Translations under genes and position numbers: made by a program | Shown: piece after piece, positions 1 through 64,000 of the stretch | How the letters are laid out: every line of letters begins with the position of its first letter | Position numbering within the stretch: the stretch's first letter is position 1 | Source of the DNA: an uncultured Caulobacterales bacterium | GTDB taxonomy: Bacteria; Pseudomonadota; Alphaproteobacteria; Caulobacterales; Caulobacteraceae | NCBI GenBank assembly: GCA_903900155.1 | Contig: CAIUMD010000025.1 | Span: 22,458-86,457 of the forward strand | Direction: 5' to 3' | DNA length: 64,000 bases | The notes under the pieces: generated by a model | The model's database searches: none | Told to the model about the DNA's origin: nothing | What the model saw: only the letters and a program-made list of their open reading frames with translations

Positions 1-34
1 ACCTGCCGCCGCCGCGCCCGACCAAGGCCAAGGA

Positions 35-62
35 CCCCTCACCCGCCATGCCGGGCGAGGGG
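35..62 (-). terminator. GC-rich stem-loop 3' of the Cys/Met PLP-enzyme gene
   Basis: Imperfect inverted repeat cccctc(a)cccg / cggg(c)gagggg read directly. It lies just downstream of the minus-strand CDS ending at 79. No clear T-run. Confidence 0.4.
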
Positions 63-78
63 TCGAACCATCACCTGT

Positions 79-1254
79 TCAAGCTGCCAGTGCCGCGTCG
101 AGGTCGGAAATCAGGTCCCGGCAAGACTCAATCCCCACCGAAAGCCTGATCAGGCCATCGGAGATGCCGAGAGCCGCGCGCTGATCGGCGGGGATCGAGG
201 CGTGGGTCATGATCGCCGGATGCTCGATCAGGCTCTCGACCCCGCCCAGGCTCTCGGCCAGCGTGAACAGGCGCGTGCGCTCCAGCATCTTGCGGGCCGG
301 GGCGAGGCCGCCCTTCACGTCGGCCGAGATGATGCCGCCGAAGCCGCCGACCATCTGGCGCTTGGCCAGGTCGTGCTGGGGATGGCTCGCCAGGCCCGGA
401 TAGATCACCCGCTCGACGGCCGGATGCTGTTCCAGCCATTGGGCGATCTCCAGGGCGCTGTCGCAGGCCCGCTGCATGCGCAGGGCCAGGGTCTTGACGC
501 CACGCAGGGCCAGGAAGCTGTCGAACGGGCCCAACACCCCGCCGACGGCGTTCTGCAGGAACTTCATCCTATCGGCGACCTCGGCGTTGTCGCCGACCAC
601 CGCCACGCCGGCGACGACGTCGGAGTGACCGTTCAGGTACTTGGTCGCCGAGTGCATGACCACGTCGAAACCCAGTTCCAGCGGCCGCTGGATATAGGGA
701 CTGGCGAAGGTGTTGTCGGCGACGGTGACCAGCTTGTGCGTCTTGGCCAGGGCGGCGATGGCGGCGAGATCAGCCAGGCGCAGCATCGGGTTGGTGGGCG
801 TCTCGACCCAGATCATCCGCGTCGCTGGCGTAATGGCCGCCTCGACGGCCGCGAGATCCGCCATGTCGACGAAGCTGAAGGTCAGGCCGGCCGAGCGTTT
901 GCGCACCTTGTCGAACAGCCGGAACGAGCCGCCATAGAGGTCGTCGCTGGCGATCACGTGCGCGCCGCTGTCCAGCGTCTCCAGGATCGTCGAGGCCGCC
1001 GCCAGGCCCGAGGAGAAGGCGAAGCCCGCCGCGCCGCTCTCCAGGTCGGCGATGCAGCGCTCGAAAGCGAAGCGGGTCGGGTTGTGGCTGCGGCTGTACT
1101 CGAAGCCTTTGTGCTCGCCGGGGCTGGCCTGGGCGTAAGTGGAAGTCGCGTAGATGGGCACCATGACGGCGCCCGTGGTCGGGTCGGGATATTGGCCGCC
1201 GTGGATGGTCCGCGTGGCGAAGTCCAGGCGGTTCTTGCCGGGGATGTCGGTCAT
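79..1254 (-). CDS. Cystathionine gamma-lyase / gamma-synthase family PLP enzyme (Cys/Met metabolism)
   Basis: 391-aa ORF. The N-terminus TRTIHGG...PIYATSTY...YSRSHNPTR and the SATKYLNGHSD PLP-lysine motif are typical of the MetB/MetC/CGL family. It lies directly downstream of the CBS gene. Confidence 0.9.
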   Translation of the reverse strand: MTDIPGKNRLDFATRTIHGGQYPDPTTGAVMVPIYATSTYAQASPGEHKGFEYSRSHNPTRFAFERCIADLESGAAGFAFSSGLAAASTILETLDSGAHVIASDDLYGGSFRLFDKVRKRSAGLTFSFVDMADLAAVEAAITPATRMIWVETPTNPMLRLADLAAIAALAKTHKLVTVADNTFASPYIQRPLELGFDVVMHSATKYLNGHSDVVAGVAVVGDNAEVADRMKFLQNAVGGVLGPFDSFLALRGVKTLALRMQRACDSALEIAQWLEQHPAVERVIYPGLASHPQHDLAKRQMVGGFGGIISADVKGGLAPARKMLERTRLFTLAESLGGVESLIEHPAIMTHASIPADQRAALGISDGLIRLSVGIESCRDLISDLDAALAA

Positions 1255-1290
1255 GCGTGGTCCTGGAAAATCCTGTGGAGCCGCCCTCGG

Positions 1291-1369
1291 CCTTCGACAA
1301 GCTCAGGATGAGGGCGGCTGAGTATCATTCAACAACCTCAGCCTGAGCTTGTCGAAGGACGAGGTTGTT
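1291..1369. repeat. REP-like nested inverted repeats in the CBS-CGL intergenic region
   Basis: ccttcgacaagctcagg (1291-1307) is the exact reverse complement of cctgagcttgtcgaagg (1342-1358). A second pair, aacaacctc (1331-1339) / gaggttgtt (1361-1369), brackets the 3' arm. Confidence 0.6.
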
Positions 1370-1380
1370 GTGGCAGGGCG

Positions 1381-2790
1381 TTAAGCGCTCAGGCGCAGGT
1401 GGTTGATCAGGTCCACGCGGGTGATGACACCCAGGAACTCCTCCCCGTCGCAGACAAGGGCCACCTCGTCGCGATCGAACACCTCGGGCAGGGCGTCGAC
1501 CGGCTGGTGGGCCTGCAAGGTGTTGACCGCCCGGGTCATGGCGGCGCCGACCAGGGTCTTGAAGCGCGGGGCCTCGTCGCCCGCCTCGACCGCGGCCAGC
1601 AGGTCGCTTTCGTCCAGGATGCCGACCAGGCGGCCGCGATCGACCACCGGCAGCTGGCTGATGTCGGACGAACGCATGCGGTTGTAGGCGGTCAGCAGGG
1701 TGTCCTCGGGCCCGATGGCGATCACCCCGCCCTCGGCGTAGCGCTTGGCGATCAGGTCGCGCAGGTCGCCGTGCAGTTCGCGGCCGTCGAAGCCGTGGGC
1801 CGCCAGCCAGAAGTCGTTGAACATCTTGGTCAGGTACTTCGACCCGGTGTCGCAGACGAGGGTCACGACACGCTTCGGCTCGGTCTGCTCGCGGCAGTAT
1901 TTCAGCGCCGCGGCCAGCAGGCAGCCGGAGGACGAGCCCGCGAGAATGCCTTCCTTCTTCAGCAGCATCCGGGCGGTGTCGACGCTCTCGCGGTCGCTGA
2001 TCGAATAGGCTTTGGAGACCAGGTCCATCTGGGCGTTGTCGGGGATGAAGTCCTCGCCGATGCCCTCGACGATCCACGAGCCGGCCTCGCCGAAGGCGCC
2101 GGTCTCGACATAGTCGCGCAGGATCGAGCCTTCCGGGTCGGCCAGCACCATCTTGGTCTTCGGCGAGTTGGCCTTCATGTAGCGGCCGACGCCCGTCAGG
2201 GTGCCGCCCGAGCCGACGCCGACGACGATGGCGTCGATGTCGCCGTCCATCTGGGCCAGGATCTCGGGACCCGTCGTGGTCTCATGGGCATAGGGATTGG
2301 CCGGGTTCTCGAACTGGTTGGCGTAGAGCGCGCCGGGGATCGACTGGGCCAGGCTCTGGGCCATGTCCTGGTAGTATTCCGGATGGCCCTTGCCGACGTC
2401 GCTGCGGGTCAGGCGCACATCCACGCCCATGGCCCGCAGATGCAGGATCTTTTCCCGCGCCATCTTGTCGGGAACGATCAGGATCAGCTTGTAGCCCTTG
2501 AGGCTGGCCACCTGCGCCAGGCCCAGGCCGGTGTTGCCGGCCGTGGCCTCGATGATGGTCCCACCGGGCTTGAGCCGACCATCCGCTTCCGCGGCTTCGA
2601 TCATGGCGCGGGCGACGCGGTCCTTGATCGAGCCGCCGGGGTTCTGGTTTTCGAGCTTGAGGAACAGCCGGCACGGGCCGGTGTCGAGGTTCTTGACCTC
2701 GACCATCGGCGTGCGGCCGATCAGGTCCAGGGCAGAGCCAGCGATACCCGGTAAAGAGATTTCGGGAAGGCCGGTTTTGGGGTCGTTCAT
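1381..2790 (-). CDS. Cystathionine beta-synthase (CysK-like PLP domain plus C-terminal CBS pair)
   Basis: 469 aa. PLP-lysine motif NPGGSIKDRVA, ATAGNTGLGLA loop, and a C-terminal tandem CBS-domain region (...ISQLPVVDRGRLVGILDESDLL... / ...VALVCDGEEFLGVITRVDLINHL). Confidence 0.9.
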   Translation of the reverse strand: MNDPKTGLPEISLPGIAGSALDLIGRTPMVEVKNLDTGPCRLFLKLENQNPGGSIKDRVARAMIEAAEADGRLKPGGTIIEATAGNTGLGLAQVASLKGYKLILIVPDKMAREKILHLRAMGVDVRLTRSDVGKGHPEYYQDMAQSLAQSIPGALYANQFENPANPYAHETTTGPEILAQMDGDIDAIVVGVGSGGTLTGVGRYMKANSPKTKMVLADPEGSILRDYVETGAFGEAGSWIVEGIGEDFIPDNAQMDLVSKAYSISDRESVDTARMLLKKEGILAGSSSGCLLAAALKYCREQTEPKRVVTLVCDTGSKYLTKMFNDFWLAAHGFDGRELHGDLRDLIAKRYAEGGVIAIGPEDTLLTAYNRMRSSDISQLPVVDRGRLVGILDESDLLAAVEAGDEAPRFKTLVGAAMTRAVNTLQAHQPVDALPEVFDRDEVALVCDGEEFLGVITRVDLINHLRLSA

Positions 2791-2862
2791 GGCGCAGCTC
2801 CGCTGGCAGGTGAAACGATTTCCCCTAGGTAGGTCCGGTTCGTGGAATAAGGAAAGGGCCTC

Positions 2863-2905
2863 GGCGTGATAGCCGAAAGTGGAAGCCGGTTTCGGCTATC
2901 ACGCC
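2863..2905. repeat. Perfect 16-bp inverted repeat (REP-like hairpin)
   Basis: ggcgtgatagccgaaa (2863-2878) and tttcggctatcacgcc (2890-2905) are exact reverse complements with an 11-nt loop. Intergenic, upstream of the CBS gene. Confidence 0.7.
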
Positions 2906-2919
2906 GAAACTAAAAGACT

Positions 2920-2941
2920 GAAGCCTGCTCAGGCAGGCTTC
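2920..2941 (-). terminator. Rho-independent terminator candidate for the small ORF at 2940-3176
   Basis: 9-bp stem gaagcctgc/gcaggcttc with a 4-nt loop, followed on the minus strand by agtctttta. It overlaps the stop codon. Confidence 0.55.
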
Positions 2942-3176
2942 AGGCGGTTCCGGTTGCGACCGACCACTCGGCGGCGAACTTGCGGCTGAGGCAGACGTCC
3001 TCGAACACCACCTTGCGCAGCTGGCCCAGAAGCTCGGGCGTGTCGTGGACGATCACGAACGGAAAGTCGTTGGCCGACAGGAAGCCGTGCAGGAATCGCG
3101 AAAAGCGGTCGGCCTCTTCGGGGCCGTCCAGACGGACTTCGGTTTCGGCGCCCAATGGAGATGTCTGGGGAACCAT
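2940..3176 (-). CDS. Hypothetical small protein (78 aa from ATG; TTG alternative at 3203)
   Basis: ORF track only. GAGGG lies 8 nt upstream of the ATG at 3176 and a terminator hairpin sits at the 3' end. No family recognised. Confidence 0.4.
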   Translation of the reverse strand: MVPQTSPLGAETEVRLDGPEEADRFSRFLHGFLSANDFPFVIVHDTPELLGQLRKVVFEDVCLSRKFAAEWSVATGTA

Positions 3177-3314
3177 GAGCGTGGCCCTCTGTGAACGGAC
3201 CAAGCCTTAACGCATGAACTCGCATTTGCGAACCAGCTTCGCCAATGCGAAATAAACTGTGATCACCTATTCGCGTCCCAGGCGAGCGATTGCCCGCCCG
3301 GGAACATGCAATGC

Positions 3315-3968
3315 CTAGAGGATGGACTGACCCGTCGAGGCCCAATCCTTCAGGAACTGCTCCAAGCCCTTGTCGGTCAGCGGGTGCTTGTAGAGGTCGC
3401 TGAACACGGCCGGCGGGATGGTGACGACGTCGGCGCCGACGATCGCGGCTTCCTTGACGTGGGCGGCGTTGCGCACCGAAGCGGCCAGAATCTCGGTCTC
3501 ATAGCCGTAGTTGTCGTAGATCGCACGGATGTCGCGGATCAGGTCCATGCCGTCGAAGCCGTAGTCGTCCAGACGGCCGATGAACGGCGAGATGTAGGTC
3601 GCGCCCGCCTTGGCGGCCAGCAGGGCCTGGGTCGGCGAGAAGCACAGGGTGACGTTGGTCTTGATCTCTTCGTCGGCGAAGGCGGCGCAGGCGATCAGGC
3701 CGTCGCGGGTCAGCGGGATCTTCACGACCACGTTCGGGGCGATCTTGGCCAGCTTCTGGCCCTCGGCGATCATGGCGTCGGCCGTGGTGGCGGCCACTTC
3801 GGCGCTGATCGGGCCGGGGACGATGTCGCAGATCTCGGCGATGACCTCGAGCATCGGACGGCCCGACTTGGCGATCAGGGTCGGGTTGGTGGTGACGCCG
3901 TCGATCAGGCCGGTCGAGGCCAGGTCGGCGATGACCTTGGTGTCGGTGCTGTCGAGGAAGATCTGCAT
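3315..3968 (-). CDS. tal: Transaldolase / fructose-6-phosphate aldolase family (short type 3B)
   Basis: 217 aa. MQIFLDSTD...GVTTNPTLI... and the Schiff-base region VVVKIPLT are typical of short transaldolases. Confidence 0.9.
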
Positions 3969-4042
3969 GGTCGCTCGCGCTGGTTTGTTATGTCGGGAGT
4001 TGGCGTCGGTTTAGCCCGAGCGGCGGCGGCGCGCCAGACTCG

Positions 4043-4906
4043 TCATACCAGTCTGTCAGCGGTGCGTTCGACGGCCACGCGCCAGGGCTCGGGGGTGAAA
4101 CCGAACACGGCTTGGAGCTTGCTCGTATCCAGCGGCGTACGCGGCGGGCGCGGCGCGGGCTCGGCGAAGGCGGCCTGGGTGGTGGGCTCGAGGCGGGCCT
4201 TGGTCTGCGGATCACGATCGATCGCCGCCTTGGCGAACGCGAAGCGACTGGTCTCGCCGGCATTGGCGAAGTGGAAAAGGCCAAAGACCGGGTCGTCGGC
4301 CGAGGCGGCGGCCCAACGCGGGGCGGTCGAAACCAGGAAATCGGCCAGGGCCTCGCCGTCGGTCGGCGTGCCGAACTGGTCGGCCACCACCTTCAGCACC
4401 TCGCGCTCACGGGCCAGCTTCAGCATGAAACTGACATAACTTCGTCCATACCTGGAAAAGACCCACGAGATGCGCAGGACCACCGCCTTGGGATGGGCCA
4501 GCACCGCCTGCTCGCCGGCCCGCTTGGAGCGGCCGTAGACATTGATCGGCTTGGCTTCGTCGGTCTCCACATAGGCGTGGTCCGTCAGGCCGTCGAACAC
4601 CGCGTCGGTCGACAGATGCACGAACGGCAGGCCGCGCTCGGCGCAGGCCTTGGCCATCGCGCCCGGCGCGGTCGCATTGACCGCGAAGGCCTCGTCGGGC
4701 CGCGCCTCGGCCGGGTCGACATGGGTGAAGGCGGCGGTGTTGAGCACCAGGTCGCAGTCGGCGGCCAGGATGGCGGCGCGGATGCCTTCCGGGTTCTCCA
4801 GGTCGCAATCGGCGCGGGACAGGGCGATGACCTCGACACCCTCGCGCGCGGCGGCCTGGACGGCGGTGGCGACCTGACCGGTCTTGCCGAACTGCAGAAT
4901 CTTCAT
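4043..4906 (-). CDS. rfbD: dTDP-4-dehydrorhamnose reductase
   Basis: The internal ATG at 4906 gives MKILQFGKTGQVA... (Rossmann) and YGRSKRAGE (YxxxK). The 52-aa N-terminal extension in the ORF track overlaps gmhB and is rejected. The ATG overlaps the gmhB stop (ATGA). Confidence 0.85.
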   Translation of the reverse strand: MKILQFGKTGQVATAVQAAAREGVEVIALSRADCDLENPEGIRAAILAADCDLVLNTAAFTHVDPAEARPDEAFAVNATAPGAMAKACAERGLPFVHLSTDAVFDGLTDHAYVETDEAKPINVYGRSKRAGEQAVLAHPKAVVLRISWVFSRYGRSYVSFMLKLAREREVLKVVADQFGTPTDGEALADFLVSTAPRWAAASADDPVFGLFHFANAGETSRFAFAKAAIDRDPQTKARLEPTTQAAFAEPAPRPPRTPLDTSKLQAVFGFTPEPWRVAVERTADRLV

Positions 4907-5448
4907 TTCAGCGCGGGAACCCGATCGCCCAGCACCTGGCCGACAAAGGCCCGCAGATTGCCGCCCTTGAACAGATAGCCCGGCATGCCCGCCCGGTTGC
5001 CGGCCTCGACGTCGATATGGCGGTCGCCGATGATCACGGCCTCTTCCGGCTTCAGGTTCCACTCGGCCAGGCCGCGCAGGACCATGCCGGGATTGGGCTT
5101 GCGATCCGGATGGTCGGCGACGCGATAGGCGTCGATCACGGCCGCCTCGTGGAACGGCGAGTAGTAGAAGGCGTCGATGCGACCGCCCAGTTCGGCAAGC
5201 TGGTCCTGCATGGCGTCATGGAAGCGATCCATGGCCGCCTCGTCGAAATAGCCCCGGCCGATGCCCGACTGGTTGGTGACCACTAGGACCTTCAGCCCCG
5301 CCTTGGTCATCGCCGCCACCGCCTCGCGCGCGCCGTCGATCCAGTTCAGCTTGGCCGGATCGGAGACATAGCCGTGGTCGATGTTGAGCACGCCGTCTCG
5401 ATCGAGAAACACGGCCTTCAGGGGAGGAAGAGCAGCGGCGTCGGTCAT
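4903..5448 (-). CDS. gmhB: D,D-heptose 1,7-bisphosphate phosphatase (HAD, histidinol-phosphatase-like)
   Basis: 181 aa. HAD motif I FLDRDGVLN, VVTNQSGIGRGYF, and a C-terminal IGDRHIDVEAG. Confidence 0.85.
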   Translation of the reverse strand: MTDAAALPPLKAVFLDRDGVLNIDHGYVSDPAKLNWIDGAREAVAAMTKAGLKVLVVTNQSGIGRGYFDEAAMDRFHDAMQDQLAELGGRIDAFYYSPFHEAAVIDAYRVADHPDRKPNPGMVLRGLAEWNLKPEEAVIIGDRHIDVEAGNRAGMPGYLFKGGNLRAFVGQVLGDRVPALK

Positions 5449-5523
5449 GGCGCGAGCACTACCCTGAGCCGCCGCGAAATACCACGACCCGCGTCTTGGC
5501 CTCGTCGCTTAAGCTCCCTAGAA

Positions 5524-6693
5524 ATGCCGCCCATGACCAACGCCCTCGCCGACGCCGCCCGCCTGCGCGACCGCCTCAAGACCTGGGCGACGGAGGCGGC
5601 CTATCCGCTGTGGTGGGAAACCGGCGCGGATCACGTGAAGGGCGGCTTCTTCGAGAAGCTGGACCTGGAGGGCGCGCCCGTCGACGGCCCGCGTCGCGGC
5701 CGGGTGCTGCCGCGCCAGATCTATTCCTACGCCATCGCCGGCGAGCTGGGCTGGACCGGTCCGTGGAGGGCGGCGGTCGAGCACGGCCTCGCCTTCTATC
5801 TGGAGCGCTATCGCCGTCCCGACGGCCTGTTCCGCACCCTGGTGGGCCCGAGCGGCGAGAGCCTGGACGAGACCGCCGACCTCTATGACCAGGCCTTCGC
5901 CATGTTCGCCCTGGCGGCGGTCGCCGAGGTGCTGCCGGCCCGCGCCGAGGAGGCCAAGCAAATCGCGACTGCGGTGCGTGAAAAGCTGATCGCCGAGCGC
6001 AAACATCCGCTCGCCGGCTTCCACAACTTCAACCCGCCGACCGCGCCGCTGCAATCCAACCCCCACATGCATCTGTTCGAGGCCATGCTGGCGTGGAACG
6101 AGATCGACGGCGACCCGGCCTGGCGCGCGCTGGCGGACGAGATCGCGCAGTTGGCGCTGAGCAAGTTCATCCAGCCCGAAAGCGGCCAGCTGCGCGAATT
6201 CTTCGACCTCGACTGGAACGCCGCCCCCGGCGTCGAGGGCCGGATCTGCGAGCCGGGCCACCAGTTCGAATGGGGCTGGCTGTTGCTGCGCTGGGGCCAG
6301 CTGGCCGGCCGCGCGGACGCCACGGCCGCCGCCCTGCGCATGATCGACGACGCCGAGGCCAAGGGCGTCGACCTGGCGCGTGGCGTGGCGATCAACGCCC
6401 TGCTGGACGACTTCTCCATCCACGACAACGGCGCGCGCCTTTGGCCGCAGACCGAACGGATCAAGGCCGCCGTCCTGGCCGCCGAGATCACCGGCGAGCC
6501 CAAGTACTGGGACATGGCCGCCGCCGGCGCCGAGGGCTTGATGACCTATCTGCGCACCCCGATCTGGGGCCTGTGGCGCGACAAGTACCAGCCTGACGAA
6601 ACCTTCGTGGACGAGCCGGCCCCGGCCAGCTCGTTCTACCACATCGTGCTGTCGATCCTGGAAATGGACCGGGCCGTCAGCGCGGCTTCGTAA
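5524..6693 (+). CDS. AGE (N-acylglucosamine 2-epimerase / mannose-6-P isomerase-like) family protein
   Basis: Start moved to the ATG at 5524 (MPPMTNALAD...). Alpha/alpha-barrel-type repeats include ...EPGHQFEWGWLL.... It converges on manC with a 17-bp overlap. Confidence 0.75.
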   Translation: MPPMTNALADAARLRDRLKTWATEAAYPLWWETGADHVKGGFFEKLDLEGAPVDGPRRGRVLPRQIYSYAIAGELGWTGPWRAAVEHGLAFYLERYRRPDGLFRTLVGPSGESLDETADLYDQAFAMFALAAVAEVLPARAEEAKQIATAVREKLIAERKHPLAGFHNFNPPTAPLQSNPHMHLFEAMLAWNEIDGDPAWRALADEIAQLALSKFIQPESGQLREFFDLDWNAAPGVEGRICEPGHQFEWGWLLLRWGQLAGRADATAAALRMIDDAEAKGVDLARGVAINALLDDFSIHDNGARLWPQTERIKAAVLAAEITGEPKYWDMAAAGAEGLMTYLRTPIWGLWRDKYQPDETFVDEPAPASSFYHIVLSILEMDRAVSAAS

Positions 6694-8011
6694 GCAGAAG
6701 CGTGGCGGCCCCGATGGCCCGCGCCCGCACCTCGAACTCCAGCGGGATGATCGCGCCGGCGGCATAGGCCTCGCCGTCCATCTCCAGCACGCCTTCCAGC
6801 AGCTGCACGGTCGAGACGGGCAGGACCACGGTCTCGCCGGCCGGCGCTCGGCGCAGTTCGACGTCGAAGCCGTCGGTGCTGACCAGGGTCTCGGACCCGC
6901 CCGGCGAGGCGCTCTTGCGCGAGGCGATCGAACGGCCCTTGGCCTTGAGGCCATCGACCAGGGTCTTCACCGCCTGGCTGTCCTTGCGGTGGCAGACCAG
7001 CACCGCGTCCGGCTCGGCCACCACCACGATGTCGCTGACCCCGATCACGCCGACATAGGGCCCGGTCGAACGCACCAGGACGTTCGAGGCCTGATGCAAG
7101 TCGACATCGCCGTCGCGGGCGTTGCCGTCGTCGTCGCGGGCCGAGGCTTCCCAGATCGCGTCCCAGGCGCCCAGGTCAGACCAGGCGAAGGTCGCCGGAA
7201 CCACCGCGGCCTTGGCCGTCCGCTCCATGACCGCATAGTCCAGGCTGATCTTGGCCGCGTCGGCGAAGGCCTCGCGGTCCAGGCGGCCGATGCCGGCTTC
7301 CAGCTTCAGCTTCTCCGCGCAGGCCTTGGCGGCGGCGGCCACCGACGGCTCGAACGCCTCGAACTCGCCCAGCAGGGTCGCGGCCTTGAAGGCGAAATTG
7401 CCGCTGTTCCACAGATAGCCGTCCAGCAGATAACGCTCGGCGGTCTCCTGGTCGGGCTTCTCGACGAAGGCGGCGACCGCGCGCACCGAGCCGTCCAGCA
7501 GCGGCGCGCCGGGGCGGATGTAGCCGAAGCCCGTGGCCGGCACGGTCGGCTGCACGCCGAAGGTGACGATCAGGTCGTGCTCGGCGGCCTTGGCGGCGGT
7601 GACGGCGGCGTCTCGGAACACTTCGGGGTCGGCCACGTGATGGTCGGCGGCCAGCATCAGCACCACGCCATTAGGATCCAGCGTCTGGACATAGGCGGCG
7701 GCCGCGGCGACGGCCGGGGCGCTGTCGCGGGCCTCGGGCTCGACCAGAATCGTCGCCCAGGTCTCGATCTGCGCGGTCTGCTCGGAAACGAAGCCGACCA
7801 TGGCCTCGCCGGTGACGATGACGATCTCGGCGACGCCCGGGATGTCCTTCACCCGCAGCACGGTTTCCTGGAACGACGAGCGGTCACCGACCAGCTTCAG
7901 GAATTGCTTGGGCTGGTCGCTGCGCGAGGCGGGCCACAGGCGCGTGCCCGAGCCGCCGCAAAGGATAACCGGATAGATCGAAGCCAAGAGCAACCCCAGA
8001 CTGACAAGCAC
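6677..8011 (-). CDS. manC: Mannose-1-phosphate guanylyltransferase (GDP-mannose pyrophosphorylase) with C-terminal cupin-like domain
   Basis: Pyrophosphorylase signature PVILCGGSGTRLWPASR. 444 aa. GTG start at 8011; the start is uncertain. Confidence 0.85.
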   Translation of the reverse strand: MLVSLGLLLASIYPVILCGGSGTRLWPASRSDQPKQFLKLVGDRSSFQETVLRVKDIPGVAEIVIVTGEAMVGFVSEQTAQIETWATILVEPEARDSAPAVAAAAAYVQTLDPNGVVLMLAADHHVADPEVFRDAAVTAAKAAEHDLIVTFGVQPTVPATGFGYIRPGAPLLDGSVRAVAAFVEKPDQETAERYLLDGYLWNSGNFAFKAATLLGEFEAFEPSVAAAAKACAEKLKLEAGIGRLDREAFADAAKISLDYAVMERTAKAAVVPATFAWSDLGAWDAIWEASARDDDGNARDGDVDLHQASNVLVRSTGPYVGVIGVSDIVVVAEPDAVLVCHRKDSQAVKTLVDGLKAKGRSIASRKSASPGGSETLVSTDGFDVELRRAPAGETVVLPVSTVQLLEGVLEMDGEAYAAGAIIPLEFEVRARAIGAATLLLTKPR

Positions 8012-8073
8012 CCCTGCTTGGGCGTGGGGATATCGCGAAGCAGGCGCGAGGCGAAGAGCTTATTGCCCCCTCC

Positions 8074-10110
8074 TTAGTTGGGGACGTTCGCCTTCAGTTC
8101 GGCCAGCCACGTATCGGCCGTGGCGTCCGACGGCATCCGCCAGTCGCCGCGCGGCGACAGCGCCCCGCCCGACGAGATCTTGGGCCCGTTCGGCACGGCC
8201 GAGCGCTTGAACTGGTTGGCGAAGAACCGCTTGAGGAACAGCTCCAGCCACTTGCGGATCTCGGCCAGGTCGTAGGCGCGGCGGCCGCTGCCCGGCAGAC
8301 CGACCGGCCAGCCGCCCGCCTCCGCGTCATGCCAGGCGCTCCAGGCCAGGAAGGCGATCTTGGACGGCGCCATGCCGTAGCGGGTCATGTAGAAGAGGTT
8401 GAAGTCCTGCAGAGCGTAGGGCCCGACGAAGCTCTCGGTGGCCTGGGTCTGCTCGCCCGGCACCAGCTCCGGCGAGATCTCGGTGGCCAGGATGTCCTCC
8501 AGCAGCGCCGTCGTGGCCGCATCGACATCGCCCGAATGGGCCACGAAGCGGATCAGGTGCTGGATCAGCGTCTTGGGCGCCCCGCAATTGGGGTTGTAGT
8601 GGCTCATATGGTCGCCGACGCCATAGGTGCACCAGCCCAAGGCCAGCTCCGACAGGTCGCCGGTGCCCACGACCAGCGCGCCATTGTGGTTGGCCAGCCG
8701 GAACAGATAGTCCGTCCGCAGGCCCGCCTGCACGTTCTCGAAGGTCACGTCATAGACCGGCTCGCCGCGCCCGAACGGGTGGTCCAGGTCCTTCAGCATC
8801 TGGGTCGCGGCCGGACGGATGTCGAGCTCGGCGGCGGCTGCGCCCATGGCCCGCATCAGGGCCCAGGCGTTGTCCTTGGTGCGGTCGGAAGTGGCGAAGC
8901 CCGGCAGGGTGTAGGCCAGGATGTTGGTCCGCGGCAGGGCCAGCTGGTCCATCGCCTTGGCCGCCACCAGCAGGGCCTGGGTCGAGTCGAGCCCGCCCGA
9001 AATGCCGATCACCAGCTTCTTCAGGCCCGAAGCCTCAAGCCGCCGCGCCAGGCCCTGGACCTGGATGTTGTAGGCCTCGTAGCAGTTCTCGCGCAGCTTG
9101 GCGGGATCCGACGGCGTGAACGGGAAACGCTCGATCGGCCGGTGCAGGGCCAGGTCGCCGGCCGGCGCTTCGAACCCGAACGGGACCACACGGAACGGGA
9201 CCTTGGGCGGCGACAGCGCCATGGCGTCGCCGAAGCTGCCGACTCGCATGCGCTCCTGGCGGATCCGCTCGACGTCGATGTCGGCGAAGGTCCAGGCCGG
9301 ACCGGTCGAGAAACGCGGGCTCTCGGCCAACAGGGCGCCCATCTCGTGGATGTCGACATGGCCGTCCCAGGCGAGATCCGTCGAGCTCTCGCCCGCGCCG
9401 GCGGCGGCATAGACATAGGCCGCAACCATCCGCGACGACTGGCTGGCGCACAGCATCCGGCGGGTCTCGGACTTGCCGATGGTGATGTTGCTGGCCGACA
9501 GGTTCAGCAGGATCTCGGCCCCGGCCATGGCCTGGGCGGTGCTGGGCGGGGTGGGCGTCCAGACGTCCTCGCAGATCTCGACGCCGACGGTGAAGGGCGT
9601 GGGCGCGTCGGCCTTGAACAGCACGTCCGTTCCGAACGGGACGCTCTGGCCGGCCAGGGTCAGGGTCCTGCCCGTGACGCCCGCGCCGGGCGTGAACCAG
9701 CGGCGCTCGTAGAACTCGCGGTAGTTGGGCAGGAAGCTCTTGGGCGTGACGCCCAGCACCTTGCCGGCATGGATGGCCACGGCGGTGTTGTAGAGCCGGC
9801 CGCCGTCACGCAGCGGCGCGCCAACCACGATCATCGGGGCCAGCTTGGCGCTTTCCTCGACCAAGGTCGTGATCGCCGCCTCGACGGCGTCCAGCAAGGC
9901 TTCCTGCTGCAGCAGGTCGTCGATCGTGTAGCCGGTCAGGCCCAGCTCCGGGAACACGATCACCGCCACGCCGGCCTCGTGCGCCTCGCGGGCCAGGGCC
10001 AGGACGCTCTGGGCATTCGCCGCCGGATCGGCCAGCTTCACCTTAGGGACAGCGGTCGCCACGCGGACGAAACCATGGCGGTAGGGCGAGAAGAACGACG
10101 GACTACCCAA
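8074..10110 (-). CDS. nadE: Glutamine-dependent NAD+ synthetase (large form)
   Basis: 678 aa. N-terminal CN-hydrolase domain (YRHGFVRVA..., VEICED) plus a C-terminal ATP-PPase motif [12 protein letters not shown] start. Confidence 0.9.
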
Positions 10111-10289
10111 GGAACCGGCCTTTCAGGGTTATGCTACAAGTGAGCATAAGTCTGTATCCAGCTATAACGCCTGCGGACGATGTTGCATAGCGGTCAAGAA
10201 GCGTGTCCACGCGGGTTGACCCCCGGGGCCTCGCATGCGAGTGCGCCCCTCGCGCAGCCCCGCAAAACCTAGACAAGACGGAAGCCCTC

Positions 10290-12248
10290 ATGCCCGTTTC
10301 GCCCATCAAGATGGCCGACGCGATCCGCGTCCTTTCCATGGACGCCGTGCACAAGGCCAAGTCCGGCCACCAAGGCATGCCGATGGGCATGGCCGACGTC
10401 GCCACCGTCCTGTGGGGCAAGTTCCTGAAGTTCGACGCCAGCCAGCCCAACTGGCACGACCGCGACCGCTTCGTGCTGTCGGCCGGCCACGGCTCGATGC
10501 TGCTCTATTCCCTGCTTCACCTGACCGGCTTCAAGGCCGTGACGATGAAGGAGATCGAGAACTTCCGTCAGTGGGGCTCGCTGACCCCCGGCCACCCGGA
10601 AGTGCGCCACACTCCCGGCGTCGAGACCACCACCGGTCCGTTGGGCCAGGGCCTGGCCACCGCCGTCGGCATGGCCATGGCCGAGGCGCACCTGGCCTCG
10701 CGCTTCGGCGCGGACCTGGTCGACCACCGCACCTGGGTGATCGCCGGCGACGGCTGCCTGATGGAAGGCGTCAGCCACGAGGCCATCAGCATCGCCGGCC
10801 GCCTGAAGCTGTCGAAGCTGACGGTGCTGTTCGACGACAACAACACCACCATCGACGGCGAGGCCACGATCGCCGAGACCGGCGACCAGGTCGCTCGCTT
10901 CAAGGCCGCCGGCTGGGGCGTGAAGGTCGTCGACGGGCACGACCACGGCAAGATCGCCGCCGCCCTGCGCTGGGCGACCAAGCAGGACCGCCCGACCATG
11001 ATCGCGTGCAAGACGCTGATCTCGAAGGGCGCGGGTCCGAAAGAAGGCGACCCCCACAGCCACGGCTACACCCTGTTCGACGACCAGATCCGCGACGCCC
11101 GCGTCGCCATGGGCTGGGACGCCGAGCCGTTCACCGTGCCGGGCGACATCGCCACGGCCTGGAAGAGCGTCGGCCGCCGCGGCGCCAAGGTCCGCAAGGC
11201 CTGGGAAGCCAAGCTGGCCGCCTCGACCCATGCCTCGGACTTCAAGCGCGCGATGGCTGGTGAACTGCCGGCAGGCGCCTTCGAAGCCGTCGACGCTCAC
11301 ATCGCCAAGGCCCTGGAATCCAAGCCGGTCAACGCCACCCGCGTCCACTCCGGCGCGGCCCTGGATCATCTGATCCCGGCCATTCCGGAAATGATCGGCG
11401 GCTCGGCCGACCTGACCGGCTCGAACAACACCCTGGTCAAGGGCATGGGCGCGTTCGACGCGCCTGAGTACACGGGCCGCTACGTCCACTACGGCGTGCG
11501 GGAGTTCGGCATGGCCGCGGCCATGAACGGCATGGCGCTGCACGGCGGCGTGATCCCCTATTCGGGCACCTTCCTGGCCTTCGCCGACTACAGCCGCGCC
11601 GCCATCCGCCTGGGCGCGCTGATGGAAGCTCGTGTCATCCACGTGATGACCCACGACTCCATCGGCCTGGGCGAAGACGGCCCGACCCACCAGCCGGTGG
11701 AACAGGTCGCCAGCTTGCGCGCCATCCCCAACCTGCTGGTCTTCCGTCCGGCCGACGCGGTGGAAGCCGCCGAGTGCTGGAAGGTCGCCCTGCAAAGCGC
11801 CCGCACCCCGTCGGTCATGACCCTGTCGCGCCAGAAGACCCCGCACGTGCGCACCGCCGGCGGCGACCTGTCGGCCAAGGGCGCCTATGAGCTGCTGGCC
11901 GCCGAGGGCGGTGAGGCAGCTGTGACCATCTTCGCCTCGGGCACCGAGGTCGGCGTCGCCGTGGCCGCCCGCGACATCCTGCAGGCCAAGGGCAAGCCGA
12001 CTCGCGTCGTCTCGACCCCCTGCTGGGAACTGTTCGACAAGCAGGACGCCGCCTACCAGGCCTCGGTCATTGGCCAAGCCCCGGTGCGCGTGGCCGTCGA
12101 AGCCGGCGTCCGCATGGGCTGGGAGCGCTTCATCGGCGAGGACGGCAAGTTCGTCGGCATGAAGAGCTTCGGCGCCTCGGCCCCGTTCGAGCGCCTCTAC
12201 AAGGAATTCGGCATCACCGCCGAAGCCGTCGCGCAAGCGGCTCAATAA
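10290..12248 (+). CDS. tkt: Transketolase
   Basis: The ATG at 10290 gives MPVSPIKMADAIRVLSMDAVHKAKSGHQGMPMGMADV.... GDGCLMEGVSHEA ThDP motif. About 650 aa. Confidence 0.93.
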   Translation: MPVSPIKMADAIRVLSMDAVHKAKSGHQGMPMGMADVATVLWGKFLKFDASQPNWHDRDRFVLSAGHGSMLLYSLLHLTGFKAVTMKEIENFRQWGSLTPGHPEVRHTPGVETTTGPLGQGLATAVGMAMAEAHLASRFGADLVDHRTWVIAGDGCLMEGVSHEAISIAGRLKLSKLTVLFDDNNTTIDGEATIAETGDQVARFKAAGWGVKVVDGHDHGKIAAALRWATKQDRPTMIACKTLISKGAGPKEGDPHSHGYTLFDDQIRDARVAMGWDAEPFTVPGDIATAWKSVGRRGAKVRKAWEAKLAASTHASDFKRAMAGELPAGAFEAVDAHIAKALESKPVNATRVHSGAALDHLIPAIPEMIGGSADLTGSNNTLVKGMGAFDAPEYTGRYVHYGVREFGMAAAMNGMALHGGVIPYSGTFLAFADYSRAAIRLGALMEARVIHVMTHDSIGLGEDGPTHQPVEQVASLRAIPNLLVFRPADAVEAAECWKVALQSARTPSVMTLSRQKTPHVRTAGGDLSAKGAYELLAAEGGEAAVTIFASGTEVGVAVAARDILQAKGKPTRVVSTPCWELFDKQDAAYQASVIGQAPVRVAVEAGVRMGWERFIGEDGKFVGMKSFGASAPFERLYKEFGITAEAVAQAAQ

Positions 12249-12257
12249 AAACTGTCA

Positions 12258-12284
12258 TCCCGGGCGCGCTTTTGCGACCCGGGA
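12258..12284 (+). terminator. Stem-loop 3' of tkt (REP/terminator-like)
   Basis: tcccggg ... cccggga: 7-bp stem with a 13-nt loop, 10 nt after the tkt stop. No T-run. Confidence 0.4.
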
Positions 12285-12468
12285 CCGCCGGAAACTCGGC
12301 GCTCTCGGCGCGTTGCAGGCGCTGGACGCCGTCGCAGCCAGGGCTGCCGAGACGGTGATTCTTCTCCACTGCGGCGAGATGACGCTGTCGGACGCGGAAG
12401 GGGCACGAACGTGCAAGGCCGAGCTCGCACCGGGCGAAGCGTTCACTTGCACGTGTCGGGAAGGTCCT

Positions 12469-12544
12469 TGGTGGAGCCGAGGGGAATCGAACCCCTGACC
12501 TCCTCATTGCGAACGAGGCGCTCTACCATCTGAGCTACGGCCCC
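12469..12544 (-). tRNA. tRNA-Ala (anticodon CGC), CCA encoded
   Basis: The reverse complement folds by hand into a cloverleaf: acceptor GGGGCCG/CGGCTCC with the G3:U70 alanine identity pair, anticodon loop TTCGCAA, T-arm AGGGG-TTCGATT-CCCCT, 3' ACCA. Confidence 0.9.
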
Positions 12545-12656
12545 AAGGAGCGGCGGAGATACGGCCCTTGGGCGCGTACGTCAAGCGGGGTTCTTAACCC
12601 GCCTTGCCAGCAACCGTCAGGCGCGGCAAGAAGCTGAAGCGTCCGGACGGAAACCC

Positions 12657-12971
12657 ATGGCCCCCATCATCAATCTCGTCTTCTTTATCCTCAACGCCCT
12701 GCTGAACCTGCTCTGGTGGGCGATCATCATCTCGGCGGTGCTGAGCTGGCTGTTCGCGTTCGACGTGATCAACCGCCGAAACCAGTTCGTCTATAACGTC
12801 GCCACCTTCCTGGACCGAGTCACGGACCCGATTCTGGCGCCTTTCCGCCGGATCATCCCGTCGATCGGCGGCGTCGACATCAGCCCGATCATCGTGCTGC
12901 TGCTGCTGCAAGGCATTCAGATCTTCATCCTGCCAGCGCTTCAGAACACCCTGCTGAACGTTCTTGGCTGA
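12657..12971 (+). CDS. YggT family membrane protein
   Basis: 104 aa with two hydrophobic segments. ...LSWLFAFDVIN...DPILAPFRRIIP..GGVDISPI... is typical of YggT. Confidence 0.8.
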   Translation: MAPIINLVFFILNALLNLLWWAIIISAVLSWLFAFDVINRRNQFVYNVATFLDRVTDPILAPFRRIIPSIGGVDISPIIVLLLLQGIQIFILPALQNTLLNVLG

Positions 12972-13254
12972 GGTCCTGGCCGTCCGCCTGACGCCCCGCG
13001 GCGGCCGCGATGCGGTCGACGGCTGGGCCAGCGACGCGGACGGCCGACCCTATCTGAAGGTCCGCGTGGCCAGCCCGCCGGTCGACGGCGCGGCCAATGC
13101 GGCCCTTCTGGCCTTCCTGGCCAAGACCCTGAAGATTCCGCGCTCGGCCGTCCGCCTGGCGGCCGGCGACACGGCCCGGCTCAAGCGGCTGGAGCTGGAC
13201 GGCGTCACCGCCGACGACCTGGCCAAGGCCTTCGGCGCGCGCCCACAAGCTTGA
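12964..13254 (+). CDS. DUF167 (YggU-like) protein
   Basis: 96 aa, TTG start overlapping the yggT end. ...LKVRVASPPVDGAANAALLAFLAKTLKIPRSAV... matches the DUF167 pattern. The yggT-yggU pairing is classic. Confidence 0.75.
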   Translation: MAEVLAVRLTPRGGRDAVDGWASDADGRPYLKVRVASPPVDGAANAALLAFLAKTLKIPRSAVRLAAGDTARLKRLELDGVTADDLAKAFGARPQA

Positions 13255-13429
13255 CCACAAAAGGCAAATCCTTGCCGAGGCGGCCGCGGGAGAGCATCGC
13301 CACGCACGATCATGCCCGAAGCCGATGAAGGTCCAACCCATTGACTAGGCGGCGTTCTTTGACTTCCATCTACCCCATCGCGGCTGGCCTGGCCGGGATG
13401 GGGACCGGGGGGTCTCAGGGGGCAAGGGC

Positions 13430-15166
13430 GTGACCGGGACCGAAATGCAAAAGGACGTGGCTCGCGCCGCCGCCTCACGGCGCGCGAACACCTATCTGCG
13501 CATCGGCGCCACCTTGGCCATCGCCCTGTTGCTGCAGGTCTATCTGCATCCCGTCTGGGGTTGGGTGTGGGCCCTGACCTATATGCTCTGCTACGCCTTC
13601 GAGAACTGGGTGCGACGTCCGCGGGAAACCGCGCCCACTTGGCGCAAGCTGACCGCCGTCGTTGCGCCATTCATCACCTCGGCGGCGTTCGGCGCGCTGT
13701 CGATCGCCCTGTTCGCCTCGCATATCCGTTTCGCGCCGACGCTGGGCGGCATGCTGCTGGCCGGCGCCCTGCTGAACGTCGTGGTCGTCAATGCCGGCAA
13801 CCGCCTGGCCACCCTGATGGCCGCCGCGCCGCACGCGCTCTACCTGCTGATCGCCCCGTTCGTGGCCAAGGCGGCCAATCCCGGCGCCCCCCTGGCCGAC
13901 GTGCTGTGGTTCGGCGCCCTCTTGATGATCGTCTCGGTCACCGTCGCCAGCCGCACCCTCACCGCCGCCCTCAAGGCCGAGGCGGACGCCAAGGCCGAGG
14001 CCGAACGCCGTCGCCACGAGGCGGAAGAAGCCGTGGCCGCCAAGTCCGCCTTCGTCGCCATGATCAGCCACGAACTGCGCACTCCGATCAGCGCCATCCT
14101 GGCCGGCGCGGCTCGCCTGCACAGCGAGGTCCCCGAGGCCGGCCAGAAGATCCACGCCCAGCTGATCGCCGACGCCGGCGGGCTGATGCGCACCCTTTTG
14201 AACGACCTATTGGACTTCTCGCGGCTGGAGGCGGGCCGGATGACGGTCGAGCAGTCGGCCTTCAACCTGCGCCAGTCGCTGTCGGACACCTTGCGCCTCT
14301 GGAGGCCCGAGATCGCCCGCAAGGGGCTGAAGCTGCGGATCAAGGGCGCGGCCAGCCTGCCGCGCTGGGTGGCCGGCGACGCCATGCGCCTGAAGCAGGT
14401 GCTCAACAACCTGCTCAGCAACGCCATCAAGTTCACCGAGCGTGGCGAGATCACCGTCGTCCTGCACGCCCAGCCCTCGCCCCATCAGGTGTTGCTGTCC
14501 ATCGAGGTGATCGACACCGGCCCCGGCATCCCCGAGGCCGCCCTGCCGCGCCTGTTCACGCCGTTCGACCAGTTGAACGCCGCCGTCGTGCGCCAGCATG
14601 GCGGCTCGGGCCTGGGCCTGGCGATCAGCCGCGAGCTGGCCCGGCTGATGGGCGGCGATCTGACGGCCAGCAGCGCGCCCGGGCATGGGGCCCACTTCAC
14701 CCTGACCACGGTCTTCGAAACCGCCGAGGCCCCGCGCGCCGAGGAGGAAGGGCGCTCGATCACCGGTCTCCGAGTGCTGGTGGTCGACGACCACGTGGTC
14801 AACCGCCGGGCCATCGAGCTGGTGCTCCAGCCGTTCGGCGTCGACGCCACCCTGGCCGAGTCCGGCGAGGAAGCGCTGGAACTGCTCAACGCCGAGGTCT
14901 TCGACGCAGTGCTGATGGACGTCTACATGCCCGGCATGGACGGCCGCGAGGCCACGCGCGTGCTGCGCGCCGGGTCGGGTCCGAACCGCGCGACCCCGGT
15001 GATCGCCGTCACCGCCTCGGCCACGCCCAAGGACTGGGAGGCGTGCGTCGCCGCCGGCATGAACGGCCACGTGGCCAAGCCGATCGACCCGGTGGAGCTG
15101 TTCGGCGCCCTGGCTCAGGTGCTGGCGGACGTGTCCGAGGTCTCGGCCGACGAAGCCGTCGCCTGA
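13430..15166 (+). CDS. Hybrid sensor histidine kinase / response regulator
   Basis: N-terminal hydrophobic segments, H-box SHELRTPISAI, HATPase GGSGLGLAISRELARLMGG, and a C-terminal receiver (VLVVDDHVVNRR...VLMDVYMPGMDG...K). Confidence 0.85.
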   Translation: MTGTEMQKDVARAAASRRANTYLRIGATLAIALLLQVYLHPVWGWVWALTYMLCYAFENWVRRPRETAPTWRKLTAVVAPFITSAAFGALSIALFASHIRFAPTLGGMLLAGALLNVVVVNAGNRLATLMAAAPHALYLLIAPFVAKAANPGAPLADVLWFGALLMIVSVTVASRTLTAALKAEADAKAEAERRRHEAEEAVAAKSAFVAMISHELRTPISAILAGAARLHSEVPEAGQKIHAQLIADAGGLMRTLLNDLLDFSRLEAGRMTVEQSAFNLRQSLSDTLRLWRPEIARKGLKLRIKGAASLPRWVAGDAMRLKQVLNNLLSNAIKFTERGEITVVLHAQPSPHQVLLSIEVIDTGPGIPEAALPRLFTPFDQLNAAVVRQHGGSGLGLAISRELARLMGGDLTASSAPGHGAHFTLTTVFETAEAPRAEEEGRSITGLRVLVVDDHVVNRRAIELVLQPFGVDATLAESGEEALELLNAEVFDAVLMDVYMPGMDGREATRVLRAGSGPNRATPVIAVTASATPKDWEACVAAGMNGHVAKPIDPVELFGALAQVLADVSEVSADEAVA

Positions 15167-15570
15167 TCCAGCAGGGTCTGGAGCCGCGCCGCCAGGGTCG
15201 CCTCGTCCTTCATGGCGCACTCCCAGACCACCTCGACCCGCCAGCCGGCCGCCTTCAGCGCGGCTTGCGAGCGTTCGTCGCGGGCGACATTGCGGGCCAC
15301 CTTGGCCAGCCAGTAGTCGCGATTGGTCTTCGGCACGCGGGACCCCCGCGCGCAGTCGTGCCCGTGCCAGAAGCAACCATGGACGAAGAAGGCCAGCTTC
15401 CGGCCGGGCATGACCAGGTCCGGATTGCCCGGCAGGTCCTTGCGATGCAGGCGATAGCGCGCGCCCAGACCGGTCAGGATCCGGCGCAGGGTCTTCTCGG
15501 GCGTCGTATCCTTGCTCTTCACCCGGGCCATGACGGCCGAGCGCTTGGCCTGGTCATAGACGTCGGTCAC
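15115..15570 (-). CDS. vsr: Very-short-patch repair endonuclease
   Basis: 151 aa with a full-length Vsr pattern (MTDVYDQAKRSAVMARVKSKDT..EK...PGNPDLV....FVHGCFWHGH....VVWEC). Confidence 0.9.
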   Translation of the reverse strand: MTDVYDQAKRSAVMARVKSKDTTPEKTLRRILTGLGARYRLHRKDLPGNPDLVMPGRKLAFFVHGCFWHGHDCARGSRVPKTNRDYWLAKVARNVARDERSQAALKAAGWRVEVVWECAMKDEATLAARLQTLLDQATASSAETSDTSAST

Positions 15571-15588
15571 TGCGCCCGGCCCCGCGGC

Positions 15589-16575
15589 CTAGAGGCCCTC
15601 GAACAGCGCCGTGGACAGGTAGCGCTCGGCGAAGCTGGGGATGATCGCCACGATCAGCTTGCCGGCATATTCGTCGCGCAGAGCCAGGTCGAAGGCGGCG
15701 GTCAGGGCCGCGCCCGAGCTGATGCCGACCGGCAGGCCCTCGGTGGACGCCGCGCGGCGGGCCATGGCGAAGCTGTCATCATTGCCGACCTGGACGATCT
15801 CGTCGATCACCGAGCGATCCAGGATGCCCGGCACGAAGCCGGCCCCGATGCCCTGGATCTTGTGCGGACCGGGCGCGCCGCCCGACAGCACCGGCGAAGC
15901 CTCGGGCTCGACCGCGACCATCTTCAGCGACGGCTTGCGGGCCTTCAGCACCTGGCCGACGCCGGTGATCGTGCCGCCCGTGCCGACGCCCGAGACCACG
16001 GCGTCCACGGCGCCGGCCGTGTCGTTCCAGATTTCCTCGGCGGTCGAGACGCGGTGGATCAGCGGGTTGGCGCCGTTCTCGAACTGCTGGGGCATCACCG
16101 CGCCCGGCGTCGCGTCGATCAGTTCCTGGGCGCGCGAGACGGCGCCGCGCATGCCCTTCTCGGCCGGGGTCAGCTCCAGCTTGGCGCCCAGCAGCAGCAG
16201 CATCTTGCGGCGCTCGATCGACATGCTTTCGGGCATGACCAGGATCAGCTTGTAGCCCTTGGCGGCGGCCACGAAGGCCAGGGCGATGCCGGTATTGCCC
16301 GAGGTCGGCTCGATGATCGTCGCGCCGGGCTTCAGGATCCCTTGCGCTTCCAGCGACTCGATCATGGCCACGCCGATGCGGTCCTTGACCGAGGCGATCG
16401 GGTTGAAGAATTCGAGCTTGGCGACGACCTCGCCCTTGGGCTTCAGCTCGGCGGTGAGGCGCGGCAGGCGGACGATCGGAGTGTCGCCGATCGTATCGAT
16501 GATCGAGTCGTAGATCTTGCCGCGACCGGCGCGCTTGAAGCGCGAAGCGTCGTAGAGGGAGGAAGCGTCGTCCAT
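15589..16575 (-). CDS. cysK: Cysteine synthase A (O-acetylserine sulfhydrylase)
   Basis: 328 aa. PLP lysine in [23 protein letters not shown] loop, [10 protein letters not shown]. Confidence 0.92.
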
Positions 16576-16647
16576 CGGAGCACCCTGGAGCCTAAGGTTG
16601 CGGTAAGCGGGCGCACCCTAGACCTCCAAACCCCAGCTGTCAGGAGG

Positions 16648-17772
16648 TCATTCGGCGGCGAGGCTTGCAGTTTTGCTATCGAGCAGCGGCTCCAGCAGGG
16701 TTTGGGCCAGCCAGCGCACGGCCGGAACCGCCACCCCGTCGCCGATCACCTGCAGGCCCGCCGTCTGCGAGCGCGGCAGCAGATAGCTGTCGGGCAGGCC
16801 CATCAGGCGCGCGCCCTCCCGCGGCGTGACCAGGCGTGAGCGGACCTGGCCGTTCTCGATGACCAGCAGCGTCTGGCGCGAGGAGCCGCCGCGCGGCGTG
16901 CGCAGGCAGCCGGCGACGCCGTCGAAGCGCACCTCGGCCCGTTGATCGCCGCCGCGCATCCGGCGGAACACCGCGCCGACCGCGCGCTCGCCCGACTTCA
17001 CCCGACGCTCGACGGCCTCGCGGTGACTGTCGGCCATCAGGGCCAGCAGGGCGTCGGTGCGCTCCTGCGGGTTCCAGGTCACGGCCGCGTCGGGCTCCAG
17101 CACGACCGAGAGGTCGGTGTTGCGGGCCGGCGGCGCGGGGGCGCCCCACCAGATCCAGCGGTCCTTGAGATCGTCGGGCAGTCGGGCGGCGGCCTCGCGC
17201 ACGGCGCGGCTGTGGAAGCCGCTGGTCCCTTCCAGGCCATCGGTCGGCAGGCGGGTGGCGACCACGAACACGCGAGGCCGCGACTGCGGGACGAAGGCGC
17301 TGGCGTCGATCTCCAGCGCCCCGAAGCGGTAGCCCTCTTCCGAGAGCGCGCCGCACAGGGCGGTGAAGTCGTCGCCGTGGTGCGAGGTCAGGAGGCCCAC
17401 CACGTTCTCGATCACGATCACCGGCGGGGCGCGATCCTGCGCCGACATCGCCTTCATCAGGGTCCAGAAGCCGAAGAAGGCCGACGACTTGCCGCCGGCC
17501 AGGCCCGCGCGGGCCCCGGCCAGGCTGAAGTCCTGGCAGGGGCTGGAGGCCCAGGCCAGATCGGCCGTCGGGATGTCGCCGGCCTCCAGGGCGAAGACGT
17601 CGCCGGCGTGGAAGTGCTCCGCAGCGTCGGCGAAGTTGGCGCGATAGACGTCGGCCTTCACCGCGTCGAAGTCGTTGGCGAACGCGCAGGTCCAGCCGTC
17701 TCCCAGGCCGACGCGGGCCATGCCGCCGCCGGCGAAGAACTCAAGGAAGGAGGGAGAGGCGTTCCGATTCAT
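16648..17772 (-). CDS. dcm: DNA (cytosine-5)-methyltransferase
   Basis: Motif I FFAGGGM, motif IV SSPCQDFSLAG, motif VI VIVIENVVGL, and a C-terminal GDGVAVP. I prefer the ATG at 17772 over the GTG at 17793. Confidence 0.9.
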   Translation of the reverse strand: MNRNASPSFLEFFAGGGMARVGLGDGWTCAFANDFDAVKADVYRANFADAAEHFHAGDVFALEAGDIPTADLAWASSPCQDFSLAGARAGLAGGKSSAFFGFWTLMKAMSAQDRAPPVIVIENVVGLLTSHHGDDFTALCGALSEEGYRFGALEIDASAFVPQSRPRVFVVATRLPTDGLEGTSGFHSRAVREAAARLPDDLKDRWIWWGAPAPPARNTDLSVVLEPDAAVTWNPQERTDALLALMADSHREAVERRVKSGERAVGAVFRRMRGGDQRAEVRFDGVAGCLRTPRGGSSRQTLLVIENGQVRSRLVTPREGARLMGLPDSYLLPRSQTAGLQVIGDGVAVPAVRWLAQTLLEPLLDSKTASLAAE

Positions 17773-17819
17773 CGCCCGTGAGTCTAGCCTCACCGGACCT
17801 GGAGGGGATAGTCAAAGAC

Positions 17820-18257
17820 ATGCGTACCGTCGTCCTGATCGCCGCCGCCCTGTTGATAACGGCCTGCGGACAGTCGCCCATGGGCTCGGCCGAGGAGGCC
17901 CCGCCGCCGGCCGATGCGCCGATCACCGTCGGCCCGGACTATTCCGGCGACTTCGACGCGGTCGGGACCGAGCCGTTCTGGAACGTGAAGGTCCGCGCGG
18001 ACGGCATGACCCTAGCCCGCCCCGACCATCCAGACGTCGTCACCGGCAATTCCGGCGTGCGCATCGACGGCGAGCAGGGCGTGTTCGACACCACCGCCGG
18101 CGAGACGCGCCTCGTCCTGCGCCTGACGCCTGGCGAGTGCTCGGACGGCATGTCCGACCGCCGCTACGGCTATCTGGCCGAGGTCTGGATCGACGGCGAA
18201 ACCCTTAAGGGCTGCGCCTCGAAGACCCAGGACCTGGCGGCCCAGCCGAAGCCCTAG
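17820..18257 (+). CDS. Putative lipoprotein
   Basis: The ATG at 17820 gives MRTVVLIAAALLITAC (lipobox L-I-T-A-C). Two further Cys residues (GECSDG...KGC). No confident family assignment. Confidence 0.6.
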   Translation: MRTVVLIAAALLITACGQSPMGSAEEAPPPADAPITVGPDYSGDFDAVGTEPFWNVKVRADGMTLARPDHPDVVTGNSGVRIDGEQGVFDTTAGETRLVLRLTPGECSDGMSDRRYGYLAEVWIDGETLKGCASKTQDLAAQPKP

Positions 18258-19531
18258 TCGCCCTTGGGTCCAAGGTAGTCCTTGCCATACACGGCCTCGC
18301 GGAAGTCGTGGTGCAGCGTGCCGTCGAACGGAAAGGTCTGGACGAAGAACACCGCCGTCAGGTGGTTGGCCGGATCGACCCAGAACAGCGTCGACTCGCG
18401 GCCGTCCCAGAAGAATTCGCCGACCGCGCCGCGGTTCTCGGCCGCCGTCTGGGCCTGGCTCTTGCGGACCGTAAAGTCGAAGCCGAAACCCACCGCGCCC
18501 TTGCTGGGCAGCCAGCTGCGGCGGGTCACCCGGGCGTCCAGGTGGTCGGTGGCCATCAGGCTCACAGTCGAGGGTTTCAGGATCCGCACCCCGTCCAGCT
18601 CGCCCTCGTTCAGCAGCATGCGCGAGAAGCGGGCATAATCGTCGATCGGCGCGACGATGCCGGCCCCGCCCATGGTCAGGCGGCGGCTGGGATCGAAGTT
18701 CAGGCGGCGGGTCTCGGCGTCGCCCTGGCGCACCAGCTTGCCGTCGGGGCCCTTGTTGTAGGTGGCGGCCAGACGCGCGAAGGCGGCCTCCGGCTGGGTC
18801 CAGGCCGCTTCCTTCATGCCTAGCGGCTGCAGGATGTGGGCCTTCACATAGGCCTCGAACGGCTGGCCGGTCAGCTTCTCGACCAGCACGGCCTGGACGT
18901 CGACGGCGGCGCTGTAGCTCCACTGCTCGCCCGGATCGAACAGCAGCGGCGCCTTGGCGATGCGGCGGCCGAATTCGGTCAGGTCGTTGCCCTGGTTCAT
19001 CGGATCGAGCGCCGAGAACGCCGCGTCGGCCGGGGTGGCGGTCCCGCCGTACGAAAAGCCGGCCGTGTGGCGCAGGATGTCGCGGATCAGGATCGGCCGC
19101 GCCGCCGGACGGGTCTGCCCTTGCGCGTCCATCACCTTCATGTCGGCGAATTCGGGCAGGTAGCGCGAGAGCGGGTCGTCCAGGCCGAACTTGCCCTGCT
19201 CCCACAGCTGCATGAGGGCGACGCCGGTGACCGGCTTGGTCATCGAGAAGATCTGCACCAAGGTGTCGCGCCGCATCGGCTTGCCGCCTTCGCGGTCGGC
19301 CATGCCGGCGGTTCCGAAATAACGTTCCTGGCCGTCCCTCCAGACCATCGCCGAGACCCCGACGGCGCGGCCGCTGTCGACCATGGCCTTCAAGGCCGCG
19401 TCGATGCGCTGCTTGTCGATCTTGACCGGATCGGGCGCCGAGGCAACCGGCGCAGCGCGCGCGAAGGCCGGAGCGGCTGGCGCGACCAGCAGCGTCGCCG
19501 CGACGGCGGCGAGGGTGATCTTCTTGGACAC
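18254..19531 (-). CDS. Serine hydrolase, beta-lactamase (class C / PBP4*-like) family, secreted
   Basis: S-x-x-K motif SMTK. GTG start at 19531, preceded by GGAG 6 nt upstream, gives the signal peptide VSKKITLAAVAATLLVAPAAPAFA. Confidence 0.8.
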   Translation of the reverse strand: MSKKITLAAVAATLLVAPAAPAFARAAPVASAPDPVKIDKQRIDAALKAMVDSGRAVGVSAMVWRDGQERYFGTAGMADREGGKPMRRDTLVQIFSMTKPVTGVALMQLWEQGKFGLDDPLSRYLPEFADMKVMDAQGQTRPAARPILIRDILRHTAGFSYGGTATPADAAFSALDPMNQGNDLTEFGRRIAKAPLLFDPGEQWSYSAAVDVQAVLVEKLTGQPFEAYVKAHILQPLGMKEAAWTQPEAAFARLAATYNKGPDGKLVRQGDAETRRLNFDPSRRLTMGGAGIVAPIDDYARFSRMLLNEGELDGVRILKPSTVSLMATDHLDARVTRRSWLPSKGAVGFGFDFTVRKSQAQTAAENRGAVGEFFWDGRESTLFWVDPANHLTAVFFVQTFPFDGTLHHDFREAVYGKDYLGPKGD

Positions 19532-19608
19532 GGGAGGCTCCCCAACGCTTTTGTCGGACTGTCGCTTAAGGCGCGTCCGTTTGCCAAGGGCGTCGAGGTC
19601 GTAGACGG

Positions 19609-20670
19609 CTACTTCAGGCCCAGCCGCTGGCCGGCGTAACGCTCGCGCAGCGGGGTCCACCAAGCCTCGTTGTCCAGGTACCACTGGATGGTCTTGCGCA
19701 GGCCGGTGTCGAAGGTCTCCTGCGCCTGCCAGCCCAGCTCCGTCTCCAGCTTGGTCGCGTCGATGGCGTAGCGGGCGTCGTGGCCCGGACGGTCGGTGAC
19801 AAAGGTGATCAGGTCGCGGCGGCTCTGGCCGGCGATCGGGCGCAGCTCATCGAGCACGTCGCAGATGGCCTCGACCACCTGGAGGTTGGTGCGCTCGTTG
19901 CGGCCGCCGACATTGTAGCTCTCGCCCGGGACGCCCTTCGTGGCGATCAGGTGCAGGGCGCGGGCGTGGTCCTCGACATGCAGCCAGTCGCGGACATTGT
20001 CGCCCTTGCCGTAGACCGGCAGCGGCTTGCCCTCGAGGGCGTTCAGCGTGACCAGCGGGATCAGCTTCTCGGGGAAGTGATACGGGCCGTAGTTGTTCGA
20101 GCAGTTCGAGACCACCACCGGCAGGCCGTAGGTGTGACGCCAGGCGCGGGCCAGGTGGTCGGACGAGGCCTTGGAGGCCGAATAGGGCGAGCGCGGATCG
20201 TAGGGCGTGGTCTCGCTGAACAGGCCCGTAGGACCCAGGCTGCCGAACACCTCGTCGGTCGAGATGTGGTGGAAGCGGAAGGCGTCCTTCTCGGCCCCCT
20301 CCAGCGTGCGCCAGTGCTCCAGCGCCGCCTGCAGCATGACGTACGTGCCGACGATGTTGGTCTGGACGAAGTCGCCCGGGCCGGTGATCGAGCGGTCGAC
20401 ATGGCTCTCGGCGGCCAGGTGCATGACCACGTTCGGGCGGAAGGCCTTGATCGTGGCCGAGACGGCCGCCGCGTCGGCCACGTCGCCCTGCACGAACTGG
20501 TAGTCGGCCTTGCCCGCCAGCATCGCCAGGCTAGCCGGCGAGGCGGCATAGGTCAGCTTGTCGAAGTTGAGGATCGCCACATCGTTCTGGCCGGCCAGGT
20601 GACGGCACACGGCCGAGCCGATGAAGCCCGACCCGCCGGTCACCATCACGCGGAGATTTTGCTGCGACAT
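19609..20670 (-). CDS. rfbB: dTDP-glucose 4,6-dehydratase
   Basis: 353 aa. [10 protein letters not shown], catalytic [10 protein letters not shown], and full-length RmlB-like sequence. Confidence 0.93.
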
Positions 20671-20735
20671 GCGCTGGTCAGCCTCGGCCGGAAACAGAGC
20701 CGGGTCCGTACTCCAGTTTTTAGTGTACGCGCAAC

Positions 20736-21578
20736 TTAGTCGGTGAAGACCACCGTCTTGCGGCCGTTCAGCAGCACGCGGTCTTCCAGGCGGTAGCGCA
20801 GGGCGCGCGCCAGGACGCGGCGCTCGATGTCGCGGCCCTTGCGGACCAGGTCTTCCGGCGTATCGCGGTGGCTGATGCGCTCGACGTCCTGCTCGATGAT
20901 CGGGCCTTCGTCCAGGTCGCCGGTCACGTAGTGGGCCGAGGCGCCGATCAGCTTTACGCCGCGCGCATGGGCCTGGTGATAGGGCTTGGCGCCCTTGAAG
21001 CCCGGCAGGAACGAGTGGTGGATGTTGATGCAGCGGCCCTGCAGCTTGGCCGACAGGCCGTCCGACAGCACCTGCATGTAGCGGGCGAGCACGACGATGT
21101 CGGTCTTGGTCTCCTGGATCAGCTTCCAGAGGTCGGCTTCCTGCTCGAACTTGGTCTCCTTGGTCACCGGCAAGTGATGGAAAGGCAGGTCCGACAGGTC
21201 GATGTGCTCATAGGTCTCGGCGGGGTGGTTGGAGACCACGCCGGTGATGTCCATCGGCAGCTCGCCGATCCGCCAGCGATAGACGAGGTCCGCCAGGCAG
21301 TGGTCGAACTTGCTGGCCAGCAGCAGCACGCGATAACGCTCGGCGCGGTCGCGCAGGGACCACTTCATCTTCAGCGTATCGGCCAGGGCGCCGAACTCGC
21401 CACGCACGGCGGCCCGGTCGGCGCCGTCGGCGTCGAACACGACCCGCATGAAGAACTGACCGGTCTCCTGGTCGTCGAACTGCTGGGCGTCCAGGATGTT
21501 GCAGCCGCGCTCGAAGAGGAAGGCGGACACCTTGGCGACGATGCCGCGCTGGTCGGGGCAGGAGAGGGTCAGGATCAT
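20736..21578 (-). CDS. purU: Formyltetrahydrofolate deformylase
   Basis: 280 aa. N-terminal ACT domain ([17 protein letters not shown]) plus a formyltransferase core [20 protein letters not shown]. Confidence 0.92.
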
Positions 21579-21725
21579 GGTCCGTCCCCTCTAGAGAACC
21601 GCGCGCGCGAAGAAAAGCGGCTGAACGCCAGAAGCGAGACGGGTTTTTGCCCGCATGGCCCGAGTTTTCCTAAAGCGGCGGCCTGCGGGTAGGCGGCGCG
21701 GGGAGAACGGGTCTAGGCTCGGAGC

Positions 21726-22901
21726 ATGGTTTCCTCCTCCGAAGTGTTGTCCGATCGCGCGATCGACCTCCTGGCCAAGCTGGTGGCGTTCGACACCACC
21801 TCGCGGCGCTCCAATCTGGAGCTGATCCAGTGGGTCGAGGGGTATTTGGCCGAGCTCGATGTCCCGACCCGCCGGGTGCCGAACGCCGACGGGACCAAGG
21901 CGAACCTGATGGCCACCATCGGCCCGGCGGTCGAGGGCGGGGTGGTGCTGTCGGGCCATACCGACGTGGTGCCGGTCGACGGCCAGCCGTGGTCCAGCGA
22001 TCCGTGGGTGTTGACCGAGCGGGATGGCCGCCTCTATGGCCGCGGGACTTGCGACATGAAGGGCTTCCTGGCTCTCGCGCTGGCCGCCGCGCCGGACCTG
22101 GCCAAGGCGACGCTGAAGAAGCCGGTGCACCTGGCCTTCTCCTACGATGAAGAAGTCGGCTGCCTCGGCGCGCCCGACATGATCGAGGTCATCGCGACCG
22201 AGGTCCCCAAACCGGCCCTCGTCGTGGTCGGCGAACCCACCGACATGGTCGCCGTGCGCGGCCACAAGGGCATCGCCACCTTCACGGTCACCGTCACCGG
22301 CCGCGAGGCCCATTCCAGCCTCACCCACCTGGGCGTCTCGGCCAACACCGTGGCGATCAAGCTGATGGCGATGCTGGTGGAGCTCTCCGAAAAGCTCGAG
22401 CGCGAGGCTGATCCCAACTCGCCGTTCACGCCCAAGGGCGCGACCTTGACTGTCGGCATGGTCCATGGCGGCACGGCCGGCAACATCCTGGCGCGCGAGT
22501 GCAAGTTCCTGTTCGACCTGCGCACCCCCGCCGGCCAGGACCCGATGGCGCTGCTGACCGACTTCCTCGCCGCCTGCGACGCCATGGACGCGCAGATCAA
22601 GGCCAAGGCTCGGGAAGGCGGGGTCAAGGTCGAACGCCGCTCGCTGACCCCGGCCTTCGCGCCCGAGGAGGACGGCGTCGCCGAGGCCTTCGCCCGCAAG
22701 TTGGCCGGCGACAACGGTCCGGCCCGGGTCGTGCCCTACGCCGCCGAGGCCGGGCAGTTCCAGGGCGCGGGCTTCTCGACCGTGATCTGCGGTCCCGGCT
22801 CGATCGACCAGGCCCACCAGCCCGACGAATTTGTCGAGATCAGCCAGATGCAGCGCGGCGCGGCCTTCATGAGAAGGTTGATTGAAGACCTTTCGACCTA
22901 A
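21726..22901 (+). CDS. argE: Acetylornithine deacetylase (M20 peptidase family)
   Basis: 391 aa. LSGHTDVVPV, SYDEEVGCLG, and a C-terminal ...GPGSIDQAHQPDEFV. Confidence 0.8.
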   Translation: MVSSSEVLSDRAIDLLAKLVAFDTTSRRSNLELIQWVEGYLAELDVPTRRVPNADGTKANLMATIGPAVEGGVVLSGHTDVVPVDGQPWSSDPWVLTERDGRLYGRGTCDMKGFLALALAAAPDLAKATLKKPVHLAFSYDEEVGCLGAPDMIEVIATEVPKPALVVVGEPTDMVAVRGHKGIATFTVTVTGREAHSSLTHLGVSANTVAIKLMAMLVELSEKLEREADPNSPFTPKGATLTVGMVHGGTAGNILARECKFLFDLRTPAGQDPMALLTDFLAACDAMDAQIKAKAREGGVKVERRSLTPAFAPEEDGVAEAFARKLAGDNGPARVVPYAAEAGQFQGAGFSTVICGPGSIDQAHQPDEFVEISQMQRGAAFMRRLIEDLST

Positions 22902-22941
22902 CCCGTTTCCACGTCGAACGCCTGGAAGATCGGGGTTGAGG

Positions 22942-23967
22942 CTAGGCGCCTCGCCACTTCCGGATCACGAAGCGCCTTCCCACGAACGCCGCCGGGTCGA
23001 ACGACATCACCCGCAGGATCTGACCCGGCGAAGCCTTGCGCCTGGCCTGGATCGCACGGCGGTCGGCCCAGACCTGATCGAGGTCTTCCTTCTTCAGCGC
23101 CGCCTTGACGCCCCGGATCGCCGGCCCGACATCGCCGCGCCGCCAGTGCAGCAGCAGCAGGCCAGAAGTCACCGCCACGTGCAGCGGCAGGGTGACCGGC
23201 AGCAGCCAGCCGGGCGTGTTCTTCAGGAAGGTCCAGATCCGGTTGCGCGAGCCGTGGAAGATCGCGAAGTCCGACCGCACCCCGGTGCTGGCCGAGCCGA
23301 CGTGGGCGACCTTGGCCTTTGGGAGGAGCAGCGTCGGCTGGCCGTAGAGACGCAGGCGGTAGCCCAGGTCGACGTCCTCGCAGTAGCAGAAATAGCGTTC
23401 GTCGAAGCCGCCGACCTCAAGGAACAGGTCGCGGTCGATCAGCATGGCCGCGCCACAGGCCGAGAACACCTCGCCCTCGGGTAGGACCGCCGGCTCGCGA
23501 CGGCCATACCCGCCTCGGAACGGTATGCCCGCGCTGGTGACATTGTCGCCGGCCCCGTCCAGCAGGCCCGGCCGATCCGCCGACAGCTGCAAGGAGGCGA
23601 AGCTCTTCACGGTGGGATGGCGGAGGGCGCCGGCCATCAGTTGGGCCAGCCAGTCGGGCTCGGCATAGGCGTCCGGATTGAGCAGGACGAGCCAGTGGCC
23701 CTTGGCCCGCCGGGCCGCGAAGTTGTTGCCGGCCGCGAAGCCCAGATTGGCGCCGGCCTCGACGAAATCGACCCACGGATGGGCCTTGGCCGCCGCCTGC
23801 GGGGCGCCGTCGGTCGAGGCGTTGTCGATCAGGATCGTCTCGAAGTCACGGAAGGTCTGGGCCGCCAGCCGCTCCAGGCACGGCGCCAGGGTCGGACCGC
23901 TCTGGTAGGAGACGATGATCACGCTCACCGCCGGGTTGGTCTTGTTTTCGGTCGCTTCAGGCGGCAT
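22942..23967 (-). CDS. Family-2 glycosyltransferase (possible rhamnosyltransferase)
   Basis: The ATG at 23967 gives MPPEATENKTNPAVSVIIVSYQSG...DNASTDG. The 130-aa upstream extension in the ORF track runs antisense through rfbC and is rejected. Confidence 0.8.
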   Translation of the reverse strand: MPPEATENKTNPAVSVIIVSYQSGPTLAPCLERLAAQTFRDFETILIDNASTDGAPQAAAKAHPWVDFVEAGANLGFAAGNNFAARRAKGHWLVLLNPDAYAEPDWLAQLMAGALRHPTVKSFASLQLSADRPGLLDGAGDNVTSAGIPFRGGYGRREPAVLPEGEVFSACGAAMLIDRDLFLEVGGFDERYFCYCEDVDLGYRLRLYGQPTLLLPKAKVAHVGSASTGVRSDFAIFHGSRNRIWTFLKNTPGWLLPVTLPLHVAVTSGLLLLHWRRGDVGPAIRGVKAALKKEDLDQVWADRRAIQARRKASPGQILRVMSFDPAAFVGRRFVIRKWRGA

Positions 23968-24000
23968 CGGTGGCGAAATTCGTTTCTCTAGGTACGCGTC

Positions 24001-24558
24001 ATGAAGATCACGCCGCTGGCGATCCCCGAAGTGCTGCTTATCACGCCCGCGCGCCATGGCGATGAGCGTGGCTGGTTTTCCGAGACCTTCCGCCAGGCGG
24101 CGCTGGAGGAAGCCGGATTTAAGGCCGCTTTCGTCCAGGACAACCATGTGCGCTCCACCACGCGCGGCATCCAGCGCGGCCTGCACTACCAGAAGCCGCC
24201 CCACGCCCAGGACAAGCTGCTGCGCTGCGTGGTCGGGTCGATCTTCGACGTGGCGGTCGATATCCGCCAAGGCTCGCCGACCTACGGCCAGTGGGTCGGG
24301 GCCGAACTGTCGGCCGAGAACCGCCAGCAGTTGCTGGTCCCGAAAGGCTTCGCCCACGGCTACGTCACCCTGACCGACGCCTGCGAGGTGCTCTACAAGG
24401 TTACCGACTACTACGCGCCGCAGGCCGAGGGCGCGGTGCGCTGGAGCGATCCGGCCATCGGCATCGACTGGCCGATCCCGGTCGCCGAGATCACCGCCAA
24501 CGACCGCGACAACGCCGCGCCGCTGCTGGCGGATATCGAGACGCCCTTCGAATATTAG
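24001..24558 (+). CDS. rfbC: dTDP-4-dehydrorhamnose 3,5-epimerase
   Basis: 185 aa. MKITPLAIPEVLLITP..HGDERGWFSETF and RGLHYQ cupin motifs. Confidence 0.93.
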   Translation: MKITPLAIPEVLLITPARHGDERGWFSETFRQAALEEAGFKAAFVQDNHVRSTTRGIQRGLHYQKPPHAQDKLLRCVVGSIFDVAVDIRQGSPTYGQWVGAELSAENRQQLLVPKGFAHGYVTLTDACEVLYKVTDYYAPQAEGAVRWSDPAIGIDWPIPVAEITANDRDNAAPLLADIETPFEY

Positions 24559-24559
24559 A

Positions 24560-24674
24560 CCCTCCCCTTAGCGGGGGGGGGGGTGTCCGCGAAGCGGACG
24601 GAGGGGGAAGTTCTGCCGCACCGGCCACTTCCCTCGCCGTCGCCTTTCGGCGACACCTCTCCCCTGGGGAGAGG
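24560..24674. repeat. Cluster of GC-rich palindromic (REP-like) units including a G11 homopolymer
   Basis: Read directly: ccctcccc...G11 (24573-24583); gtccgc-gaa-gcggac (24584-24598); gtcgcc-tttc-ggcgac (24639-24654); cctctcccc-tg-gggagagg (24656-24674). Confidence 0.6.
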
Positions 24675-24681
24675 ATTTGAG

Positions 24682-25584
24682 ATGACCGCTTTCACCGACT
24701 TCTTCTGGACCTCGCACGAAGGCCTGCCGCTGCACGCCCGCGACTACGCGCCGACCGGCGAGAGCCGGAAGTCGCCGGTGATCTGCATCCACGGCCTGAC
24801 CCGCAACGCTCGCGACTTCGAAGACTTGGCCCCGAAGATCGCCGCCACGGGCCGCCGGGTGCTGGCGGTCGACGTGCGCGGCCGGGGGCTGTCGGCCCGT
24901 GATCCGAACCCGATGAACTACCACCCGGGGACCTATGCCGCCGACGTCGTGTCGCTGCTGCAGGCGGCCGGAATCGAGCGGGCGGTATTTGTCGGCACAA
25001 GCATGGGCGGGCTGATCACCATGGTGCTGACCTCGATCATGCCCCAGGCGATCGCGGCCGCGGTGCTGAACGATGTCGGCCCCGAGCTGTCGCCCGTCGG
25101 CCTGGCCCGCATCGCCGGCTATACCGGTATGGCCAGCCGGTTCGAGACCTGGGACGCAGCGGTCGCCTACGCCAAAGCGATCAACGCGGCCGCCTTCCCG
25201 GCCTACGGCCCCGAAGACTGGGATGTCTTCGCCCGCCGGCTGTTCGACGCGCAGGACGACGGTTACGTCCTGGCCTACGACCCCGATATCTCGGCCCCGA
25301 TCAAGGCCGCCGCCGAAGCCGCGGCCAGGACCCAGGCCGAGGGCGGCGCGGCGCTGGCCCCGCCGGACATGTATCCGCTGTTCCGGGCGCTCGCGAAGGA
25401 CCGCCCGCTGCTGCTGGTGCGTGGCGGAATCTCCGACCTGATCGACCCCGCCATCGCCGAGCGCATGCAGGCCGCCGCGCCGCACATGGCCTATGCCGAG
25501 GTCCCCGGCGTCGGCCACGCCCCGATGCTGACCGAGCCGCAAGCGTGGGCCGCAATAGAAAACCTGCTGGAGACCGCGTCCTAA
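24682..25584 (+). CDS. Alpha/beta-fold hydrolase
   Basis: The ATG at 24682 follows GGGGAGAGGA. HGLTRNARDF oxyanion region and nucleophile elbow GTSMGG. C-terminal GVGHAP. Confidence 0.8.
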   Translation: MTAFTDFFWTSHEGLPLHARDYAPTGESRKSPVICIHGLTRNARDFEDLAPKIAATGRRVLAVDVRGRGLSARDPNPMNYHPGTYAADVVSLLQAAGIERAVFVGTSMGGLITMVLTSIMPQAIAAAVLNDVGPELSPVGLARIAGYTGMASRFETWDAAVAYAKAINAAAFPAYGPEDWDVFARRLFDAQDDGYVLAYDPDISAPIKAAAEAAARTQAEGGAALAPPDMYPLFRALAKDRPLLLVRGGISDLIDPAIAERMQAAAPHMAYAEVPGVGHAPMLTEPQAWAAIENLLETAS

Positions 25585-25646
25585 AGGGGTGTGCCCGGAT
25601 CGTCCAGCCATGCTAGAGCCCCGGCAGTTCTCGTGCTGGAGCGCCT

Positions 25647-26849
25647 ATGACCCTCGACCTCGCCGCCATCCAAGCCGCCGCCGGCCGCCTGAAGGGTCAG
25701 ATCGAGCGCACGCCGTGCCGCCACTCCAAGACGCTGTCGAAGATTACCGGCGCCGAAGTCTGGGTGAAGTTCGAGAACCTGCAGTTCACCGCCGCCTACA
25801 AGGAGCGCGGCGCGCTGAATAAGCTGATGCTGCTCTCGGACGCCGAGAAGGCCAAGGGCGTCATCGCCGCCAGCGCCGGCAACCACGCCCAGGGTCTGGC
25901 CTATCATGGCGCCCGCCTGGGCGTGCCCGTCACCATCGTCATGCCCAAGACCACGCCGTTCGTGAAGGTGCAGCACACCCGCGACTTCGGCGCCGACGTG
26001 GTCATCGAGGGCGAGACCTATGACGACGCCAACGCCCACGCCCGCAAGCTGCGCGAAGAGCAGGGCCTGACCTTCGTCCACCCGTTCGACGACTACGACA
26101 TCATGGCCGGTCAAGGCACGATCGCCCTGGAAATGCTGGAGGACGTGCCCGACCTTGAGGTCCTGCCCGTGCCGATCGGCGGCGGCGGCCTGATCAGCGG
26201 CGTGGCCACGGCGGCCAAGGCCCTGAAGGGCGACATCCACATCATCGGCTGCGAGCCGGCCATGTACCCCTCGTTTACCGCCAAGATGCGCGGCGTCGCG
26301 GCGCACTGCGGCGGCCAGACCATTGCCGAGGGCGTCGCGGTCAAGCAGGTCGGCGAGCTGACCTACGGCGTCACCCGCCCGCTGATCGATGACGTGCTGT
26401 TGCTGGAAGAGCCGCACATCGAGCAGGCCGTGGCCCTGTACTGCAATGTCGAGAAGACCATCGCCGAGGGCGCCGGCGCGGCCTCGCTGGCGGCGCTGCT
26501 GGCCTATCCGGAACGCTTCCGGGGCAAGAAGTGCGGCCTGATCCTGTGCGGCGGCAATATCGATACGCGCCTGCTGGCCTCGGTGCTGACCCGCGAACTG
26601 GTCCGCGCCCAGCGCCTGGTGTCCCTGCGCATCATCGGCGACGACCGCCCGGGCCTGCTGTCGACCGTCTCGCACGAGATCGGCGCGATGGGCGCCAACA
26701 TCATCGAGGTCAACCACAACCGCCTGGCCCTGGACGTGCCGGCCAAGGGCGCGGAGTTCGACATCACCATCGAAACCCGCGACGCCCAGCACACCCAGGA
26801 GGTCATGAACGCCCTGCGTGACAAGGGTTACCCGCCGCGGGTGGTTTGA
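25647..26849 (+). CDS. ilvA: Threonine ammonia-lyase (threonine dehydratase), short form with one ACT-like domain
   Basis: 400 aa. PLP lysine in ENLQFTAAYKERGA, SAGNHAQG, and a C-terminal regulatory domain (LRIIGDDRPGLLSTVS...). Confidence 0.88.
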   Translation: MTLDLAAIQAAAGRLKGQIERTPCRHSKTLSKITGAEVWVKFENLQFTAAYKERGALNKLMLLSDAEKAKGVIAASAGNHAQGLAYHGARLGVPVTIVMPKTTPFVKVQHTRDFGADVVIEGETYDDANAHARKLREEQGLTFVHPFDDYDIMAGQGTIALEMLEDVPDLEVLPVPIGGGGLISGVATAAKALKGDIHIIGCEPAMYPSFTAKMRGVAAHCGGQTIAEGVAVKQVGELTYGVTRPLIDDVLLLEEPHIEQAVALYCNVEKTIAEGAGAASLAALLAYPERFRGKKCGLILCGGNIDTRLLASVLTRELVRAQRLVSLRIIGDDRPGLLSTVSHEIGAMGANIIEVNHNRLALDVPAKGAEFDITIETRDAQHTQEVMNALRDKGYPPRVV

Positions 26850-26853
26850 TGAT

Positions 26854-27180
26854 CTAGCAGGCTGTTGAAGAAGGCTCTCGACGTGCGATGAAGTTGGCCT
26901 CGTCGCCGCCATGGAAGCAGATCTGGCCCTCTAGAGAGCCGTTGGGCTGGAGTTGCGCCCATCCGTCGCCACAGACCTCGTCCATCTCGTCGCTGCCAGA
27001 CCATTGGAACGCGACGGCGTCTGTGTCGCCGCCACCGAAGATCTGGCCGGTGACGCAGCCGAAGGCGAACTCGCCGGAGCCGTGGTCGTCAAAGAGGATG
27101 TAGGCGGGCTCGACCATGTCCGGATAGTCGTCGGTATAGTCGGGCATCTCGACGATGCGCCAGCGGCCCAGCAGGTTCAT
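26854..27180 (-). CDS. Hypothetical 108-aa protein encoded inside the IS-bounded element
   Basis: The ATG at 27180 (MNLLGRWRIVEMPDYTDDYPDMVEPAYILFDDHGSGEFAFGC...) overlaps the stop of the transposase fragment. The last codons and stop lie in the left inverted repeat. No family recognised, and expression is uncertain. Confidence 0.4.
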   Translation of the reverse strand: MNLLGRWRIVEMPDYTDDYPDMVEPAYILFDDHGSGEFAFGCVTGQIFGGGDTDAVAFQWSGSDEMDEVCGDGWAQLQPNGSLEGQICFHGGDEANFIARREPSSTAC

Positions 27181-27383
27181 GCCGACACCGCCAGCAGCCG
27201 CTCCAGCGGGACCGACGGCCGCCCCAGCTTCGGCGGATAGAGCGCCGCGAAGTCCTCGCTCAGGTCCCAAAGCGCAGCGTTTGCGATCTCCCGGATCGGC
27301 CGCAGCGGATGATCCCGCCGCACCCGCGCTTCCAGATCCACGGACGAGAACAGCGGACCCTTCCATTCGTCAGACCCACGCAT
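27177..27383 (-). pseudogene. IS5/IS1182-type transposase, N-terminal (DUF772/InsH-N-like) fragment only
   Basis: MRGSDEWKGPLFSSVDLEARVRRDHPLRPIREIANAALWDLSEDFAALYPPKLGRPSVPLERLL matches the conserved N-terminus of this transposase type. It stops after about 68 aa with no DDE domain. Confidence 0.7.
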
Positions 27384-27520
27384 CCTTCCCCCTCCCCCAA
27401 GCCGGCGCTCAAGTAGAGTGAATCATGCCAAGTCCCGCGCCGCTACGGACTTCTTCAACAGCCTGCTAGACGACAGAATCGCTAGTCAGACTCGACCCCC
27501 ATGCCCGCCCTTCCCGGTCC

Positions 27521-27616
27521 TGGCCGATCGGACCGTTGGCGCAGAACGGTGCGAGCGTGGCGGCGGGGCGCTTCATAACCGGGGCGATGATCCCGATCGA
27601 CGGCGGCGCGACCTGT
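27521..27616 (+). pseudogene. Possible 3' remnant of a short-chain dehydrogenase gene
   Basis: The frame reads ...LAQNGASVAAGRFITGAMIPIDGGATC, resembling the typical SDR C-terminus (..ASxITGxxIxVDGG..). No N-terminal part is present, and it abuts the IS element. Confidence 0.35.
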
Positions 27617-27750
27617 CTCGACACGCGGAAACTGCGCGGTCTTGGCGGCGTCCTAAGGACCGTGCGGCGGAAAAGGTCGTGCCGCTGCGAGCAAGTGCTG
27701 GTGAGTATCCCTGCGTAACCCTACCGCTACACATAAAAAGGGAGGGGAAG

Positions 27751-30708
27751 TTGCCTAGGATTACGAGTCTCGTTTCCACGTCTCTGTTCGCCTTGATGGC
27801 GGCCGGGGCCGTCTCGGCCCAGACCACGACGTCCGATGACGCGGCCAAGACCCCAGAGGCCGTTTCGGTCGAGGAGGTGGTCGTCACCGGGTCGCGGGTG
27901 CGCACGACCTATAATTCGCCCACGCCGGTCAATGTGGTCGGCGCTGAGCGCATGCAGCAGCTGGCGATCCCGGACGTGGCCACGGCGCTGAACCAGATCC
28001 CGTCGTTCCGCGCAACGGCCTCGTCCTCGACGATCCTGTTCCGCGTGAACGGGGCGATCGGCGGCAATACGCCGGATCTGCGCGGCCTGGGGACCAGTCG
28101 CACCCTGGTGCTGGTCGACGGCCGCCGCTTCGTTCCCAGCCTCGACTCCGGCGGCGTGGACCTCAACAGCGTGCCCAACGCCCTGGTCAAGCGCTCGGAA
28201 GTCGTGACCGGCGGCGCCTCGGCCGCCTACGGGGCCGACGCCGTGGCCGGCGTGGTCAACCTGATCCTCGACACCAAGTTCAACGGCTTCAAGGCCGACG
28301 CCAGCATCGGCCGCAGCGAGCACGGCGACGGCGAGAACTATTTCTTCTCGGCCGCGGGCGGCAAAGGCTTCGCCGGCGATCGCGGCCACATCGTCGGCGG
28401 CTTCGAGTACCGGAAGGACATGGGCGTCGGCAACTGCTTCACCCGTGACTGGTGCGCCAAGCTGACCAACTTCGTGCCCAATCCGGGCTATATCGGCGGC
28501 GTCAGCACCAATGGCCTTCCCGCCACCCTGGTGCTGGACAATGTCTATTTCGTCTATGCCCCGACCGGGGTGCTGCTCAGCGCCGTCCAGACCGTGGGCG
28601 GGGTCAAGACGACCCTTGGCCAGCAGGTCAACAACACCGGCGCCACCGCGCTTCCGGCCGCCCTGCGCGGCCTGCAGTTCAACACCGCCGGTGACGCCCT
28701 CGTGCCGTTCCAGTTCGGCAACTATCTCTCCGGAACCTTCATGCAGGGGGGCGACGCGGCCGCCAGCAACAACTGGGGCTGGGGCAACCCGCCGCTGGTC
28801 GCGCCGACCTCGCACGCCTCGGGGATGGTCCATGTCGACTACGACCTGACCCCCAAGACCCAGGCGTTCGGCGAGTTCATCTACAGCCAGACCAAGGGTG
28901 GTCCGGTGCGCACCTCGGTGCTGCTGCAGGCCCCGGCCGGCGGCGCCAATGGCATCGACATCAATAACCCGTTCATCTCGCCGGCGGTGCGGGCTCAGAT
29001 CCTGGCGGCCAATCCCAACATCACGGCGATCAATGTCAACACCGCCGTGGCCCAGGGCGGCGACACGGTGGTGGCGTCCAGCACCAACGACATCTATCGT
29101 TTCGTCGCCGGCGTGAAGGGCGAGCTGTTCAAGGACTGGCGTTGGGACGCGTCGTACGAGTACGGCCAGACCGATAGCGAGACGGTGGTCAAGAACACCC
29201 GCCTGGCCTCGTTCGACACCCAGGCGACCAACGCCATCACCCCGCCGGCGGGCTATGCGGGCACGATCTACCGCACGCCCTGGGGCGCGCCGGTGATCTG
29301 CGCGTCGTCGGTCGCCAACCCGGGCGACGGCTGCCTGCCGGTCGACCTGTTCGGCGCGAACCTGAGCCCCGACGCCAAGGCCAAATACTTCAAAGACGAA
29401 TGGATGACCCGCAAGATCACCCAGCATGACGTCATGCTGAACGTGCGCGGTTCGCTGTTCAGCTTGCCGGCCGGCCCGGTCCAGGTGGCGTTCGGCGGCG
29501 AGTTCCGTCGCGACGAGGTGTCGGGCGACGTTGACACGCTGACCAAGACCGGACAGTTCGCCGCGCCGCAGGTCACGGCCTTGCCGACGGTGCTGAACAA
29601 GGTCACTGAAGGCTATGTGGAGGCCAATATCCCGCTGCTGGCGGACCTTCCCCTGGCCAAGACCCTGTCGATCGACCTGACCGGTCGCGCCACTCGCTAC
29701 AGCCGGTTCGGCAACGCCAAGCCCTGGAAGGTCGGCGTCGAGTACCAGCCCAATGACCAGATCTTGGTGCGGGTCACGCGCTCGGCCGACATCCGGGCGC
29801 CGTCCGCGGCGGAGTCGAACCCCAATACGGTGCAGACCTTCCTGCCGCTCAACGATCCGTTCAGCGGGACCAACCACCTGATCGGCGCCCTGGCCGGCGG
29901 CAACCCCAACCTGCAGCTGGAACGCGCCAAGACGACCACGGCCGGCGTGGTGCTCAAGCCCAGCTTCCTGTCGGGCTTCCACGCGTCGGTGGACTGGTAC
30001 GACATTGCGGTCCGCAACGCGATCGACTCGGTCTCGGCGCCGAACATCCTGTCGGCCTGCGCGACCAAGAACCTGCTCTGCAACCTGATCACCTTCAGCG
30101 GCGTGGCGAAGGCCAGCCCGGTGACGTCGGTGCTGTCCAACTTCCAGAACGTCGCCGAACTGCACGCCGAGGGTTACGAGTTCCAGTCCGACTATACGAT
30201 CCCGGACGTCATGGGCGGCGTGATGACGTTCCAGCTCAACGCCAACTACGTGAAGGATCTGAAGTCGATCGGCGGCACGGGCCTGGTCACGCGCATGAAC
30301 GGCGTCACCGGCAACGCCGGCTCGCTGGCGGGCATCGCCGGCGTGCCGAAGTACAAGCTGGACGGCGTGGTCGCCTACAGCCGTCCGGGCTGGGGCTTGG
30401 CCGCGCACCTGCGCTACATCCCCAAGAGCATCCTGGATCCGACCAAGATCGGGCCCGAGGACGCCGGCTACAACATCAATCTGCCGACCAGCGTCACCAC
30501 CAACCGGGTCAGCTCGCGGTTCTATCTAGACCTGTCCGGTTCGGCCCAGCTGCCGTCGCTGTTCGGCAGCAGCAAGACCGAACTCTACGGCGGGATCACC
30601 AACGTGCTCGACGAGGCCCAGCCGCCTCAACTGCGCCTGTTCGGCAACCCGCTGCAGTACGACACCGTCGGTCGCGCGTTCCGCATCGGCGTCCGGGCCG
30701 CCTGGTAG
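27751..30708 (+). CDS. TonB-dependent receptor
   Basis: TTG at 27751 after GGGAGGGG. Signal peptide ...LMAAGAVSAQ, plug region EEVVVTGSRV / DLRGLGTSRTLVLVDGRR, and a C-terminal ...GRAFRIGVRAAW. Confidence 0.9.
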   Translation: MPRITSLVSTSLFALMAAGAVSAQTTTSDDAAKTPEAVSVEEVVVTGSRVRTTYNSPTPVNVVGAERMQQLAIPDVATALNQIPSFRATASSSTILFRVNGAIGGNTPDLRGLGTSRTLVLVDGRRFVPSLDSGGVDLNSVPNALVKRSEVVTGGASAAYGADAVAGVVNLILDTKFNGFKADASIGRSEHGDGENYFFSAAGGKGFAGDRGHIVGGFEYRKDMGVGNCFTRDWCAKLTNFVPNPGYIGGVSTNGLPATLVLDNVYFVYAPTGVLLSAVQTVGGVKTTLGQQVNNTGATALPAALRGLQFNTAGDALVPFQFGNYLSGTFMQGGDAAASNNWGWGNPPLVAPTSHASGMVHVDYDLTPKTQAFGEFIYSQTKGGPVRTSVLLQAPAGGANGIDINNPFISPAVRAQILAANPNITAINVNTAVAQGGDTVVASSTNDIYRFVAGVKGELFKDWRWDASYEYGQTDSETVVKNTRLASFDTQATNAITPPAGYAGTIYRTPWGAPVICASSVANPGDGCLPVDLFGANLSPDAKAKYFKDEWMTRKITQHDVMLNVRGSLFSLPAGPVQVAFGGEFRRDEVSGDVDTLTKTGQFAAPQVTALPTVLNKVTEGYVEANIPLLADLPLAKTLSIDLTGRATRYSRFGNAKPWKVGVEYQPNDQILVRVTRSADIRAPSAAESNPNTVQTFLPLNDPFSGTNHLIGALAGGNPNLQLERAKTTTAGVVLKPSFLSGFHASVDWYDIAVRNAIDSVSAPNILSACATKNLLCNLITFSGVAKASPVTSVLSNFQNVAELHAEGYEFQSDYTIPDVMGGVMTFQLNANYVKDLKSIGGTGLVTRMNGVTGNAGSLAGIAGVPKYKLDGVVAYSRPGWGLAAHLRYIPKSILDPTKIGPEDAGYNINLPTSVTTNRVSSRFYLDLSGSAQLPSLFGSSKTELYGGITNVLDEAQPPQLRLFGNPLQYDTVGRAFRIGVRAAW

Positions 30709-30775
30709 GCGCCGGCCCGTTTGAAGACGGCGCCGCTCTCCTTCCTCCTCGGGCGGCGCTGCTCTTCTCTTCCAA

Positions 30776-30809
30776 CCCCGATGCGGCGCTCTCGCATCGG
30801 GGTTTCTTT
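30776..30809 (+). terminator. Rho-independent terminator of the TonB-dependent receptor gene
   Basis: 10-bp stem ccccgatgcg/cgcatcgggg with a 7-nt loop, followed by tttcttt. Confidence 0.7.
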
Positions 30810-30832
30810 GTACGGTGGCGGATGCGAACAAC

Positions 30833-30861
30833 AAAAAAGAGCACCCGCCGGCGAGGGCGGG
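30833..30861 (-). terminator. Rho-independent terminator of the Fe-ADH gene
   Basis: Minus strand reads cccgcc-ctcgcc-ggcggg then tgctctttttt. It lies 33 nt after the stop at 30894. Confidence 0.6.
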
Positions 30862-30893
30862 CGCTGGGAGCGGGACGTTGGGACCCGGCGCGG

Positions 30894-32057
30894 CTACCAG
30901 GCCCCTTCGTAGATGGCCCGCACATCCGCTTCGGTGAGAACCCGGGGGTTGCGATCCAGCAGGCGGGTGACCTTCATGGCCGCCGTGGCCATGCGCGGGA
31001 TGGCGTCGCGCGCGATCCCGAAGTCCGACAGTCGGCGCTTGATCCCGCAGGCGTCGGCCAGGGCGATGACGCGCTCGACGCCGGCCAAGGCGTCGGCCAT
31101 CGCATCGCCGGAGGGCTCGACGCCCAGCGCCTGGGCGATCACGGCGTAGCGGGCGGGCGAGGCCTCGATGTTCAGGCGCAGGACGTGCGGCAGCAGCAGG
31201 GCGTTGGCCACGCCGTGGGCGATGTGGAACTCGCCGCCCAGCGGATAGGCCAGGGCGTGCACCGCCGCGGTGTTGACCGGGCCCAGGCACAGGCCGCCGT
31301 AGTAGCTGGCGATCATCATCGCCGAGCGGGCCGCCAGATCGTCGCCCTGCTTGCAGGCGCGTTCCAGGTTTTCAGCGATCAGCCGAATGCCGCCCAGCGC
31401 GTAGACGTCGACCATCGGGTGGGCGAAGCGATTGGCATAGGCCTCGATGCAGTGGGTGAGGGCGTCCAGGCCCGTCGCCGCCGTCACCGAGGGCGGCATG
31501 GTCACGGTCAGGGCCGGATCCAGATAGGCTGCGTCGGGCACCAGGTGCGGGCTGACGACGCCCTTCTTCAGGTCCTCGTCCTCGTCGCCCAGTATGGCGA
31601 TCGGCGTGACCTCGCTGCCGGTGCCGGCGGTGGTCGGCACGCAGGCCAGCCATAGGGACCGGCCCGCGACCAAGTCGGTCCCGAGCACGTCCATGATGCC
31701 CTGCCGGCCGTCGAACAGGGCCGCGACCAGCTTGGCCACGTCCATGGCGCTGCCGCCGCCCAGGCCGACGACGGCGTCGGCCGCGCAGGCGCGGGCGGCC
31801 GCCAGGGCCGCGTCGAAGTCCTTGAGGGTCGGTTCGCCCGCCAGGTCATGCCAGAGCGTGGCGGAGACGCCTTCGGCTTCCAGGGCATCTACCAGCGGCC
31901 GGCACAGGAACAGGGTGGGCTCGGTGGTGACGATGAACACCGATCGCGCGCCGCGGCCCACCAGGTCGGCCGCGCATTTCGCCAAGGCGCCGGGGCCGAA
32001 TGTGAGCGCACCCACATTGACCATGCTTACGAGCCTCTGTTCCCCCGACTCCATCAC
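30894..32057 (-). CDS. Iron-containing (group III) alcohol dehydrogenase
   Basis: 387 aa. GLGGGSAMDVAK nucleotide motif and His-rich metal site (...HALAYPLGGEFHIAHG...). Confidence 0.88.
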   Translation of the reverse strand: MMESGEQRLVSMVNVGALTFGPGALAKCAADLVGRGARSVFIVTTEPTLFLCRPLVDALEAEGVSATLWHDLAGEPTLKDFDAALAAARACAADAVVGLGGGSAMDVAKLVAALFDGRQGIMDVLGTDLVAGRSLWLACVPTTAGTGSEVTPIAILGDEDEDLKKGVVSPHLVPDAAYLDPALTVTMPPSVTAATGLDALTHCIEAYANRFAHPMVDVYALGGIRLIAENLERACKQGDDLAARSAMMIASYYGGLCLGPVNTAAVHALAYPLGGEFHIAHGVANALLLPHVLRLNIEASPARYAVIAQALGVEPSGDAMADALAGVERVIALADACGIKRRLSDFGIARDAIPRMATAAMKVTRLLDRNPRVLTEADVRAIYEGAW

Positions 32058-32309
32058 GCACGCCTTCCTGTTGTCTGTTTGGAAAAGGAGTAGGACCGGC
32101 CAGGAGCGGGGACTTGCTCATAGAGGCAGACCGACTTGCACCGGGCTGGGCCAACGCCTTGAAAAACCATCGGTGTCGCCGCGCGAAAAGATTGGCGCCG
32201 CTGAGGGCAAGGCCGGGCTCGCAAAGCGGTCTAAGAGGAGCCGCTGTTCTCTCGCGAGGACGCTGCAGGCATGATACGCAGCGTAGCGCGATCTCTTGAG
32301 GAGGCCCGA

Positions 32310-33038
32310 GTGGCTCGCCGATCTTCTGTCCGGCAAGGTGACGACGCGGCGCCCGAAGGCGACGTGCTGGATCGGGCCGAGATGGGGCAAGGGCGCATCA
32401 AGCGGGCGCCGGGCTATGTCGAGGAGGTCTTCGAGGTCATCCGCGCCGACATCATGTCGCTGGCCATCCCGCCGGACACGCGGATCTCGATCGACAGCCT
32501 GGCCCGCCGACTTGGAGTCTCCCAGACGCCGATCCGCGAGGCGCTCAGCATGCTGGAAGCCATCGGCCTGGTCACCAAGCGCCACTTCGTCGGCTATTGC
32601 AGCGCGCCGCAGCTGAACCGCCGCCAGCTGGACCAGCTCTACGAGGCGCGCCTGCTGATCGAGCCCTTCGCCGCCCGTCGCGCCGCCGAGCAGATGGACG
32701 ACCAGGCGATGGCCGAACTGGTCACCCTGGCCGACGCCATGACGCCGGGCGAGTCGCGCCAGTCCTACGACAAGTTCGCCGACCAGGATTCGGAGCTGCA
32801 CGACCTGATCGCGACCGGCAGCGGCAATCCGATCATCCGCGAGACTTTGTCGCGGCTGCATTCGCACCTGCACATCTTCCGCCTGCGCTTCCACAGCGAG
32901 GTGACGACCGAGGCGGTCAACGAGCACGCGGACCTGATCGCGGCCTTGACGGCTCGCGATCCCGACGCGGCCGAAAAGGCGATGCGCGAGCACATCCAGC
33001 GCTCCTACGCCCGGGTGGTGCCGTTCGCGGACGAATAG
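32310..33038 (+). CDS. GntR family (FadR/FCD subfamily) transcriptional regulator
   Basis: GTG at 32310, 5 nt after GAGGAGG. The ATGs at 32271 and 32382 are alternatives. wHTH SIDSLARRLGVSQTPIREAL plus a C-terminal FCD-like helical domain. Confidence 0.85.
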   Translation: MARRSSVRQGDDAAPEGDVLDRAEMGQGRIKRAPGYVEEVFEVIRADIMSLAIPPDTRISIDSLARRLGVSQTPIREALSMLEAIGLVTKRHFVGYCSAPQLNRRQLDQLYEARLLIEPFAARRAAEQMDDQAMAELVTLADAMTPGESRQSYDKFADQDSELHDLIATGSGNPIIRETLSRLHSHLHIFRLRFHSEVTTEAVNEHADLIAALTARDPDAAEKAMREHIQRSYARVVPFADE

Positions 33039-33174
33039 GTCCCGAGCCGCCCAAATTCCAATGGATTAGCACGCGCTCTGGCGGGCCCTGCGGCTCGCCA
33101 GAGCGCGTGCGCACCTGCCTGTAGCGGCACAAAAAACGCCTCAAGGCGCCAACACCAAAATACCGCTTTTCATA

Positions 33175-33195
33175 TTTCCTATATGATATAGGAAA
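33175..33195. promoter_or_regulatory. Perfect 10-1-10 AT-rich palindrome (candidate operator) upstream of the AraC-family gene
   Basis: tttcctatat-g-atataggaaa read directly. It lies 42 bp upstream of the ATG at 33237, in a locally AT-rich stretch. Confidence 0.5.
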
Positions 33196-33236
33196 GTGGT
33201 CAGGGAGGGCACACTCCCGGCTAGGGGAGGCGCTGG

Positions 33237-34229
33237 ATGCACGTCTTCAACACCAACGATCTGACGGGGCGCAGCGCGCCAGGCGGCTGGGCGGGGCTTT
33301 TCGCCAGCCAGATCGAGGCCATGGATTTCAGGCCGGTCAAGCCTGACGCCTTCATGGCCCAGCTGGCGGGCAGCGACCTGGGGCCGCTGCACATCGCGCG
33401 GCTGATCTGTGGTCGCGCAACGGTCGAGCGCGGCGCCACGCAAATCGCCCACAAGGGCGTCTCGACCTACCTGTTGATGCTGCAGGTACGCGGCGAGGCC
33501 GAGGTCAGCCATTACGGTAACACCCCTACCCTGGCGGAGGGCGATTTCGTCCTCTGCGACAGCGGCGCGCCGCTGAAGATCCGTTTCTCTGGCGATGTCG
33601 AGACCCTGATCCTTAAGGTCGCGGCCTCGACCCTGCGAGACTACCTGCCTTCGCCCGAAGGGTTCTGCGGACGCGCGCTGCGGGCCGGCGAAGGATTGAC
33701 CGCCGCCGCCGCCGCCATGGCGCTGAACCTGTTCGGCCGCCTGGAGGCGGGTCTGTCGCTGCATTACCAGGACCGCGTCGCGCGCCAGCTGCTGGACATC
33801 GTCGCCACCGCCTACGCCCTGGCCTTCGACACCTCTAACGCCCGCTCGTCGGTGGTCAGCGGCCGCTGCGCCGCGGTGAAGCTCTATATCGAGCAGCACC
33901 TGCGCGACCCCGAGTTGACGCCCTGCGGGGTGGCGGCCGGCACGAAGCTTTCGACGCGCTATCTGCGGATGATCTTCGCCAGCGAGAACGAGACGGTGTC
34001 GGCCTACATCCTGCGCCGGCGGCTGGAGCAATGCGCCCGCCAGATCGCCGATCCGGCCTGGCGAGGCCATTCGATGACCGAGATCGCCTTTGGCTGGGGC
34101 TTCAACAGCGCCCCGCACTTCACCCGCACCTTCCGCGACCGCTTCGGCCTCCCGCCGCGCGAGTATCGGCGGCTGAAGCTGGAGGAAGAGGGCGGCGCCT
34201 TCGGCGCGCGGAGGCGTCGCGCGGCCTGA
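33237..34229 (+). CDS. AraC family transcriptional regulator
   Basis: 330 aa. C-terminal double HTH ...LSTRYLRMIF... / IAFGWGFNSAPHFTRTFRDRFGLPPREYR. GGGGAGG SD. Confidence 0.85.
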   Translation: MHVFNTNDLTGRSAPGGWAGLFASQIEAMDFRPVKPDAFMAQLAGSDLGPLHIARLICGRATVERGATQIAHKGVSTYLLMLQVRGEAEVSHYGNTPTLAEGDFVLCDSGAPLKIRFSGDVETLILKVAASTLRDYLPSPEGFCGRALRAGEGLTAAAAAMALNLFGRLEAGLSLHYQDRVARQLLDIVATAYALAFDTSNARSSVVSGRCAAVKLYIEQHLRDPELTPCGVAAGTKLSTRYLRMIFASENETVSAYILRRRLEQCARQIADPAWRGHSMTEIAFGWGFNSAPHFTRTFRDRFGLPPREYRRLKLEEEGGAFGARRRRAA

Positions 34230-35725
34230 TGCAACGGACAGACATGGGGTTGAGCTTGACCACGATGGAAACCCGCCGGGCGGCTCTTGCGCGACCGGAA
34301 CTGCTCCGTTCGCAGGCCTATTATGCGGGCGCATGGCGCAGCGCCGAAAGCGGCGAGACGGTCGCGGTGATCGATCCGTTCTCCGGCGAGACCCTGGCCG
34401 ACGTGGCTTCGATGGACGAGCAGGAGATCCGGGCCGCCATCGCCGCGGCGGAGACGGCGTTCGTCACCTGGTCCCGGACCCTGAACCGCGATCGCGGCCT
34501 GCTGCTACGTCGCTGGCTGGAACTGATCGAGCGCGACAAGGAGGACCTGGCCCGCCTGATCACCCTGGAGAACGGCAAGCCCCTGAAAGAGGCCCGGGCC
34601 GAGGTCGCCTACGGCTCCAGCTTCATCGAGGTCTATGCCGACATGGCGGCGGGCGTCCTGGGCGAGATTCTCCCGCCCAACGCCCCCGGCCGCCGGCTGA
34701 TGGCCGAGCGCGAGCCGGTCGGGGTGTGCGCGGCGATCACGCCGTGGAACTTCCCGATGGCCATGCTGACGCGCAAGATCGCGCCGGCCCTGGCGGCGGG
34801 CTGCACGATGGTCTGCAAGCCGGCCAGCGAGACGCCGCTGACCGCTCTGGCCCTGGCGACCCTGGCCGAGGAGGCGGGGATCCCGCCGGGCGTGCTCAGC
34901 GTGCTGGTCAGCGCCCCGGCCCTGTTCGGCGACATCGTCACCAGTTCGAGCGTGGTGCGGAAGATCACCTTCACCGGCTCCACGCCGGTGGGGGCCAAGC
35001 TGATGGCGGCCTCGGCCCCGACCATCAAACGCCTGTCGCTGGAGCTGGGCGGCAACGCGCCGCTGCTGGTCTTCGACGACGCCGACCTCGACGCGGCCGT
35101 CGAGACGGCCATGGTCGCCAAGTTCCGCAATGGCGGCCAGAGCTGCATCGCCGCCAACCGGATCTACGTCCAGCGCGGGATCTACGACGCCTTCCTGTCG
35201 GCCTTTCAGGCACGGATCGCGGCGATGACGGTCGGCGACGGTCTCGACCCGGCCACCGACATCGGGCCGCTGATCAGCGCCCGCGCGGTCGAGAAGGTCG
35301 AACGCCATCTTGATGAAGCGGTGGCCGGCGGCGCGCGCCTCGTCACGGGCGGCAAGGCCCAGGGCGGTCTGCTCTCGCCGCCGACCCTGGTCGCCGATGT
35401 CGCCAGCGACGCCCTGCTGACCCGCGAGGAGACCTTTGGTCCGCTGGCCGGAGTAATCCCGTTTCAGACCTACGACCAGGCCATCGCCCAGGCCAACGAC
35501 ACTCCGTTCGGCCTGGCGGCCTATGTCTGCTCGACCCGGCCCGAGACCATCGCCCGGGCCGGGCGCGATCTGGAGACCGGCATGGTCGGCATCAACACCG
35601 GCCTGATCTCGACGGCTGCCGCGCCGTTCGGCGGGGTCAAGTCGTCGGGGATCGGCCGTGAGGGCTCGCACCACGGCCTCTCGGAGTATCTGAACTACAA
35701 GTATCTGTGCCAGGCTGGCCTCTAG
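34229..35725 (+). CDS. NAD(P)+-dependent aldehyde dehydrogenase (succinate-semialdehyde dehydrogenase-like)
   Basis: LELGGNAP (Glu) and FRNGGQSCIAANR (Cys) catalytic motifs. The ATG at 34229 overlaps the AraC stop; ATGs at 34244 and 34265 are alternatives. The upstream part of the ORF-track entry is rejected. Confidence 0.88.
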   Translation: MQRTDMGLSLTTMETRRAALARPELLRSQAYYAGAWRSAESGETVAVIDPFSGETLADVASMDEQEIRAAIAAAETAFVTWSRTLNRDRGLLLRRWLELIERDKEDLARLITLENGKPLKEARAEVAYGSSFIEVYADMAAGVLGEILPPNAPGRRLMAEREPVGVCAAITPWNFPMAMLTRKIAPALAAGCTMVCKPASETPLTALALATLAEEAGIPPGVLSVLVSAPALFGDIVTSSSVVRKITFTGSTPVGAKLMAASAPTIKRLSLELGGNAPLLVFDDADLDAAVETAMVAKFRNGGQSCIAANRIYVQRGIYDAFLSAFQARIAAMTVGDGLDPATDIGPLISARAVEKVERHLDEAVAGGARLVTGGKAQGGLLSPPTLVADVASDALLTREETFGPLAGVIPFQTYDQAIAQANDTPFGLAAYVCSTRPETIARAGRDLETGMVGINTGLISTAAAPFGGVKSSGIGREGSHHGLSEYLNYKYLCQAGL

Positions 35726-35744
35726 GGGCAGGGGAGCGTCGACG

Positions 35745-36680
35745 ATGCGTCACAGCAAGAAGATCATCATCACCTGCGCGCCGACCGGCTCGATCCACAC
35801 GCCGTCGATGTCGCCGCATCTGCCGATCACGCCGGACCAGATCGCCGACGCGGCCATCGAGGCGGCCGCGGCCGGCGCCTCGATCCTGCACCTGCATGCG
35901 CGGAATCCGGTCGACGGCCGCCCCAGCCCTTCGGCCGAGCACTTCGGGGCCTTCCTGCCGAGGATCAAGCAGGCCACCGACGCGGTGATCAACATCTCGA
36001 CCGGCGGCAGTTCGACCATGACACTGGATGCACGGCTCGAAGCGGCCTTCGCGTTCAAGCCGGAGGTCTGCTCGCTGAACATGGGCCCGCTGATCTTCGA
36101 CTTCAGCGGCGCCGGCGCGCGGGTCGAGAGCTGGCAGCATCCGTGGGAACGCGAGTACGTCGAAACTTCGCGTGGCCGGATCATGTACAATGACAACAGC
36201 TATATCGAGCGCATCATGCGCGAGATCGGCCAGGGTCTGGGCACGCGCTTCGAGTTCGAGTGCTACGACATCGGTCACCTCTACACCCTGTCGCACTTCG
36301 CCGAGCGAGAGCTGATCAAGCCGCCGTTCCTGATCCAGGGCGTGTTCGGCATCCTGGGCGGCATCGGGCCGGACGTGCGCAACCTGGCCCACATGGTCAC
36401 GGTGGCCGACAGCCTGTTCGGTGACGACTACGTGTTCTCCGCCTTCGCCGCCGGCCGCCACCAGATGCCGTTCTGCACCCAGAGCGCGCTGCTGGGCGGC
36501 AACGTCCGGGTCGGTCTGGAGGACAGCCTCTATATCGGCCGCGGCGAGCTGGCCAAGTCCAATGCCGAGCAGGTCACCAAGATCCGCACGATCATCGAGG
36601 CCCTGGGCCTGGATGTCGCCAAGCCCGACGAGGCCCGCCAGATGCTGGACCTCAAGGGCGGCGACGCGGTCGGCTTCTAG
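35745..36680 (+). CDS. BKACE family enzyme (3-keto-5-aminohexanoate cleavage enzyme-like, DUF849)
   Basis: 311 aa. KIIITCAPTGS...TP.QIA..A...AGA.ILHLHARN is the family N-terminal signature. Confidence 0.85.
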   Translation: MRHSKKIIITCAPTGSIHTPSMSPHLPITPDQIADAAIEAAAAGASILHLHARNPVDGRPSPSAEHFGAFLPRIKQATDAVINISTGGSSTMTLDARLEAAFAFKPEVCSLNMGPLIFDFSGAGARVESWQHPWEREYVETSRGRIMYNDNSYIERIMREIGQGLGTRFEFECYDIGHLYTLSHFAERELIKPPFLIQGVFGILGGIGPDVRNLAHMVTVADSLFGDDYVFSAFAAGRHQMPFCTQSALLGGNVRVGLEDSLYIGRGELAKSNAEQVTKIRTIIEALGLDVAKPDEARQMLDLKGGDAVGF

Positions 36681-36695
36681 GAAGGAAACCAAGAC

Positions 36696-37433
36696 ATGAC
36701 GGACAAGGGCGTCTTCCTGGTGACGGGCGGCAGCCGCGGGATCGGCGAGGCGATCGCCCGCTCGGCGGCGGCGGAGGGCTATTTCGTGCTGCTGACCTAT
36801 GTCGGCCAGGCCGACCTGGCGCGGGGCGTTGTCGAGGCGATCCAGACCGCGGGCGGCCGGGCCGACGCCGTGCAGGCCGACACCGGCGTCCCGGCCGACG
36901 TGGCCCGGATGTTCGAGGCGGCCGACCAGCACGGACAACTCTCGGCCCTGGTCTACAACGGCGGCATCACCGGCGGCGTCGGCCTGCTCGCCGACCAGAC
37001 CGACGAGACCTTGGCCCAGGTCATCGCGGTGAACCTGACTGGCGCCCTGATCAGCTGCCGCGAGGCGGTCAAGCGGATGTCGACGCGGTTGGGCGGGCGG
37101 GGCGGTTCGATCGTCCTGCTCTCGTCGCGCGCCGCGACCCTGGGCTCGCCAAACCAGCACCTGTGGTACGCGGCCTCGAAGGGCGGGGTCGATAGTCTCA
37201 ATCTGGGTCTGGCCCGCGAGGTGGCTGGCGAGGGGATCCGGGTCAACTGCGTCTCGCCTGGCCCGATCGCCACCGAGATCCACGCCCCCGGCCGCCTGGA
37301 GGCGATCCGGGCCTCCCTGCCGATGAAGCGCGAGGGCACGCCGGAAGAAGTGGCGGCGGCCGTGATGTTCCTGGTGTCGGATGCGGCCTCGTACGTCGCC
37401 GCCGCCAATATCGAAGTCGCTGGCGCGCGCTGA
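36696..37433 (+). CDS. Short-chain dehydrogenase/reductase
   Basis: 245 aa. VTGGSRGIGEA cofactor motif, catalytic YAASKGG, C-terminal ASYV. Confidence 0.88.
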   Translation: MTDKGVFLVTGGSRGIGEAIARSAAAEGYFVLLTYVGQADLARGVVEAIQTAGGRADAVQADTGVPADVARMFEAADQHGQLSALVYNGGITGGVGLLADQTDETLAQVIAVNLTGALISCREAVKRMSTRLGGRGGSIVLLSSRAATLGSPNQHLWYAASKGGVDSLNLGLAREVAGEGIRVNCVSPGPIATEIHAPGRLEAIRASLPMKREGTPEEVAAAVMFLVSDAASYVAAANIEVAGAR

Positions 37434-37434
37434 A

Positions 37435-38271
37435 ATGGCGGTGGAAGCGCCCATCGTCGACTGCCACGCGCATGTCTTCACGCGGGACCTGCCGCTGATC
37501 GCCGACGCCTGGAACGCGCCGGCCTACGACTACACCCCCCAGGACTATCTGGCCGCGCTGGACCGCCAGGGCATCCATTTCGGCGTCCTGTCAGGTCTGA
37601 GCATTTCGGGGACCTACAACGAGTACACGATCGCGGCCGCCAGGCTGAGCCCGCGCCTGCGCGCCACGGCCATCGTCGCGCCGAGCGCCGACATCCACAC
37701 GCTGCGCCAGATGCGCGACGACGGGGTGGTCGGGATCCGCTTCCAGCTGGTCCGCAAGGCCGTGCTGCCGGACTTTACCGACGAGGCCCACCGCCTGCTG
37801 CTGCGTCGCGTGCGCGATCTGGACTGGCATGTCCATGTGGCGATCGAGGGCGAGCGGATGCAGCCGACCCTGGCGGCGCTGGAGGCCTCCGGCGTCAAGC
37901 TGGTGCTGGACCATTTCGCCCATCCCGAACCCGACAAGGGCGTCGCCTGTCCGGGCTTCCAGTCGGCCATCGACGCCGTGCAGCGCGGCAAGGCCTGGAT
38001 CAAGCTGGCGGCCGGCTTCCGCCTGGGCGGCCCCGACACCTGGCGAGACCCCGACCTGCCGCGCGCCGAGGCCATCGCGAACGCCGCCGCCGCCGAGCTG
38101 ATGGCCCGCGTCGGGCCCGAGCGTCTGCTGTGGGGCAGCGACGCGCCGTTCGTCGGCTACGAGGGCTGCATGACCTACGACCGCGCCCTGGCGCAGCTTC
38201 AGGCCTGGGCGCCCGACCCGGCGACGCGGCGGGCGCTGTCGGACACGGCGCTGCGGTTCTACTTCGCCTGA
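37435..38271 (+). CDS. Amidohydrolase_2 family protein (LigI / lactonase / decarboxylase-type metal hydrolase)
   Basis: ATG at 37435, 2 nt after the SDR stop. IVDCHAHVF His pair, ...LVLDHFAHP..., ...LLWGSDAPF. Confidence 0.8.
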   Translation: MAVEAPIVDCHAHVFTRDLPLIADAWNAPAYDYTPQDYLAALDRQGIHFGVLSGLSISGTYNEYTIAAARLSPRLRATAIVAPSADIHTLRQMRDDGVVGIRFQLVRKAVLPDFTDEAHRLLLRRVRDLDWHVHVAIEGERMQPTLAALEASGVKLVLDHFAHPEPDKGVACPGFQSAIDAVQRGKAWIKLAAGFRLGGPDTWRDPDLPRAEAIANAAAAELMARVGPERLLWGSDAPFVGYEGCMTYDRALAQLQAWAPDPATRRALSDTALRFYFA

Positions 38272-38395
38272 GGCGGCAAATTTCGGCGCCCGTCGGGACA
38301 AGTCCCCGGACGCTCGCGCGATACGCTGGATCGGATACGGTCCTGACCAACAAGAGACGCGGGACCTCCCGCGCGGAGCATAGGATGGAACGCCC

Positions 38396-39724
38396 ATGAT
38401 GGCCTGGTACCGCGAGGCGGACCGCAAGACCCGTCGCGTCTTCTGGACATGCGGCGCCGGCTGGGCGATGGACAGCGCCGACGGCCTGGTCTTCCAGTAC
38501 ATGATCCCGGTCCTGGTCGCCGCCTTCGGCATGACCCTGACCGAGGCCAGCTACATCGCCTCGGCCAACTACATCGCCGCCGCCCTGGGCGGCTGGCTGG
38601 GCGGCTGGCTCAGCGACCGGTTCGGCCGGGCCCGCATCCTGCAGCTGACCATCCTGTGGTTCTCGTTCTTCTCGTTCGTCTCGGGCTTCGCCCAGAACTA
38701 CGAGCAGCTGTTCGCCGCGCGGATTCTGCAGGGGATCGGCTTCGGGGCCGAGTGGGCGGTCGGGGCCGTGCTGCTGGGTGAGATGATCGCGCCCAAGCAT
38801 CGCGGCAAGGCGCTGGGCGTCGTCCACAGCGGGGCCGCGATCGGCTCGGGGATCGCGGCCCTGCTGGCCGGCCCGTTCGCCGCCCTGTTCCCGGCCGACA
38901 TCGGCTGGCGGGCGGTGTTCTGGATCGGCCTCTTGCCGGCGCTGCTGGTGTTCTTCGTGCGCCGGGGCTCGGACGATCCCGAGATCTACCGCGCCGCCCA
39001 GCAGCGCGCCGCCGAAACCGGCCGCAGGCCGATGATCGCCGACATCTTCGGCAAGCGCATCCTGCGCACCACCGTCCTGGCCTCGCTGCTGTCGCTGGGT
39101 ACGCAAGGCGCGGCCTTCGCCATCAGCGCCTACCTGACCAGCTTCCTGACCCTGGAGCGCCACATGAGCGTCTCCTTGGCCGGGACCTGCGTGATGATCA
39201 ACAGCGCCGGCGGCTTCTTCGGCTTCCTGGTCAACGCCTACATCTCCGACCGCATCGGACGGCGCGGTGCGTTCCGCCTGTTCGGCGCCGGCTTCATCCT
39301 GTCGGCGGCGATCTACCTGTTCGCTCCGGTCGGCGACTCCGCCGTCTTCCTGATCCCGGCCGGCTTCGTCTACGGCTTCTTCCAGTTCGGCATCTACGCC
39401 TCGTTCGGCCCGTACTTCACCGAGCTCTTCCCGACCGAGGTGCGCGCGACGGGCCAGGCCTTCGCCTACAACCTGGGCCGCGGCGGCAGCGCGCTGCTGA
39501 TCACCGGCGTGGCCCTCCTGGCCAAGACCCTGCCGCTGAGCGTGGCCATGGCGGCGCTGGCGATCCTGGCCATGACCGGCTCGTTCCTGACCACCCTGCT
39601 GCTGCCCGAGACGGTCGGCCGCGAACTGCACAGCCTGGGCGACGATCCCGCCGCCGAGACGGCGGGCAAGCAACAGCGCCCCGTCGAGCAAGACGCCGTC
39701 GGCGCGGCCAATACGGTCGGCTGA
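38396..39724 (+). CDS. MFS transporter
   Basis: 442 aa with about 12 hydrophobic segments. The LSDRFGRAR loop 2-3 motif is typical of MFS. Confidence 0.88.
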   Translation: MMAWYREADRKTRRVFWTCGAGWAMDSADGLVFQYMIPVLVAAFGMTLTEASYIASANYIAAALGGWLGGWLSDRFGRARILQLTILWFSFFSFVSGFAQNYEQLFAARILQGIGFGAEWAVGAVLLGEMIAPKHRGKALGVVHSGAAIGSGIAALLAGPFAALFPADIGWRAVFWIGLLPALLVFFVRRGSDDPEIYRAAQQRAAETGRRPMIADIFGKRILRTTVLASLLSLGTQGAAFAISAYLTSFLTLERHMSVSLAGTCVMINSAGGFFGFLVNAYISDRIGRRGAFRLFGAGFILSAAIYLFAPVGDSAVFLIPAGFVYGFFQFGIYASFGPYFTELFPTEVRATGQAFAYNLGRGGSALLITGVALLAKTLPLSVAMAALAILAMTGSFLTTLLLPETVGRELHSLGDDPAAETAGKQQRPVEQDAVGAANTVG

Positions 39725-39746
39725 GACCTTTTCGAGGACCCGATAG

Positions 39747-40193
39747 ATGTACAATCCCAAGCTTGCCGAACTGACTTTCGAGCTGCAGCAGCAGCTGGCC
39801 GACTACTGGCACGAAATCGACACCAACGGCGGCCGTGAGGCCCATGGCTATTATACCGACGACGCCGTTTTCCATGGCCAGAAGGCCTCGTACGAGGGCA
39901 AGGCCAAGATCCAGGCGTTCTACGACTGGCGCATCGCCCAGGGGCCGCGCCTGGCCGTGCACAGCTTCACCAATTTCCGCGCCTGGTTCACCGGCGAGGA
40001 TACGGCCGAGAGCAGCTGCTACCTGTTCCTGTACGCCGCAAACGGCGAGAAGATCCTGCGCAGCGAGCCGCCGATCTCGATCTCGATGGCCACCGACAAG
40101 CACCAGCGCGTCGGCGACCGCTGGCTGTGCACTTACCGCCGGTTCGAGCACTGGTTCGAGGGCGACACGCCCATCACCAATCCCAAGCTCTGA
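39747..40193 (+). CDS. SnoaL-like / NTF2-superfamily protein
   Basis: 148 aa. Its size and pattern (..YWHEID......YYTDDAVF.......G...I..FY...) resemble SnoaL-like or ring-hydroxylating-dioxygenase-beta-like folds. The assignment is tentative. Confidence 0.55.
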   Translation: MYNPKLAELTFELQQQLADYWHEIDTNGGREAHGYYTDDAVFHGQKASYEGKAKIQAFYDWRIAQGPRLAVHSFTNFRAWFTGEDTAESSCYLFLYAANGEKILRSEPPISISMATDKHQRVGDRWLCTYRRFEHWFEGDTPITNPKL

Positions 40194-40220
40194 TCCGCGC
40201 TCCAGAAGAGAGGTCGACCG

Positions 40221-41147
40221 ATGTCCACGATGTATGCCGACGCGGATCCCCGCTCGAAGCTGGCGACCGCCACGGCCGCCGCCACCCCGACCGTCACCGA
40301 CGGCTTCGGCGCCTCGTCCTACGCCCTGTTCGGCGAGAGCCCGCCGCAGATCGACGACGAGACCGGCCGCACCTGGCTGACCCGCGGGGCCAACTTCATC
40401 GTCGCTTACACCCTGGCCAAGCCGGGCGCGACGCTGGAGCGCAAGGGCCAGATCGACGAGTACGTCCTGCTGATCGAGTCCCCGGAACCATGGGCGCTGA
40501 TCAAGGCCGGCGGTGAGACAGTCGAGATGACCGGCGAGCACATCGCCTTCATTCCGCCGGGCGACAGCCGCATCGAGCTGCCCGACGGCGGCGAGATCGT
40601 GCGCCTGTTCACCACCGCCTCAGAGGACCTCGTGGCCCTCTGCTCGAACGTCGAGACCTACGCCGGCGGCGCGCCGCACATCCCGCCGCTGGTCCGCTGG
40701 CCCGATCCGCCGGGCGGCTTCAAGGTCCGCAAATATGCGCTGAACGTGCCCGCCCAGGACGGGCGTTTCGGCCGGATCTGGCGCTGCACGACCTTCATGA
40801 TCAACGTGTTCGAGCCGGCCGCGCCGCGCGATCCCAACAAGCTGTCGCCGCACTTCCACGACGACTTCGAGCAGGGGTCGTTGGCCATGGGCGGCAGCTT
40901 CGTCCACCACCTGCGCTGGCCCTGGACGGCCAAGCTGTCGGACTGGCGCGACGACGAGCACGTGACCTGCCCGGCGCCGTCGATCGCGGTGATCCCGGCC
41001 AGGGCGATCCACACCTCGGCCTCGGTCGCGCCGGGCATGGGCAACCTGCTGGTCGACATCTTCTCGCCGCCGCGCAAGGACTTCTCGGACATGGCCGGAT
41101 GGGTGCTGAACGCCGACGACTATCCGGCTCCCTCGGCGGAGGCGTGA
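40221..41147 (+). CDS. Hypothetical 308-aa protein (possibly a two-cupin fold)
   Basis: ORF with an AGAGAGG SD-like sequence, translationally coupled to the next gene (ATGA-type overlap). Two beta-rich halves, with His-containing segment SPHFHDDFEQGS. No confident family. Confidence 0.5.
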   Translation: MSTMYADADPRSKLATATAAATPTVTDGFGASSYALFGESPPQIDDETGRTWLTRGANFIVAYTLAKPGATLERKGQIDEYVLLIESPEPWALIKAGGETVEMTGEHIAFIPPGDSRIELPDGGEIVRLFTTASEDLVALCSNVETYAGGAPHIPPLVRWPDPPGGFKVRKYALNVPAQDGRFGRIWRCTTFMINVFEPAAPRDPNKLSPHFHDDFEQGSLAMGGSFVHHLRWPWTAKLSDWRDDEHVTCPAPSIAVIPARAIHTSASVAPGMGNLLVDIFSPPRKDFSDMAGWVLNADDYPAPSAEA

Positions 41148-41932
41148 TGCACCCTCACAGTGAAATCCAGCGTCGGTTCCGCCAGCGTCTCGAGGGCCGT
41201 GAACGGCTGCTGGGCACGTTCCTGAAGACCGCCACCGGCCACGCGACCGAGATCCTCGGCGGGGCGGGCTTCGACTTCGTGGTGGTCGACGCCGAGCACG
41301 CGCCGTTCTCGACGAGCGACATCGACCTCATGATGCTGGCCGCTCGCGCGGCCGGTATCCCCAGCGTGGTCCGTGTCGCGTCCAGCGACGAGCACCACCT
41401 GCTGCAGGCCCTGGACTGCGGCGCGGCCGGCGTGCTGACGCCGCACGTGACCAGCGCCGCCAAGCTGCGCGAGATCGTCTCGGCCTGCCGCTATCGCGGC
41501 GGCGCGCGAGGCTTTTCCAACTCGCCACGGGCGGGGGAATACGGGGCGCGTGGTTTCGCCGACCACATGGCCAATGCCGACGCCTCGACCGCGATCATCG
41601 CCATGATCGAGGACCCGGAAGCCATCGACCAGCTGGACGCGATCTTCACGGTCGAGGGACTGACGGCCGCCTTCATCGGCCGCGGCGACCTCTCGGCGCG
41701 GCTGGGCGCGCCCAATGTCAGTGATCCGATGATCGCCGAGGTGGTGGCGCGGATCACCGAAGCCGCCCGCAGGCACGGCGTGCCGCTGATCGCCCACGTC
41801 GGCTCAGGCGCCGATCCCGACGTGGCGCGGTTGGGGGAGGCGGGCGTGACCGGCTTCCTGGTCTCGTCCGATCAGGGCCTGCTGCGCCAGGGCGCCTTGG
41901 CCGCCCGCAAGGCGTTCGACAGTCAAGGGTGA
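41147..41932 (+). CDS. HpcH/HpaI family aldolase (2-keto-3-deoxy-acid aldolase type)
   Basis: The ATG at 41147 overlaps the preceding stop. ...GFDFVVVDAEHAPF... and ...MIEDPEA... motifs. Confidence 0.85.
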   Translation: MHPHSEIQRRFRQRLEGRERLLGTFLKTATGHATEILGGAGFDFVVVDAEHAPFSTSDIDLMMLAARAAGIPSVVRVASSDEHHLLQALDCGAAGVLTPHVTSAAKLREIVSACRYRGGARGFSNSPRAGEYGARGFADHMANADASTAIIAMIEDPEAIDQLDAIFTVEGLTAAFIGRGDLSARLGAPNVSDPMIAEVVARITEAARRHGVPLIAHVGSGADPDVARLGEAGVTGFLVSSDQGLLRQGALAARKAFDSQG

Positions 41933-41933
41933 C

Positions 41934-42848
41934 ATGGACAAGCTTTTCGACACCCACGCCCACCTGATCGCCGACGACTGGGAGCGCTACAGGGCGCGGC
42001 CGTTCACGCCCGATCTGCCGGTCCCCGACCGCCCGAACTACAGCGTCACGGCCGACGCCCTGATCGGCATGATGGACACGCATCACGTCGAACGCGCCTG
42101 CCTCGTCCAGCGCGGCCACGTGTACGGCTACGACAACAGCTACATCCTGGACGCCGCGCACGAATATCCTGGGCGGCTGCATCCCGTCGTCATCCTGGAT
42201 GCGCAGGACCCCCAGACCCCGGCGCTTTATCGCGAGATGGTCCGCGACCACCACTGCCGGGGCTTCCGGATGGCCAACGCCCGGCCCTGGCTGCTGGACA
42301 CCGCCTGGATGAGCTCGCCGGCGGCCATGGAGGTCTGGAAAGCCTGCGCCGATCTCGGCACGCCGATGACCATGATCATGTTCATGAACCAGTTGCCGTA
42401 TCTGCTGCCGCTGGTGAAGATCATCGCCAGGCAGTTCCCGGACCTGCCGATCCTCCTCGATCACGGCGCCATGCCGTTCGGCATGACCCAGTACGAGGTC
42501 AAGCTGGCGGAAGAGGCGGGCGAGACGGTGGTCATGCCACCGGCCCCGGACTTTGGCGTCGACCGCACGATCAAGATCTTCGAGGACGTCCCGAACGTCC
42601 ATTTCAAGATCACCGAGATCAATTTCGAGCGCTGCGTCGCCGCCGACGTGCGCGCCGCGCGGATCGTTCGCCGCATGGTCGACAGCTTCGGCCCAGATCG
42701 CTTGATATGGGGCTCCGACATCGGCCAGAGCATGCGATGGACCTATCGAGAGAAGACGCGAATGGCCCGAGAAGCGACCGACTTCCTGAGTCTGGACGAA
42801 CGTCGCAAAGTCCTACACGACAACGCTGCACGTCTTTACGATCTCTAG
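41934..42848 (+). CDS. Amidohydrolase_2 family protein (second copy in the cluster)
   Basis: 304 aa. LFDTHAHLI His pair, ...ILLDHGAMP..., ...LIWGSDIGQ. Starts 2 nt after the aldolase stop. Confidence 0.8.
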   Translation: MDKLFDTHAHLIADDWERYRARPFTPDLPVPDRPNYSVTADALIGMMDTHHVERACLVQRGHVYGYDNSYILDAAHEYPGRLHPVVILDAQDPQTPALYREMVRDHHCRGFRMANARPWLLDTAWMSSPAAMEVWKACADLGTPMTMIMFMNQLPYLLPLVKIIARQFPDLPILLDHGAMPFGMTQYEVKLAEEAGETVVMPPAPDFGVDRTIKIFEDVPNVHFKITEINFERCVAADVRAARIVRRMVDSFGPDRLIWGSDIGQSMRWTYREKTRMAREATDFLSLDERRKVLHDNAARLYDL

Positions 42849-43188
42849 GCCCCCATCGTCATTGGACTCCGAATTGCGCTAAGTGTTCAGCCCCGAAGTC
42901 AAGTGGACAGGGTCGGATGTGAAGCGGTTTGGTTGTCCGCGCCGGCCTTGATCCTACTGTGGCGATACCAAGCCGCTGGCCACTCCTGTGTTGGGAATTG
43001 CCGATCATCCTCGAGCGGATCAGCGACGATGCAGAAGGCCATGCGTGTGCGGAGAAGCCGCGCATCGGCCTGTCTCGGCGGGGGCCGGCCGACCGCCTTC
43101 TCAGGGGCCTGGGCCGGGGGCGGACGCTGGTCGACGTCAATCGATAGCCTTCAGCGACGAGGCCCGTGAAAATAAATCCGCGGCTCTG

Positions 43189-43217
43189 GGAATGAAGCCG
43201 TCCCGCGCGGTGTCTCA
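43189..43217 (+). promoter_or_regulatory. Candidate ECF-type promoter (GGAATGA-N17-TCTCA)
   Basis: Read directly, about 27-55 nt upstream of the DUF305 start. It resembles GGAAC-N16/17-TCT/CGT ECF promoters. Weak evidence. Confidence 0.3.
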
Positions 43218-43243
43218 CCCATACCCATCGAGGAATAGAACCC

Positions 43244-43624
43244 ATGCCTCCCGCCAGATTCCTGATCCCCGGACTGTTGCTGCTGACCGCCGCCGGCCCG
43301 GCCCCTCTCCCTGCTGAGCGGTTCACCAAGGCCATGGACGCAGCCATGGGCCGGATGATGACCGACATGCATGTCCCGTCCTCCGGCGATGTCGACCGCG
43401 ACTTCGTGGCGATGATGATCCCCCATCACCAGGGCGCGATCGACATGGCGGTTGCGCAGATCCAGTACGGCAAGGATCCTGTTCTCAAGCGCATCGCCCA
43501 GGAGATCATCGTCGAGCAGCAGCAGGAGATCGCCGCCATGCGCATGGCGGTCGGCCAGCCCCTCCCCCCTTCCGTCCCCGTACCGACCCAGCCGGCCCTT
43601 TCGCACCAGGACCACCGCCCATGA
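43244..43624 (+). CDS. DUF305 family protein (secreted, four-helix-bundle, metal-associated)
   Basis: 126 aa. Signal-like N-terminus, DRDFVAMMIPHHQGAIDMA and ...AQEIIVEQQQEIAAM, typical of DUF305. Confidence 0.8.
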   Translation: MPPARFLIPGLLLLTAAGPAPLPAERFTKAMDAAMGRMMTDMHVPSSGDVDRDFVAMMIPHHQGAIDMAVAQIQYGKDPVLKRIAQEIIVEQQQEIAAMRMAVGQPLPPSVPVPTQPALSHQDHRP

Positions 43625-45063
43625 GAAAGCTGCTCGCTATCGCCACAGTCGCAGGCGTGGCCATCGCGGGACCAGTCCTCGCGCAGAGCGCCCAGGCGCC
43701 CTGGGGGCGGACGATCCCCACCGGCCCCGGCGACCGCGTCTACACCGCCGATCAGTTCTCCAACACCGTCTCGGTCGTCGATCCGACCGCGGGAAAGCTG
43801 CTGGGCGTCATCAGGCTGGGCGACACCCAGCCGACCACCTTCAGCCCGCTCTACAAGGGCCAGGTGCTCGTGCACGGCCTGGGGGCATCGCCCGACGGAA
43901 AGACCCTGGCCGTTATCTCGATCGGGTCCAACGCCGTGTCGTTCATCGATACGGAGACCAACACGGTCAAGCACACCACCTATATCGGCCGCAGCCCGCA
44001 CGAGGCGTTCTTCACGCCCGACGGCAAGGCGCTGTGGGTGACGGTGCGCGGCGAGGACTACGTCTCGGTGCTGGACCCCGTCACCTACCAGGAGACGGCC
44101 CGGCTGAAGACCCCGGCCGGTCCCGGCATGACGATCTTCTCGCCGGACGGCAAGTACGGCTATGTCTGCTCGTCCTTCAATCCCGAGCTGACCGTGTTCG
44201 ACGTCGCCACCCACGCCGTCGCCGGCAAGGTCGCGCAACCCAGCCCCTTCTGCCCCAACATCGCGGCCACGGCCGACGGCAAGCAGGTCTGGTACACGCT
44301 CAAGGACATCGGCAAGACGGTGGTCATCGACGCCAGGCCGCCGTTCGCCACGCTGAAGGTGCTCGACACCGGGCCGATCACCAACCACGTCAACTTCGCC
44401 GCCACGCCCAAGGGCCAGTTCGCCTATGTGACCGTCGGCGGCCTGGGCGAGATCCAAGTCTATCGCACCGACACCTTCGAGAAGACGGCCACGATCCCCG
44501 TCGGCCGCCTGCCGCATGGAACCTGGCCTTCCAGCGACGGTCGCACCCTCTTCGTCGGGCTCGAGAACGACGACGAGCTGGCGGTGATCGACACCCGGAC
44601 CAACACGGTCGTGCAAAAGATCCCGGTGGGCCAGGCGCCCCAGGCGATCACCTTCGTGGCCGGCGCTGTCGGCGCGGACGTGAAAGGCGCCGACCAGGCC
44701 CATCTCCAGCCGTTGGGCGCGGCGGCCAACACCACCAAGCTCAGCCTGACCGCGGACGGCAAGGCGGTCTCGACGATCACCCTGTTCGACCAGGGTGTAA
44801 TCCAGATCCTGCAGGGCGGCGTCGCCGGCCTCAAGCCCAAACAGGCCTATCAGCTGGTCCTGACCAGCCAGCCCGACGGCGGCGGCGAGGTCGAGCCCCT
44901 GGCCAACTTCACCACGAACCCCGCCGGCGGGGCCGTGGTCAGCGCCTCTGGCCCCATTCGCCAGATCGTCCAGGACCGCGCCCCCGCCTTCCGCCGCTAT
45001 CTCGCCATCCGCGAGGGCGCCCCGGACGCTCCGGGGCCCATCGTCCAGGCGCAGCAGCGTTAG
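43621..45063 (+). CDS. Secreted YVTN/YncE-like beta-propeller protein with extra C-terminal domain
   Basis: 480 aa. Signal peptide MRKLLAIATVAGVAIAGPVLAQS. Repeated ...P.G...SPDGK..YV... blades. About 110 aa of C-terminal beta-rich extension. The ATG overlaps the DUF305 stop (ATGA). Confidence 0.75.
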   Translation: MRKLLAIATVAGVAIAGPVLAQSAQAPWGRTIPTGPGDRVYTADQFSNTVSVVDPTAGKLLGVIRLGDTQPTTFSPLYKGQVLVHGLGASPDGKTLAVISIGSNAVSFIDTETNTVKHTTYIGRSPHEAFFTPDGKALWVTVRGEDYVSVLDPVTYQETARLKTPAGPGMTIFSPDGKYGYVCSSFNPELTVFDVATHAVAGKVAQPSPFCPNIAATADGKQVWYTLKDIGKTVVIDARPPFATLKVLDTGPITNHVNFAATPKGQFAYVTVGGLGEIQVYRTDTFEKTATIPVGRLPHGTWPSSDGRTLFVGLENDDELAVIDTRTNTVVQKIPVGQAPQAITFVAGAVGADVKGADQAHLQPLGAAANTTKLSLTADGKAVSTITLFDQGVIQILQGGVAGLKPKQAYQLVLTSQPDGGGEVEPLANFTTNPAGGAVVSASGPIRQIVQDRAPAFRRYLAIREGAPDAPGPIVQAQQR

Positions 45064-45068
45064 AGCCG

Positions 45069-45593
45069 ATGCGCGACATGATGGTCATCGTCGAGCCTGT
45101 CATCCCGCGTCTGCGGCGCTACGCGCGCGCGCTGATGCGGGATGCGGCGCTGGCCGATGATCTCGTGCAGGACTGCCTTGAACGGGCGATCACCCGCTGG
45201 CATCAGCGGCGAAGCGACGGCGACGCCCAGACCTGGCTTTTCACCATCCTGCACAACCTGGCCAGCAACCAGAGACGCCAGTGGGCCAGACGAGGCCCCC
45301 ATGTGCCGATCGACGAGATTTCACAGGACGGTCTGGCCAGCCCAGCCGAGCAGGAAGCCGGCCTCGAGCAGACCGCGGTTCTGGCGGCTCTGGATCGGCT
45401 GCCGGAGGATCAGCGCGCGGTTGTGCTCCTGATCAGCATCGAGGACCTCAGCTACGCCGAAGCCGCGCGCGTGCTTGGCGTGCCGGTCGGCACCGTCATG
45501 TCGCGGCTTTCGCGCGCCCGGCAAAGGCTTCGGGAAGACCTGGCCGGCCAGGTCGCGCCCTCGGCGCCCCCGCATCTCAGGAGGATCAAGTGA
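45069..45593 (+). CDS. ECF (group IV) sigma-70 family sigma factor
   Basis: 175 aa from the ATG at 45069. Region 2 DLVQDCLERA...WLFTILHN, region 4 LSYAEAARVLGVPVGTVMSRLSRAR. Confidence 0.9.
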   Translation: MRDMMVIVEPVIPRLRRYARALMRDAALADDLVQDCLERAITRWHQRRSDGDAQTWLFTILHNLASNQRRQWARRGPHVPIDEISQDGLASPAEQEAGLEQTAVLAALDRLPEDQRAVVLLISIEDLSYAEAARVLGVPVGTVMSRLSRARQRLREDLAGQVAPSAPPHLRRIK

Positions 45594-46378
45594 CGACCGG
45601 TCGACCGATCACCGAGGATGACCTGCAGGCCTATGTCGACGACGCGCTCGATCACCGTCGCCGCGTCGAGATCGAACAATGGTTGTCGTCTCACCCCGAA
45701 ACGGCTCAACGCCTGACGCACGACATCGCGATCAGGGGACAGCTGAGAGCCGCCCTCGCCCCAATCGCCGACGAGCCAACACCCGCCGAGCTCAACCTCG
45801 ACCGGCTGATCGAGCGCCATGGCCGTCCCATCGCCCGGCGCCGTGTCTGGTCCGCCCAGCTCGCGGCCGCCGTGGCGCTCGCCATCATTGGGACCGGCGC
45901 GGGCTGGGTTTTGCGCGGCGCAAGCCAGCCCAAGGACTACGGCGTCGTCGCCCTGACGCGGGAGGCGGTCGACAGCTACGCGGTGTTCGCGCCCGACACC
46001 GGTCGCCCCGTCGAGATCTCCGCTTCGGACGCGCCCCAGTTCATCGATTGGGCGTCGCGTCGCCTGGACCGTCCGGTGTCGATCCCGGACCTGTCGCCCT
46101 CGGGCTTCACGTTCATCGGCGGCCGGGTCGTGCCGACGTCCCACGGCCCCGCGGCGCTCTATCTCTTCGACAACGGCAAAGGGACCCGCCTGGCGCTGCT
46201 GACCCGAAACATGGCCCGCGACCAGAACGCGCCGATGTCGTCGTCGGACCGCGGCGCGGTCAACGCCATGACCTGGGCTGTCGATGGTCTGGGCTACAGC
46301 CTGGTGGGCCCACTCAAGCCGTCGACCTTGAGGCCGATCGCGAACGAGGCCCGAGCGCAATTCAGCGCCAGCATCTAG
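45590..46378 (+). CDS. Transmembrane anti-sigma factor
   Basis: GTG at 45590 overlaps the sigma stop (GTGA). N-terminal anti-sigma domain ITEDDLQAYVDDALD, one TM segment (LAAAVALAIIGTGAGWVL), and a periplasmic C-terminal domain of about 150 aa. Confidence 0.75.
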   Translation: MTTGRPITEDDLQAYVDDALDHRRRVEIEQWLSSHPETAQRLTHDIAIRGQLRAALAPIADEPTPAELNLDRLIERHGRPIARRRVWSAQLAAAVALAIIGTGAGWVLRGASQPKDYGVVALTREAVDSYAVFAPDTGRPVEISASDAPQFIDWASRRLDRPVSIPDLSPSGFTFIGGRVVPTSHGPAALYLFDNGKGTRLALLTRNMARDQNAPMSSSDRGAVNAMTWAVDGLGYSLVGPLKPSTLRPIANEARAQFSASI

Positions 46379-46480
46379 ATGTGCTTGTCGTCCAGGCCTG
46401 TCTCAAAGGCGCCAATAACGGTCCTTGGCCTGTTTCTGGGAACTGTACGTTCGGCGCAACGCAGCGACACGCTCGTCGTC

Positions 46481-46720
46481 TCAGCGTGAAAGCACCTTCA
46501 ATTCTCCCTGAATCGCACTGCCATCCGTAATCCGCCAGCGCGCGCACTTTTCCCGCGCGCGATCAAGGGTTGCGCGCTTGACGGGGATCCCTTTGCGGAA
46601 CTTGTTCCATGTCGTCTCGCTGATGCCCAGCACATCGAAGAGATACCGATCGGTGATGGCGGGAAGGCTTTCGCGCAGACGATCGAATTCCTCACGCGAA
46701 ATCGTGACCATCTCGACCAT
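46481..46720 (-). CDS. Hypothetical small protein with HTH-like segment
   Basis: 79 aa. LFDVLGISETTWNKFRKG resembles an XRE/Cro-type helix-turn-helix. It sits in a lower-GC noncoding stretch. Weak support. Confidence 0.4.
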   Translation of the reverse strand: MVEMVTISREEFDRLRESLPAITDRYLFDVLGISETTWNKFRKGIPVKRATLDRAREKCARWRITDGSAIQGELKVLSR

Positions 46721-46760
46721 TGACGGACAACTCCATTCATGACGCGACGAGGCGCGTGGA

Positions 46761-46793
46761 GCTCCGCCTTCGCGGGGAGAACGAAGGCGGAGC
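46761..46793 (-). terminator. Strong stem-loop 3' of the second ADC-like gene
   Basis: 12-bp stem gctccgccttcg/cgaaggcggagc with a 9-nt loop. A second 8-bp hairpin (gggacagg...cctgtccc) follows at about 46798-46836. No T-run. Confidence 0.45.
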
Positions 46794-46889
46794 GATAGGG
46801 ACAGGCCCGCAAAGGGGTGAGCGGCGTCCTGTCCCGCGAACTTCCGCGCCTGCTGGCGGCATTAGGGCGTCACTCGGACGCCATCCAGG

Positions 46890-47729
46890 TCAGGCGGCCG
46901 GCAACGCCTTGCGAACAGTCTCGAACTCCGTACCGTAGGATCGCGTGAACGCCATGTCCTGGAAGATGCAGCCTTCGACCGTGATGTCCTTGAGCAGGGT
47001 GGATGGCCACCCCTTGCCGGGCCCCGCCGGAGCGCGCTCGATCGGGATCGATCCGAAACTCAGGGTCCCCGTTCCGTGGATCGGACGGGAGAAATCGGTG
47101 TCGTCGAAGGTCAGGGACAACAGGTCCGCGCCGGGCTCGCCGCCGACGTACATCCCGGTGTAGGGCGCGTCCTCCACGCGTTTCACGCCATCCAGCACGC
47201 CCTGGAAACTCAACAGCGAAAAGCCGTACTGCTGGACGTCGAGATGGAACGGCACCGGCGAGCCCTCCGCCACCAACTTGCGGTCCTGCTCGAACATGTA
47301 GGTCATTTCGGCGTCGGCCCATCGCTTGACGCCGACCAGGGTCGAGCCGATCCCCCAGGGGAGGCTTTCCCACATCAGGATATTGCGCTGGCGCGGACCG
47401 AACTTTGGCGTGGTGGCCATGGTCGATATGCCGATCTGCAGGCCGCTGGCGTGAGGCCCCGCAGGCGGATAGCCCTTCGACGTTCCTCCCTTTTTACGCT
47501 GGGCCTTGATGAAGGCGCGGTGCGGATTCACGGCGGTCAGTCCCGGCGGCATGAAGGCGTTCAGGTCGGTCGAGGTCGTGAACATGATGTTCATCGTCTC
47601 CCCATACTCGCCAGGAACCTTCAGAGGGACCGCGTCCGAGGCCGGAGCCCGGTCCGCCGGGATCTGCGCCGAAGCGCGCGCGGCCGCGAGGCCGAAGACT
47701 CCGCCCAGGATGAGATCACGTCGCTGCAT
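46890..47729 (-). CDS. Tat-signal protein, acetoacetate-decarboxylase-family-like (paralogue 2)
   Basis: 279 aa. MQRRDLILGGVFGLAAARASAQ twin-arginine signal. The block order resembles the ADC beta-cone family (tentative). About 60-65% identical to the upstream ORF by hand alignment. Confidence 0.6.
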   Translation of the reverse strand: MQRRDLILGGVFGLAAARASAQIPADRAPASDAVPLKVPGEYGETMNIMFTTSTDLNAFMPPGLTAVNPHRAFIKAQRKKGGTSKGYPPAGPHASGLQIGISTMATTPKFGPRQRNILMWESLPWGIGSTLVGVKRWADAEMTYMFEQDRKLVAEGSPVPFHLDVQQYGFSLLSFQGVLDGVKRVEDAPYTGMYVGGEPGADLLSLTFDDTDFSRPIHGTGTLSFGSIPIERAPAGPGKGWPSTLLKDITVEGCIFQDMAFTRSYGTEFETVRKALPAA

Positions 47730-47849
47730 GATGGTCGCTCGCCTGTCCTTGCGTGTTTTCAGAAGCCCGAAGGCAGACTACGTCGTGGCGGCCTGACCGC
47801 ACGGCTTGCGCGGCCCATGACCGCCTGGCGGACGAACAGCCCCCCGCCC

Positions 47850-48701
47850 TCACAGCCGTGAACGCCCGTTGCCCGGCAGAGCCTTGCGCACGGTCTTCAT
47901 CTCGCCGCCGTATGTCCGGGTGAACGAGAAGTCCTGGAAGACGCATCCTTCGACGTGGATGTCTTTCAGCAGCGAGGCCGACCAGCCCTTGCCAGGTCCG
48001 GGGGGCCCTCGATCGGCCGGATTATCGCCAAAGCTCAGCGTTCCGGAGCCGTACACCGGATGGGAAAACTCGGAGGCGTCCAGGGTCAGGGCCGTGAGAT
48101 CCTGACCAGGATCGCCGCCCACGTAGAAGCCCGGATAGGCCGGATGCTCAACCCGCTTCACCCCGTCGAGCGCGCCGGCGAAGCTCATCAGCGAATGACC
48201 GTCCTGCTCGACGGTGATGTAGATCGGAACCGGCGTGCCCTGCGCGACGAGCTTGTGGTCCAGCTCGAAGACCTGCGTCATCTCCACCTTGCCCCATCGC
48301 TTGACGGCGAGCAGCGTCGAGCCGACCGCCCAGGCGCGATTTTCCCACATCAGGATGTTGCGATGGCGCGGCCCGAACTCCGGCGTGGTGGCCATGGTGG
48401 TGATGCAGATCTGATCGTACTGGGCGAAGGCCGCCGGCATCTGATCAGCCTCCGGCGAGCGCAGCTTTACGCGCTCGGCCTTGATGAAGGCGCGATGAGG
48501 ATCCACGGCCGTCAGCCCCGGCGGCATGAAGGCGTTCAGGTCCGTCGACGTGGTGAACAGGATCTCCATCGTCTGACCGTAGTTGCTCGGGATGTAGGGC
48601 TTGGACGCCTTGGCTGGAGCGCCGGCGTAGGCGTTCTGAGCCGCAGCGCCGGCCGCGGCGAGACCGAGCGCGCCGCCCAGAACCAGATCGCGTCTATTCA
48701 T
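47850..48701 (-). CDS. Tat-signal protein, acetoacetate-decarboxylase-family-like (paralogue 1)
   Basis: 283 aa. MNRRDLVLGGALGLAAAGAAAQ signal. Shares FTTSTDLNAFMPPGLTAV.PHRAFIKA, TMATTP.FGPR.RNILMWE and GTLSFG...GPGKGW..LLKDI.VEGC.FQD with the downstream paralogue. Confidence 0.6.
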   Translation of the reverse strand: MNRRDLVLGGALGLAAAGAAAQNAYAGAPAKASKPYIPSNYGQTMEILFTTSTDLNAFMPPGLTAVDPHRAFIKAERVKLRSPEADQMPAAFAQYDQICITTMATTPEFGPRHRNILMWENRAWAVGSTLLAVKRWGKVEMTQVFELDHKLVAQGTPVPIYITVEQDGHSLMSFAGALDGVKRVEHPAYPGFYVGGDPGQDLTALTLDASEFSHPVYGSGTLSFGDNPADRGPPGPGKGWSASLLKDIHVEGCVFQDFSFTRTYGGEMKTVRKALPGNGRSRL

Positions 48702-48746
48702 GGTGCTTACTCGCCTGTGCTTGAGATAAAATGGGTCCGGACCCGA

Positions 48747-50015
48747 CTAGGCCTCGACGGCCGAGGACGACGCCAGTGAACCCGGGATCGAAGGCGTCGC
48801 GGGCCAGACAGGACGCCAGGCCAGCGACGCGAACAGCGCCGCGCCGCCGGCGAACAGCACCGCGCCTCCCCAAAGGGCTGGCTGATAGGCGCCGGTCCGG
48901 TCGTAGATCGCGCCCATGATCGGCGCGCCCAATCCATTGCCCAGGCTGAACATGGCGAAGAGGCAGCCATAGATCTGGCCATAGGCTCGCAGTCCGAAAT
49001 GACGCGCGGCGAAATAGGACAGGAAGTCGATCTCGGCGCCGGCGGCTAGGCCCAGGAGCAGCACCGCGACGGTCAGCGCCGCGCGATCGGCGCCGCAGGT
49101 CGCCAGGATCACCGCGGCCGCCACGGGCGCGATCAGGGTCAGCCCCGCCACCAGCGCGGGCGGGAAACGATCGAGCAGCGCCCCGACCACGATCCGGCTC
49201 ACGAAGACGGCCAGACCCATCGTTCCGGCGATCCCCGCCGCCTGCGCGGGGGCCAGTCCCCGGTCGGTGAGCATGGGGACTAGGTGGATGATGGTCCCGC
49301 TCTGCGCGGTGATCAAAAGCAGGACCCCGATCGCCAAGGTCCAGAAGGCGCCGGTGCGAAGCGCCTCGGCCAAGGTCAGGCCCGACAGCGCCAATTTCGG
49401 GCCTTCGCCGCCATGTTTCGGCGCGCGCCCTAGCAGCAGGATGACCGCCGGGAAGACAACCAGGGCGGAAAATCCCGCTATGCCCAGATAACCGGCGCTC
49501 CATCCCCGGTGCGTGATCAGCCACTGAACCGCCGGCACGCCGACGACGCCGGCCGTCGCGCTTCCCAGCAGCGTCAGGCCCAGCGCCAGGCCGCGGGCCT
49601 TGACGAACCGCTGGCTAACCGCGCGGGTCCAGCTGACGGGCGCGGTCGCGCATCCCAGCACGGCCACGCCCAGGCATCCGGCATAGAAGGTCCAGACGTC
49701 CGGCCCGACCCGCGACATCAGGACGAAAGCGAGCGCCGCCCCGATCAGCGACGGACCCGCCACGCGCCGCACGCCCCACCGATCGATCATCCACCCGACC
49801 AGGGGCGCGCACACGACGGTGCCCAAGGTGATGAAGCTCATCCCCAGCGTAATCTCGCCCCGCGTCCATCCGAACGCGGCGTTCAGAGGCTTCACGAACA
49901 GGCCGAAGGTATAGAAAGCCAAGCCCGTGAGACCGGCGCAGGCGCCGAGCGCGCTGGCTAGGATCGTCGTCCAACCCGATCGAAATTCGCTGCTGGCGGT
50001 CGTCATCAAACGCAT
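48747..50015 (-). CDS. MFS transporter
   Basis: 422 aa with about 12 hydrophobic segments. It lies 45 bp upstream of the ADC-like pair on the same strand. Confidence 0.88.
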   Translation of the reverse strand: MRLMTTASSEFRSGWTTILASALGACAGLTGLAFYTFGLFVKPLNAAFGWTRGEITLGMSFITLGTVVCAPLVGWMIDRWGVRRVAGPSLIGAALAFVLMSRVGPDVWTFYAGCLGVAVLGCATAPVSWTRAVSQRFVKARGLALGLTLLGSATAGVVGVPAVQWLITHRGWSAGYLGIAGFSALVVFPAVILLLGRAPKHGGEGPKLALSGLTLAEALRTGAFWTLAIGVLLLITAQSGTIIHLVPMLTDRGLAPAQAAGIAGTMGLAVFVSRIVVGALLDRFPPALVAGLTLIAPVAAAVILATCGADRAALTVAVLLLGLAAGAEIDFLSYFAARHFGLRAYGQIYGCLFAMFSLGNGLGAPIMGAIYDRTGAYQPALWGGAVLFAGGAALFASLAWRPVWPATPSIPGSLASSSAVEA

Positions 50016-50236
50016 CTCCGAAGGCGACGAATGATCGCCCGTTCACTGACGCTCCATTCCGGCGCCGCAACGGCACTTTGGGGGAGTGTTTTCTGGTTTT
50101 GATCACCTTGCGGATAAAAGCTTCGCCTCAATCGACATCCCGCACGCCTGCGAGCGACGGGATGTCCGACGCCGCTCAAATGTCGGGCATCCGGTCTCCC
50201 GTTCCCCATAGAGGGGGCAGCTTGCACCCTAAGTTG

Positions 50237-50254
50237 TTGACAGGGTTACGTAAC
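50237..50254 (+). promoter_or_regulatory. TTGACA -35-like hexamer immediately followed by the 10-bp perfect palindrome GTTACGTAAC
   Basis: ttgaca (50237-50242) and gttacgtaac (50245-50254) read directly. They lie about 50 nt upstream of the IclR-family start, in the divergent MFS/IclR intergenic region. Confidence 0.35.
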
Positions 50255-50304
50255 ACCGCGTTCGATGACTCACGCGAAGTCGATTTTTCTCATGGGGTGA
50301 CGAC

Positions 50305-51129
50305 ATGGAGAGAGGTGTTCCGATCCGCTCGGTCAGCCGTAGCTTGGCGGTTCTTCAGGTCATCAACGCAGCCGGCTCGATGTCGCTGATGGAGATCGCG
50401 CGGGCCGTGAAGGTGCCCTACGCGACCGCGGCGCGTCTTGTGCTCACCCTGCTGCATGAAGGGATGATCGAGAAGGAGCCCGGCCGGAAGAACTACCGGC
50501 CGACCATGCTCGTGCAATCCCTGGCCAGCGGCTACAATGACCATAGCCACTTGGGCGCGGTCGCCCGCCAGCACATCGTGGACCTGACCAACAAACATGG
50601 CTGGCCGGTGGCGGTTTCGACCCGGTTCGGCATGAACATGATCGTGCGCGAATGTACGCACACGCTCTCGCCCTACACCTTGTCGACCTACTATCCGGGC
50701 TTCGTCTATCCCCTCCTGCAGTCCGCCGCCGGCCTTGTCCACCTGGCCTTCTCCAGTGAGCGTGAGCGGGACCTGAGCCTGCTGGATCTGACGGCTTCGG
50801 GCGATCATGACCGCACGGCGCTGGGCGCCTCGGAGGCCGCCTTGGAGGACATCCGCGCCAAGGGCTACGCCACGCGCGGGCGCAACCGCTTCACGGTGCC
50901 CGAGGGCAAGAACTCGGCGATCGCGGCGCCGATCTTCCACCAGGGCCGCCTGTGCGGCACGCTGGCCCTCATCTTCCTGGCGTCGGCGACGCGGATGGAC
51001 AAGGCCGTCGAGCTCTGCGCGCAGGACGTCGTCGACACGGCCCGCGCCGTCAGCCAGGACCTCGATCGCCTCGATGCGAACGCAGGCCGGCGCGGCCCCT
51101 TCGAGGAGAACATCCGCGCCGTCGGCTAG
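50305..51129 (+). CDS. IclR family transcriptional regulator
   Basis: 274 aa. N-terminal wHTH SVSRSLAVLQVINAAGSMSLMEIARAVKVPYATAARLVLTL and a C-terminal effector domain. Confidence 0.88.
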   Translation: MERGVPIRSVSRSLAVLQVINAAGSMSLMEIARAVKVPYATAARLVLTLLHEGMIEKEPGRKNYRPTMLVQSLASGYNDHSHLGAVARQHIVDLTNKHGWPVAVSTRFGMNMIVRECTHTLSPYTLSTYYPGFVYPLLQSAAGLVHLAFSSERERDLSLLDLTASGDHDRTALGASEAALEDIRAKGYATRGRNRFTVPEGKNSAIAAPIFHQGRLCGTLALIFLASATRMDKAVELCAQDVVDTARAVSQDLDRLDANAGRRGPFEENIRAVG

Positions 51130-51162
51130 AGGTCTTTATGGATGTCGGACGCGCCGGGAACG

Positions 51163-52092
51163 CTATGCGTCCCCGGCGGCCTTTTTCCAGGCGTCCGCGA
51201 TCTGGCTTGCGGTGGCCGACCAGACCCCAGCATCCGCGCCCAGGGCGCCGAGCGCCCCGCGCAGGGCCCAGATGCGGAAAGGCTGCCCCGAGACATAGGG
51301 CGTCAGGCTGAAGCCCAGCACCTGTCCCCCGAAACGGGGCGCCTCTTCCTTGGTGAACCGCATGGCTTCCAGAATCTGATCGGCCCATTCGGCTTCGGTC
51401 TGACGCCGGTCGCTCAGCAGGACCCGGTCGTCCAGCTCCGTCGACAACGGTACGGCGATCACTTCGCGCGAAGCGGTCTTCATCGGCACGGGCAGGCTGT
51501 CCTGCTCCCAGTCCAGGCAGACGTCGAAACCGGCTTCGGCGATCAAGTCGAGCGTTTCGAACGACTGTTGTCGCGCGGGGCTCATCCAGGTGCGCGGCGT
51601 CAAGCCGGCCTTGTCGAAGGCCGTCCGCGTCTGCTCGACCCATTGGCGCTCGACGCCGGCGTCCAGGCCCGACCAGTGGATGTGATCGGTGTCGACGCCA
51701 TAGGCGGCGATCTCGTGCCCGTCCTCGATCAGCGCCTCGATCAAAGGCCGCACGCGCTCCAGCAGGACCGCGTTGATCGGAACGGTCGCCTTCAGACCCG
51801 CCGCCTTTAGTTCGCGCAGGATGCGGAAGATCCCGACACGGTTGCCGTAGTCCCGCGTCGTGAAATGACGCAGGTCCGGATAGGGCGTCACCATGGCGCC
51901 GGGATGCTTGAAGGGCTTGCCCGCCGGATTGAGCATATGGAACTCGAGCGGCGTGACGATCAGACAGGCTGCGGCCGCCCGTCCCGGCCAGGCGATCGGC
52001 GCGCGTTCACACGACGACCGCCAGGGATAGCGCGGCTGGTCGGCGCCGTAGGCGCGATGCGGATAGGCCAGGTATTCGTCAGGAACCGGCAT
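51163..52092 (-). CDS. Polysaccharide deacetylase-fold hydrolase (PuuE/allantoinase-like)
   Basis: The ATG at 52092 (MPVPDEYLAYPHRAYG...) overlaps the upstream gene by 14 bp; TTG at 52119 is an alternative. ...RDYGNRVGIFRIL... resembles the PuuE-like family. Confidence 0.8.
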   Translation of the reverse strand: MPVPDEYLAYPHRAYGADQPRYPWRSSCERAPIAWPGRAAAACLIVTPLEFHMLNPAGKPFKHPGAMVTPYPDLRHFTTRDYGNRVGIFRILRELKAAGLKATVPINAVLLERVRPLIEALIEDGHEIAAYGVDTDHIHWSGLDAGVERQWVEQTRTAFDKAGLTPRTWMSPARQQSFETLDLIAEAGFDVCLDWEQDSLPVPMKTASREVIAVPLSTELDDRVLLSDRRQTEAEWADQILEAMRFTKEEAPRFGGQVLGFSLTPYVSGQPFRIWALRGALGALGADAGVWSATASQIADAWKKAAGDA

Positions 52093-53041
52093 GGGCGGCC
52101 TCGGTTGATGTGAACCCAAAGCCGCCGGTGGCGAGGCCGCGGGCGGCCACGTCGTCGAGGGTCTGGTCGAAAAACTGCTCGCGGTAGACTCCGGCGATCT
52201 CCGAGGCCGTGGTGATCCACACGTCGTCGCTGTTCTCGGAGATGTACTTCAGCGCCTCGGCGAACGGGCCCAGGCGATGCGGCTGGCTGACCAGGTACGC
52301 ATGCAGCGGAATGCACATGACCACGCCGCTCTGCTGACTTTCCTCGAGCAGTTGATCGAAGTGCCGCTTCAGCACGTCGGCGTAGCGCTGCGGCGCCATG
52401 GCCAGCGAGCCGTAGGTGATCACGTCATTGACCTCGAGCGAATAGGGCATCGAGATCAGCTTCCCGGTCCGGGTCTTCACCGGCTGGGGCTGGTCGTCCT
52501 GAAAGAGGTCGCAGGTGTACCAGAAATCGTACTCCGCCAGCAGGTCCAGGGTGCGTTCGGTATGGGTCAGGGCCGGCGCCAGATAGCCTCGGATGCGCTG
52601 GCCGGTGGCCGATTGGATCGAGCGGATCGAATCCTCGATGATCGCCCGCTCCTGGGCCTCGTCCATGTTGTACGAGTAGCGCGTGTTGTAGATGCCGTGG
52701 GAGAAGAACTCCCAATCGCGCGCGACGCACGCCTCGATGATCTCTGGATGATGGTCGATCAAAGCCGTCGACAGCGAGATCGAACCGCGCATGCCGTATT
52801 TGTCCATCAACTCCATCAGCCGCCAATGTCCGACGCGGTTTCCCCAGTCGCGCTGGGAGTAGCCGACGACGTCGGGGGACGGCCGAGGCCAGCCCGGACG
52901 CGAGACGTTCCTGGGCGGATCGAATTCATAGAACTCGATATTGGGCGCGATCCAGAACGCCAGCTTCTTGCCGCCCGGCCAAACGATGGGCGGACGGTCC
53001 TTGTAGGGCCAATAATCGTAAAGGTTGGGATCGGCGAGCAT
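52079..53041 (-). CDS. Polysaccharide deacetylase-fold hydrolase (PuuE/allantoinase-like), second copy
   Basis: 320 aa. ...RPPIVWPGGKKLAFWIAPNIEFYE...RDWGNRVGHWRLMELMD.... Paralogous to the downstream gene. Confidence 0.8.
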   Translation of the reverse strand: MLADPNLYDYWPYKDRPPIVWPGGKKLAFWIAPNIEFYEFDPPRNVSRPGWPRPSPDVVGYSQRDWGNRVGHWRLMELMDKYGMRGSISLSTALIDHHPEIIEACVARDWEFFSHGIYNTRYSYNMDEAQERAIIEDSIRSIQSATGQRIRGYLAPALTHTERTLDLLAEYDFWYTCDLFQDDQPQPVKTRTGKLISMPYSLEVNDVITYGSLAMAPQRYADVLKRHFDQLLEESQQSGVVMCIPLHAYLVSQPHRLGPFAEALKYISENSDDVWITTASEIAGVYREQFFDQTLDDVAARGLATGGFGFTSTEAAHAGS

Positions 53042-53917
53042 CTATTGCGCGGCCTCTAGCGTAGGTGAAAAACGTTGCCCCTGGCGGACGATGTCGTCCA
53101 AGCCGATGCGCGCGTTCACGCCCCTCAGGTCCGTCATCGGTCCGGCGAACGCGGCCGTCGAGCCGGTGGCCTTCAGCGTCGCCAGCAGCGCCTCCAGGTG
53201 TGGGACCAGGGCGCGAACGAGCGCGCCGGGCGTGATGACCAGCGCAAAGCCCAGGGCCGTGAGGTCTTCGGCCGTGCGGATCGGCGTCGAGCCCCCCTCG
53301 ACCATGTTGGCCAGAAGCGGAATCCGCTTGCTGAATTGGACCGCGACCTGGCGCATCTGCGCCTCGGACTGCGGCGCCTCGACGAACAGCACGTCGGCGC
53401 CGGCTTCGCGGTAGAGCTCCGCCCGCGCCAGGGCGGCCTCGAAGCCCTCCACGGCGATGGCGTCGGTGCGGGCGACGATCAGGGTTTCCGACGACAGACG
53501 GGCGTCGACGGCGGCCTTGATCTTGCCGACCATGACCTCAGCCGGTTCGACAGTCTTGCCCAGTAGGTGGCCGCAGCGCTTGGGCGAGGTCTGATCCTCG
53601 AGCTGGATGGCGTTCGCCCCTGCACGCTCCAGGACGCGCACCGTCCGCTGCACGTTCAGGGCGTTGCCGAAGCCGGTGTCTGCGTCAACGATGAGCTTGA
53701 GGCCCACGCGATCCCGGATGCGCGCGGTCACGTCGGCGACCTGCTCCAGGCCCAGCAGGCCGATGTCGGGCCGCCCCAGCTGGGTGTAGGCGATCGAGGC
53801 GCCGGATAGAAAGGCCGCCTCGAACCCGGCCTGCTCGACCAGCAGCGCCGTCAGCGGGTCGTAGACGCCCGGCGCGACAAGGGCGGGGCCCGTACTCAGG
53901 CGGTGCTTCAAACTCAT
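53042..53917 (-). CDS. Isocitrate lyase / PEP mutase superfamily lyase (methylisocitrate-lyase / dimethylmalate-lyase-like)
   Basis: 291 aa. Signature IQLEDQTSPKRCGHLLGK (K-R-C-G-H), ...DADTGFGN.... Its stop abuts the next gene's start. Confidence 0.85.
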   Translation of the reverse strand: MSLKHRLSTGPALVAPGVYDPLTALLVEQAGFEAAFLSGASIAYTQLGRPDIGLLGLEQVADVTARIRDRVGLKLIVDADTGFGNALNVQRTVRVLERAGANAIQLEDQTSPKRCGHLLGKTVEPAEVMVGKIKAAVDARLSSETLIVARTDAIAVEGFEAALARAELYREAGADVLFVEAPQSEAQMRQVAVQFSKRIPLLANMVEGGSTPIRTAEDLTALGFALVITPGALVRALVPHLEALLATLKATGSTAAFAGPMTDLRGVNARIGLDDIVRQGQRFSPTLEAAQ

Positions 53918-54405
53918 GCTCGGGTCCCGTTGAAACGGCGCTTCAGATGCTCGGTCAGCCCGCCATCGCGGATTACCGCCAACAGGTGCGGCGGGAGCGC
54001 TTGGAAGGCGTAGGCGCGGCCTTGCGTGCGATTGTCCGCCCGCCCCTGTTCGAGATCGAAGCCGATCTCGTCGCCGGCCGCGATCTCGCCGGCCTCGGGC
54101 AGCACCAGCGCCGGCAGGCCGATATTGATGGCGTTGCGATAGAAGATGCGCGCGAACGACTGGGCGAAGACCGCCGCCACGCCCAGCAGCTTCAGCGAGA
54201 TCGCCGCCTGCTCGCGAGACGACCCCATGCCGAAGTTCGCCCCCGCGACGACGATGTCCCCTCGCCTCACCACGGAAGCAAACTGAGGATCGACGGCCTC
54301 AAGGCAGAAGCGCGCCATCTCGCGAGGCTCCAGCTTCATGGCGTGCCCCGGCGCCAGCAGATCCGTGTCGATATTGTCACCGAAGACGAAGGCCCGCCCC
54401 ATCAT
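53914..54405 (-). CDS. Aconitase-family hydratase small subunit (LeuD type 2-like)
   Basis: 163 aa. GDNIDTD and GANFGMGSSREQA motifs. 4-bp overlaps on both sides. Confidence 0.85.
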   Translation of the reverse strand: MMGRAFVFGDNIDTDLLAPGHAMKLEPREMARFCLEAVDPQFASVVRRGDIVVAGANFGMGSSREQAAISLKLLGVAAVFAQSFARIFYRNAINIGLPALVLPEAGEIAAGDEIGFDLEQGRADNRTQGRAYAFQALPPHLLAVIRDGGLTEHLKRRFNGTRA

Positions 54406-55691
54406 CGCGCTCCTTGCGTCATCAGCAGACGAGGATCGACGATGGATCCGGCCACAGCGGCGGCGGCGACCGAATAGGGCGATCCCAGATAGACCTGGGC
54501 CTCCCCGCTTCCCATCCGCCCCTTGAAATTGCGGTTGGTCGAGGAGATGCAGATCTCACCGTCCGCGAGAACGCCGCCGCCATAGCCAGCGCAGGCCCCG
54601 CATCCGGAAGGCATCATCAAGGCGCCTGCGGTGATCAGGTCGCTCAGGACGCCTTCACGCGAGGCCGTCTCGAAAGTCTCCCGCGACGCGGGCGCGATCA
54701 GCAACCGCACGCCGGGCGCCACCTTGCGACCGCGCAGGACTTCGGCCGCCATGCGCAGGTCGTCGACCTTGGCCCCCATGCAGGCCCCGATATAGGCCTG
54801 GTCGATCCTGACGCCCGAATAGTCGCCGACCGGGCCGGTGTTGCCGGGCGAGTGCGGCGCCGCGATCTGCGGTCCCAGGTCCTCAGCCCGAAACCGCCAG
54901 ACCCGCTCGAACACGGCGTCCGGGTCAGAGGCCAGGGCCCGCGCGGCGCTTTCGTTCTCGACCGGACGCCCCACCCTGGCCAGATAGTTGAAGGTCACCG
55001 CGTCGGGCGCGACCACGCCGGTCTCGGCGCCCAACTCGGCGGCCATGTTGCACAGCACCATGCGGGCGTGCATCGACATCGCTTCCACGGCGTCGCCGGC
55101 GAATTCCACGGCGCGGAAGCCGTTGTCCATCCCGACCTCGCGGGTCAGGTGCAGCATGACATCCTTGGCGACCACGAAGGGCGCGAAGGCGCCGGACCAT
55201 TCGATACGGATCGTCGAGGGAACCGACAGCCAAGTCTCGCCCGTCGCCACGATGGCCGCCATGTCCGTGGCCCCGTAGCCGGCGGCGTAGGCGCCGAACG
55301 CGCCGGCCATCGGCGTGTGACTGTCGCCGCCCGCGATGAACGCCCCAGGCCGGATCAGGCCGGCGTCGGGCAGCACCAAATGGCTGATGCCGACCATATC
55401 GAACAGGTTCTCAATGCCCTGTTCGCGAGCGAAATCGCGGGTGAGCTTCAGGAAACCAGCCGTCTCGGCGTCGGCGGCCGGCGCATAGTGGTCGTTGACC
55501 AGGGCGACCTTGTCGGGATCCCAGACCCCTACCCCCAGCGCGTCGAGGATCGGCTTCCACCGCCTGGCCCCGGAGGAGTCGTGGGCGAAGGCCAGGTCCA
55601 CCTTGGCGACGACCAGCTGCCCAGGCGTCACGCCAGGCAGGCCAGCCGCGCGGGCGATCACCTTCTCCACCAATGTCGCGCCGCGTGTCAT
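54402..55691 (-). CDS. Aconitase-family hydratase large subunit (LeuC type 2-like)
   Basis: ATG at 55691 after GGAAGG. About 429 aa. Fe-S cysteine regions IGACMGA and MPSGCGACAG. Confidence 0.85.
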   Translation of the reverse strand: MTRGATLVEKVIARAAGLPGVTPGQLVVAKVDLAFAHDSSGARRWKPILDALGVGVWDPDKVALVNDHYAPAADAETAGFLKLTRDFAREQGIENLFDMVGISHLVLPDAGLIRPGAFIAGGDSHTPMAGAFGAYAAGYGATDMAAIVATGETWLSVPSTIRIEWSGAFAPFVVAKDVMLHLTREVGMDNGFRAVEFAGDAVEAMSMHARMVLCNMAAELGAETGVVAPDAVTFNYLARVGRPVENESAARALASDPDAVFERVWRFRAEDLGPQIAAPHSPGNTGPVGDYSGVRIDQAYIGACMGAKVDDLRMAAEVLRGRKVAPGVRLLIAPASRETFETASREGVLSDLITAGALMMPSGCGACAGYGGGVLADGEICISSTNRNFKGRMGSGEAQVYLGSPYSVAAAAVAGSIVDPRLLMTQGAR

Positions 55692-55754
55692 CCGCCCGCC
55701 TTCCGCCTTTGTCGTGAATTGCGCGCGGCTCACTCGCAGAGCCGCGTCCGGCGC

Positions 55755-56450
55755 TCAGCGCCGTTCGAGCCAGTCGATGACGTCCTGGGCCGTGACCACG
55801 TCCGCGTACTTGAGCTGGAGGTCGGTGAGGTTGGCGTAGTGATAGCTCTCATGCTTGTCGGCGACGCATTCCTCGGGAACGATCGTGCGATAGCCGTGCG
55901 AAAGGCTGTCGACGCCGCTGGCGCGGATACAGCCGGACGTCGAGCCGCCGGTGAGCACCACGGTGTCGATCTTGTGCCAGGTGAGATAGCTGGGCAGCGG
56001 CGTCTCGAAGAACACCGACGGCATGCGCTTGGTGAACACTAGGTCGACCGCGTGGTCGATCTCGACGCGCGGATCGAAGGCGTGGCGCTCGCTGTCGTAC
56101 TTGATGTTCTGCAGGCTGTCGGGCGTGTCGGTGCGCGCGCCCCAGACGCCCGCGTCGCCGCCGTCGGCCTTGTAGGCGACCCGAGTCCAGATCACGGGCA
56201 TGCCCTTGCTGCGCGCCAGGGCCGACAATTGGTTGGTGAACGCGATCTGCCGCGGATCGGTGACGTAGGCGCTCTTTGGAAAGAGGTCCGGCCGCGTGTA
56301 GGCCTGCTGGAAGTCGATATTGACGATGGCCAGCTTCTGGCCAAATCCGAACCGGGCGCGCGCGGGATTGGCCTTGACCGCCTCATAGAGTTCGCGAGCG
56401 GTCTTGTTCTCCCGGACCATGGTCGGCTCGAATTTCAGGTCTGTCGTCAC
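55755..56450 (-). CDS. Isochorismatase-family amidohydrolase (carbamoylsarcosine/maleamate amidase-like)
   Basis: GTG at 56450 with GGAG 6 nt upstream. ...LAIVNIDFQ... (Asp), catalytic Cys in LTGGSTSGCIRASGVDS. Confidence 0.85.
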   Translation of the reverse strand: MTTDLKFEPTMVRENKTARELYEAVKANPARARFGFGQKLAIVNIDFQQAYTRPDLFPKSAYVTDPRQIAFTNQLSALARSKGMPVIWTRVAYKADGGDAGVWGARTDTPDSLQNIKYDSERHAFDPRVEIDHAVDLVFTKRMPSVFFETPLPSYLTWHKIDTVVLTGGSTSGCIRASGVDSLSHGYRTIVPEECVADKHESYHYANLTDLQLKYADVVTAQDVIDWLERR

Positions 56451-56522
56451 GACGTACTCCGGGATTGAGATTCATGGGCAGGATAGAAAATCGCCCCACC
56501 GCCGAGGGGGCCGTTCACCGGC

Positions 56523-56541
56523 CTATCCGTTACGCGGATAG
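56523..56541. promoter_or_regulatory. Palindrome ctatccg-N5-cggatag upstream of the amidase-hydratase-lyase operon
   Basis: Read directly. A further GGATAG half-site lies at 56481-56486. All are 30-90 nt upstream of the GTG at 56450. Confidence 0.3.
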
Positions 56542-56570
56542 ACCGGCGTCGATGGACCGCGCTTTGCAGC

Positions 56571-57665
56571 TCAATGACCGGGCGGGGATTTCCGACGAAG
56601 GAAGGCCTGAGCCCTGAGGTCGGCGTTTTCGCGAACGTCCTCATAGAACAGGCCGACGTCATGCATGTGCATGCTGCCGTTCATGTGAGGGCTGGACGCC
56701 GTCAGCGGTTTGAGACCGAGCGCCGCCGAGGGCTCAACAGTGAGCACCCCGTCTTCGCAGCGCGCGCTCACCGCATGGGGAACGATCGCCTGCATGGGGC
56801 CGGCGTCGGGCGCGCCCGGAACAGCGCCCTTGGCGACGCTCGACGACGCGGCGGGGCGAGACCGGTCGAACGTCAGCGGATTGATGCAGAGCAGCGCCTT
56901 GCCGGCGTTGTCGCCCCAGCGCTGGATATAGCTCCTCTGGCTGAAGGCGGCGAAATCCGAGCGGTCGCCGATCGGCAGCATGGAGTTCCACTGCACGACG
57001 CAGCCGGTCTGGCTGGGCGTGTCGCAGATCTTCACCGACTTGAAGGTGCGGCCGAAATCGCCCTCGGTCAGACCCATGCCGATGACATAGGCGGCCACCA
57101 GGCGCTTCTGCAGCGGCGTGCCGTCGATACGGTCCTCGAGCAGCTTCCTGACGTGATACGCGCCCTGGCTATGGCCGACCAGAATGAACGGTCGCCCCCC
57201 GTTGTCGTGCGCCAGATAGTGGTCAAAGGCGGCCAGAACGTCCTTGTAGGCGAAGTCGATGGCCACCTGCCGCGCAGCGGGATCGCCAGGTCCGGCCGCC
57301 GCCTGGCGATAGCGTGGCGCGTAGATCCGGCAACAGCGATTGAAAGCGCCGGCCTGTCTGGCGACGACGCTGCCGTCGGTCCAGGCCTGAAGCTTCGGAT
57401 CGAAGACCTCTCCCGTGGCGTGTTCGCGGCTGAAGTCGGTCGTCGGATGGACGTAGAAGACGTCCGCCTGCCGCAACTCCCGCCGGGGCGAGGCCCCGGG
57501 CGCCACGACAGCCGCCGCGCTCTCGGCCCGCGCCGTCGCGGCCCAGTTGGCGGGATCCTTGTAGTCGAGCGCTGACTGCGCCGTCGCGACCGTCGGCGCA
57601 ACGATCGAGAACACCGCCCCGATCGCCGCCAGCCCGCGCCAAGGAGTGGGGTTCATCGTGTTCAT
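56571..57665 (-). CDS. Secreted alpha/beta hydrolase, DUF3089-like (lipase/esterase-type)
   Basis: 364 aa. Signal peptide ...VAPTVATAQS, nucleophile elbow VGHSQGA. The family assignment comes from overall pattern and is moderate. Confidence 0.7.
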   Translation of the reverse strand: MNTMNPTPWRGLAAIGAVFSIVAPTVATAQSALDYKDPANWAATARAESAAAVVAPGASPRRELRQADVFYVHPTTDFSREHATGEVFDPKLQAWTDGSVVARQAGAFNRCCRIYAPRYRQAAAGPGDPAARQVAIDFAYKDVLAAFDHYLAHDNGGRPFILVGHSQGAYHVRKLLEDRIDGTPLQKRLVAAYVIGMGLTEGDFGRTFKSVKICDTPSQTGCVVQWNSMLPIGDRSDFAAFSQRSYIQRWGDNAGKALLCINPLTFDRSRPAASSSVAKGAVPGAPDAGPMQAIVPHAVSARCEDGVLTVEPSAALGLKPLTASSPHMNGSMHMHDVGLFYEDVRENADLRAQAFLRRKSPPGH

Positions 57666-57740
57666 TCCAAGCTTTCCCTTAGCGCGGCTTCGCGGAGGCT
57701 TTCGCTCCTCCGGCCGCCAGACGGAGGAGCGCTGCCCTGG

Positions 57741-60170
57741 CTAGTAGGCCGTGTGGAAGCGCACACCGATGCGGCGGGGCGTCGGCAACACCGCCGCGAC
57801 GATCGGCCGGTTGTTGTTGGCCTGATCGAAGGCCGGCGAGGTGCTGAGATATGCGCGATTGTCGAACAGGTTCTCGACGAAGAACTCGACCTTCGACTGC
57901 TCGTACTGCGCGCCGATCCGCAGGTTCACGCGCTTGGTGTCCGGCGTCTTGTAGAGGTTGGCCGGCTCGCCGTACTGACCGCTCTTGTAGAAGGCGTCCG
58001 CATGGAAATAGCCGTCCACCTTGGCGCTGAGCTGACGCGTGTAGTCCATGCTGATGTTGGCGCTATACTTGGAGCCGTAGGCCAACTGGTTGCCCTTGAA
58101 CAGGTCGAGCGGCGCCGTCCCAGGCGCATAGCCCAACAAGGTCGCGCTGTTGGTGTTGGTGTATTTGAGAATCTTGGTGTCGTTGATCGAACCGCCGCCG
58201 CTAAAGGTCAGGGATGGCGAGACGCGAAGATAGAGATTGCCTTCGACGCCCTTCAGGTCGGTGGCGCCGTTGTTGCTATACATGTTGGTCGCCAGCGTGC
58301 CGGGAATGCCGGTCAGCGCCGGGTTGACGATGAACAGGCTCTGCAGAATCAGCTGGTCGCGCCACTGAGCGTAATAGGCGCCGATGTCGAGCTGCAGACG
58401 CCCGTTGAACAGTTCGCCCTTATAGCCGACGTCGTAGCTGGTGATACGCTCGGGCCGCGTCCCGACCCCGCCGTCGAGCGTCGAGCTGAGATAGTTCTGC
58501 AGCGCGGGCGAATAGCTCACATAGGCGGTATTGAAGAGGCCGGGATTGGAGCCCTTGGCGAAGGTCGCGAAGACCTGATGGTGCGGGGCGAACTTGTACT
58601 GGATGATCGCCCGGGGCAGGAATTCCTTGGTCTTGTCCTTGAGGCCGGCGATCGGCGCTTCAACGGGTTCGTTCGAGGCGTCGAGCTTGCGGCTGTAGCC
58701 GATGGTCGTGGAGTCCTGGTAGCGGACTTCGGCGTTCAGAATGATCTGGGACGTCAGGTCGAAACTGGCGCTGGCGAAGGCCGCGTAGGTGTTGTTGCGA
58801 TAGGTCGGACCGGTCGGCGAGACCGTGAAGACGTAGCTCGGAGCGGAGATGCCCATGCCGGTGTAGCCCCGGCGGGAATATGAATAGTTCACCCCGACGA
58901 CGCCGCGCAGCCGCTTGGACTGATCGCTGGAGACGCGGAACTCCTGGTTGAAGGCCATGCCATAGCCGTAGACATCGTTGGGCTGGCGCAGCGCCGGCGC
59001 GGTGCCGGGATTGGAGTTGTCGGTGATGACGTCGACACGGGAGTCGTTGGCCGCCGTCACCGAGCTGAAGGTCAGCCCCGTGTCCGGCATGGCGTAGCTA
59101 ATGTTCAGCGTGCCGACCCGAACCTCCGTGGCCGAGCCCCCGTGATCCAGGCCCAGGTCCTTGTAGCGGACCCCCGCCGCGGGTGAGTGAAGCGAGTCGA
59201 GGAAGGACTTCGGCAGAGGATCGGGATTGGGACTGTTGGGATAGGCCAACGGCAGGGTGCCGCAGATCAGCCGGGTCGCCGGGGATGGGCTGCAGTTGAA
59301 GGTCGACGCCGGGAATTTGACGAAGGACTGGTAGCCGTCGTCCATCTTCACATAGGCGCCGAACGCACGGACGGTCAGGTCTTCGGTCGGGGTGAACGCC
59401 AGCTCGCCAAGAACATTCTTCGAAGACTGGGCGCCGTACTTGTAGCCCGGCGAAAGCGGCGAACTGTAGTAGCCGTCCGTATCGTAGACGCGGCCGGTGA
59501 TACGGCCCGAGAGCTTTCCGGGGATGATCGGTCCTTCGACCGTCGCCTTAAGGTCGGTCCAGTTGTTGGAGCCATAGAGCGCGTCCACCGACACCTTGAA
59601 CTCGTCGCCCGGCGCCTTGGTGATGATGTTCACCGCGCCGCCAAAGGTCGCGCGGCCGAAATAGGCGCTCTGCGGCCCCTTGATGATTTCGACCTGGGCC
59701 ACGTCGGAAATGCCGTCGATCAGGCCCGAGGCGGCCAGCGGCGCGCCGTTGATGAAGACCGTGGTGGTCTGGCTATAGGTGGAGCCGGGCACCATCCCGC
59801 GAATGATGACGGTCTGCTGGGCGCGGTTCGTCGTGCTGTTGCCGAAGCTCGTGATGTTCAGCGACGGGGTGTAGTTGGCGACGGCGATCAGGCTGTCGAC
59901 GCCCTTCTTCTCCATCGAGGCTGCGGACATGGCGGTGATGGCCAGCGGCACGTCCAGCAGGGTTTCGGATCGCTTGCGGGCGGTCACGACGATTTCCGAC
60001 ATGTCCGTCGCGCCCGAATTGACCGACTGGCCGGAGTTGTCCGCGGGCGCGGCCTGTGTGGGCGCCGTTTGGGCCAGAGCCGTTTCGGGCGAAGCGGCCA
60101 TCAAGGCGACGAACATCACCGCCGGAGCAGCTGAACAGAACAGTCCTTGACGCTTGGAACGCGAATGCAT
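57741..60170 (-). CDS. TonB-dependent receptor
   Basis: The ATG at 60170 gives MHSRSKRQGLFCSAAPAVMFVALMAASPETALAQ. Plug SEIVVTARKR...IIKGPQSAYFGRATFGGAVN. C-terminal ...RRIGVRFHTAY. Confidence 0.9.
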   Translation of the reverse strand: MHSRSKRQGLFCSAAPAVMFVALMAASPETALAQTAPTQAAPADNSGQSVNSGATDMSEIVVTARKRSETLLDVPLAITAMSAASMEKKGVDSLIAVANYTPSLNITSFGNSTTNRAQQTVIIRGMVPGSTYSQTTTVFINGAPLAASGLIDGISDVAQVEIIKGPQSAYFGRATFGGAVNIITKAPGDEFKVSVDALYGSNNWTDLKATVEGPIIPGKLSGRITGRVYDTDGYYSSPLSPGYKYGAQSSKNVLGELAFTPTEDLTVRAFGAYVKMDDGYQSFVKFPASTFNCSPSPATRLICGTLPLAYPNSPNPDPLPKSFLDSLHSPAAGVRYKDLGLDHGGSATEVRVGTLNISYAMPDTGLTFSSVTAANDSRVDVITDNSNPGTAPALRQPNDVYGYGMAFNQEFRVSSDQSKRLRGVVGVNYSYSRRGYTGMGISAPSYVFTVSPTGPTYRNNTYAAFASASFDLTSQIILNAEVRYQDSTTIGYSRKLDASNEPVEAPIAGLKDKTKEFLPRAIIQYKFAPHHQVFATFAKGSNPGLFNTAYVSYSPALQNYLSSTLDGGVGTRPERITSYDVGYKGELFNGRLQLDIGAYYAQWRDQLILQSLFIVNPALTGIPGTLATNMYSNNGATDLKGVEGNLYLRVSPSLTFSGGGSINDTKILKYTNTNSATLLGYAPGTAPLDLFKGNQLAYGSKYSANISMDYTRQLSAKVDGYFHADAFYKSGQYGEPANLYKTPDTKRVNLRIGAQYEQSKVEFFVENLFDNRAYLSTSPAFDQANNNRPIVAAVLPTPRRIGVRFHTAY

Positions 60171-60432
60171 GGTGACGACCCCCTCAGTGTGTCTCGAGAA
60201 AGCAATGGGTGACGCCGCCGGGCAGTCACAAAAACAACATCCCGACAAACGAGGAGCCGTGGTCACGGAATAGCGCCGCCCACCGCACAGCGGTTAAATG
60301 CCGCTTGGAGGCCGCTGGCGAAGACGCCACAGCAACGCCCCGGCGCCCGCGCGGGCGGCTCCAGGCGCGCAGATGCACTCAAAACGATCAGCAGATGCCG
60401 ATCACCGCACACTCGCATATGAGCTGTAGTTG

Positions 60433-60459
60433 CCCCCTCGCGACCTTGGCGCGAGGGGG
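60433..60459 (-). terminator. Stem-loop 3' of lhgO
   Basis: 10-bp stem ccccctcgcg/cgcgaggggg with a 7-nt loop, 12 nt after the stop at 60471. No T-run. Confidence 0.5.
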
Positions 60460-60470
60460 GCGGCGCGGCG

Positions 60471-61697
60471 CTAGTGCGCGGCGCGAAGGGGCGAGCCGAA
60501 AGCATCCTCGAACAGGCCGAGGAGATAGCCGCCGATCGGGATGGCGGAGGTCGCCGCCGGTGACGGGGCGTTGCAGACATGAAGACTACGCAGGCCGCGA
60601 TGCACCAGGAAATCGTGCACTAGGGCTCCATCCTTCGAGACAGCCTGGGCGCGCACGCCGGCGGGATAGGGTTGCAGGTCCTTGAGGCTCAGCTCGGGAC
60701 AATATTTCCGACATTCGGCGAGATAGCCGGATTTGAAGATGGAGTTCTCCATCTCCTTCAGCCCCGAGCGGGCGTTCGCGGCGATCACCTTCCAGAAGCC
60801 CGGGAACGCCGCCATCTCGGCCAGGTCCCGCAGGTTGACGTTTGCCCAGCCATAGCCCTCGCGGGCCAGCGCCAGCACCGCGTTCGGGCCCACCGTCACG
60901 TAGCCGCCGATCATGCGCGTCAAATGCACGCCCAGGAACGGCAGGTCCGGATCCGGGACCGGGTAGACGAGATGGCGGACGATGTCGTCCTTCGATGCTG
61001 GCAGGCGGAAATACTCGCCGCGGAACGGAATGATCTGGAAGTCGGGATCCAGGCCGCACATCCGCATCAGACGATCCGCCATCAGTCCGCCGCAGACGAT
61101 CGCGCGCCCGGCGCGAACCACGCCGCGTGTGGTCTCGACGACGACCTCGTCAGCGGTTTCCCGCATCCCGACCACTTCGCTGCCGCAGAGGATCGTCCCG
61201 CCCTTGTCGCTCACGATCCCGGCCATCTTGCGCGTGATCGCCGGATAGTCGGCGATGCCGCTGGATCGGACCAGGATCGCCGCGTCGCCGACGATGCGCG
61301 GCTCCAGGCGATTGAGCTCGGCTCGGTCCAACCGCTCCGGCGCCAAGCCATTTTCGACGCAGCGCGCCTGCAGGGCGTCCAGCCGCGTGACCTCCAGATC
61401 GTTGGTGGCGACGATCAACTTGCCGCACTGGTCGAAGGGCAGGTCGTGCTCACGGCAGAACGCGATGGTCGCCGCCGCGCCCTCCCGGCAGAACCTGGCC
61501 TTCAGGCTGCCAGGCGCGTAGTAGACGCCGGCGTGGATCACGCCGCTGTTGTGCCCCGTCTGGTGGGTCGCGAGCGCGGCTTCCTTTTCCAGGACGGTCA
61601 CCGAGACGCCAGGAAAACGCTCGACCAACTGCATCGCGGTCGACACGCCGACAATGCCGCCGCCGATGATGACGATGTCCGTCTTCAGATCGTTCAC
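60471..61697 (-). CDS. lhgO: L-2-hydroxyglutarate oxidase/dehydrogenase (FAD)
   Basis: 408 aa. DIVIIGGGIVGVSTA FAD motif, ...HQTGHNSGVIHAGVYY.... GTG start overlaps the csiD stop (GTGA). Confidence 0.88.
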   Translation of the reverse strand: MNDLKTDIVIIGGGIVGVSTAMQLVERFPGVSVTVLEKEAALATHQTGHNSGVIHAGVYYAPGSLKARFCREGAAATIAFCREHDLPFDQCGKLIVATNDLEVTRLDALQARCVENGLAPERLDRAELNRLEPRIVGDAAILVRSSGIADYPAITRKMAGIVSDKGGTILCGSEVVGMRETADEVVVETTRGVVRAGRAIVCGGLMADRLMRMCGLDPDFQIIPFRGEYFRLPASKDDIVRHLVYPVPDPDLPFLGVHLTRMIGGYVTVGPNAVLALAREGYGWANVNLRDLAEMAAFPGFWKVIAANARSGLKEMENSIFKSGYLAECRKYCPELSLKDLQPYPAGVRAQAVSKDGALVHDFLVHRGLRSLHVCNAPSPAATSAIPIGGYLLGLFEDAFGSPLRAAH

Positions 61698-62629
61698 CGG
61701 GCGAACATCCCGCGCTGGCGCATCAGTTCACGATGCAACGCCGGATTTTTCTCGAACGGGGCCCGGCCGTGAAGCCAGAAATAGTTGTTCAGGACGACGA
61801 GATCGCCGACCGGCAACGGCACCTCGCGGGTCCCGGGAGATCGCTCCATCGAGCTGGACAGGTCATGCAGATAAAGGGCCTCTTCCATCGATCGCGGCTG
61901 CACGAACTGGTCGATGAACGACATCGACAGGCCAAATTCGCTGTCGAAGAAGACGGGTCGTTCGATGTGCTCATCGACGTTCTTGGACCCTGGGGCCTTA
62001 TAGGCAAAGGGAAGCCGCCCCATCGGGTGGGACACGAAGCTGTCCCGCTCCGCCCAGTCATCGATGTGCAGGAAACGTGACTCACCGCCCACGGCGTTGT
62101 CCTCGGCGAATTTCATCATCAGCAGCCAGTCCGTCGCTTCGCTGACGAAGGTCCCGTCGGTATGCAGGGTGAAGAGCCTGTAGGCTTGGCGCAGATAGGA
62201 ATCGCTATTGTCGGTGTCCTTGACCAGGAAGCGGGCGAAGTAGGTCCCCGACATCGCATCGTGATTGCTCGGACCCAGCAGGTGTCCGATGGCCGTGCCC
62301 ATTCTGACATAGTCATCGCGCCGATCGGTAACCGCCCCGACGCCCAGGGTGAAACCGCCCGTTTCGCGATCCGCCGTCAGCTGACGCAACGTCGAGGCGA
62401 AGCGCCCCCCGAAAGCTTTCTGCAGTTCTTCCGCCACCTTGTAACGCATGAACGGCACGTACTGCAGGTTCTGGACGTCGACCTGGGCGACACTCTCGAC
62501 AAACGCCGCCAAGACCGACGGCTTCAGCTCGATGTGACGCAGGCGCGGGTGATGCGGATGCGGTCCAACCACGAAGGCGGTTTCTTCAGCCTGGCTGAAC
62601 GGAGGAGAGATGGCGCTTGGGGCGTTCAT
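61694..62629 (-). CDS. csiD: Glutarate 2-hydroxylase (CsiD/GlaH, Fe(II)/2-oxoglutarate dioxygenase)
   Basis: 311 aa. Long collinear matches to the E. coli CsiD pattern: DAMSG.Y.ARF.VK..DNSDSYLRQ, LH.DGT.V.E.TD..LMMK, IDQFVQP, LHGR..F......L.RELMRQRG.F. Confidence 0.85.
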   Translation of the reverse strand: MNAPSAISPPFSQAEETAFVVGPHPHHPRLRHIELKPSVLAAFVESVAQVDVQNLQYVPFMRYKVAEELQKAFGGRFASTLRQLTADRETGGFTLGVGAVTDRRDDYVRMGTAIGHLLGPSNHDAMSGTYFARFLVKDTDNSDSYLRQAYRLFTLHTDGTFVSEATDWLLMMKFAEDNAVGGESRFLHIDDWAERDSFVSHPMGRLPFAYKAPGSKNVDEHIERPVFFDSEFGLSMSFIDQFVQPRSMEEALYLHDLSSSMERSPGTREVPLPVGDLVVLNNYFWLHGRAPFEKNPALHRELMRQRGMFAR

Positions 62630-62673
62630 GTCGGCGGTTCCAGATTTGACGCCGGTTCATTTGCCTCAACTCG

Positions 62674-62712
62674 TTTAATCTGATCAAATAAGATATTTGG
62701 ATATTTTAATCT
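62674..62712. promoter_or_regulatory. AT-rich divergent promoter region with direct repeat TTTAATCT x2
   Basis: tttaatct occurs at 62674-62681 and 62705-62712, with starts 31 bp apart. The csiD-LysR intergenic region is only 100 bp. Confidence 0.3.
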
Positions 62713-62729
62713 AATAGAGTGATCATAAC

Positions 62730-63620
62730 ATGCTTGAGGCGCGCCAACTTCGTTATTTCGTCGCGGTCGCGGAACATCGGCATTTTGGTCGCGCCGCAGA
62801 CAGCTTGAACGTCGTCCAGTCCGCCGTCAGCGCCCAGATCAGCCAGCTCGAGGATCGTTTCGGCGTGCGGCTGCTGACCCGGGGCAAGCGCGCCGCCGTC
62901 GGTCTTACGGAGGCTGGCCGTCTCTTCCTGACCGAAGCCAAGGCAGCGTTGCAGTCGCTCGAGCGCGCGGAACAGATCGGCCGCCTGGCGGGACGCGGAG
63001 AGGTCGGCCGGGTCGAGATCGCCTATGTGGCGTCCGTCGCCATGACCGGTTCACTCGCCCGAATTCTCCGGCAGTTTCGACTGTCGCACCCCTTGGTCGA
63101 ACTAAGGGTGACGCCCATGGACACGCCCTCGCAGTTGGCCGCCCTGGCCCAGGGGCGCATAGACGTGGGCTTGATCCGGCCGCGCCTGGACTATCCGGCC
63201 GGCCTAGTGACGCAGGTGTTCCATGAGGAGCGACTGAGTATCGCCCTGGCGACCGGCCATCCGCTGACCGCCCATGCGCAGCTGACGGCGGCGGCGCTCG
63301 AAGGACAAGCGTTCATTATCCCGCAATTCGCCGAGGACGAGGGCTTCGCCGGCCATCTTTTGCACTTGGCTCAGGTGGGCGGCTTCGAGACACACACCGT
63401 CCATCGCGTGGGCGATTTCATAACCGCGCTCAGCATGGCCGCGGGCGGTTATGGCGTCGTCCTGGGTCCGGCTTCGATGGAGCGGTTCGCCATCGGCGGC
63501 CTCGTTTTCCGGGAGGCGTCGGATTTTACCGACCGCGTACAGTTGGCGGCGGCCTGGCGATCGGACGGCGCCTCGCCGAGCACTCGGGCCTTCGTCGAGG
63601 CCGCGATGCGTGAACCGTGA
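62730..63620 (+). CDS. LysR family transcriptional regulator
   Basis: 296 aa. N-terminal [38 protein letters not shown] plus a LysR substrate-binding domain. Confidence 0.9.
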
Positions 63621-63746
63621 TTCTAGCTCCCTCGAAGCCTCGGCAAATTTCCCTGCCGTTCCGAGCGGCCGCCATGGAACGCCTGCAACCACATCGCGCC
63701 GAGCACCACTCCGGGTGAACAACCTTCTTGGAAACGACACCTAGAT

Positions 63747-63769
63747 CCTCCCCCGCGATGCGGGGGAGG
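63747..63769. repeat. GC-rich REP-like hairpin
   Basis: 10-bp stem cctcccccgc/gcgggggagg with a 3-nt loop. Same sequence style as the units at 24560-24674. Confidence 0.6.
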
Positions 63770-63900
63770 CGGCCCAGAGGGCCGGAGCGGGCTAATGCGG
63801 CAGGCGTCCAGTTCGCCCCCTCTGTCGCGGAGTTTATCCTCGGGCCGGCGACGCCGGACCCGGGGGCGACAGCTCTCCCGTATCACAGGGGAGCATCTAC

Positions 63901-64000
63901 CTACTGTTTCGGCTTGCCTGACCCGATGCGGTTCACGTCCAAGAGCTCGATGCGGAAGATCATCACGCTGTTGGCCGGGATCGGGCCCTTGTCCTGAGCG
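63901..64000 (-). CDS. FKBP-type peptidyl-prolyl isomerase, C-terminal end (partial at window edge)
   Basis: The minus strand reads ...AQDKGPIPANSVMIFRIELLDVNRIGSGKPKQ*. IP.NS...F.IELLDV is the typical FKBP C-terminus. Confidence 0.7.
   Translation of the reverse strand, partial: AQDKGPIPANSVMIFRIELLDVNRIGSGKPKQ

Follow-up and report, generated by a model that had tools for sequence, protein, structure and literature searches.

The window, by which we denote the whole analysed stretch of 64,000 nucleotides from an uncultured Caulobacterales bacterium, carries six genes at positions 51163-56450. An ORF check of the window placed all of them on the minus strand: an isochorismatase-family amidase (Iso, 55755-56450, 231 aa), the large and small subunits of a LeuCD-like hydratase (LeuC-like, 54402-55691, 429 aa; LeuD-like, 53914-54405, 163 aa), a lyase (53042-53917, 291 aa), and two PuuE-like proteins, PD1 (52079-53041, 320 aa) and PD2 (51163-52092, 309 aa). 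The LeuC-like protein is counted from the ATG at 55691, which is preceded by the ribosome-binding site GGAAGG; its ORF extends upstream to a GTG at 55733. Iso and the LeuC-like gene are separated by 63 bp, the LeuC/LeuD and LeuD/lyase junctions overlap by 4 bp each, the start of PD1 abuts the lyase stop (53042/53041), and PD1 and PD2 overlap by 14 bp. This agrees with the original prediction, which had described six co-directional, packed genes with 4-bp and 14-bp overlaps and one abutting stop/start. Such overlapping and abutting genes are what co-transcription would predict. The third-position GC content of the six genes is 0.83-0.89, compared to 0.67 overall.

Gene content was compared on the basis of 54 long loci, and the neighborhood proved to be conserved: all six gene products are synteny-matched in 28 of these loci, from different species, and the arrangement is therefore not due to chance. 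The operon is real, widely shared among bacteria, and uncharacterised. A literature search found no publication describing this gene combination, in line with the earlier statement that it does not correspond to a characterised pathway.

PD1 and PD2 both match Polysacc_deac_1 (PF01522, 2e-10 for PD1). Their best NCBIfam model is PuuE, and both stay below its equivalog cut-off (111.8 versus 424.6 in case of PD1). PuuE-family enzymes are ring-opening hydrolases acting on cyclic amides and imides. In the PDB, PD1 matches PuuE (3CL6, 3e-25) and 3S6O (7e-17), the latter also being found among the matches of PD2. The imidase BpIH is 91% identical to 3S6O (PMC11424739), and HxnM, a fungal cyclic imidase, belongs to the related HpPgdA/PuuE group within the same fold, with the amidase HxnN acting next in its pathway (PMC9304392). 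PD1 retains the catalytic Glu and the two His of PuuE, and 81 homologues all share its residues E36, H115, Y200, N205, D206, and H247. PD2, in contrast, lacks both His; their positions are occupied by Y131 and T264, and the latter position is never His among 74 homologues. Asn119 of PD1 replaces the triad Trp of PuuE and BpIH, and thus the chemistry of PD1 may differ. Across the 80 genome loci kept, from several bacterial lineages, PD1 identity amounts to 75-90% throughout. Since PD2 adjoins PD1 in every one of the 54 long loci and PD1-PD2 fusions of 628-686 aa are known, both proteins probably constitute a single heteromeric ring-opening hydrolase, with PD1 as the catalytic subunit and PD2 as a degenerate, non-catalytic partner. 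Of the earlier description as two paralogous deacetylase-fold proteins, the paralogy stands (28% identity, E = 2e-35), whereas the reading as two enzymes gives way to one probable heteromer.

Iso matches the Isochorismatase profile (PF00857, 5e-27) in a Pfam profile search, and its best PDB relatives are CSHase (7e-28), the maleamate amidase Ami (4L07, 1e-26), and NicF (3OT4, 2e-22). Judged by its sequence, it is a cysteine amidase of the N-carbamoylsarcosine amidase/maleamate amidohydrolase clade. The catalytic Cys predicted for it was recovered as C174, whose aligned counterpart was exchanged from Cys to Ala in 4L08, a maleamate amidase structure, and the triad D46/K141/C174 is unchanged across 56 orthologues. 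An Iso-PD1 fusion protein (P0098) was also found.

The hydratase subunits match Aconitase (PF00330, 3e-90) and Aconitase_C (8e-19), respectively. As anticipated for short-type subunits, they fit the short archaeal-type subfamilies NF001614 (large subunit, 503 versus a cut-off of 385) and TIGR02087 (small subunit, 'LeuD/DmdB family', 180 versus 109). The LeuC-like subunit falls below the equivalogs of LeuC (LEU2, 389 versus 610.65) and HacA (405.7 versus 550), as does the LeuD-like subunit below those of LeuD (leud, 155 versus 245.85) and HacB. With scores this far under the cut-offs, the pair is most unlikely to be genuine LeuCD, in agreement with the original prediction. Cys304, Cys364, and Cys367 of the LeuC-like subunit are spaced as the usual Fe-S cluster ligands. 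The substrate-recognition loop of the LeuD-like subunit reads P-G-H-A-M-K-L, and K24 aligns with the Arg in the YLRT loop of homoaconitase 2PKP; Lys24 may be a carboxylate-binding residue, a reading after Jeyakanthan 2010. M23-K24 is invariant in 43 orthologues, and M-K in this loop is common to short and long small-subunit types (modules A and B, see below). Substrate preference is set by the small-subunit loop (PMC7308503).

The lyase matches PEP_mutase (PF13714, 6e-45), and its PDB relatives are the petal death protein (4e-57), PrpB (~1e-51), and Dml (4e-45). Its residues F178, I228, and P230 align with F186, L234, and P236 of E. coli PrpB, which reportedly form the methyl pocket (Grimm 2003); together with R235, they are invariant in 42 orthologues. 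The K-R-C-G-H signature noted before is located at residues 113-117 and represents the PrpB-type motif (PMC11982470). On these matches and motifs, the protein is a PrpB-like C-C lyase of the ICL/PEPM family. It is not PrpB in a prpC/prpD context, since it misses the PrpB equivalog cut-off (266.5 versus 354.4) and the operon contains neither prpC nor prpD; this, too, had been expected.

Comparison of the loci reveals that the functional locus exceeds the six genes and that hydratase and lyase are an exchangeable module. The invariant core is composed of PD1-PD2 and an amidase of some family, and occurs in Alphaproteobacteria, Betaproteobacteria, Actinomycetota, and Dehalococcoidia, also on plasmids; an amidase lies near PD1-PD2 in 50 of the 54 long loci. 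In most loci this is an isochorismatase-family enzyme, while an AS-amidase takes its place in Agrobacterium pAt and Caulobacter loci without Iso, and an asparaginase in Arthrobacter pLDW-10. Marine loci carry an extra CN-hydrolase. Twenty-eight of the 54 loci contain module A, made up of the short LeuCD and the PEPM lyase. Module B, a long LeuCD with a family-III CoA-transferase and an HMG-CoA-lyase-like enzyme, is found in ten loci, among them L004, which harbors the closest relative of the window PD1 (90% identity). Plasmid pJE1 combines both modules. The remaining pattern, a PD1-PD2-amidase core without module A or B, is seen in 16/54 loci, and hence the core product need not always be a maleate.

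Module A is linked to glutarate genes. gcdH occurs in 17 of 28 module-A loci but in none of the 26 others (Fisher p = 5e-7, uncorrected for phylogeny), many of these loci being from Caulobacter/Brevundimonas and not phylogenetically independent. The encoded GcdH (1e-161 to solved GcdHs) adjoins the LeuC-like gene, mostly in divergent orientation, and in Brevundimonas a CoA-transferase gene is additionally located beside gcdH. A plasmid island of Burkholderia plantarii, bounded by IS481- and IS6-family transposase genes, encodes a CoA-transferase, GcdH, ETFab, a porin, the lyase, an FAD enzyme, LeuD, and LeuC, as well as a GntR regulator, Iso, PD1, PD2, and an MFS transporter. In the window, gcdH is replaced by glaH/csiD (61694-62629, 451 bits versus a cut-off of 333) and lhgO (60471-61697, 586 versus 299), which overlap by 4 bp and lie immediately upstream on the same minus strand. 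GlaH/CsiD and LhgO convert glutarate to 2-oxoglutarate by way of hydroxylation. Their adjacency could be coincidental, since they have a LysR regulator of their own (62730-63620, divergent from csiD-lhgO) and since a 300-bp gap, a TonB receptor, and a DUF3089 gene lie between them and the operon. From the glutarate-gene linkage, the 'short acid' of the original prediction can tentatively be refined to glutarate, at somewhat less than even confidence. A glutarate product would imply a 2-carboxyethyl substituent on the maleate.

The TonB-dependent outer-membrane receptor (57741..60170, minus strand; Plug + TonB_dep_Rec) is encoded upstream and co-directionally; its NCBIfam matches are generic, none over cut-off. 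Between it and Iso lies the DUF3089 alpha/beta-hydrolase-like gene (56571..57665, minus strand; PF11288, 8e-63), whose product has an N-terminal signal-like segment. Homologues of it were absent from all genome and plasmid loci examined and appeared only in contigs with the window's own PD1 sequence. On the other side, an IclR-family regulator (50305..51129, plus strand; HTH_IclR + IclR_C) is convergent with PD2, a position kept in the close relatives L004, L020, and L092. Beyond it lies the gene of an oxalate/formate- and monocarboxylate-type MFS transporter (48747..50015, minus strand; MFS_1, 7e-33), with SfMCT and OFA-family models as best NCBIfam matches, all under cut-off. An MFS transporter also comes after IclR in L092, and MFS genes flank the core in B. 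plantarii, Agrobacterium, and Caulobacter segnis loci; the window protein is a candidate inner-membrane importer. Two tandem paralogues with twin-arginine signals (47850-48701 and 46890-47729, minus strand) gave neither Pfam nor PDB sequence matches. An AF2 model (pLDDT 84) retrieved Swit_4259, MppR, and Sbi00515 by Foldseek (E = 4e-13 to 1e-11), and the fold as modelled is acetoacetate-decarboxylase-like. These accessory proteins are lineage-specific; in L092, IclR-MFS is followed by six tandem copies.

We infer that the six genes serve to degrade a 2,3-disubstituted maleic acid supplied as its cyclic imide or half-amide. PD1 with degenerate PD2 would act as a metal-independent PuuE-type hydrolase, opening the ring to a maleamate-type half-amide, which Iso would convert to the substituted maleate and NH3. 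The LeuCD-like [4Fe-4S] hydratase would then add water over the double bond, and the PrpB-like lyase would cleave the resulting 2-hydroxy acid to pyruvate and a carboxylic acid. Glutarate would be used by the adjacent GlaH/CsiD-LhgO here, and by the adjacent GcdH in many other genomes. The sequence of ring or amide hydrolysis, deamidation, hydration, and cleavage to pyruvate plus an acid, as originally predicted, fits every computational test run, and we lean slightly towards this four-step logic. That Iso is equally near to N-carbamoylsarcosine amidase and to the maleamate amidases counts against it.

A simpler substrate is rather unlikely, and would be maleamate, citraconamate, or their imides, e.g., from a lower pyridine-ring pathway. 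Hydration of maleate or citraconate would give D-malate or (R)-citramalate, and cleavage would then yield glyoxylate or pyruvate together with acetate, with glutarate uninvolved and the gcdH/csiD neighbors coincidental. The likeness of Iso to Ami and NicF fits this reading, and so does the petal death protein as nearest solved lyase; it is reported to cleave (2R)-alkylmalates. gcdH is near none of the module-B loci, and module B fits a Chloroflexus pair reportedly described by Friedmann 2007, succinyl-CoA:(R)-citramalate CoA-transferase and an HMG-CoA-lyase-like (R)-citramalyl-CoA lyase. However, module A has GcdH, a gcdH-CoA-transferase pair, or glaH-lhgO as neighbors in at least five different arrangements, one of them the transposase-flanked plasmid island of a Betaproteobacterium. 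The invariant recognition-loop Lys is unexpected with a hydrogen or methyl substituent, and the window is devoid of pyridine ring-hydroxylating or ring-cleaving genes (NicAB, NicC, NicX, NicD).

With still lower probability, PD1/PD2 could open a six-membered ring, citrazinate (2,6-dihydroxypyridine-4-carboxylate, derived from isonicotinate) or the dioxopiperidine obtained on its reduction. Deamidation would yield cis-aconitate or tricarballylate, and a dedicated aconitase-like hydratase and isocitrate-lyase-like enzyme would produce succinate and glyoxylate. In Arthrobacter crystallopoietes pLDW-10, a distant PD1/PD2 pair comes after a three-subunit molybdenum hydroxylase and ahead of an asparaginase, an adenylate-forming enzyme, and an NADPH oxidoreductase, an arrangement akin to the Mycobacterium INA1 pathway for isonicotinate. 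In Dehalococcoidia loci, Iso-PD1-PD2 adjoin genes for a molybdenum hydroxylase and for Amidohydro_2/3. The cluster is joined by a TcuA-like FAD enzyme in six loci and in the B. plantarii island, and aconitate could be bound through its gamma-carboxylate by Lys24. Yet the molybdenum hydroxylase is absent from the window and from most module-A loci, the glutarate genes are left unexplained, and cis-aconitate would make dedicated enzymes needless. Moreover, the lyase carries KRCGH rather than the ICL-type KKCGH and retains the residues aligned to the presumed PrpB methyl pocket.

It is very unlikely that PD1/PD2 are a hydantoinase/allantoinase analogue and Iso an N-carbamoyl amidohydrolase, as in creatinine/N-methylhydantoin catabolism, yielding an amino acid, with the LeuCD-like and lyase genes serving a separate function in the same operon. 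PuuE is indeed the closest characterised relative of PD1, N-carbamoylsarcosine amidohydrolase the top PDB match of Iso, and a Salipiger locus adds hydantoinase A/B genes. Against this, PD1 scores far under the PuuE cut-off, and a partner that can be an asparaginase or AS-amidase suggests a primary amide instead of a ureido product. Here, the hydratase and lyase genes show translational coupling to PD1, module A recurs in 28/54 long loci, and purine or creatinine genes were not found nearby. The already disfavoured chance placement of leucine-biosynthetic LeuCD and methylcitrate-cycle PrpB beside hydrolases, which echoes the automated annotation of homologues as '3-isopropylmalate dehydratase' and 'isocitrate lyase/PEP mutase family', has next to no probability, as the LeuCD/PrpB equivalog cut-offs are all missed by wide margins, leuA and leuB are likewise lacking from the operon, and the genes move with PD1-PD2 on plasmids and a transposase-flanked plasmid island.

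For the pathway via a disubstituted maleate, hematinic-acid-type maleimides are the best-fitting substrate, a doubtful assignment; the window contains no imide-making gene. If it is true, the operon may be a missing route for using small fragments of degraded chlorophyll and haem.

Six open reading frames were called between positions 51163 and 56450, all on the minus strand and arranged head to tail, and the packing described in the original prediction (co-directional genes, two 4-bp overlaps, one stop/start abutment and one 14-bp overlap) was found in full. The first gene is Iso, an isochorismatase-family amidase (55755-56450). It is followed by the LeuC-like large subunit (54402-55691) and the LeuD-like small subunit (53914-54405) of a hydratase, a KRCGH-type ICL/PEPM lyase (53042-53917), and the two PuuE-like proteins PD1 (52079-53041) and PD2 (51163-52092). 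The families predicted for these products are borne out by Pfam and NCBIfam. A 63-bp gap lies 3' of Iso, and the ATG of the LeuC-like gene is preceded by a GGAAGG ribosome-binding site. The third-position GC of all six genes is 0.83-0.89 versus 0.67 across the whole DNA, so the six reading frames represent real genes.

Scans of the 50-63.5 kb region returned 0 sigma-70 promoters, and intrinsic-terminator-like sites at or under shuffled expectation. The Rfam scan of the window revealed no riboswitch, its sole match being a tRNA gene at 12472-12544 (minus strand). The gene between the TonB receptor gene and Iso (56571-57665, minus strand) encodes a DUF3089 protein that resembles alpha/beta-hydrolases and has a signal-like N-terminus. 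A weak terminator-like hairpin stands 3' of this gene (56494-56507), so that Iso may start its own transcript. Homologues of the DUF3089 protein were absent from all genome and plasmid loci that were inspected, and the only contigs in which it recurs are those with the window's own PD1 sequence. The search with the TonB receptor gave generic matches only.

Iso passes the gathering score of PF00857 (95.5 bits versus 27). Its predicted catalytic cysteine could be located at C174, in the alignment column of the Cys that is replaced by Ala in the maleamate amidase structure 4L08. Together with D46 and K141, C174 aligns with the Asp-Lys-Cys triad of Ami, NicF and CSHase, and all three residues are invariant in 56 orthologues. 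The E-values of Iso to N-carbamoylsarcosine amidases and to the maleamate amidases Ami and NicF are similar, which places it equally near both groups.

As anticipated, both subunits of the hydratase belong to the short, archaeal type. The large subunit scores above the NF001614 subfamily cut-off (503 versus 385) and reveals the three Cys ligands of heterodimeric aconitase-superfamily hydratases (Cys304/364/367); the small subunit exceeds the cut-off of TIGR02087, the 'LeuD/DmdB family' (180 versus 109). The pair falls far under the LeuC and LeuD equivalog cut-offs (TIGR02083, 389 versus 610.65; TIGR00170, 234 versus 560; TIGR02084, 155 versus 245.85) and by score stands outside genuine LeuCD. 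The homoaconitase equivalogs are likewise missed (HacA NF040615, 405.7 versus 550; HacB NF040625, 160 versus 230). The recognition loop of the short-type small subunit reads P-G-x-x-M-K, invariant in 43 orthologues. Long-type small subunits, which occur in other loci, have P-S-R-E-M-K in eight of nine cases, the ninth having E-I-R; a Met-Lys pair in this loop is common to both kinds. K24 of the LeuD-like subunit aligns with the Arg in the YLRT loop of homoaconitase 2PKP, an Arg that reportedly binds the distal carboxylate of homoaconitate; leucine enzymes carry hydrophobic residues at this position of the alignment. In this enzyme class, the small-subunit loop sets substrate preference (PMC7308503).

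The lyase has the expected KRCGH active-site loop at residues 113-117, a PrpB-type motif (PMC11982470). It lies outside PrpB by score (TIGR02317, 266.5 versus 354.4; NF008455, 225 versus 353), and the operon is without prpC, prpD and prpE. Among solved structures, the lyase is closest to the carnation petal death protein (4e-57), followed by several PrpBs (about 1e-51) and fungal dimethylmalate lyase (4e-45). The invariant residues F178, I228 and P230 align with F186, L234 and P236 of E. coli PrpB, which are said to form the pocket for the 2-methyl group. If that account is right, the second product of the lyase would be pyruvate and its substrate a one-carbon-longer homologue of 2-methylisocitrate. 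R235, also invariant, aligns with a PrpB Arg that is replaced by Tyr in the petal death protein. Leucine biosynthesis and the methylcitrate cycle are rejected on account of the missed equivalog cut-offs and the absent context genes. None of the findings that the original prediction had named as refuting it was obtained. In some other genomes, an MmgE/PrpD-family gene occurs several genes off.

The two deacetylase-fold proteins are indeed paralogous (28% identity). PuuE, which has the polysaccharide-deacetylase fold, is metal-independent and possesses a Glu-His-Trp triad; Glu36 and His259 were proposed as its catalytic residues. BpIH, a PuuE-family cyclic imidase, is 91% identical to PDB entry 3S6O (PMC11424739). 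This entry is matched by both PD1 (7e-17) and PD2 (4e-13), and PD1 also matches HpPgdA 3QBU at 2e-7. By these matches, PD1 and PD2 share fold and family with the cyclic imide hydrolases BpIH and HxnM (EC 3.5.2.16). PD1 resembles PuuE allantoinase in the motifs SHG, PY..ND and LH and keeps E36, H115 and H247, the last being the His259 equivalent; E36, H115, H247 and the PY..ND motif are invariant in 81 homologues. Asn119 stands where the triad Trp is expected. PD2, in contrast, retains only the Glu (E50) of the PuuE catalytic residues and has Y131, T135 and T264 elsewhere, with Tyr131 and Thr264 at the two His positions. Position 131 is Tyr, His or Ala in homologues, and position 264 is never His in 74 of them.

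The same asymmetry reappears in natural fusion proteins of 628-686 aa, whose N-terminal half is PD1-like and whose C-terminal half is PD2-like, and the two genes are adjacent in 54 of 54 long related loci. From this pattern, PD1-PD2 is probably a heteromer of one catalytic and one degenerate subunit. The reading as a genuine allantoinase is rejected: the scores against the PuuE model TIGR03212 (PD1 111.8, PD2 65) are far under the cut-off of 424.6, the triad is altered, and a purine-catabolic context is absent.

In all, 80 loci from different species were retrieved and their reading frames clustered. Counts refer to the 54 long loci; plasmid homologues were inspected additionally. The constant element is PD1-PD2 plus an amidase, hereafter the core, with an amidase near PD1-PD2 in 50 of the 54. 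An isochorismatase-family enzyme fills this place in 42 and is once fused to PD1 (P0098). An amidase-signature enzyme replaces it in Caulobacter loci devoid of Iso and on Agrobacterium pAt plasmids, an asparaginase is the partner on Arthrobacter crystallopoietes pLDW-10, and marine loci carry a CN-hydrolase in addition. Interchangeable primary-amide hydrolases beside a PuuE-type opener fit a sequence of cyclic imide to half-amide to acid and ammonia, which is established for the fungal pair HxnM/HxnN (PMC9304392); a hydantoin-to-ureide scheme fits them less well.

Downstream of this reaction, two modules are exchanged. Module A, the short LeuCD pair with the PEPM lyase as in the window, accompanies the core in 28 of 54 loci. 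Module B, a long LeuCD pair with a family-III CoA-transferase and an HMG-CoA-lyase-like enzyme, is found in 10, and the remaining 16 have the core alone. The locus whose PD1 is closest to that of the window (L004, 90% identity) uses module B. In either module, hydration of an unsaturated dicarboxylate would yield a hydroxy acid, which A would then cleave directly and B as the CoA ester. On plasmid pJE1 of Sphingomonas sp. JE1 (L086, 4993-17555), both are arranged around a single Iso-PD1-PD2 set, with the CoA-transferase, LeuC' and LeuD' on one side and the HMG-CoA-lyase-like gene, Iso, PD1, PD2, LeuC, LeuD, the lyase, a Zn dehydrogenase and an acyl-CoA synthetase on the divergent side. A flavocytochrome-c/TcuA-like FAD enzyme has its gene immediately next to PD1 or LeuC in six loci and occurs also in a Burkholderia plantarii island; it could, by analogy to tricarballylate dehydrogenase, convert a succinate-type into a maleate-type acid.

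PD1 is 75-90% identical among Caulobacterales, Parvularculales, Sphingomonas, one Bordetella MAG and several Dehalococcoidia MAGs. In the Dehalococcoidia loci L034, L040, L041, L043, L048 and L065, whose PD1 is about 80% identical to that of Caulobacterales, and in locus L001, where Iso and PD1 are fused, Iso-PD1-PD2 adjoins a molybdenum hydroxylase, two Amidohydro_2 proteins and one Amidohydro_3 protein, and the LeuCD and lyase genes are absent. Identity and context together suggest that the core was transferred horizontally and serves a different upstream pathway there. On pLDW-10 (L087, 6231-17392), a distant PD1/PD2 pair (40% and 30% identity) is preceded by a three-subunit xanthine-dehydrogenase-type hydroxylase and followed by the asparaginase, an SRPBCC protein, an adenylate-forming enzyme, an NADPH:quinone oxidoreductase and XdhC; the set resembles an uncharacterised pathway for N-heteroaromatics, perhaps one of isonicotinate/citrazinate type. 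Given these cores beside molybdenum hydroxylases, the PD1/PD2 family as a whole certainly handles more than one ring.

Further genes recur near the core. Two tandem paralogues devoid of Pfam domains, with twin-arginine signals, lie downstream of IclR and MFS genes in the window (46890-48701, minus strand). Of their family, 52 proteins were found, which occur as 2 to 6 tandem copies after IclR-MFS and beside the Iso-PD1-PD2 core; locus L092 (6309-11707) has six in the same position. A PDB sequence search with the 283-aa protein gave no match, and the fold search alone succeeded: a confident model (pLDDT 84) has an acetoacetate-decarboxylase-like fold, for which Foldseek matches Swit_4259, MppR and Sbi00515 (4e-13). 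An exported protein of this fold is unusual. In the Caulobacter loci L006, L009, L014, L016 and L022-L025 and the marine MAG loci L061 and L078-L081, a side module of an MmgE/PrpD-family protein, a PaaK-like CoA ligase, an amidase-signature amidase and an enoyl-CoA hydratase recurs nearby in two orders. Eleven loci from Brevundimonas, Glycocaulis and Terricaulis (L019, L042, L044, L046, L050, L053, L055, L057, L066, L077, L082) share a neighbour set of an FAD aromatic-type monooxygenase, a 385-aa methyltransferase-domain protein, a 109-aa protein, an Asp/Glu-racemase-superfamily protein, an aldehyde dehydrogenase and an SDR, which may be an upstream pathway feeding the core. The window itself contains a second, unrelated-looking catabolic cluster (34031-42848, plus strand), composed of an aldehyde dehydrogenase, BKACE, an SDR, Amidohydro_2, an MFS transporter, SnoaL_4, a 308-aa protein, an HpcH/HpaI aldolase and a second Amidohydro_2.

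The product of the lyase is suggested by a second association. A GcdH-like protein, matching solved glutaryl-CoA dehydrogenases at 1e-161, is encoded one gene from the LeuC-like gene, usually divergent over a short spacer, and in several different arrangements. It occurs in 17 of 28 module-A loci versus 0 of 26 long loci with module B or none (Fisher p = 5e-7, uncorrected for relatedness, the loci being phylogenetically clustered). In Brevundimonas, a CoA-transferase lies beside gcdH. On plasmid p1 of Burkholderia plantarii (L085/L090, record 17110-35656), the whole pathway is enclosed by IS481- and IS6-family transposase genes: a CoA-transferase, GcdH (60% identical), ETF alpha and beta, a porin, the lyase, the TcuA-like FAD enzyme, LeuD, LeuC, a GntR regulator, Iso, PD1, PD2 and an MFS transporter. 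This set lies on a conjugative plasmid and has the appearance of a mobile catabolic island.

The other known route of glutarate, via L-2-hydroxyglutarate to 2-oxoglutarate, is catalyzed by GlaH/CsiD and LhgO. The window encodes both directly upstream of the TonB receptor and co-directional with the operon (60471-63620 including a divergent regulator gene), with scores above the equivalog cut-offs (GlaH 451 versus 333, LhgO 586 versus 299). The pair has its own divergent LysR regulator, and the TonB receptor and DUF3089 genes lie between it and the operon. A plain conversion of glutarimide to glutarate as the entire pathway is rejected, since GcdH tracks the hydratase/lyase module and not the PD1-PD2-amidase core. 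With glutarate as lyase product, the maleate would bear a 2-carboxyethyl substituent.

We infer the following route, including all of its substrates. PD1/PD2 would open a ring, Iso would deamidate the product, the LeuCD-like enzyme would hydrate it, and the lyase would cleave it to pyruvate and glutarate, the latter to be oxidized by GlaH and LhgO. The TonB receptor and the MFS transporter are possible uptake components, and IclR is the likely regulator. The proposal is weakened by several observations: the gcdH association is clustered phylogenetically and does not extend to module B, the glaH/csiD-lhgO pair has a regulator of its own and is set apart from the operon by two genes, PD1 is without the triad Trp, 16 of the 54 loci contain the core only, and the core adjoins molybdenum hydroxylases in Dehalococcoidia and Arthrobacter.

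Several known systems share parts of this chemistry. NicF is the maleamate amidohydrolase of aerobic nicotinate catabolism, and in the nicotinate fermentation of Eubacterium barkeri, DmdAB acts as dimethylmaleate hydratase and Dml as 2,3-dimethylmalate lyase. By reaction type and enzyme family, the proposed steps thus have counterparts in an isochorismatase-family Cys amidase acting on maleamate, a LeuCD-type Fe-S hydratase acting on a dialkylmaleate, and an ICL/PEPM lyase yielding pyruvate. In known organisms these steps are split over two pathways, whereas the window combines them in one operon, with a probable PuuE-like heteromer instead of oxygenolytic ring opening and apparently glutarate, not propionate, as product. 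A complete nic, pic or E. barkeri nicotinate cluster is rejected because the other genes are absent: in the annotated part of the window (20.7-64 kb), molybdenum hydroxylase, NicC/X/D, enamidase and B12 mutase are lacking, and no gene of the fermentative pathway was seen.

The end of the methylcitrate cycle, where aconitase acts on 2-methyl-cis-aconitate before PrpB, is similar in that a substituted cis-aconitate-type acid is hydrated and a KRCGH lyase releases pyruvate and a dicarboxylate. The substrate proposed here would be one carbon longer, and the hydratase is of LeuCD type, not AcnB or AcnD, with PrpC, PrpD and PrpE lacking from the operon and the lyase under the PrpB cut-off. The (R)-citramalate route of Chloroflexus uses a family-III CoA-transferase and an HMG-CoA-lyase-like (R)-citramalyl-CoA lyase; module B has exactly this pair beside a LeuCD-type hydratase, but it is absent from the window and is attached elsewhere to an imide/amide hydrolase core.

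The imidase systems (HxnM/HxnN of Aspergillus nidulans; BpIH; P. putida YZ-26) share the order of imidase, then amidase: a metal-independent PuuE/HpPgdA-type hydrolase opens the cyclic imide, and an amidase then frees ammonia (PMC9304392; PMC11424739). The known imidases are described as single-gene enzymes, with BpIH modelled as a homotetramer (PMC11424739), whereas PD1/PD2 combine a catalytic and a degenerate paralogue, obligately paired or fused, and PD1 has Glu-His-Asn, not Glu-His-Trp. The products known from imidases, such as glutaramate and hydroxyglutaramate, do not need a hydratase or lyase.

We know of no pathway that combines the chemistries of NicF, DmdAB/Dml, imidase/half-amidase and the methylcitrate end. 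In agreement with the original prediction, which did not recognise the gene combination as a characterised pathway, our literature searches found no paper describing the cluster, nor one on bacterial catabolism of maleimides or hematinic acid, and a search on isonicotinate and citrazinate gave nothing of use. We regard the operon as a probable new catabolic pathway built from chemistries already known, in which the PuuE-type hydrolase would take a new, heteromeric form.

Hematinic acid, 3-(2-carboxyethyl)-4-methylmaleimide, is a product of the oxidative breakdown of haem, bilins and chlorophyll, and methyl-ethyl and methyl-vinyl maleimides arise together with it. It is the natural compound that fits every feature, and we name it as a candidate substrate with considerable doubt. 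By extension, the operon might be the missing bacterial route that mineralises the monopyrrolic end-products of chlorophyll, haem and bilins, i.e., hematinic acid and alkyl-methyl-maleimides, a speculative reading that we consider rather improbable. PD1/PD2 would then open the maleimide and Iso remove the nitrogen, and hydratase and lyase would turn '2-methyl-cis-homoaconitate' into pyruvate and glutarate. The methyl-ethyl and methyl-vinyl maleimides would fall to module B or to a second set of hydratase and lyase, as found on pJE1, and the TcuA-like flavoenzyme would dehydrogenate saturated, succinimide-type analogues. According to the sequence records, samples of plants, lichens, algae or cyanobacterial mats yielded many of the carriers, which is compatible with a tetrapyrrole origin of the substrate and proves nothing. 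On this assumption, a physiological meaning would also be found for dialkylmalate lyases, the plant petal death protein among them.

If the proposed pathway is true, it constitutes a new, widespread and horizontally mobile route of nitrogen and carbon salvage, centred on a PuuE-type hydrolase that is unusual in being heteromeric and in having a pseudo-enzyme as one subunit. In this route, one hydrolytic core is joined to alternative downstream modules with a CoA-independent or CoA-dependent lyase. It would assign functions to thousands of genes now labelled 'polysaccharide deacetylase', '3-isopropylmalate dehydratase' or 'isocitrate lyase/PEP mutase family'. It would also provide a testable hypothesis for the bacterial disposal of substituted maleimides, and the fate of small tetrapyrrole-degradation fragments could become experimentally tractable.
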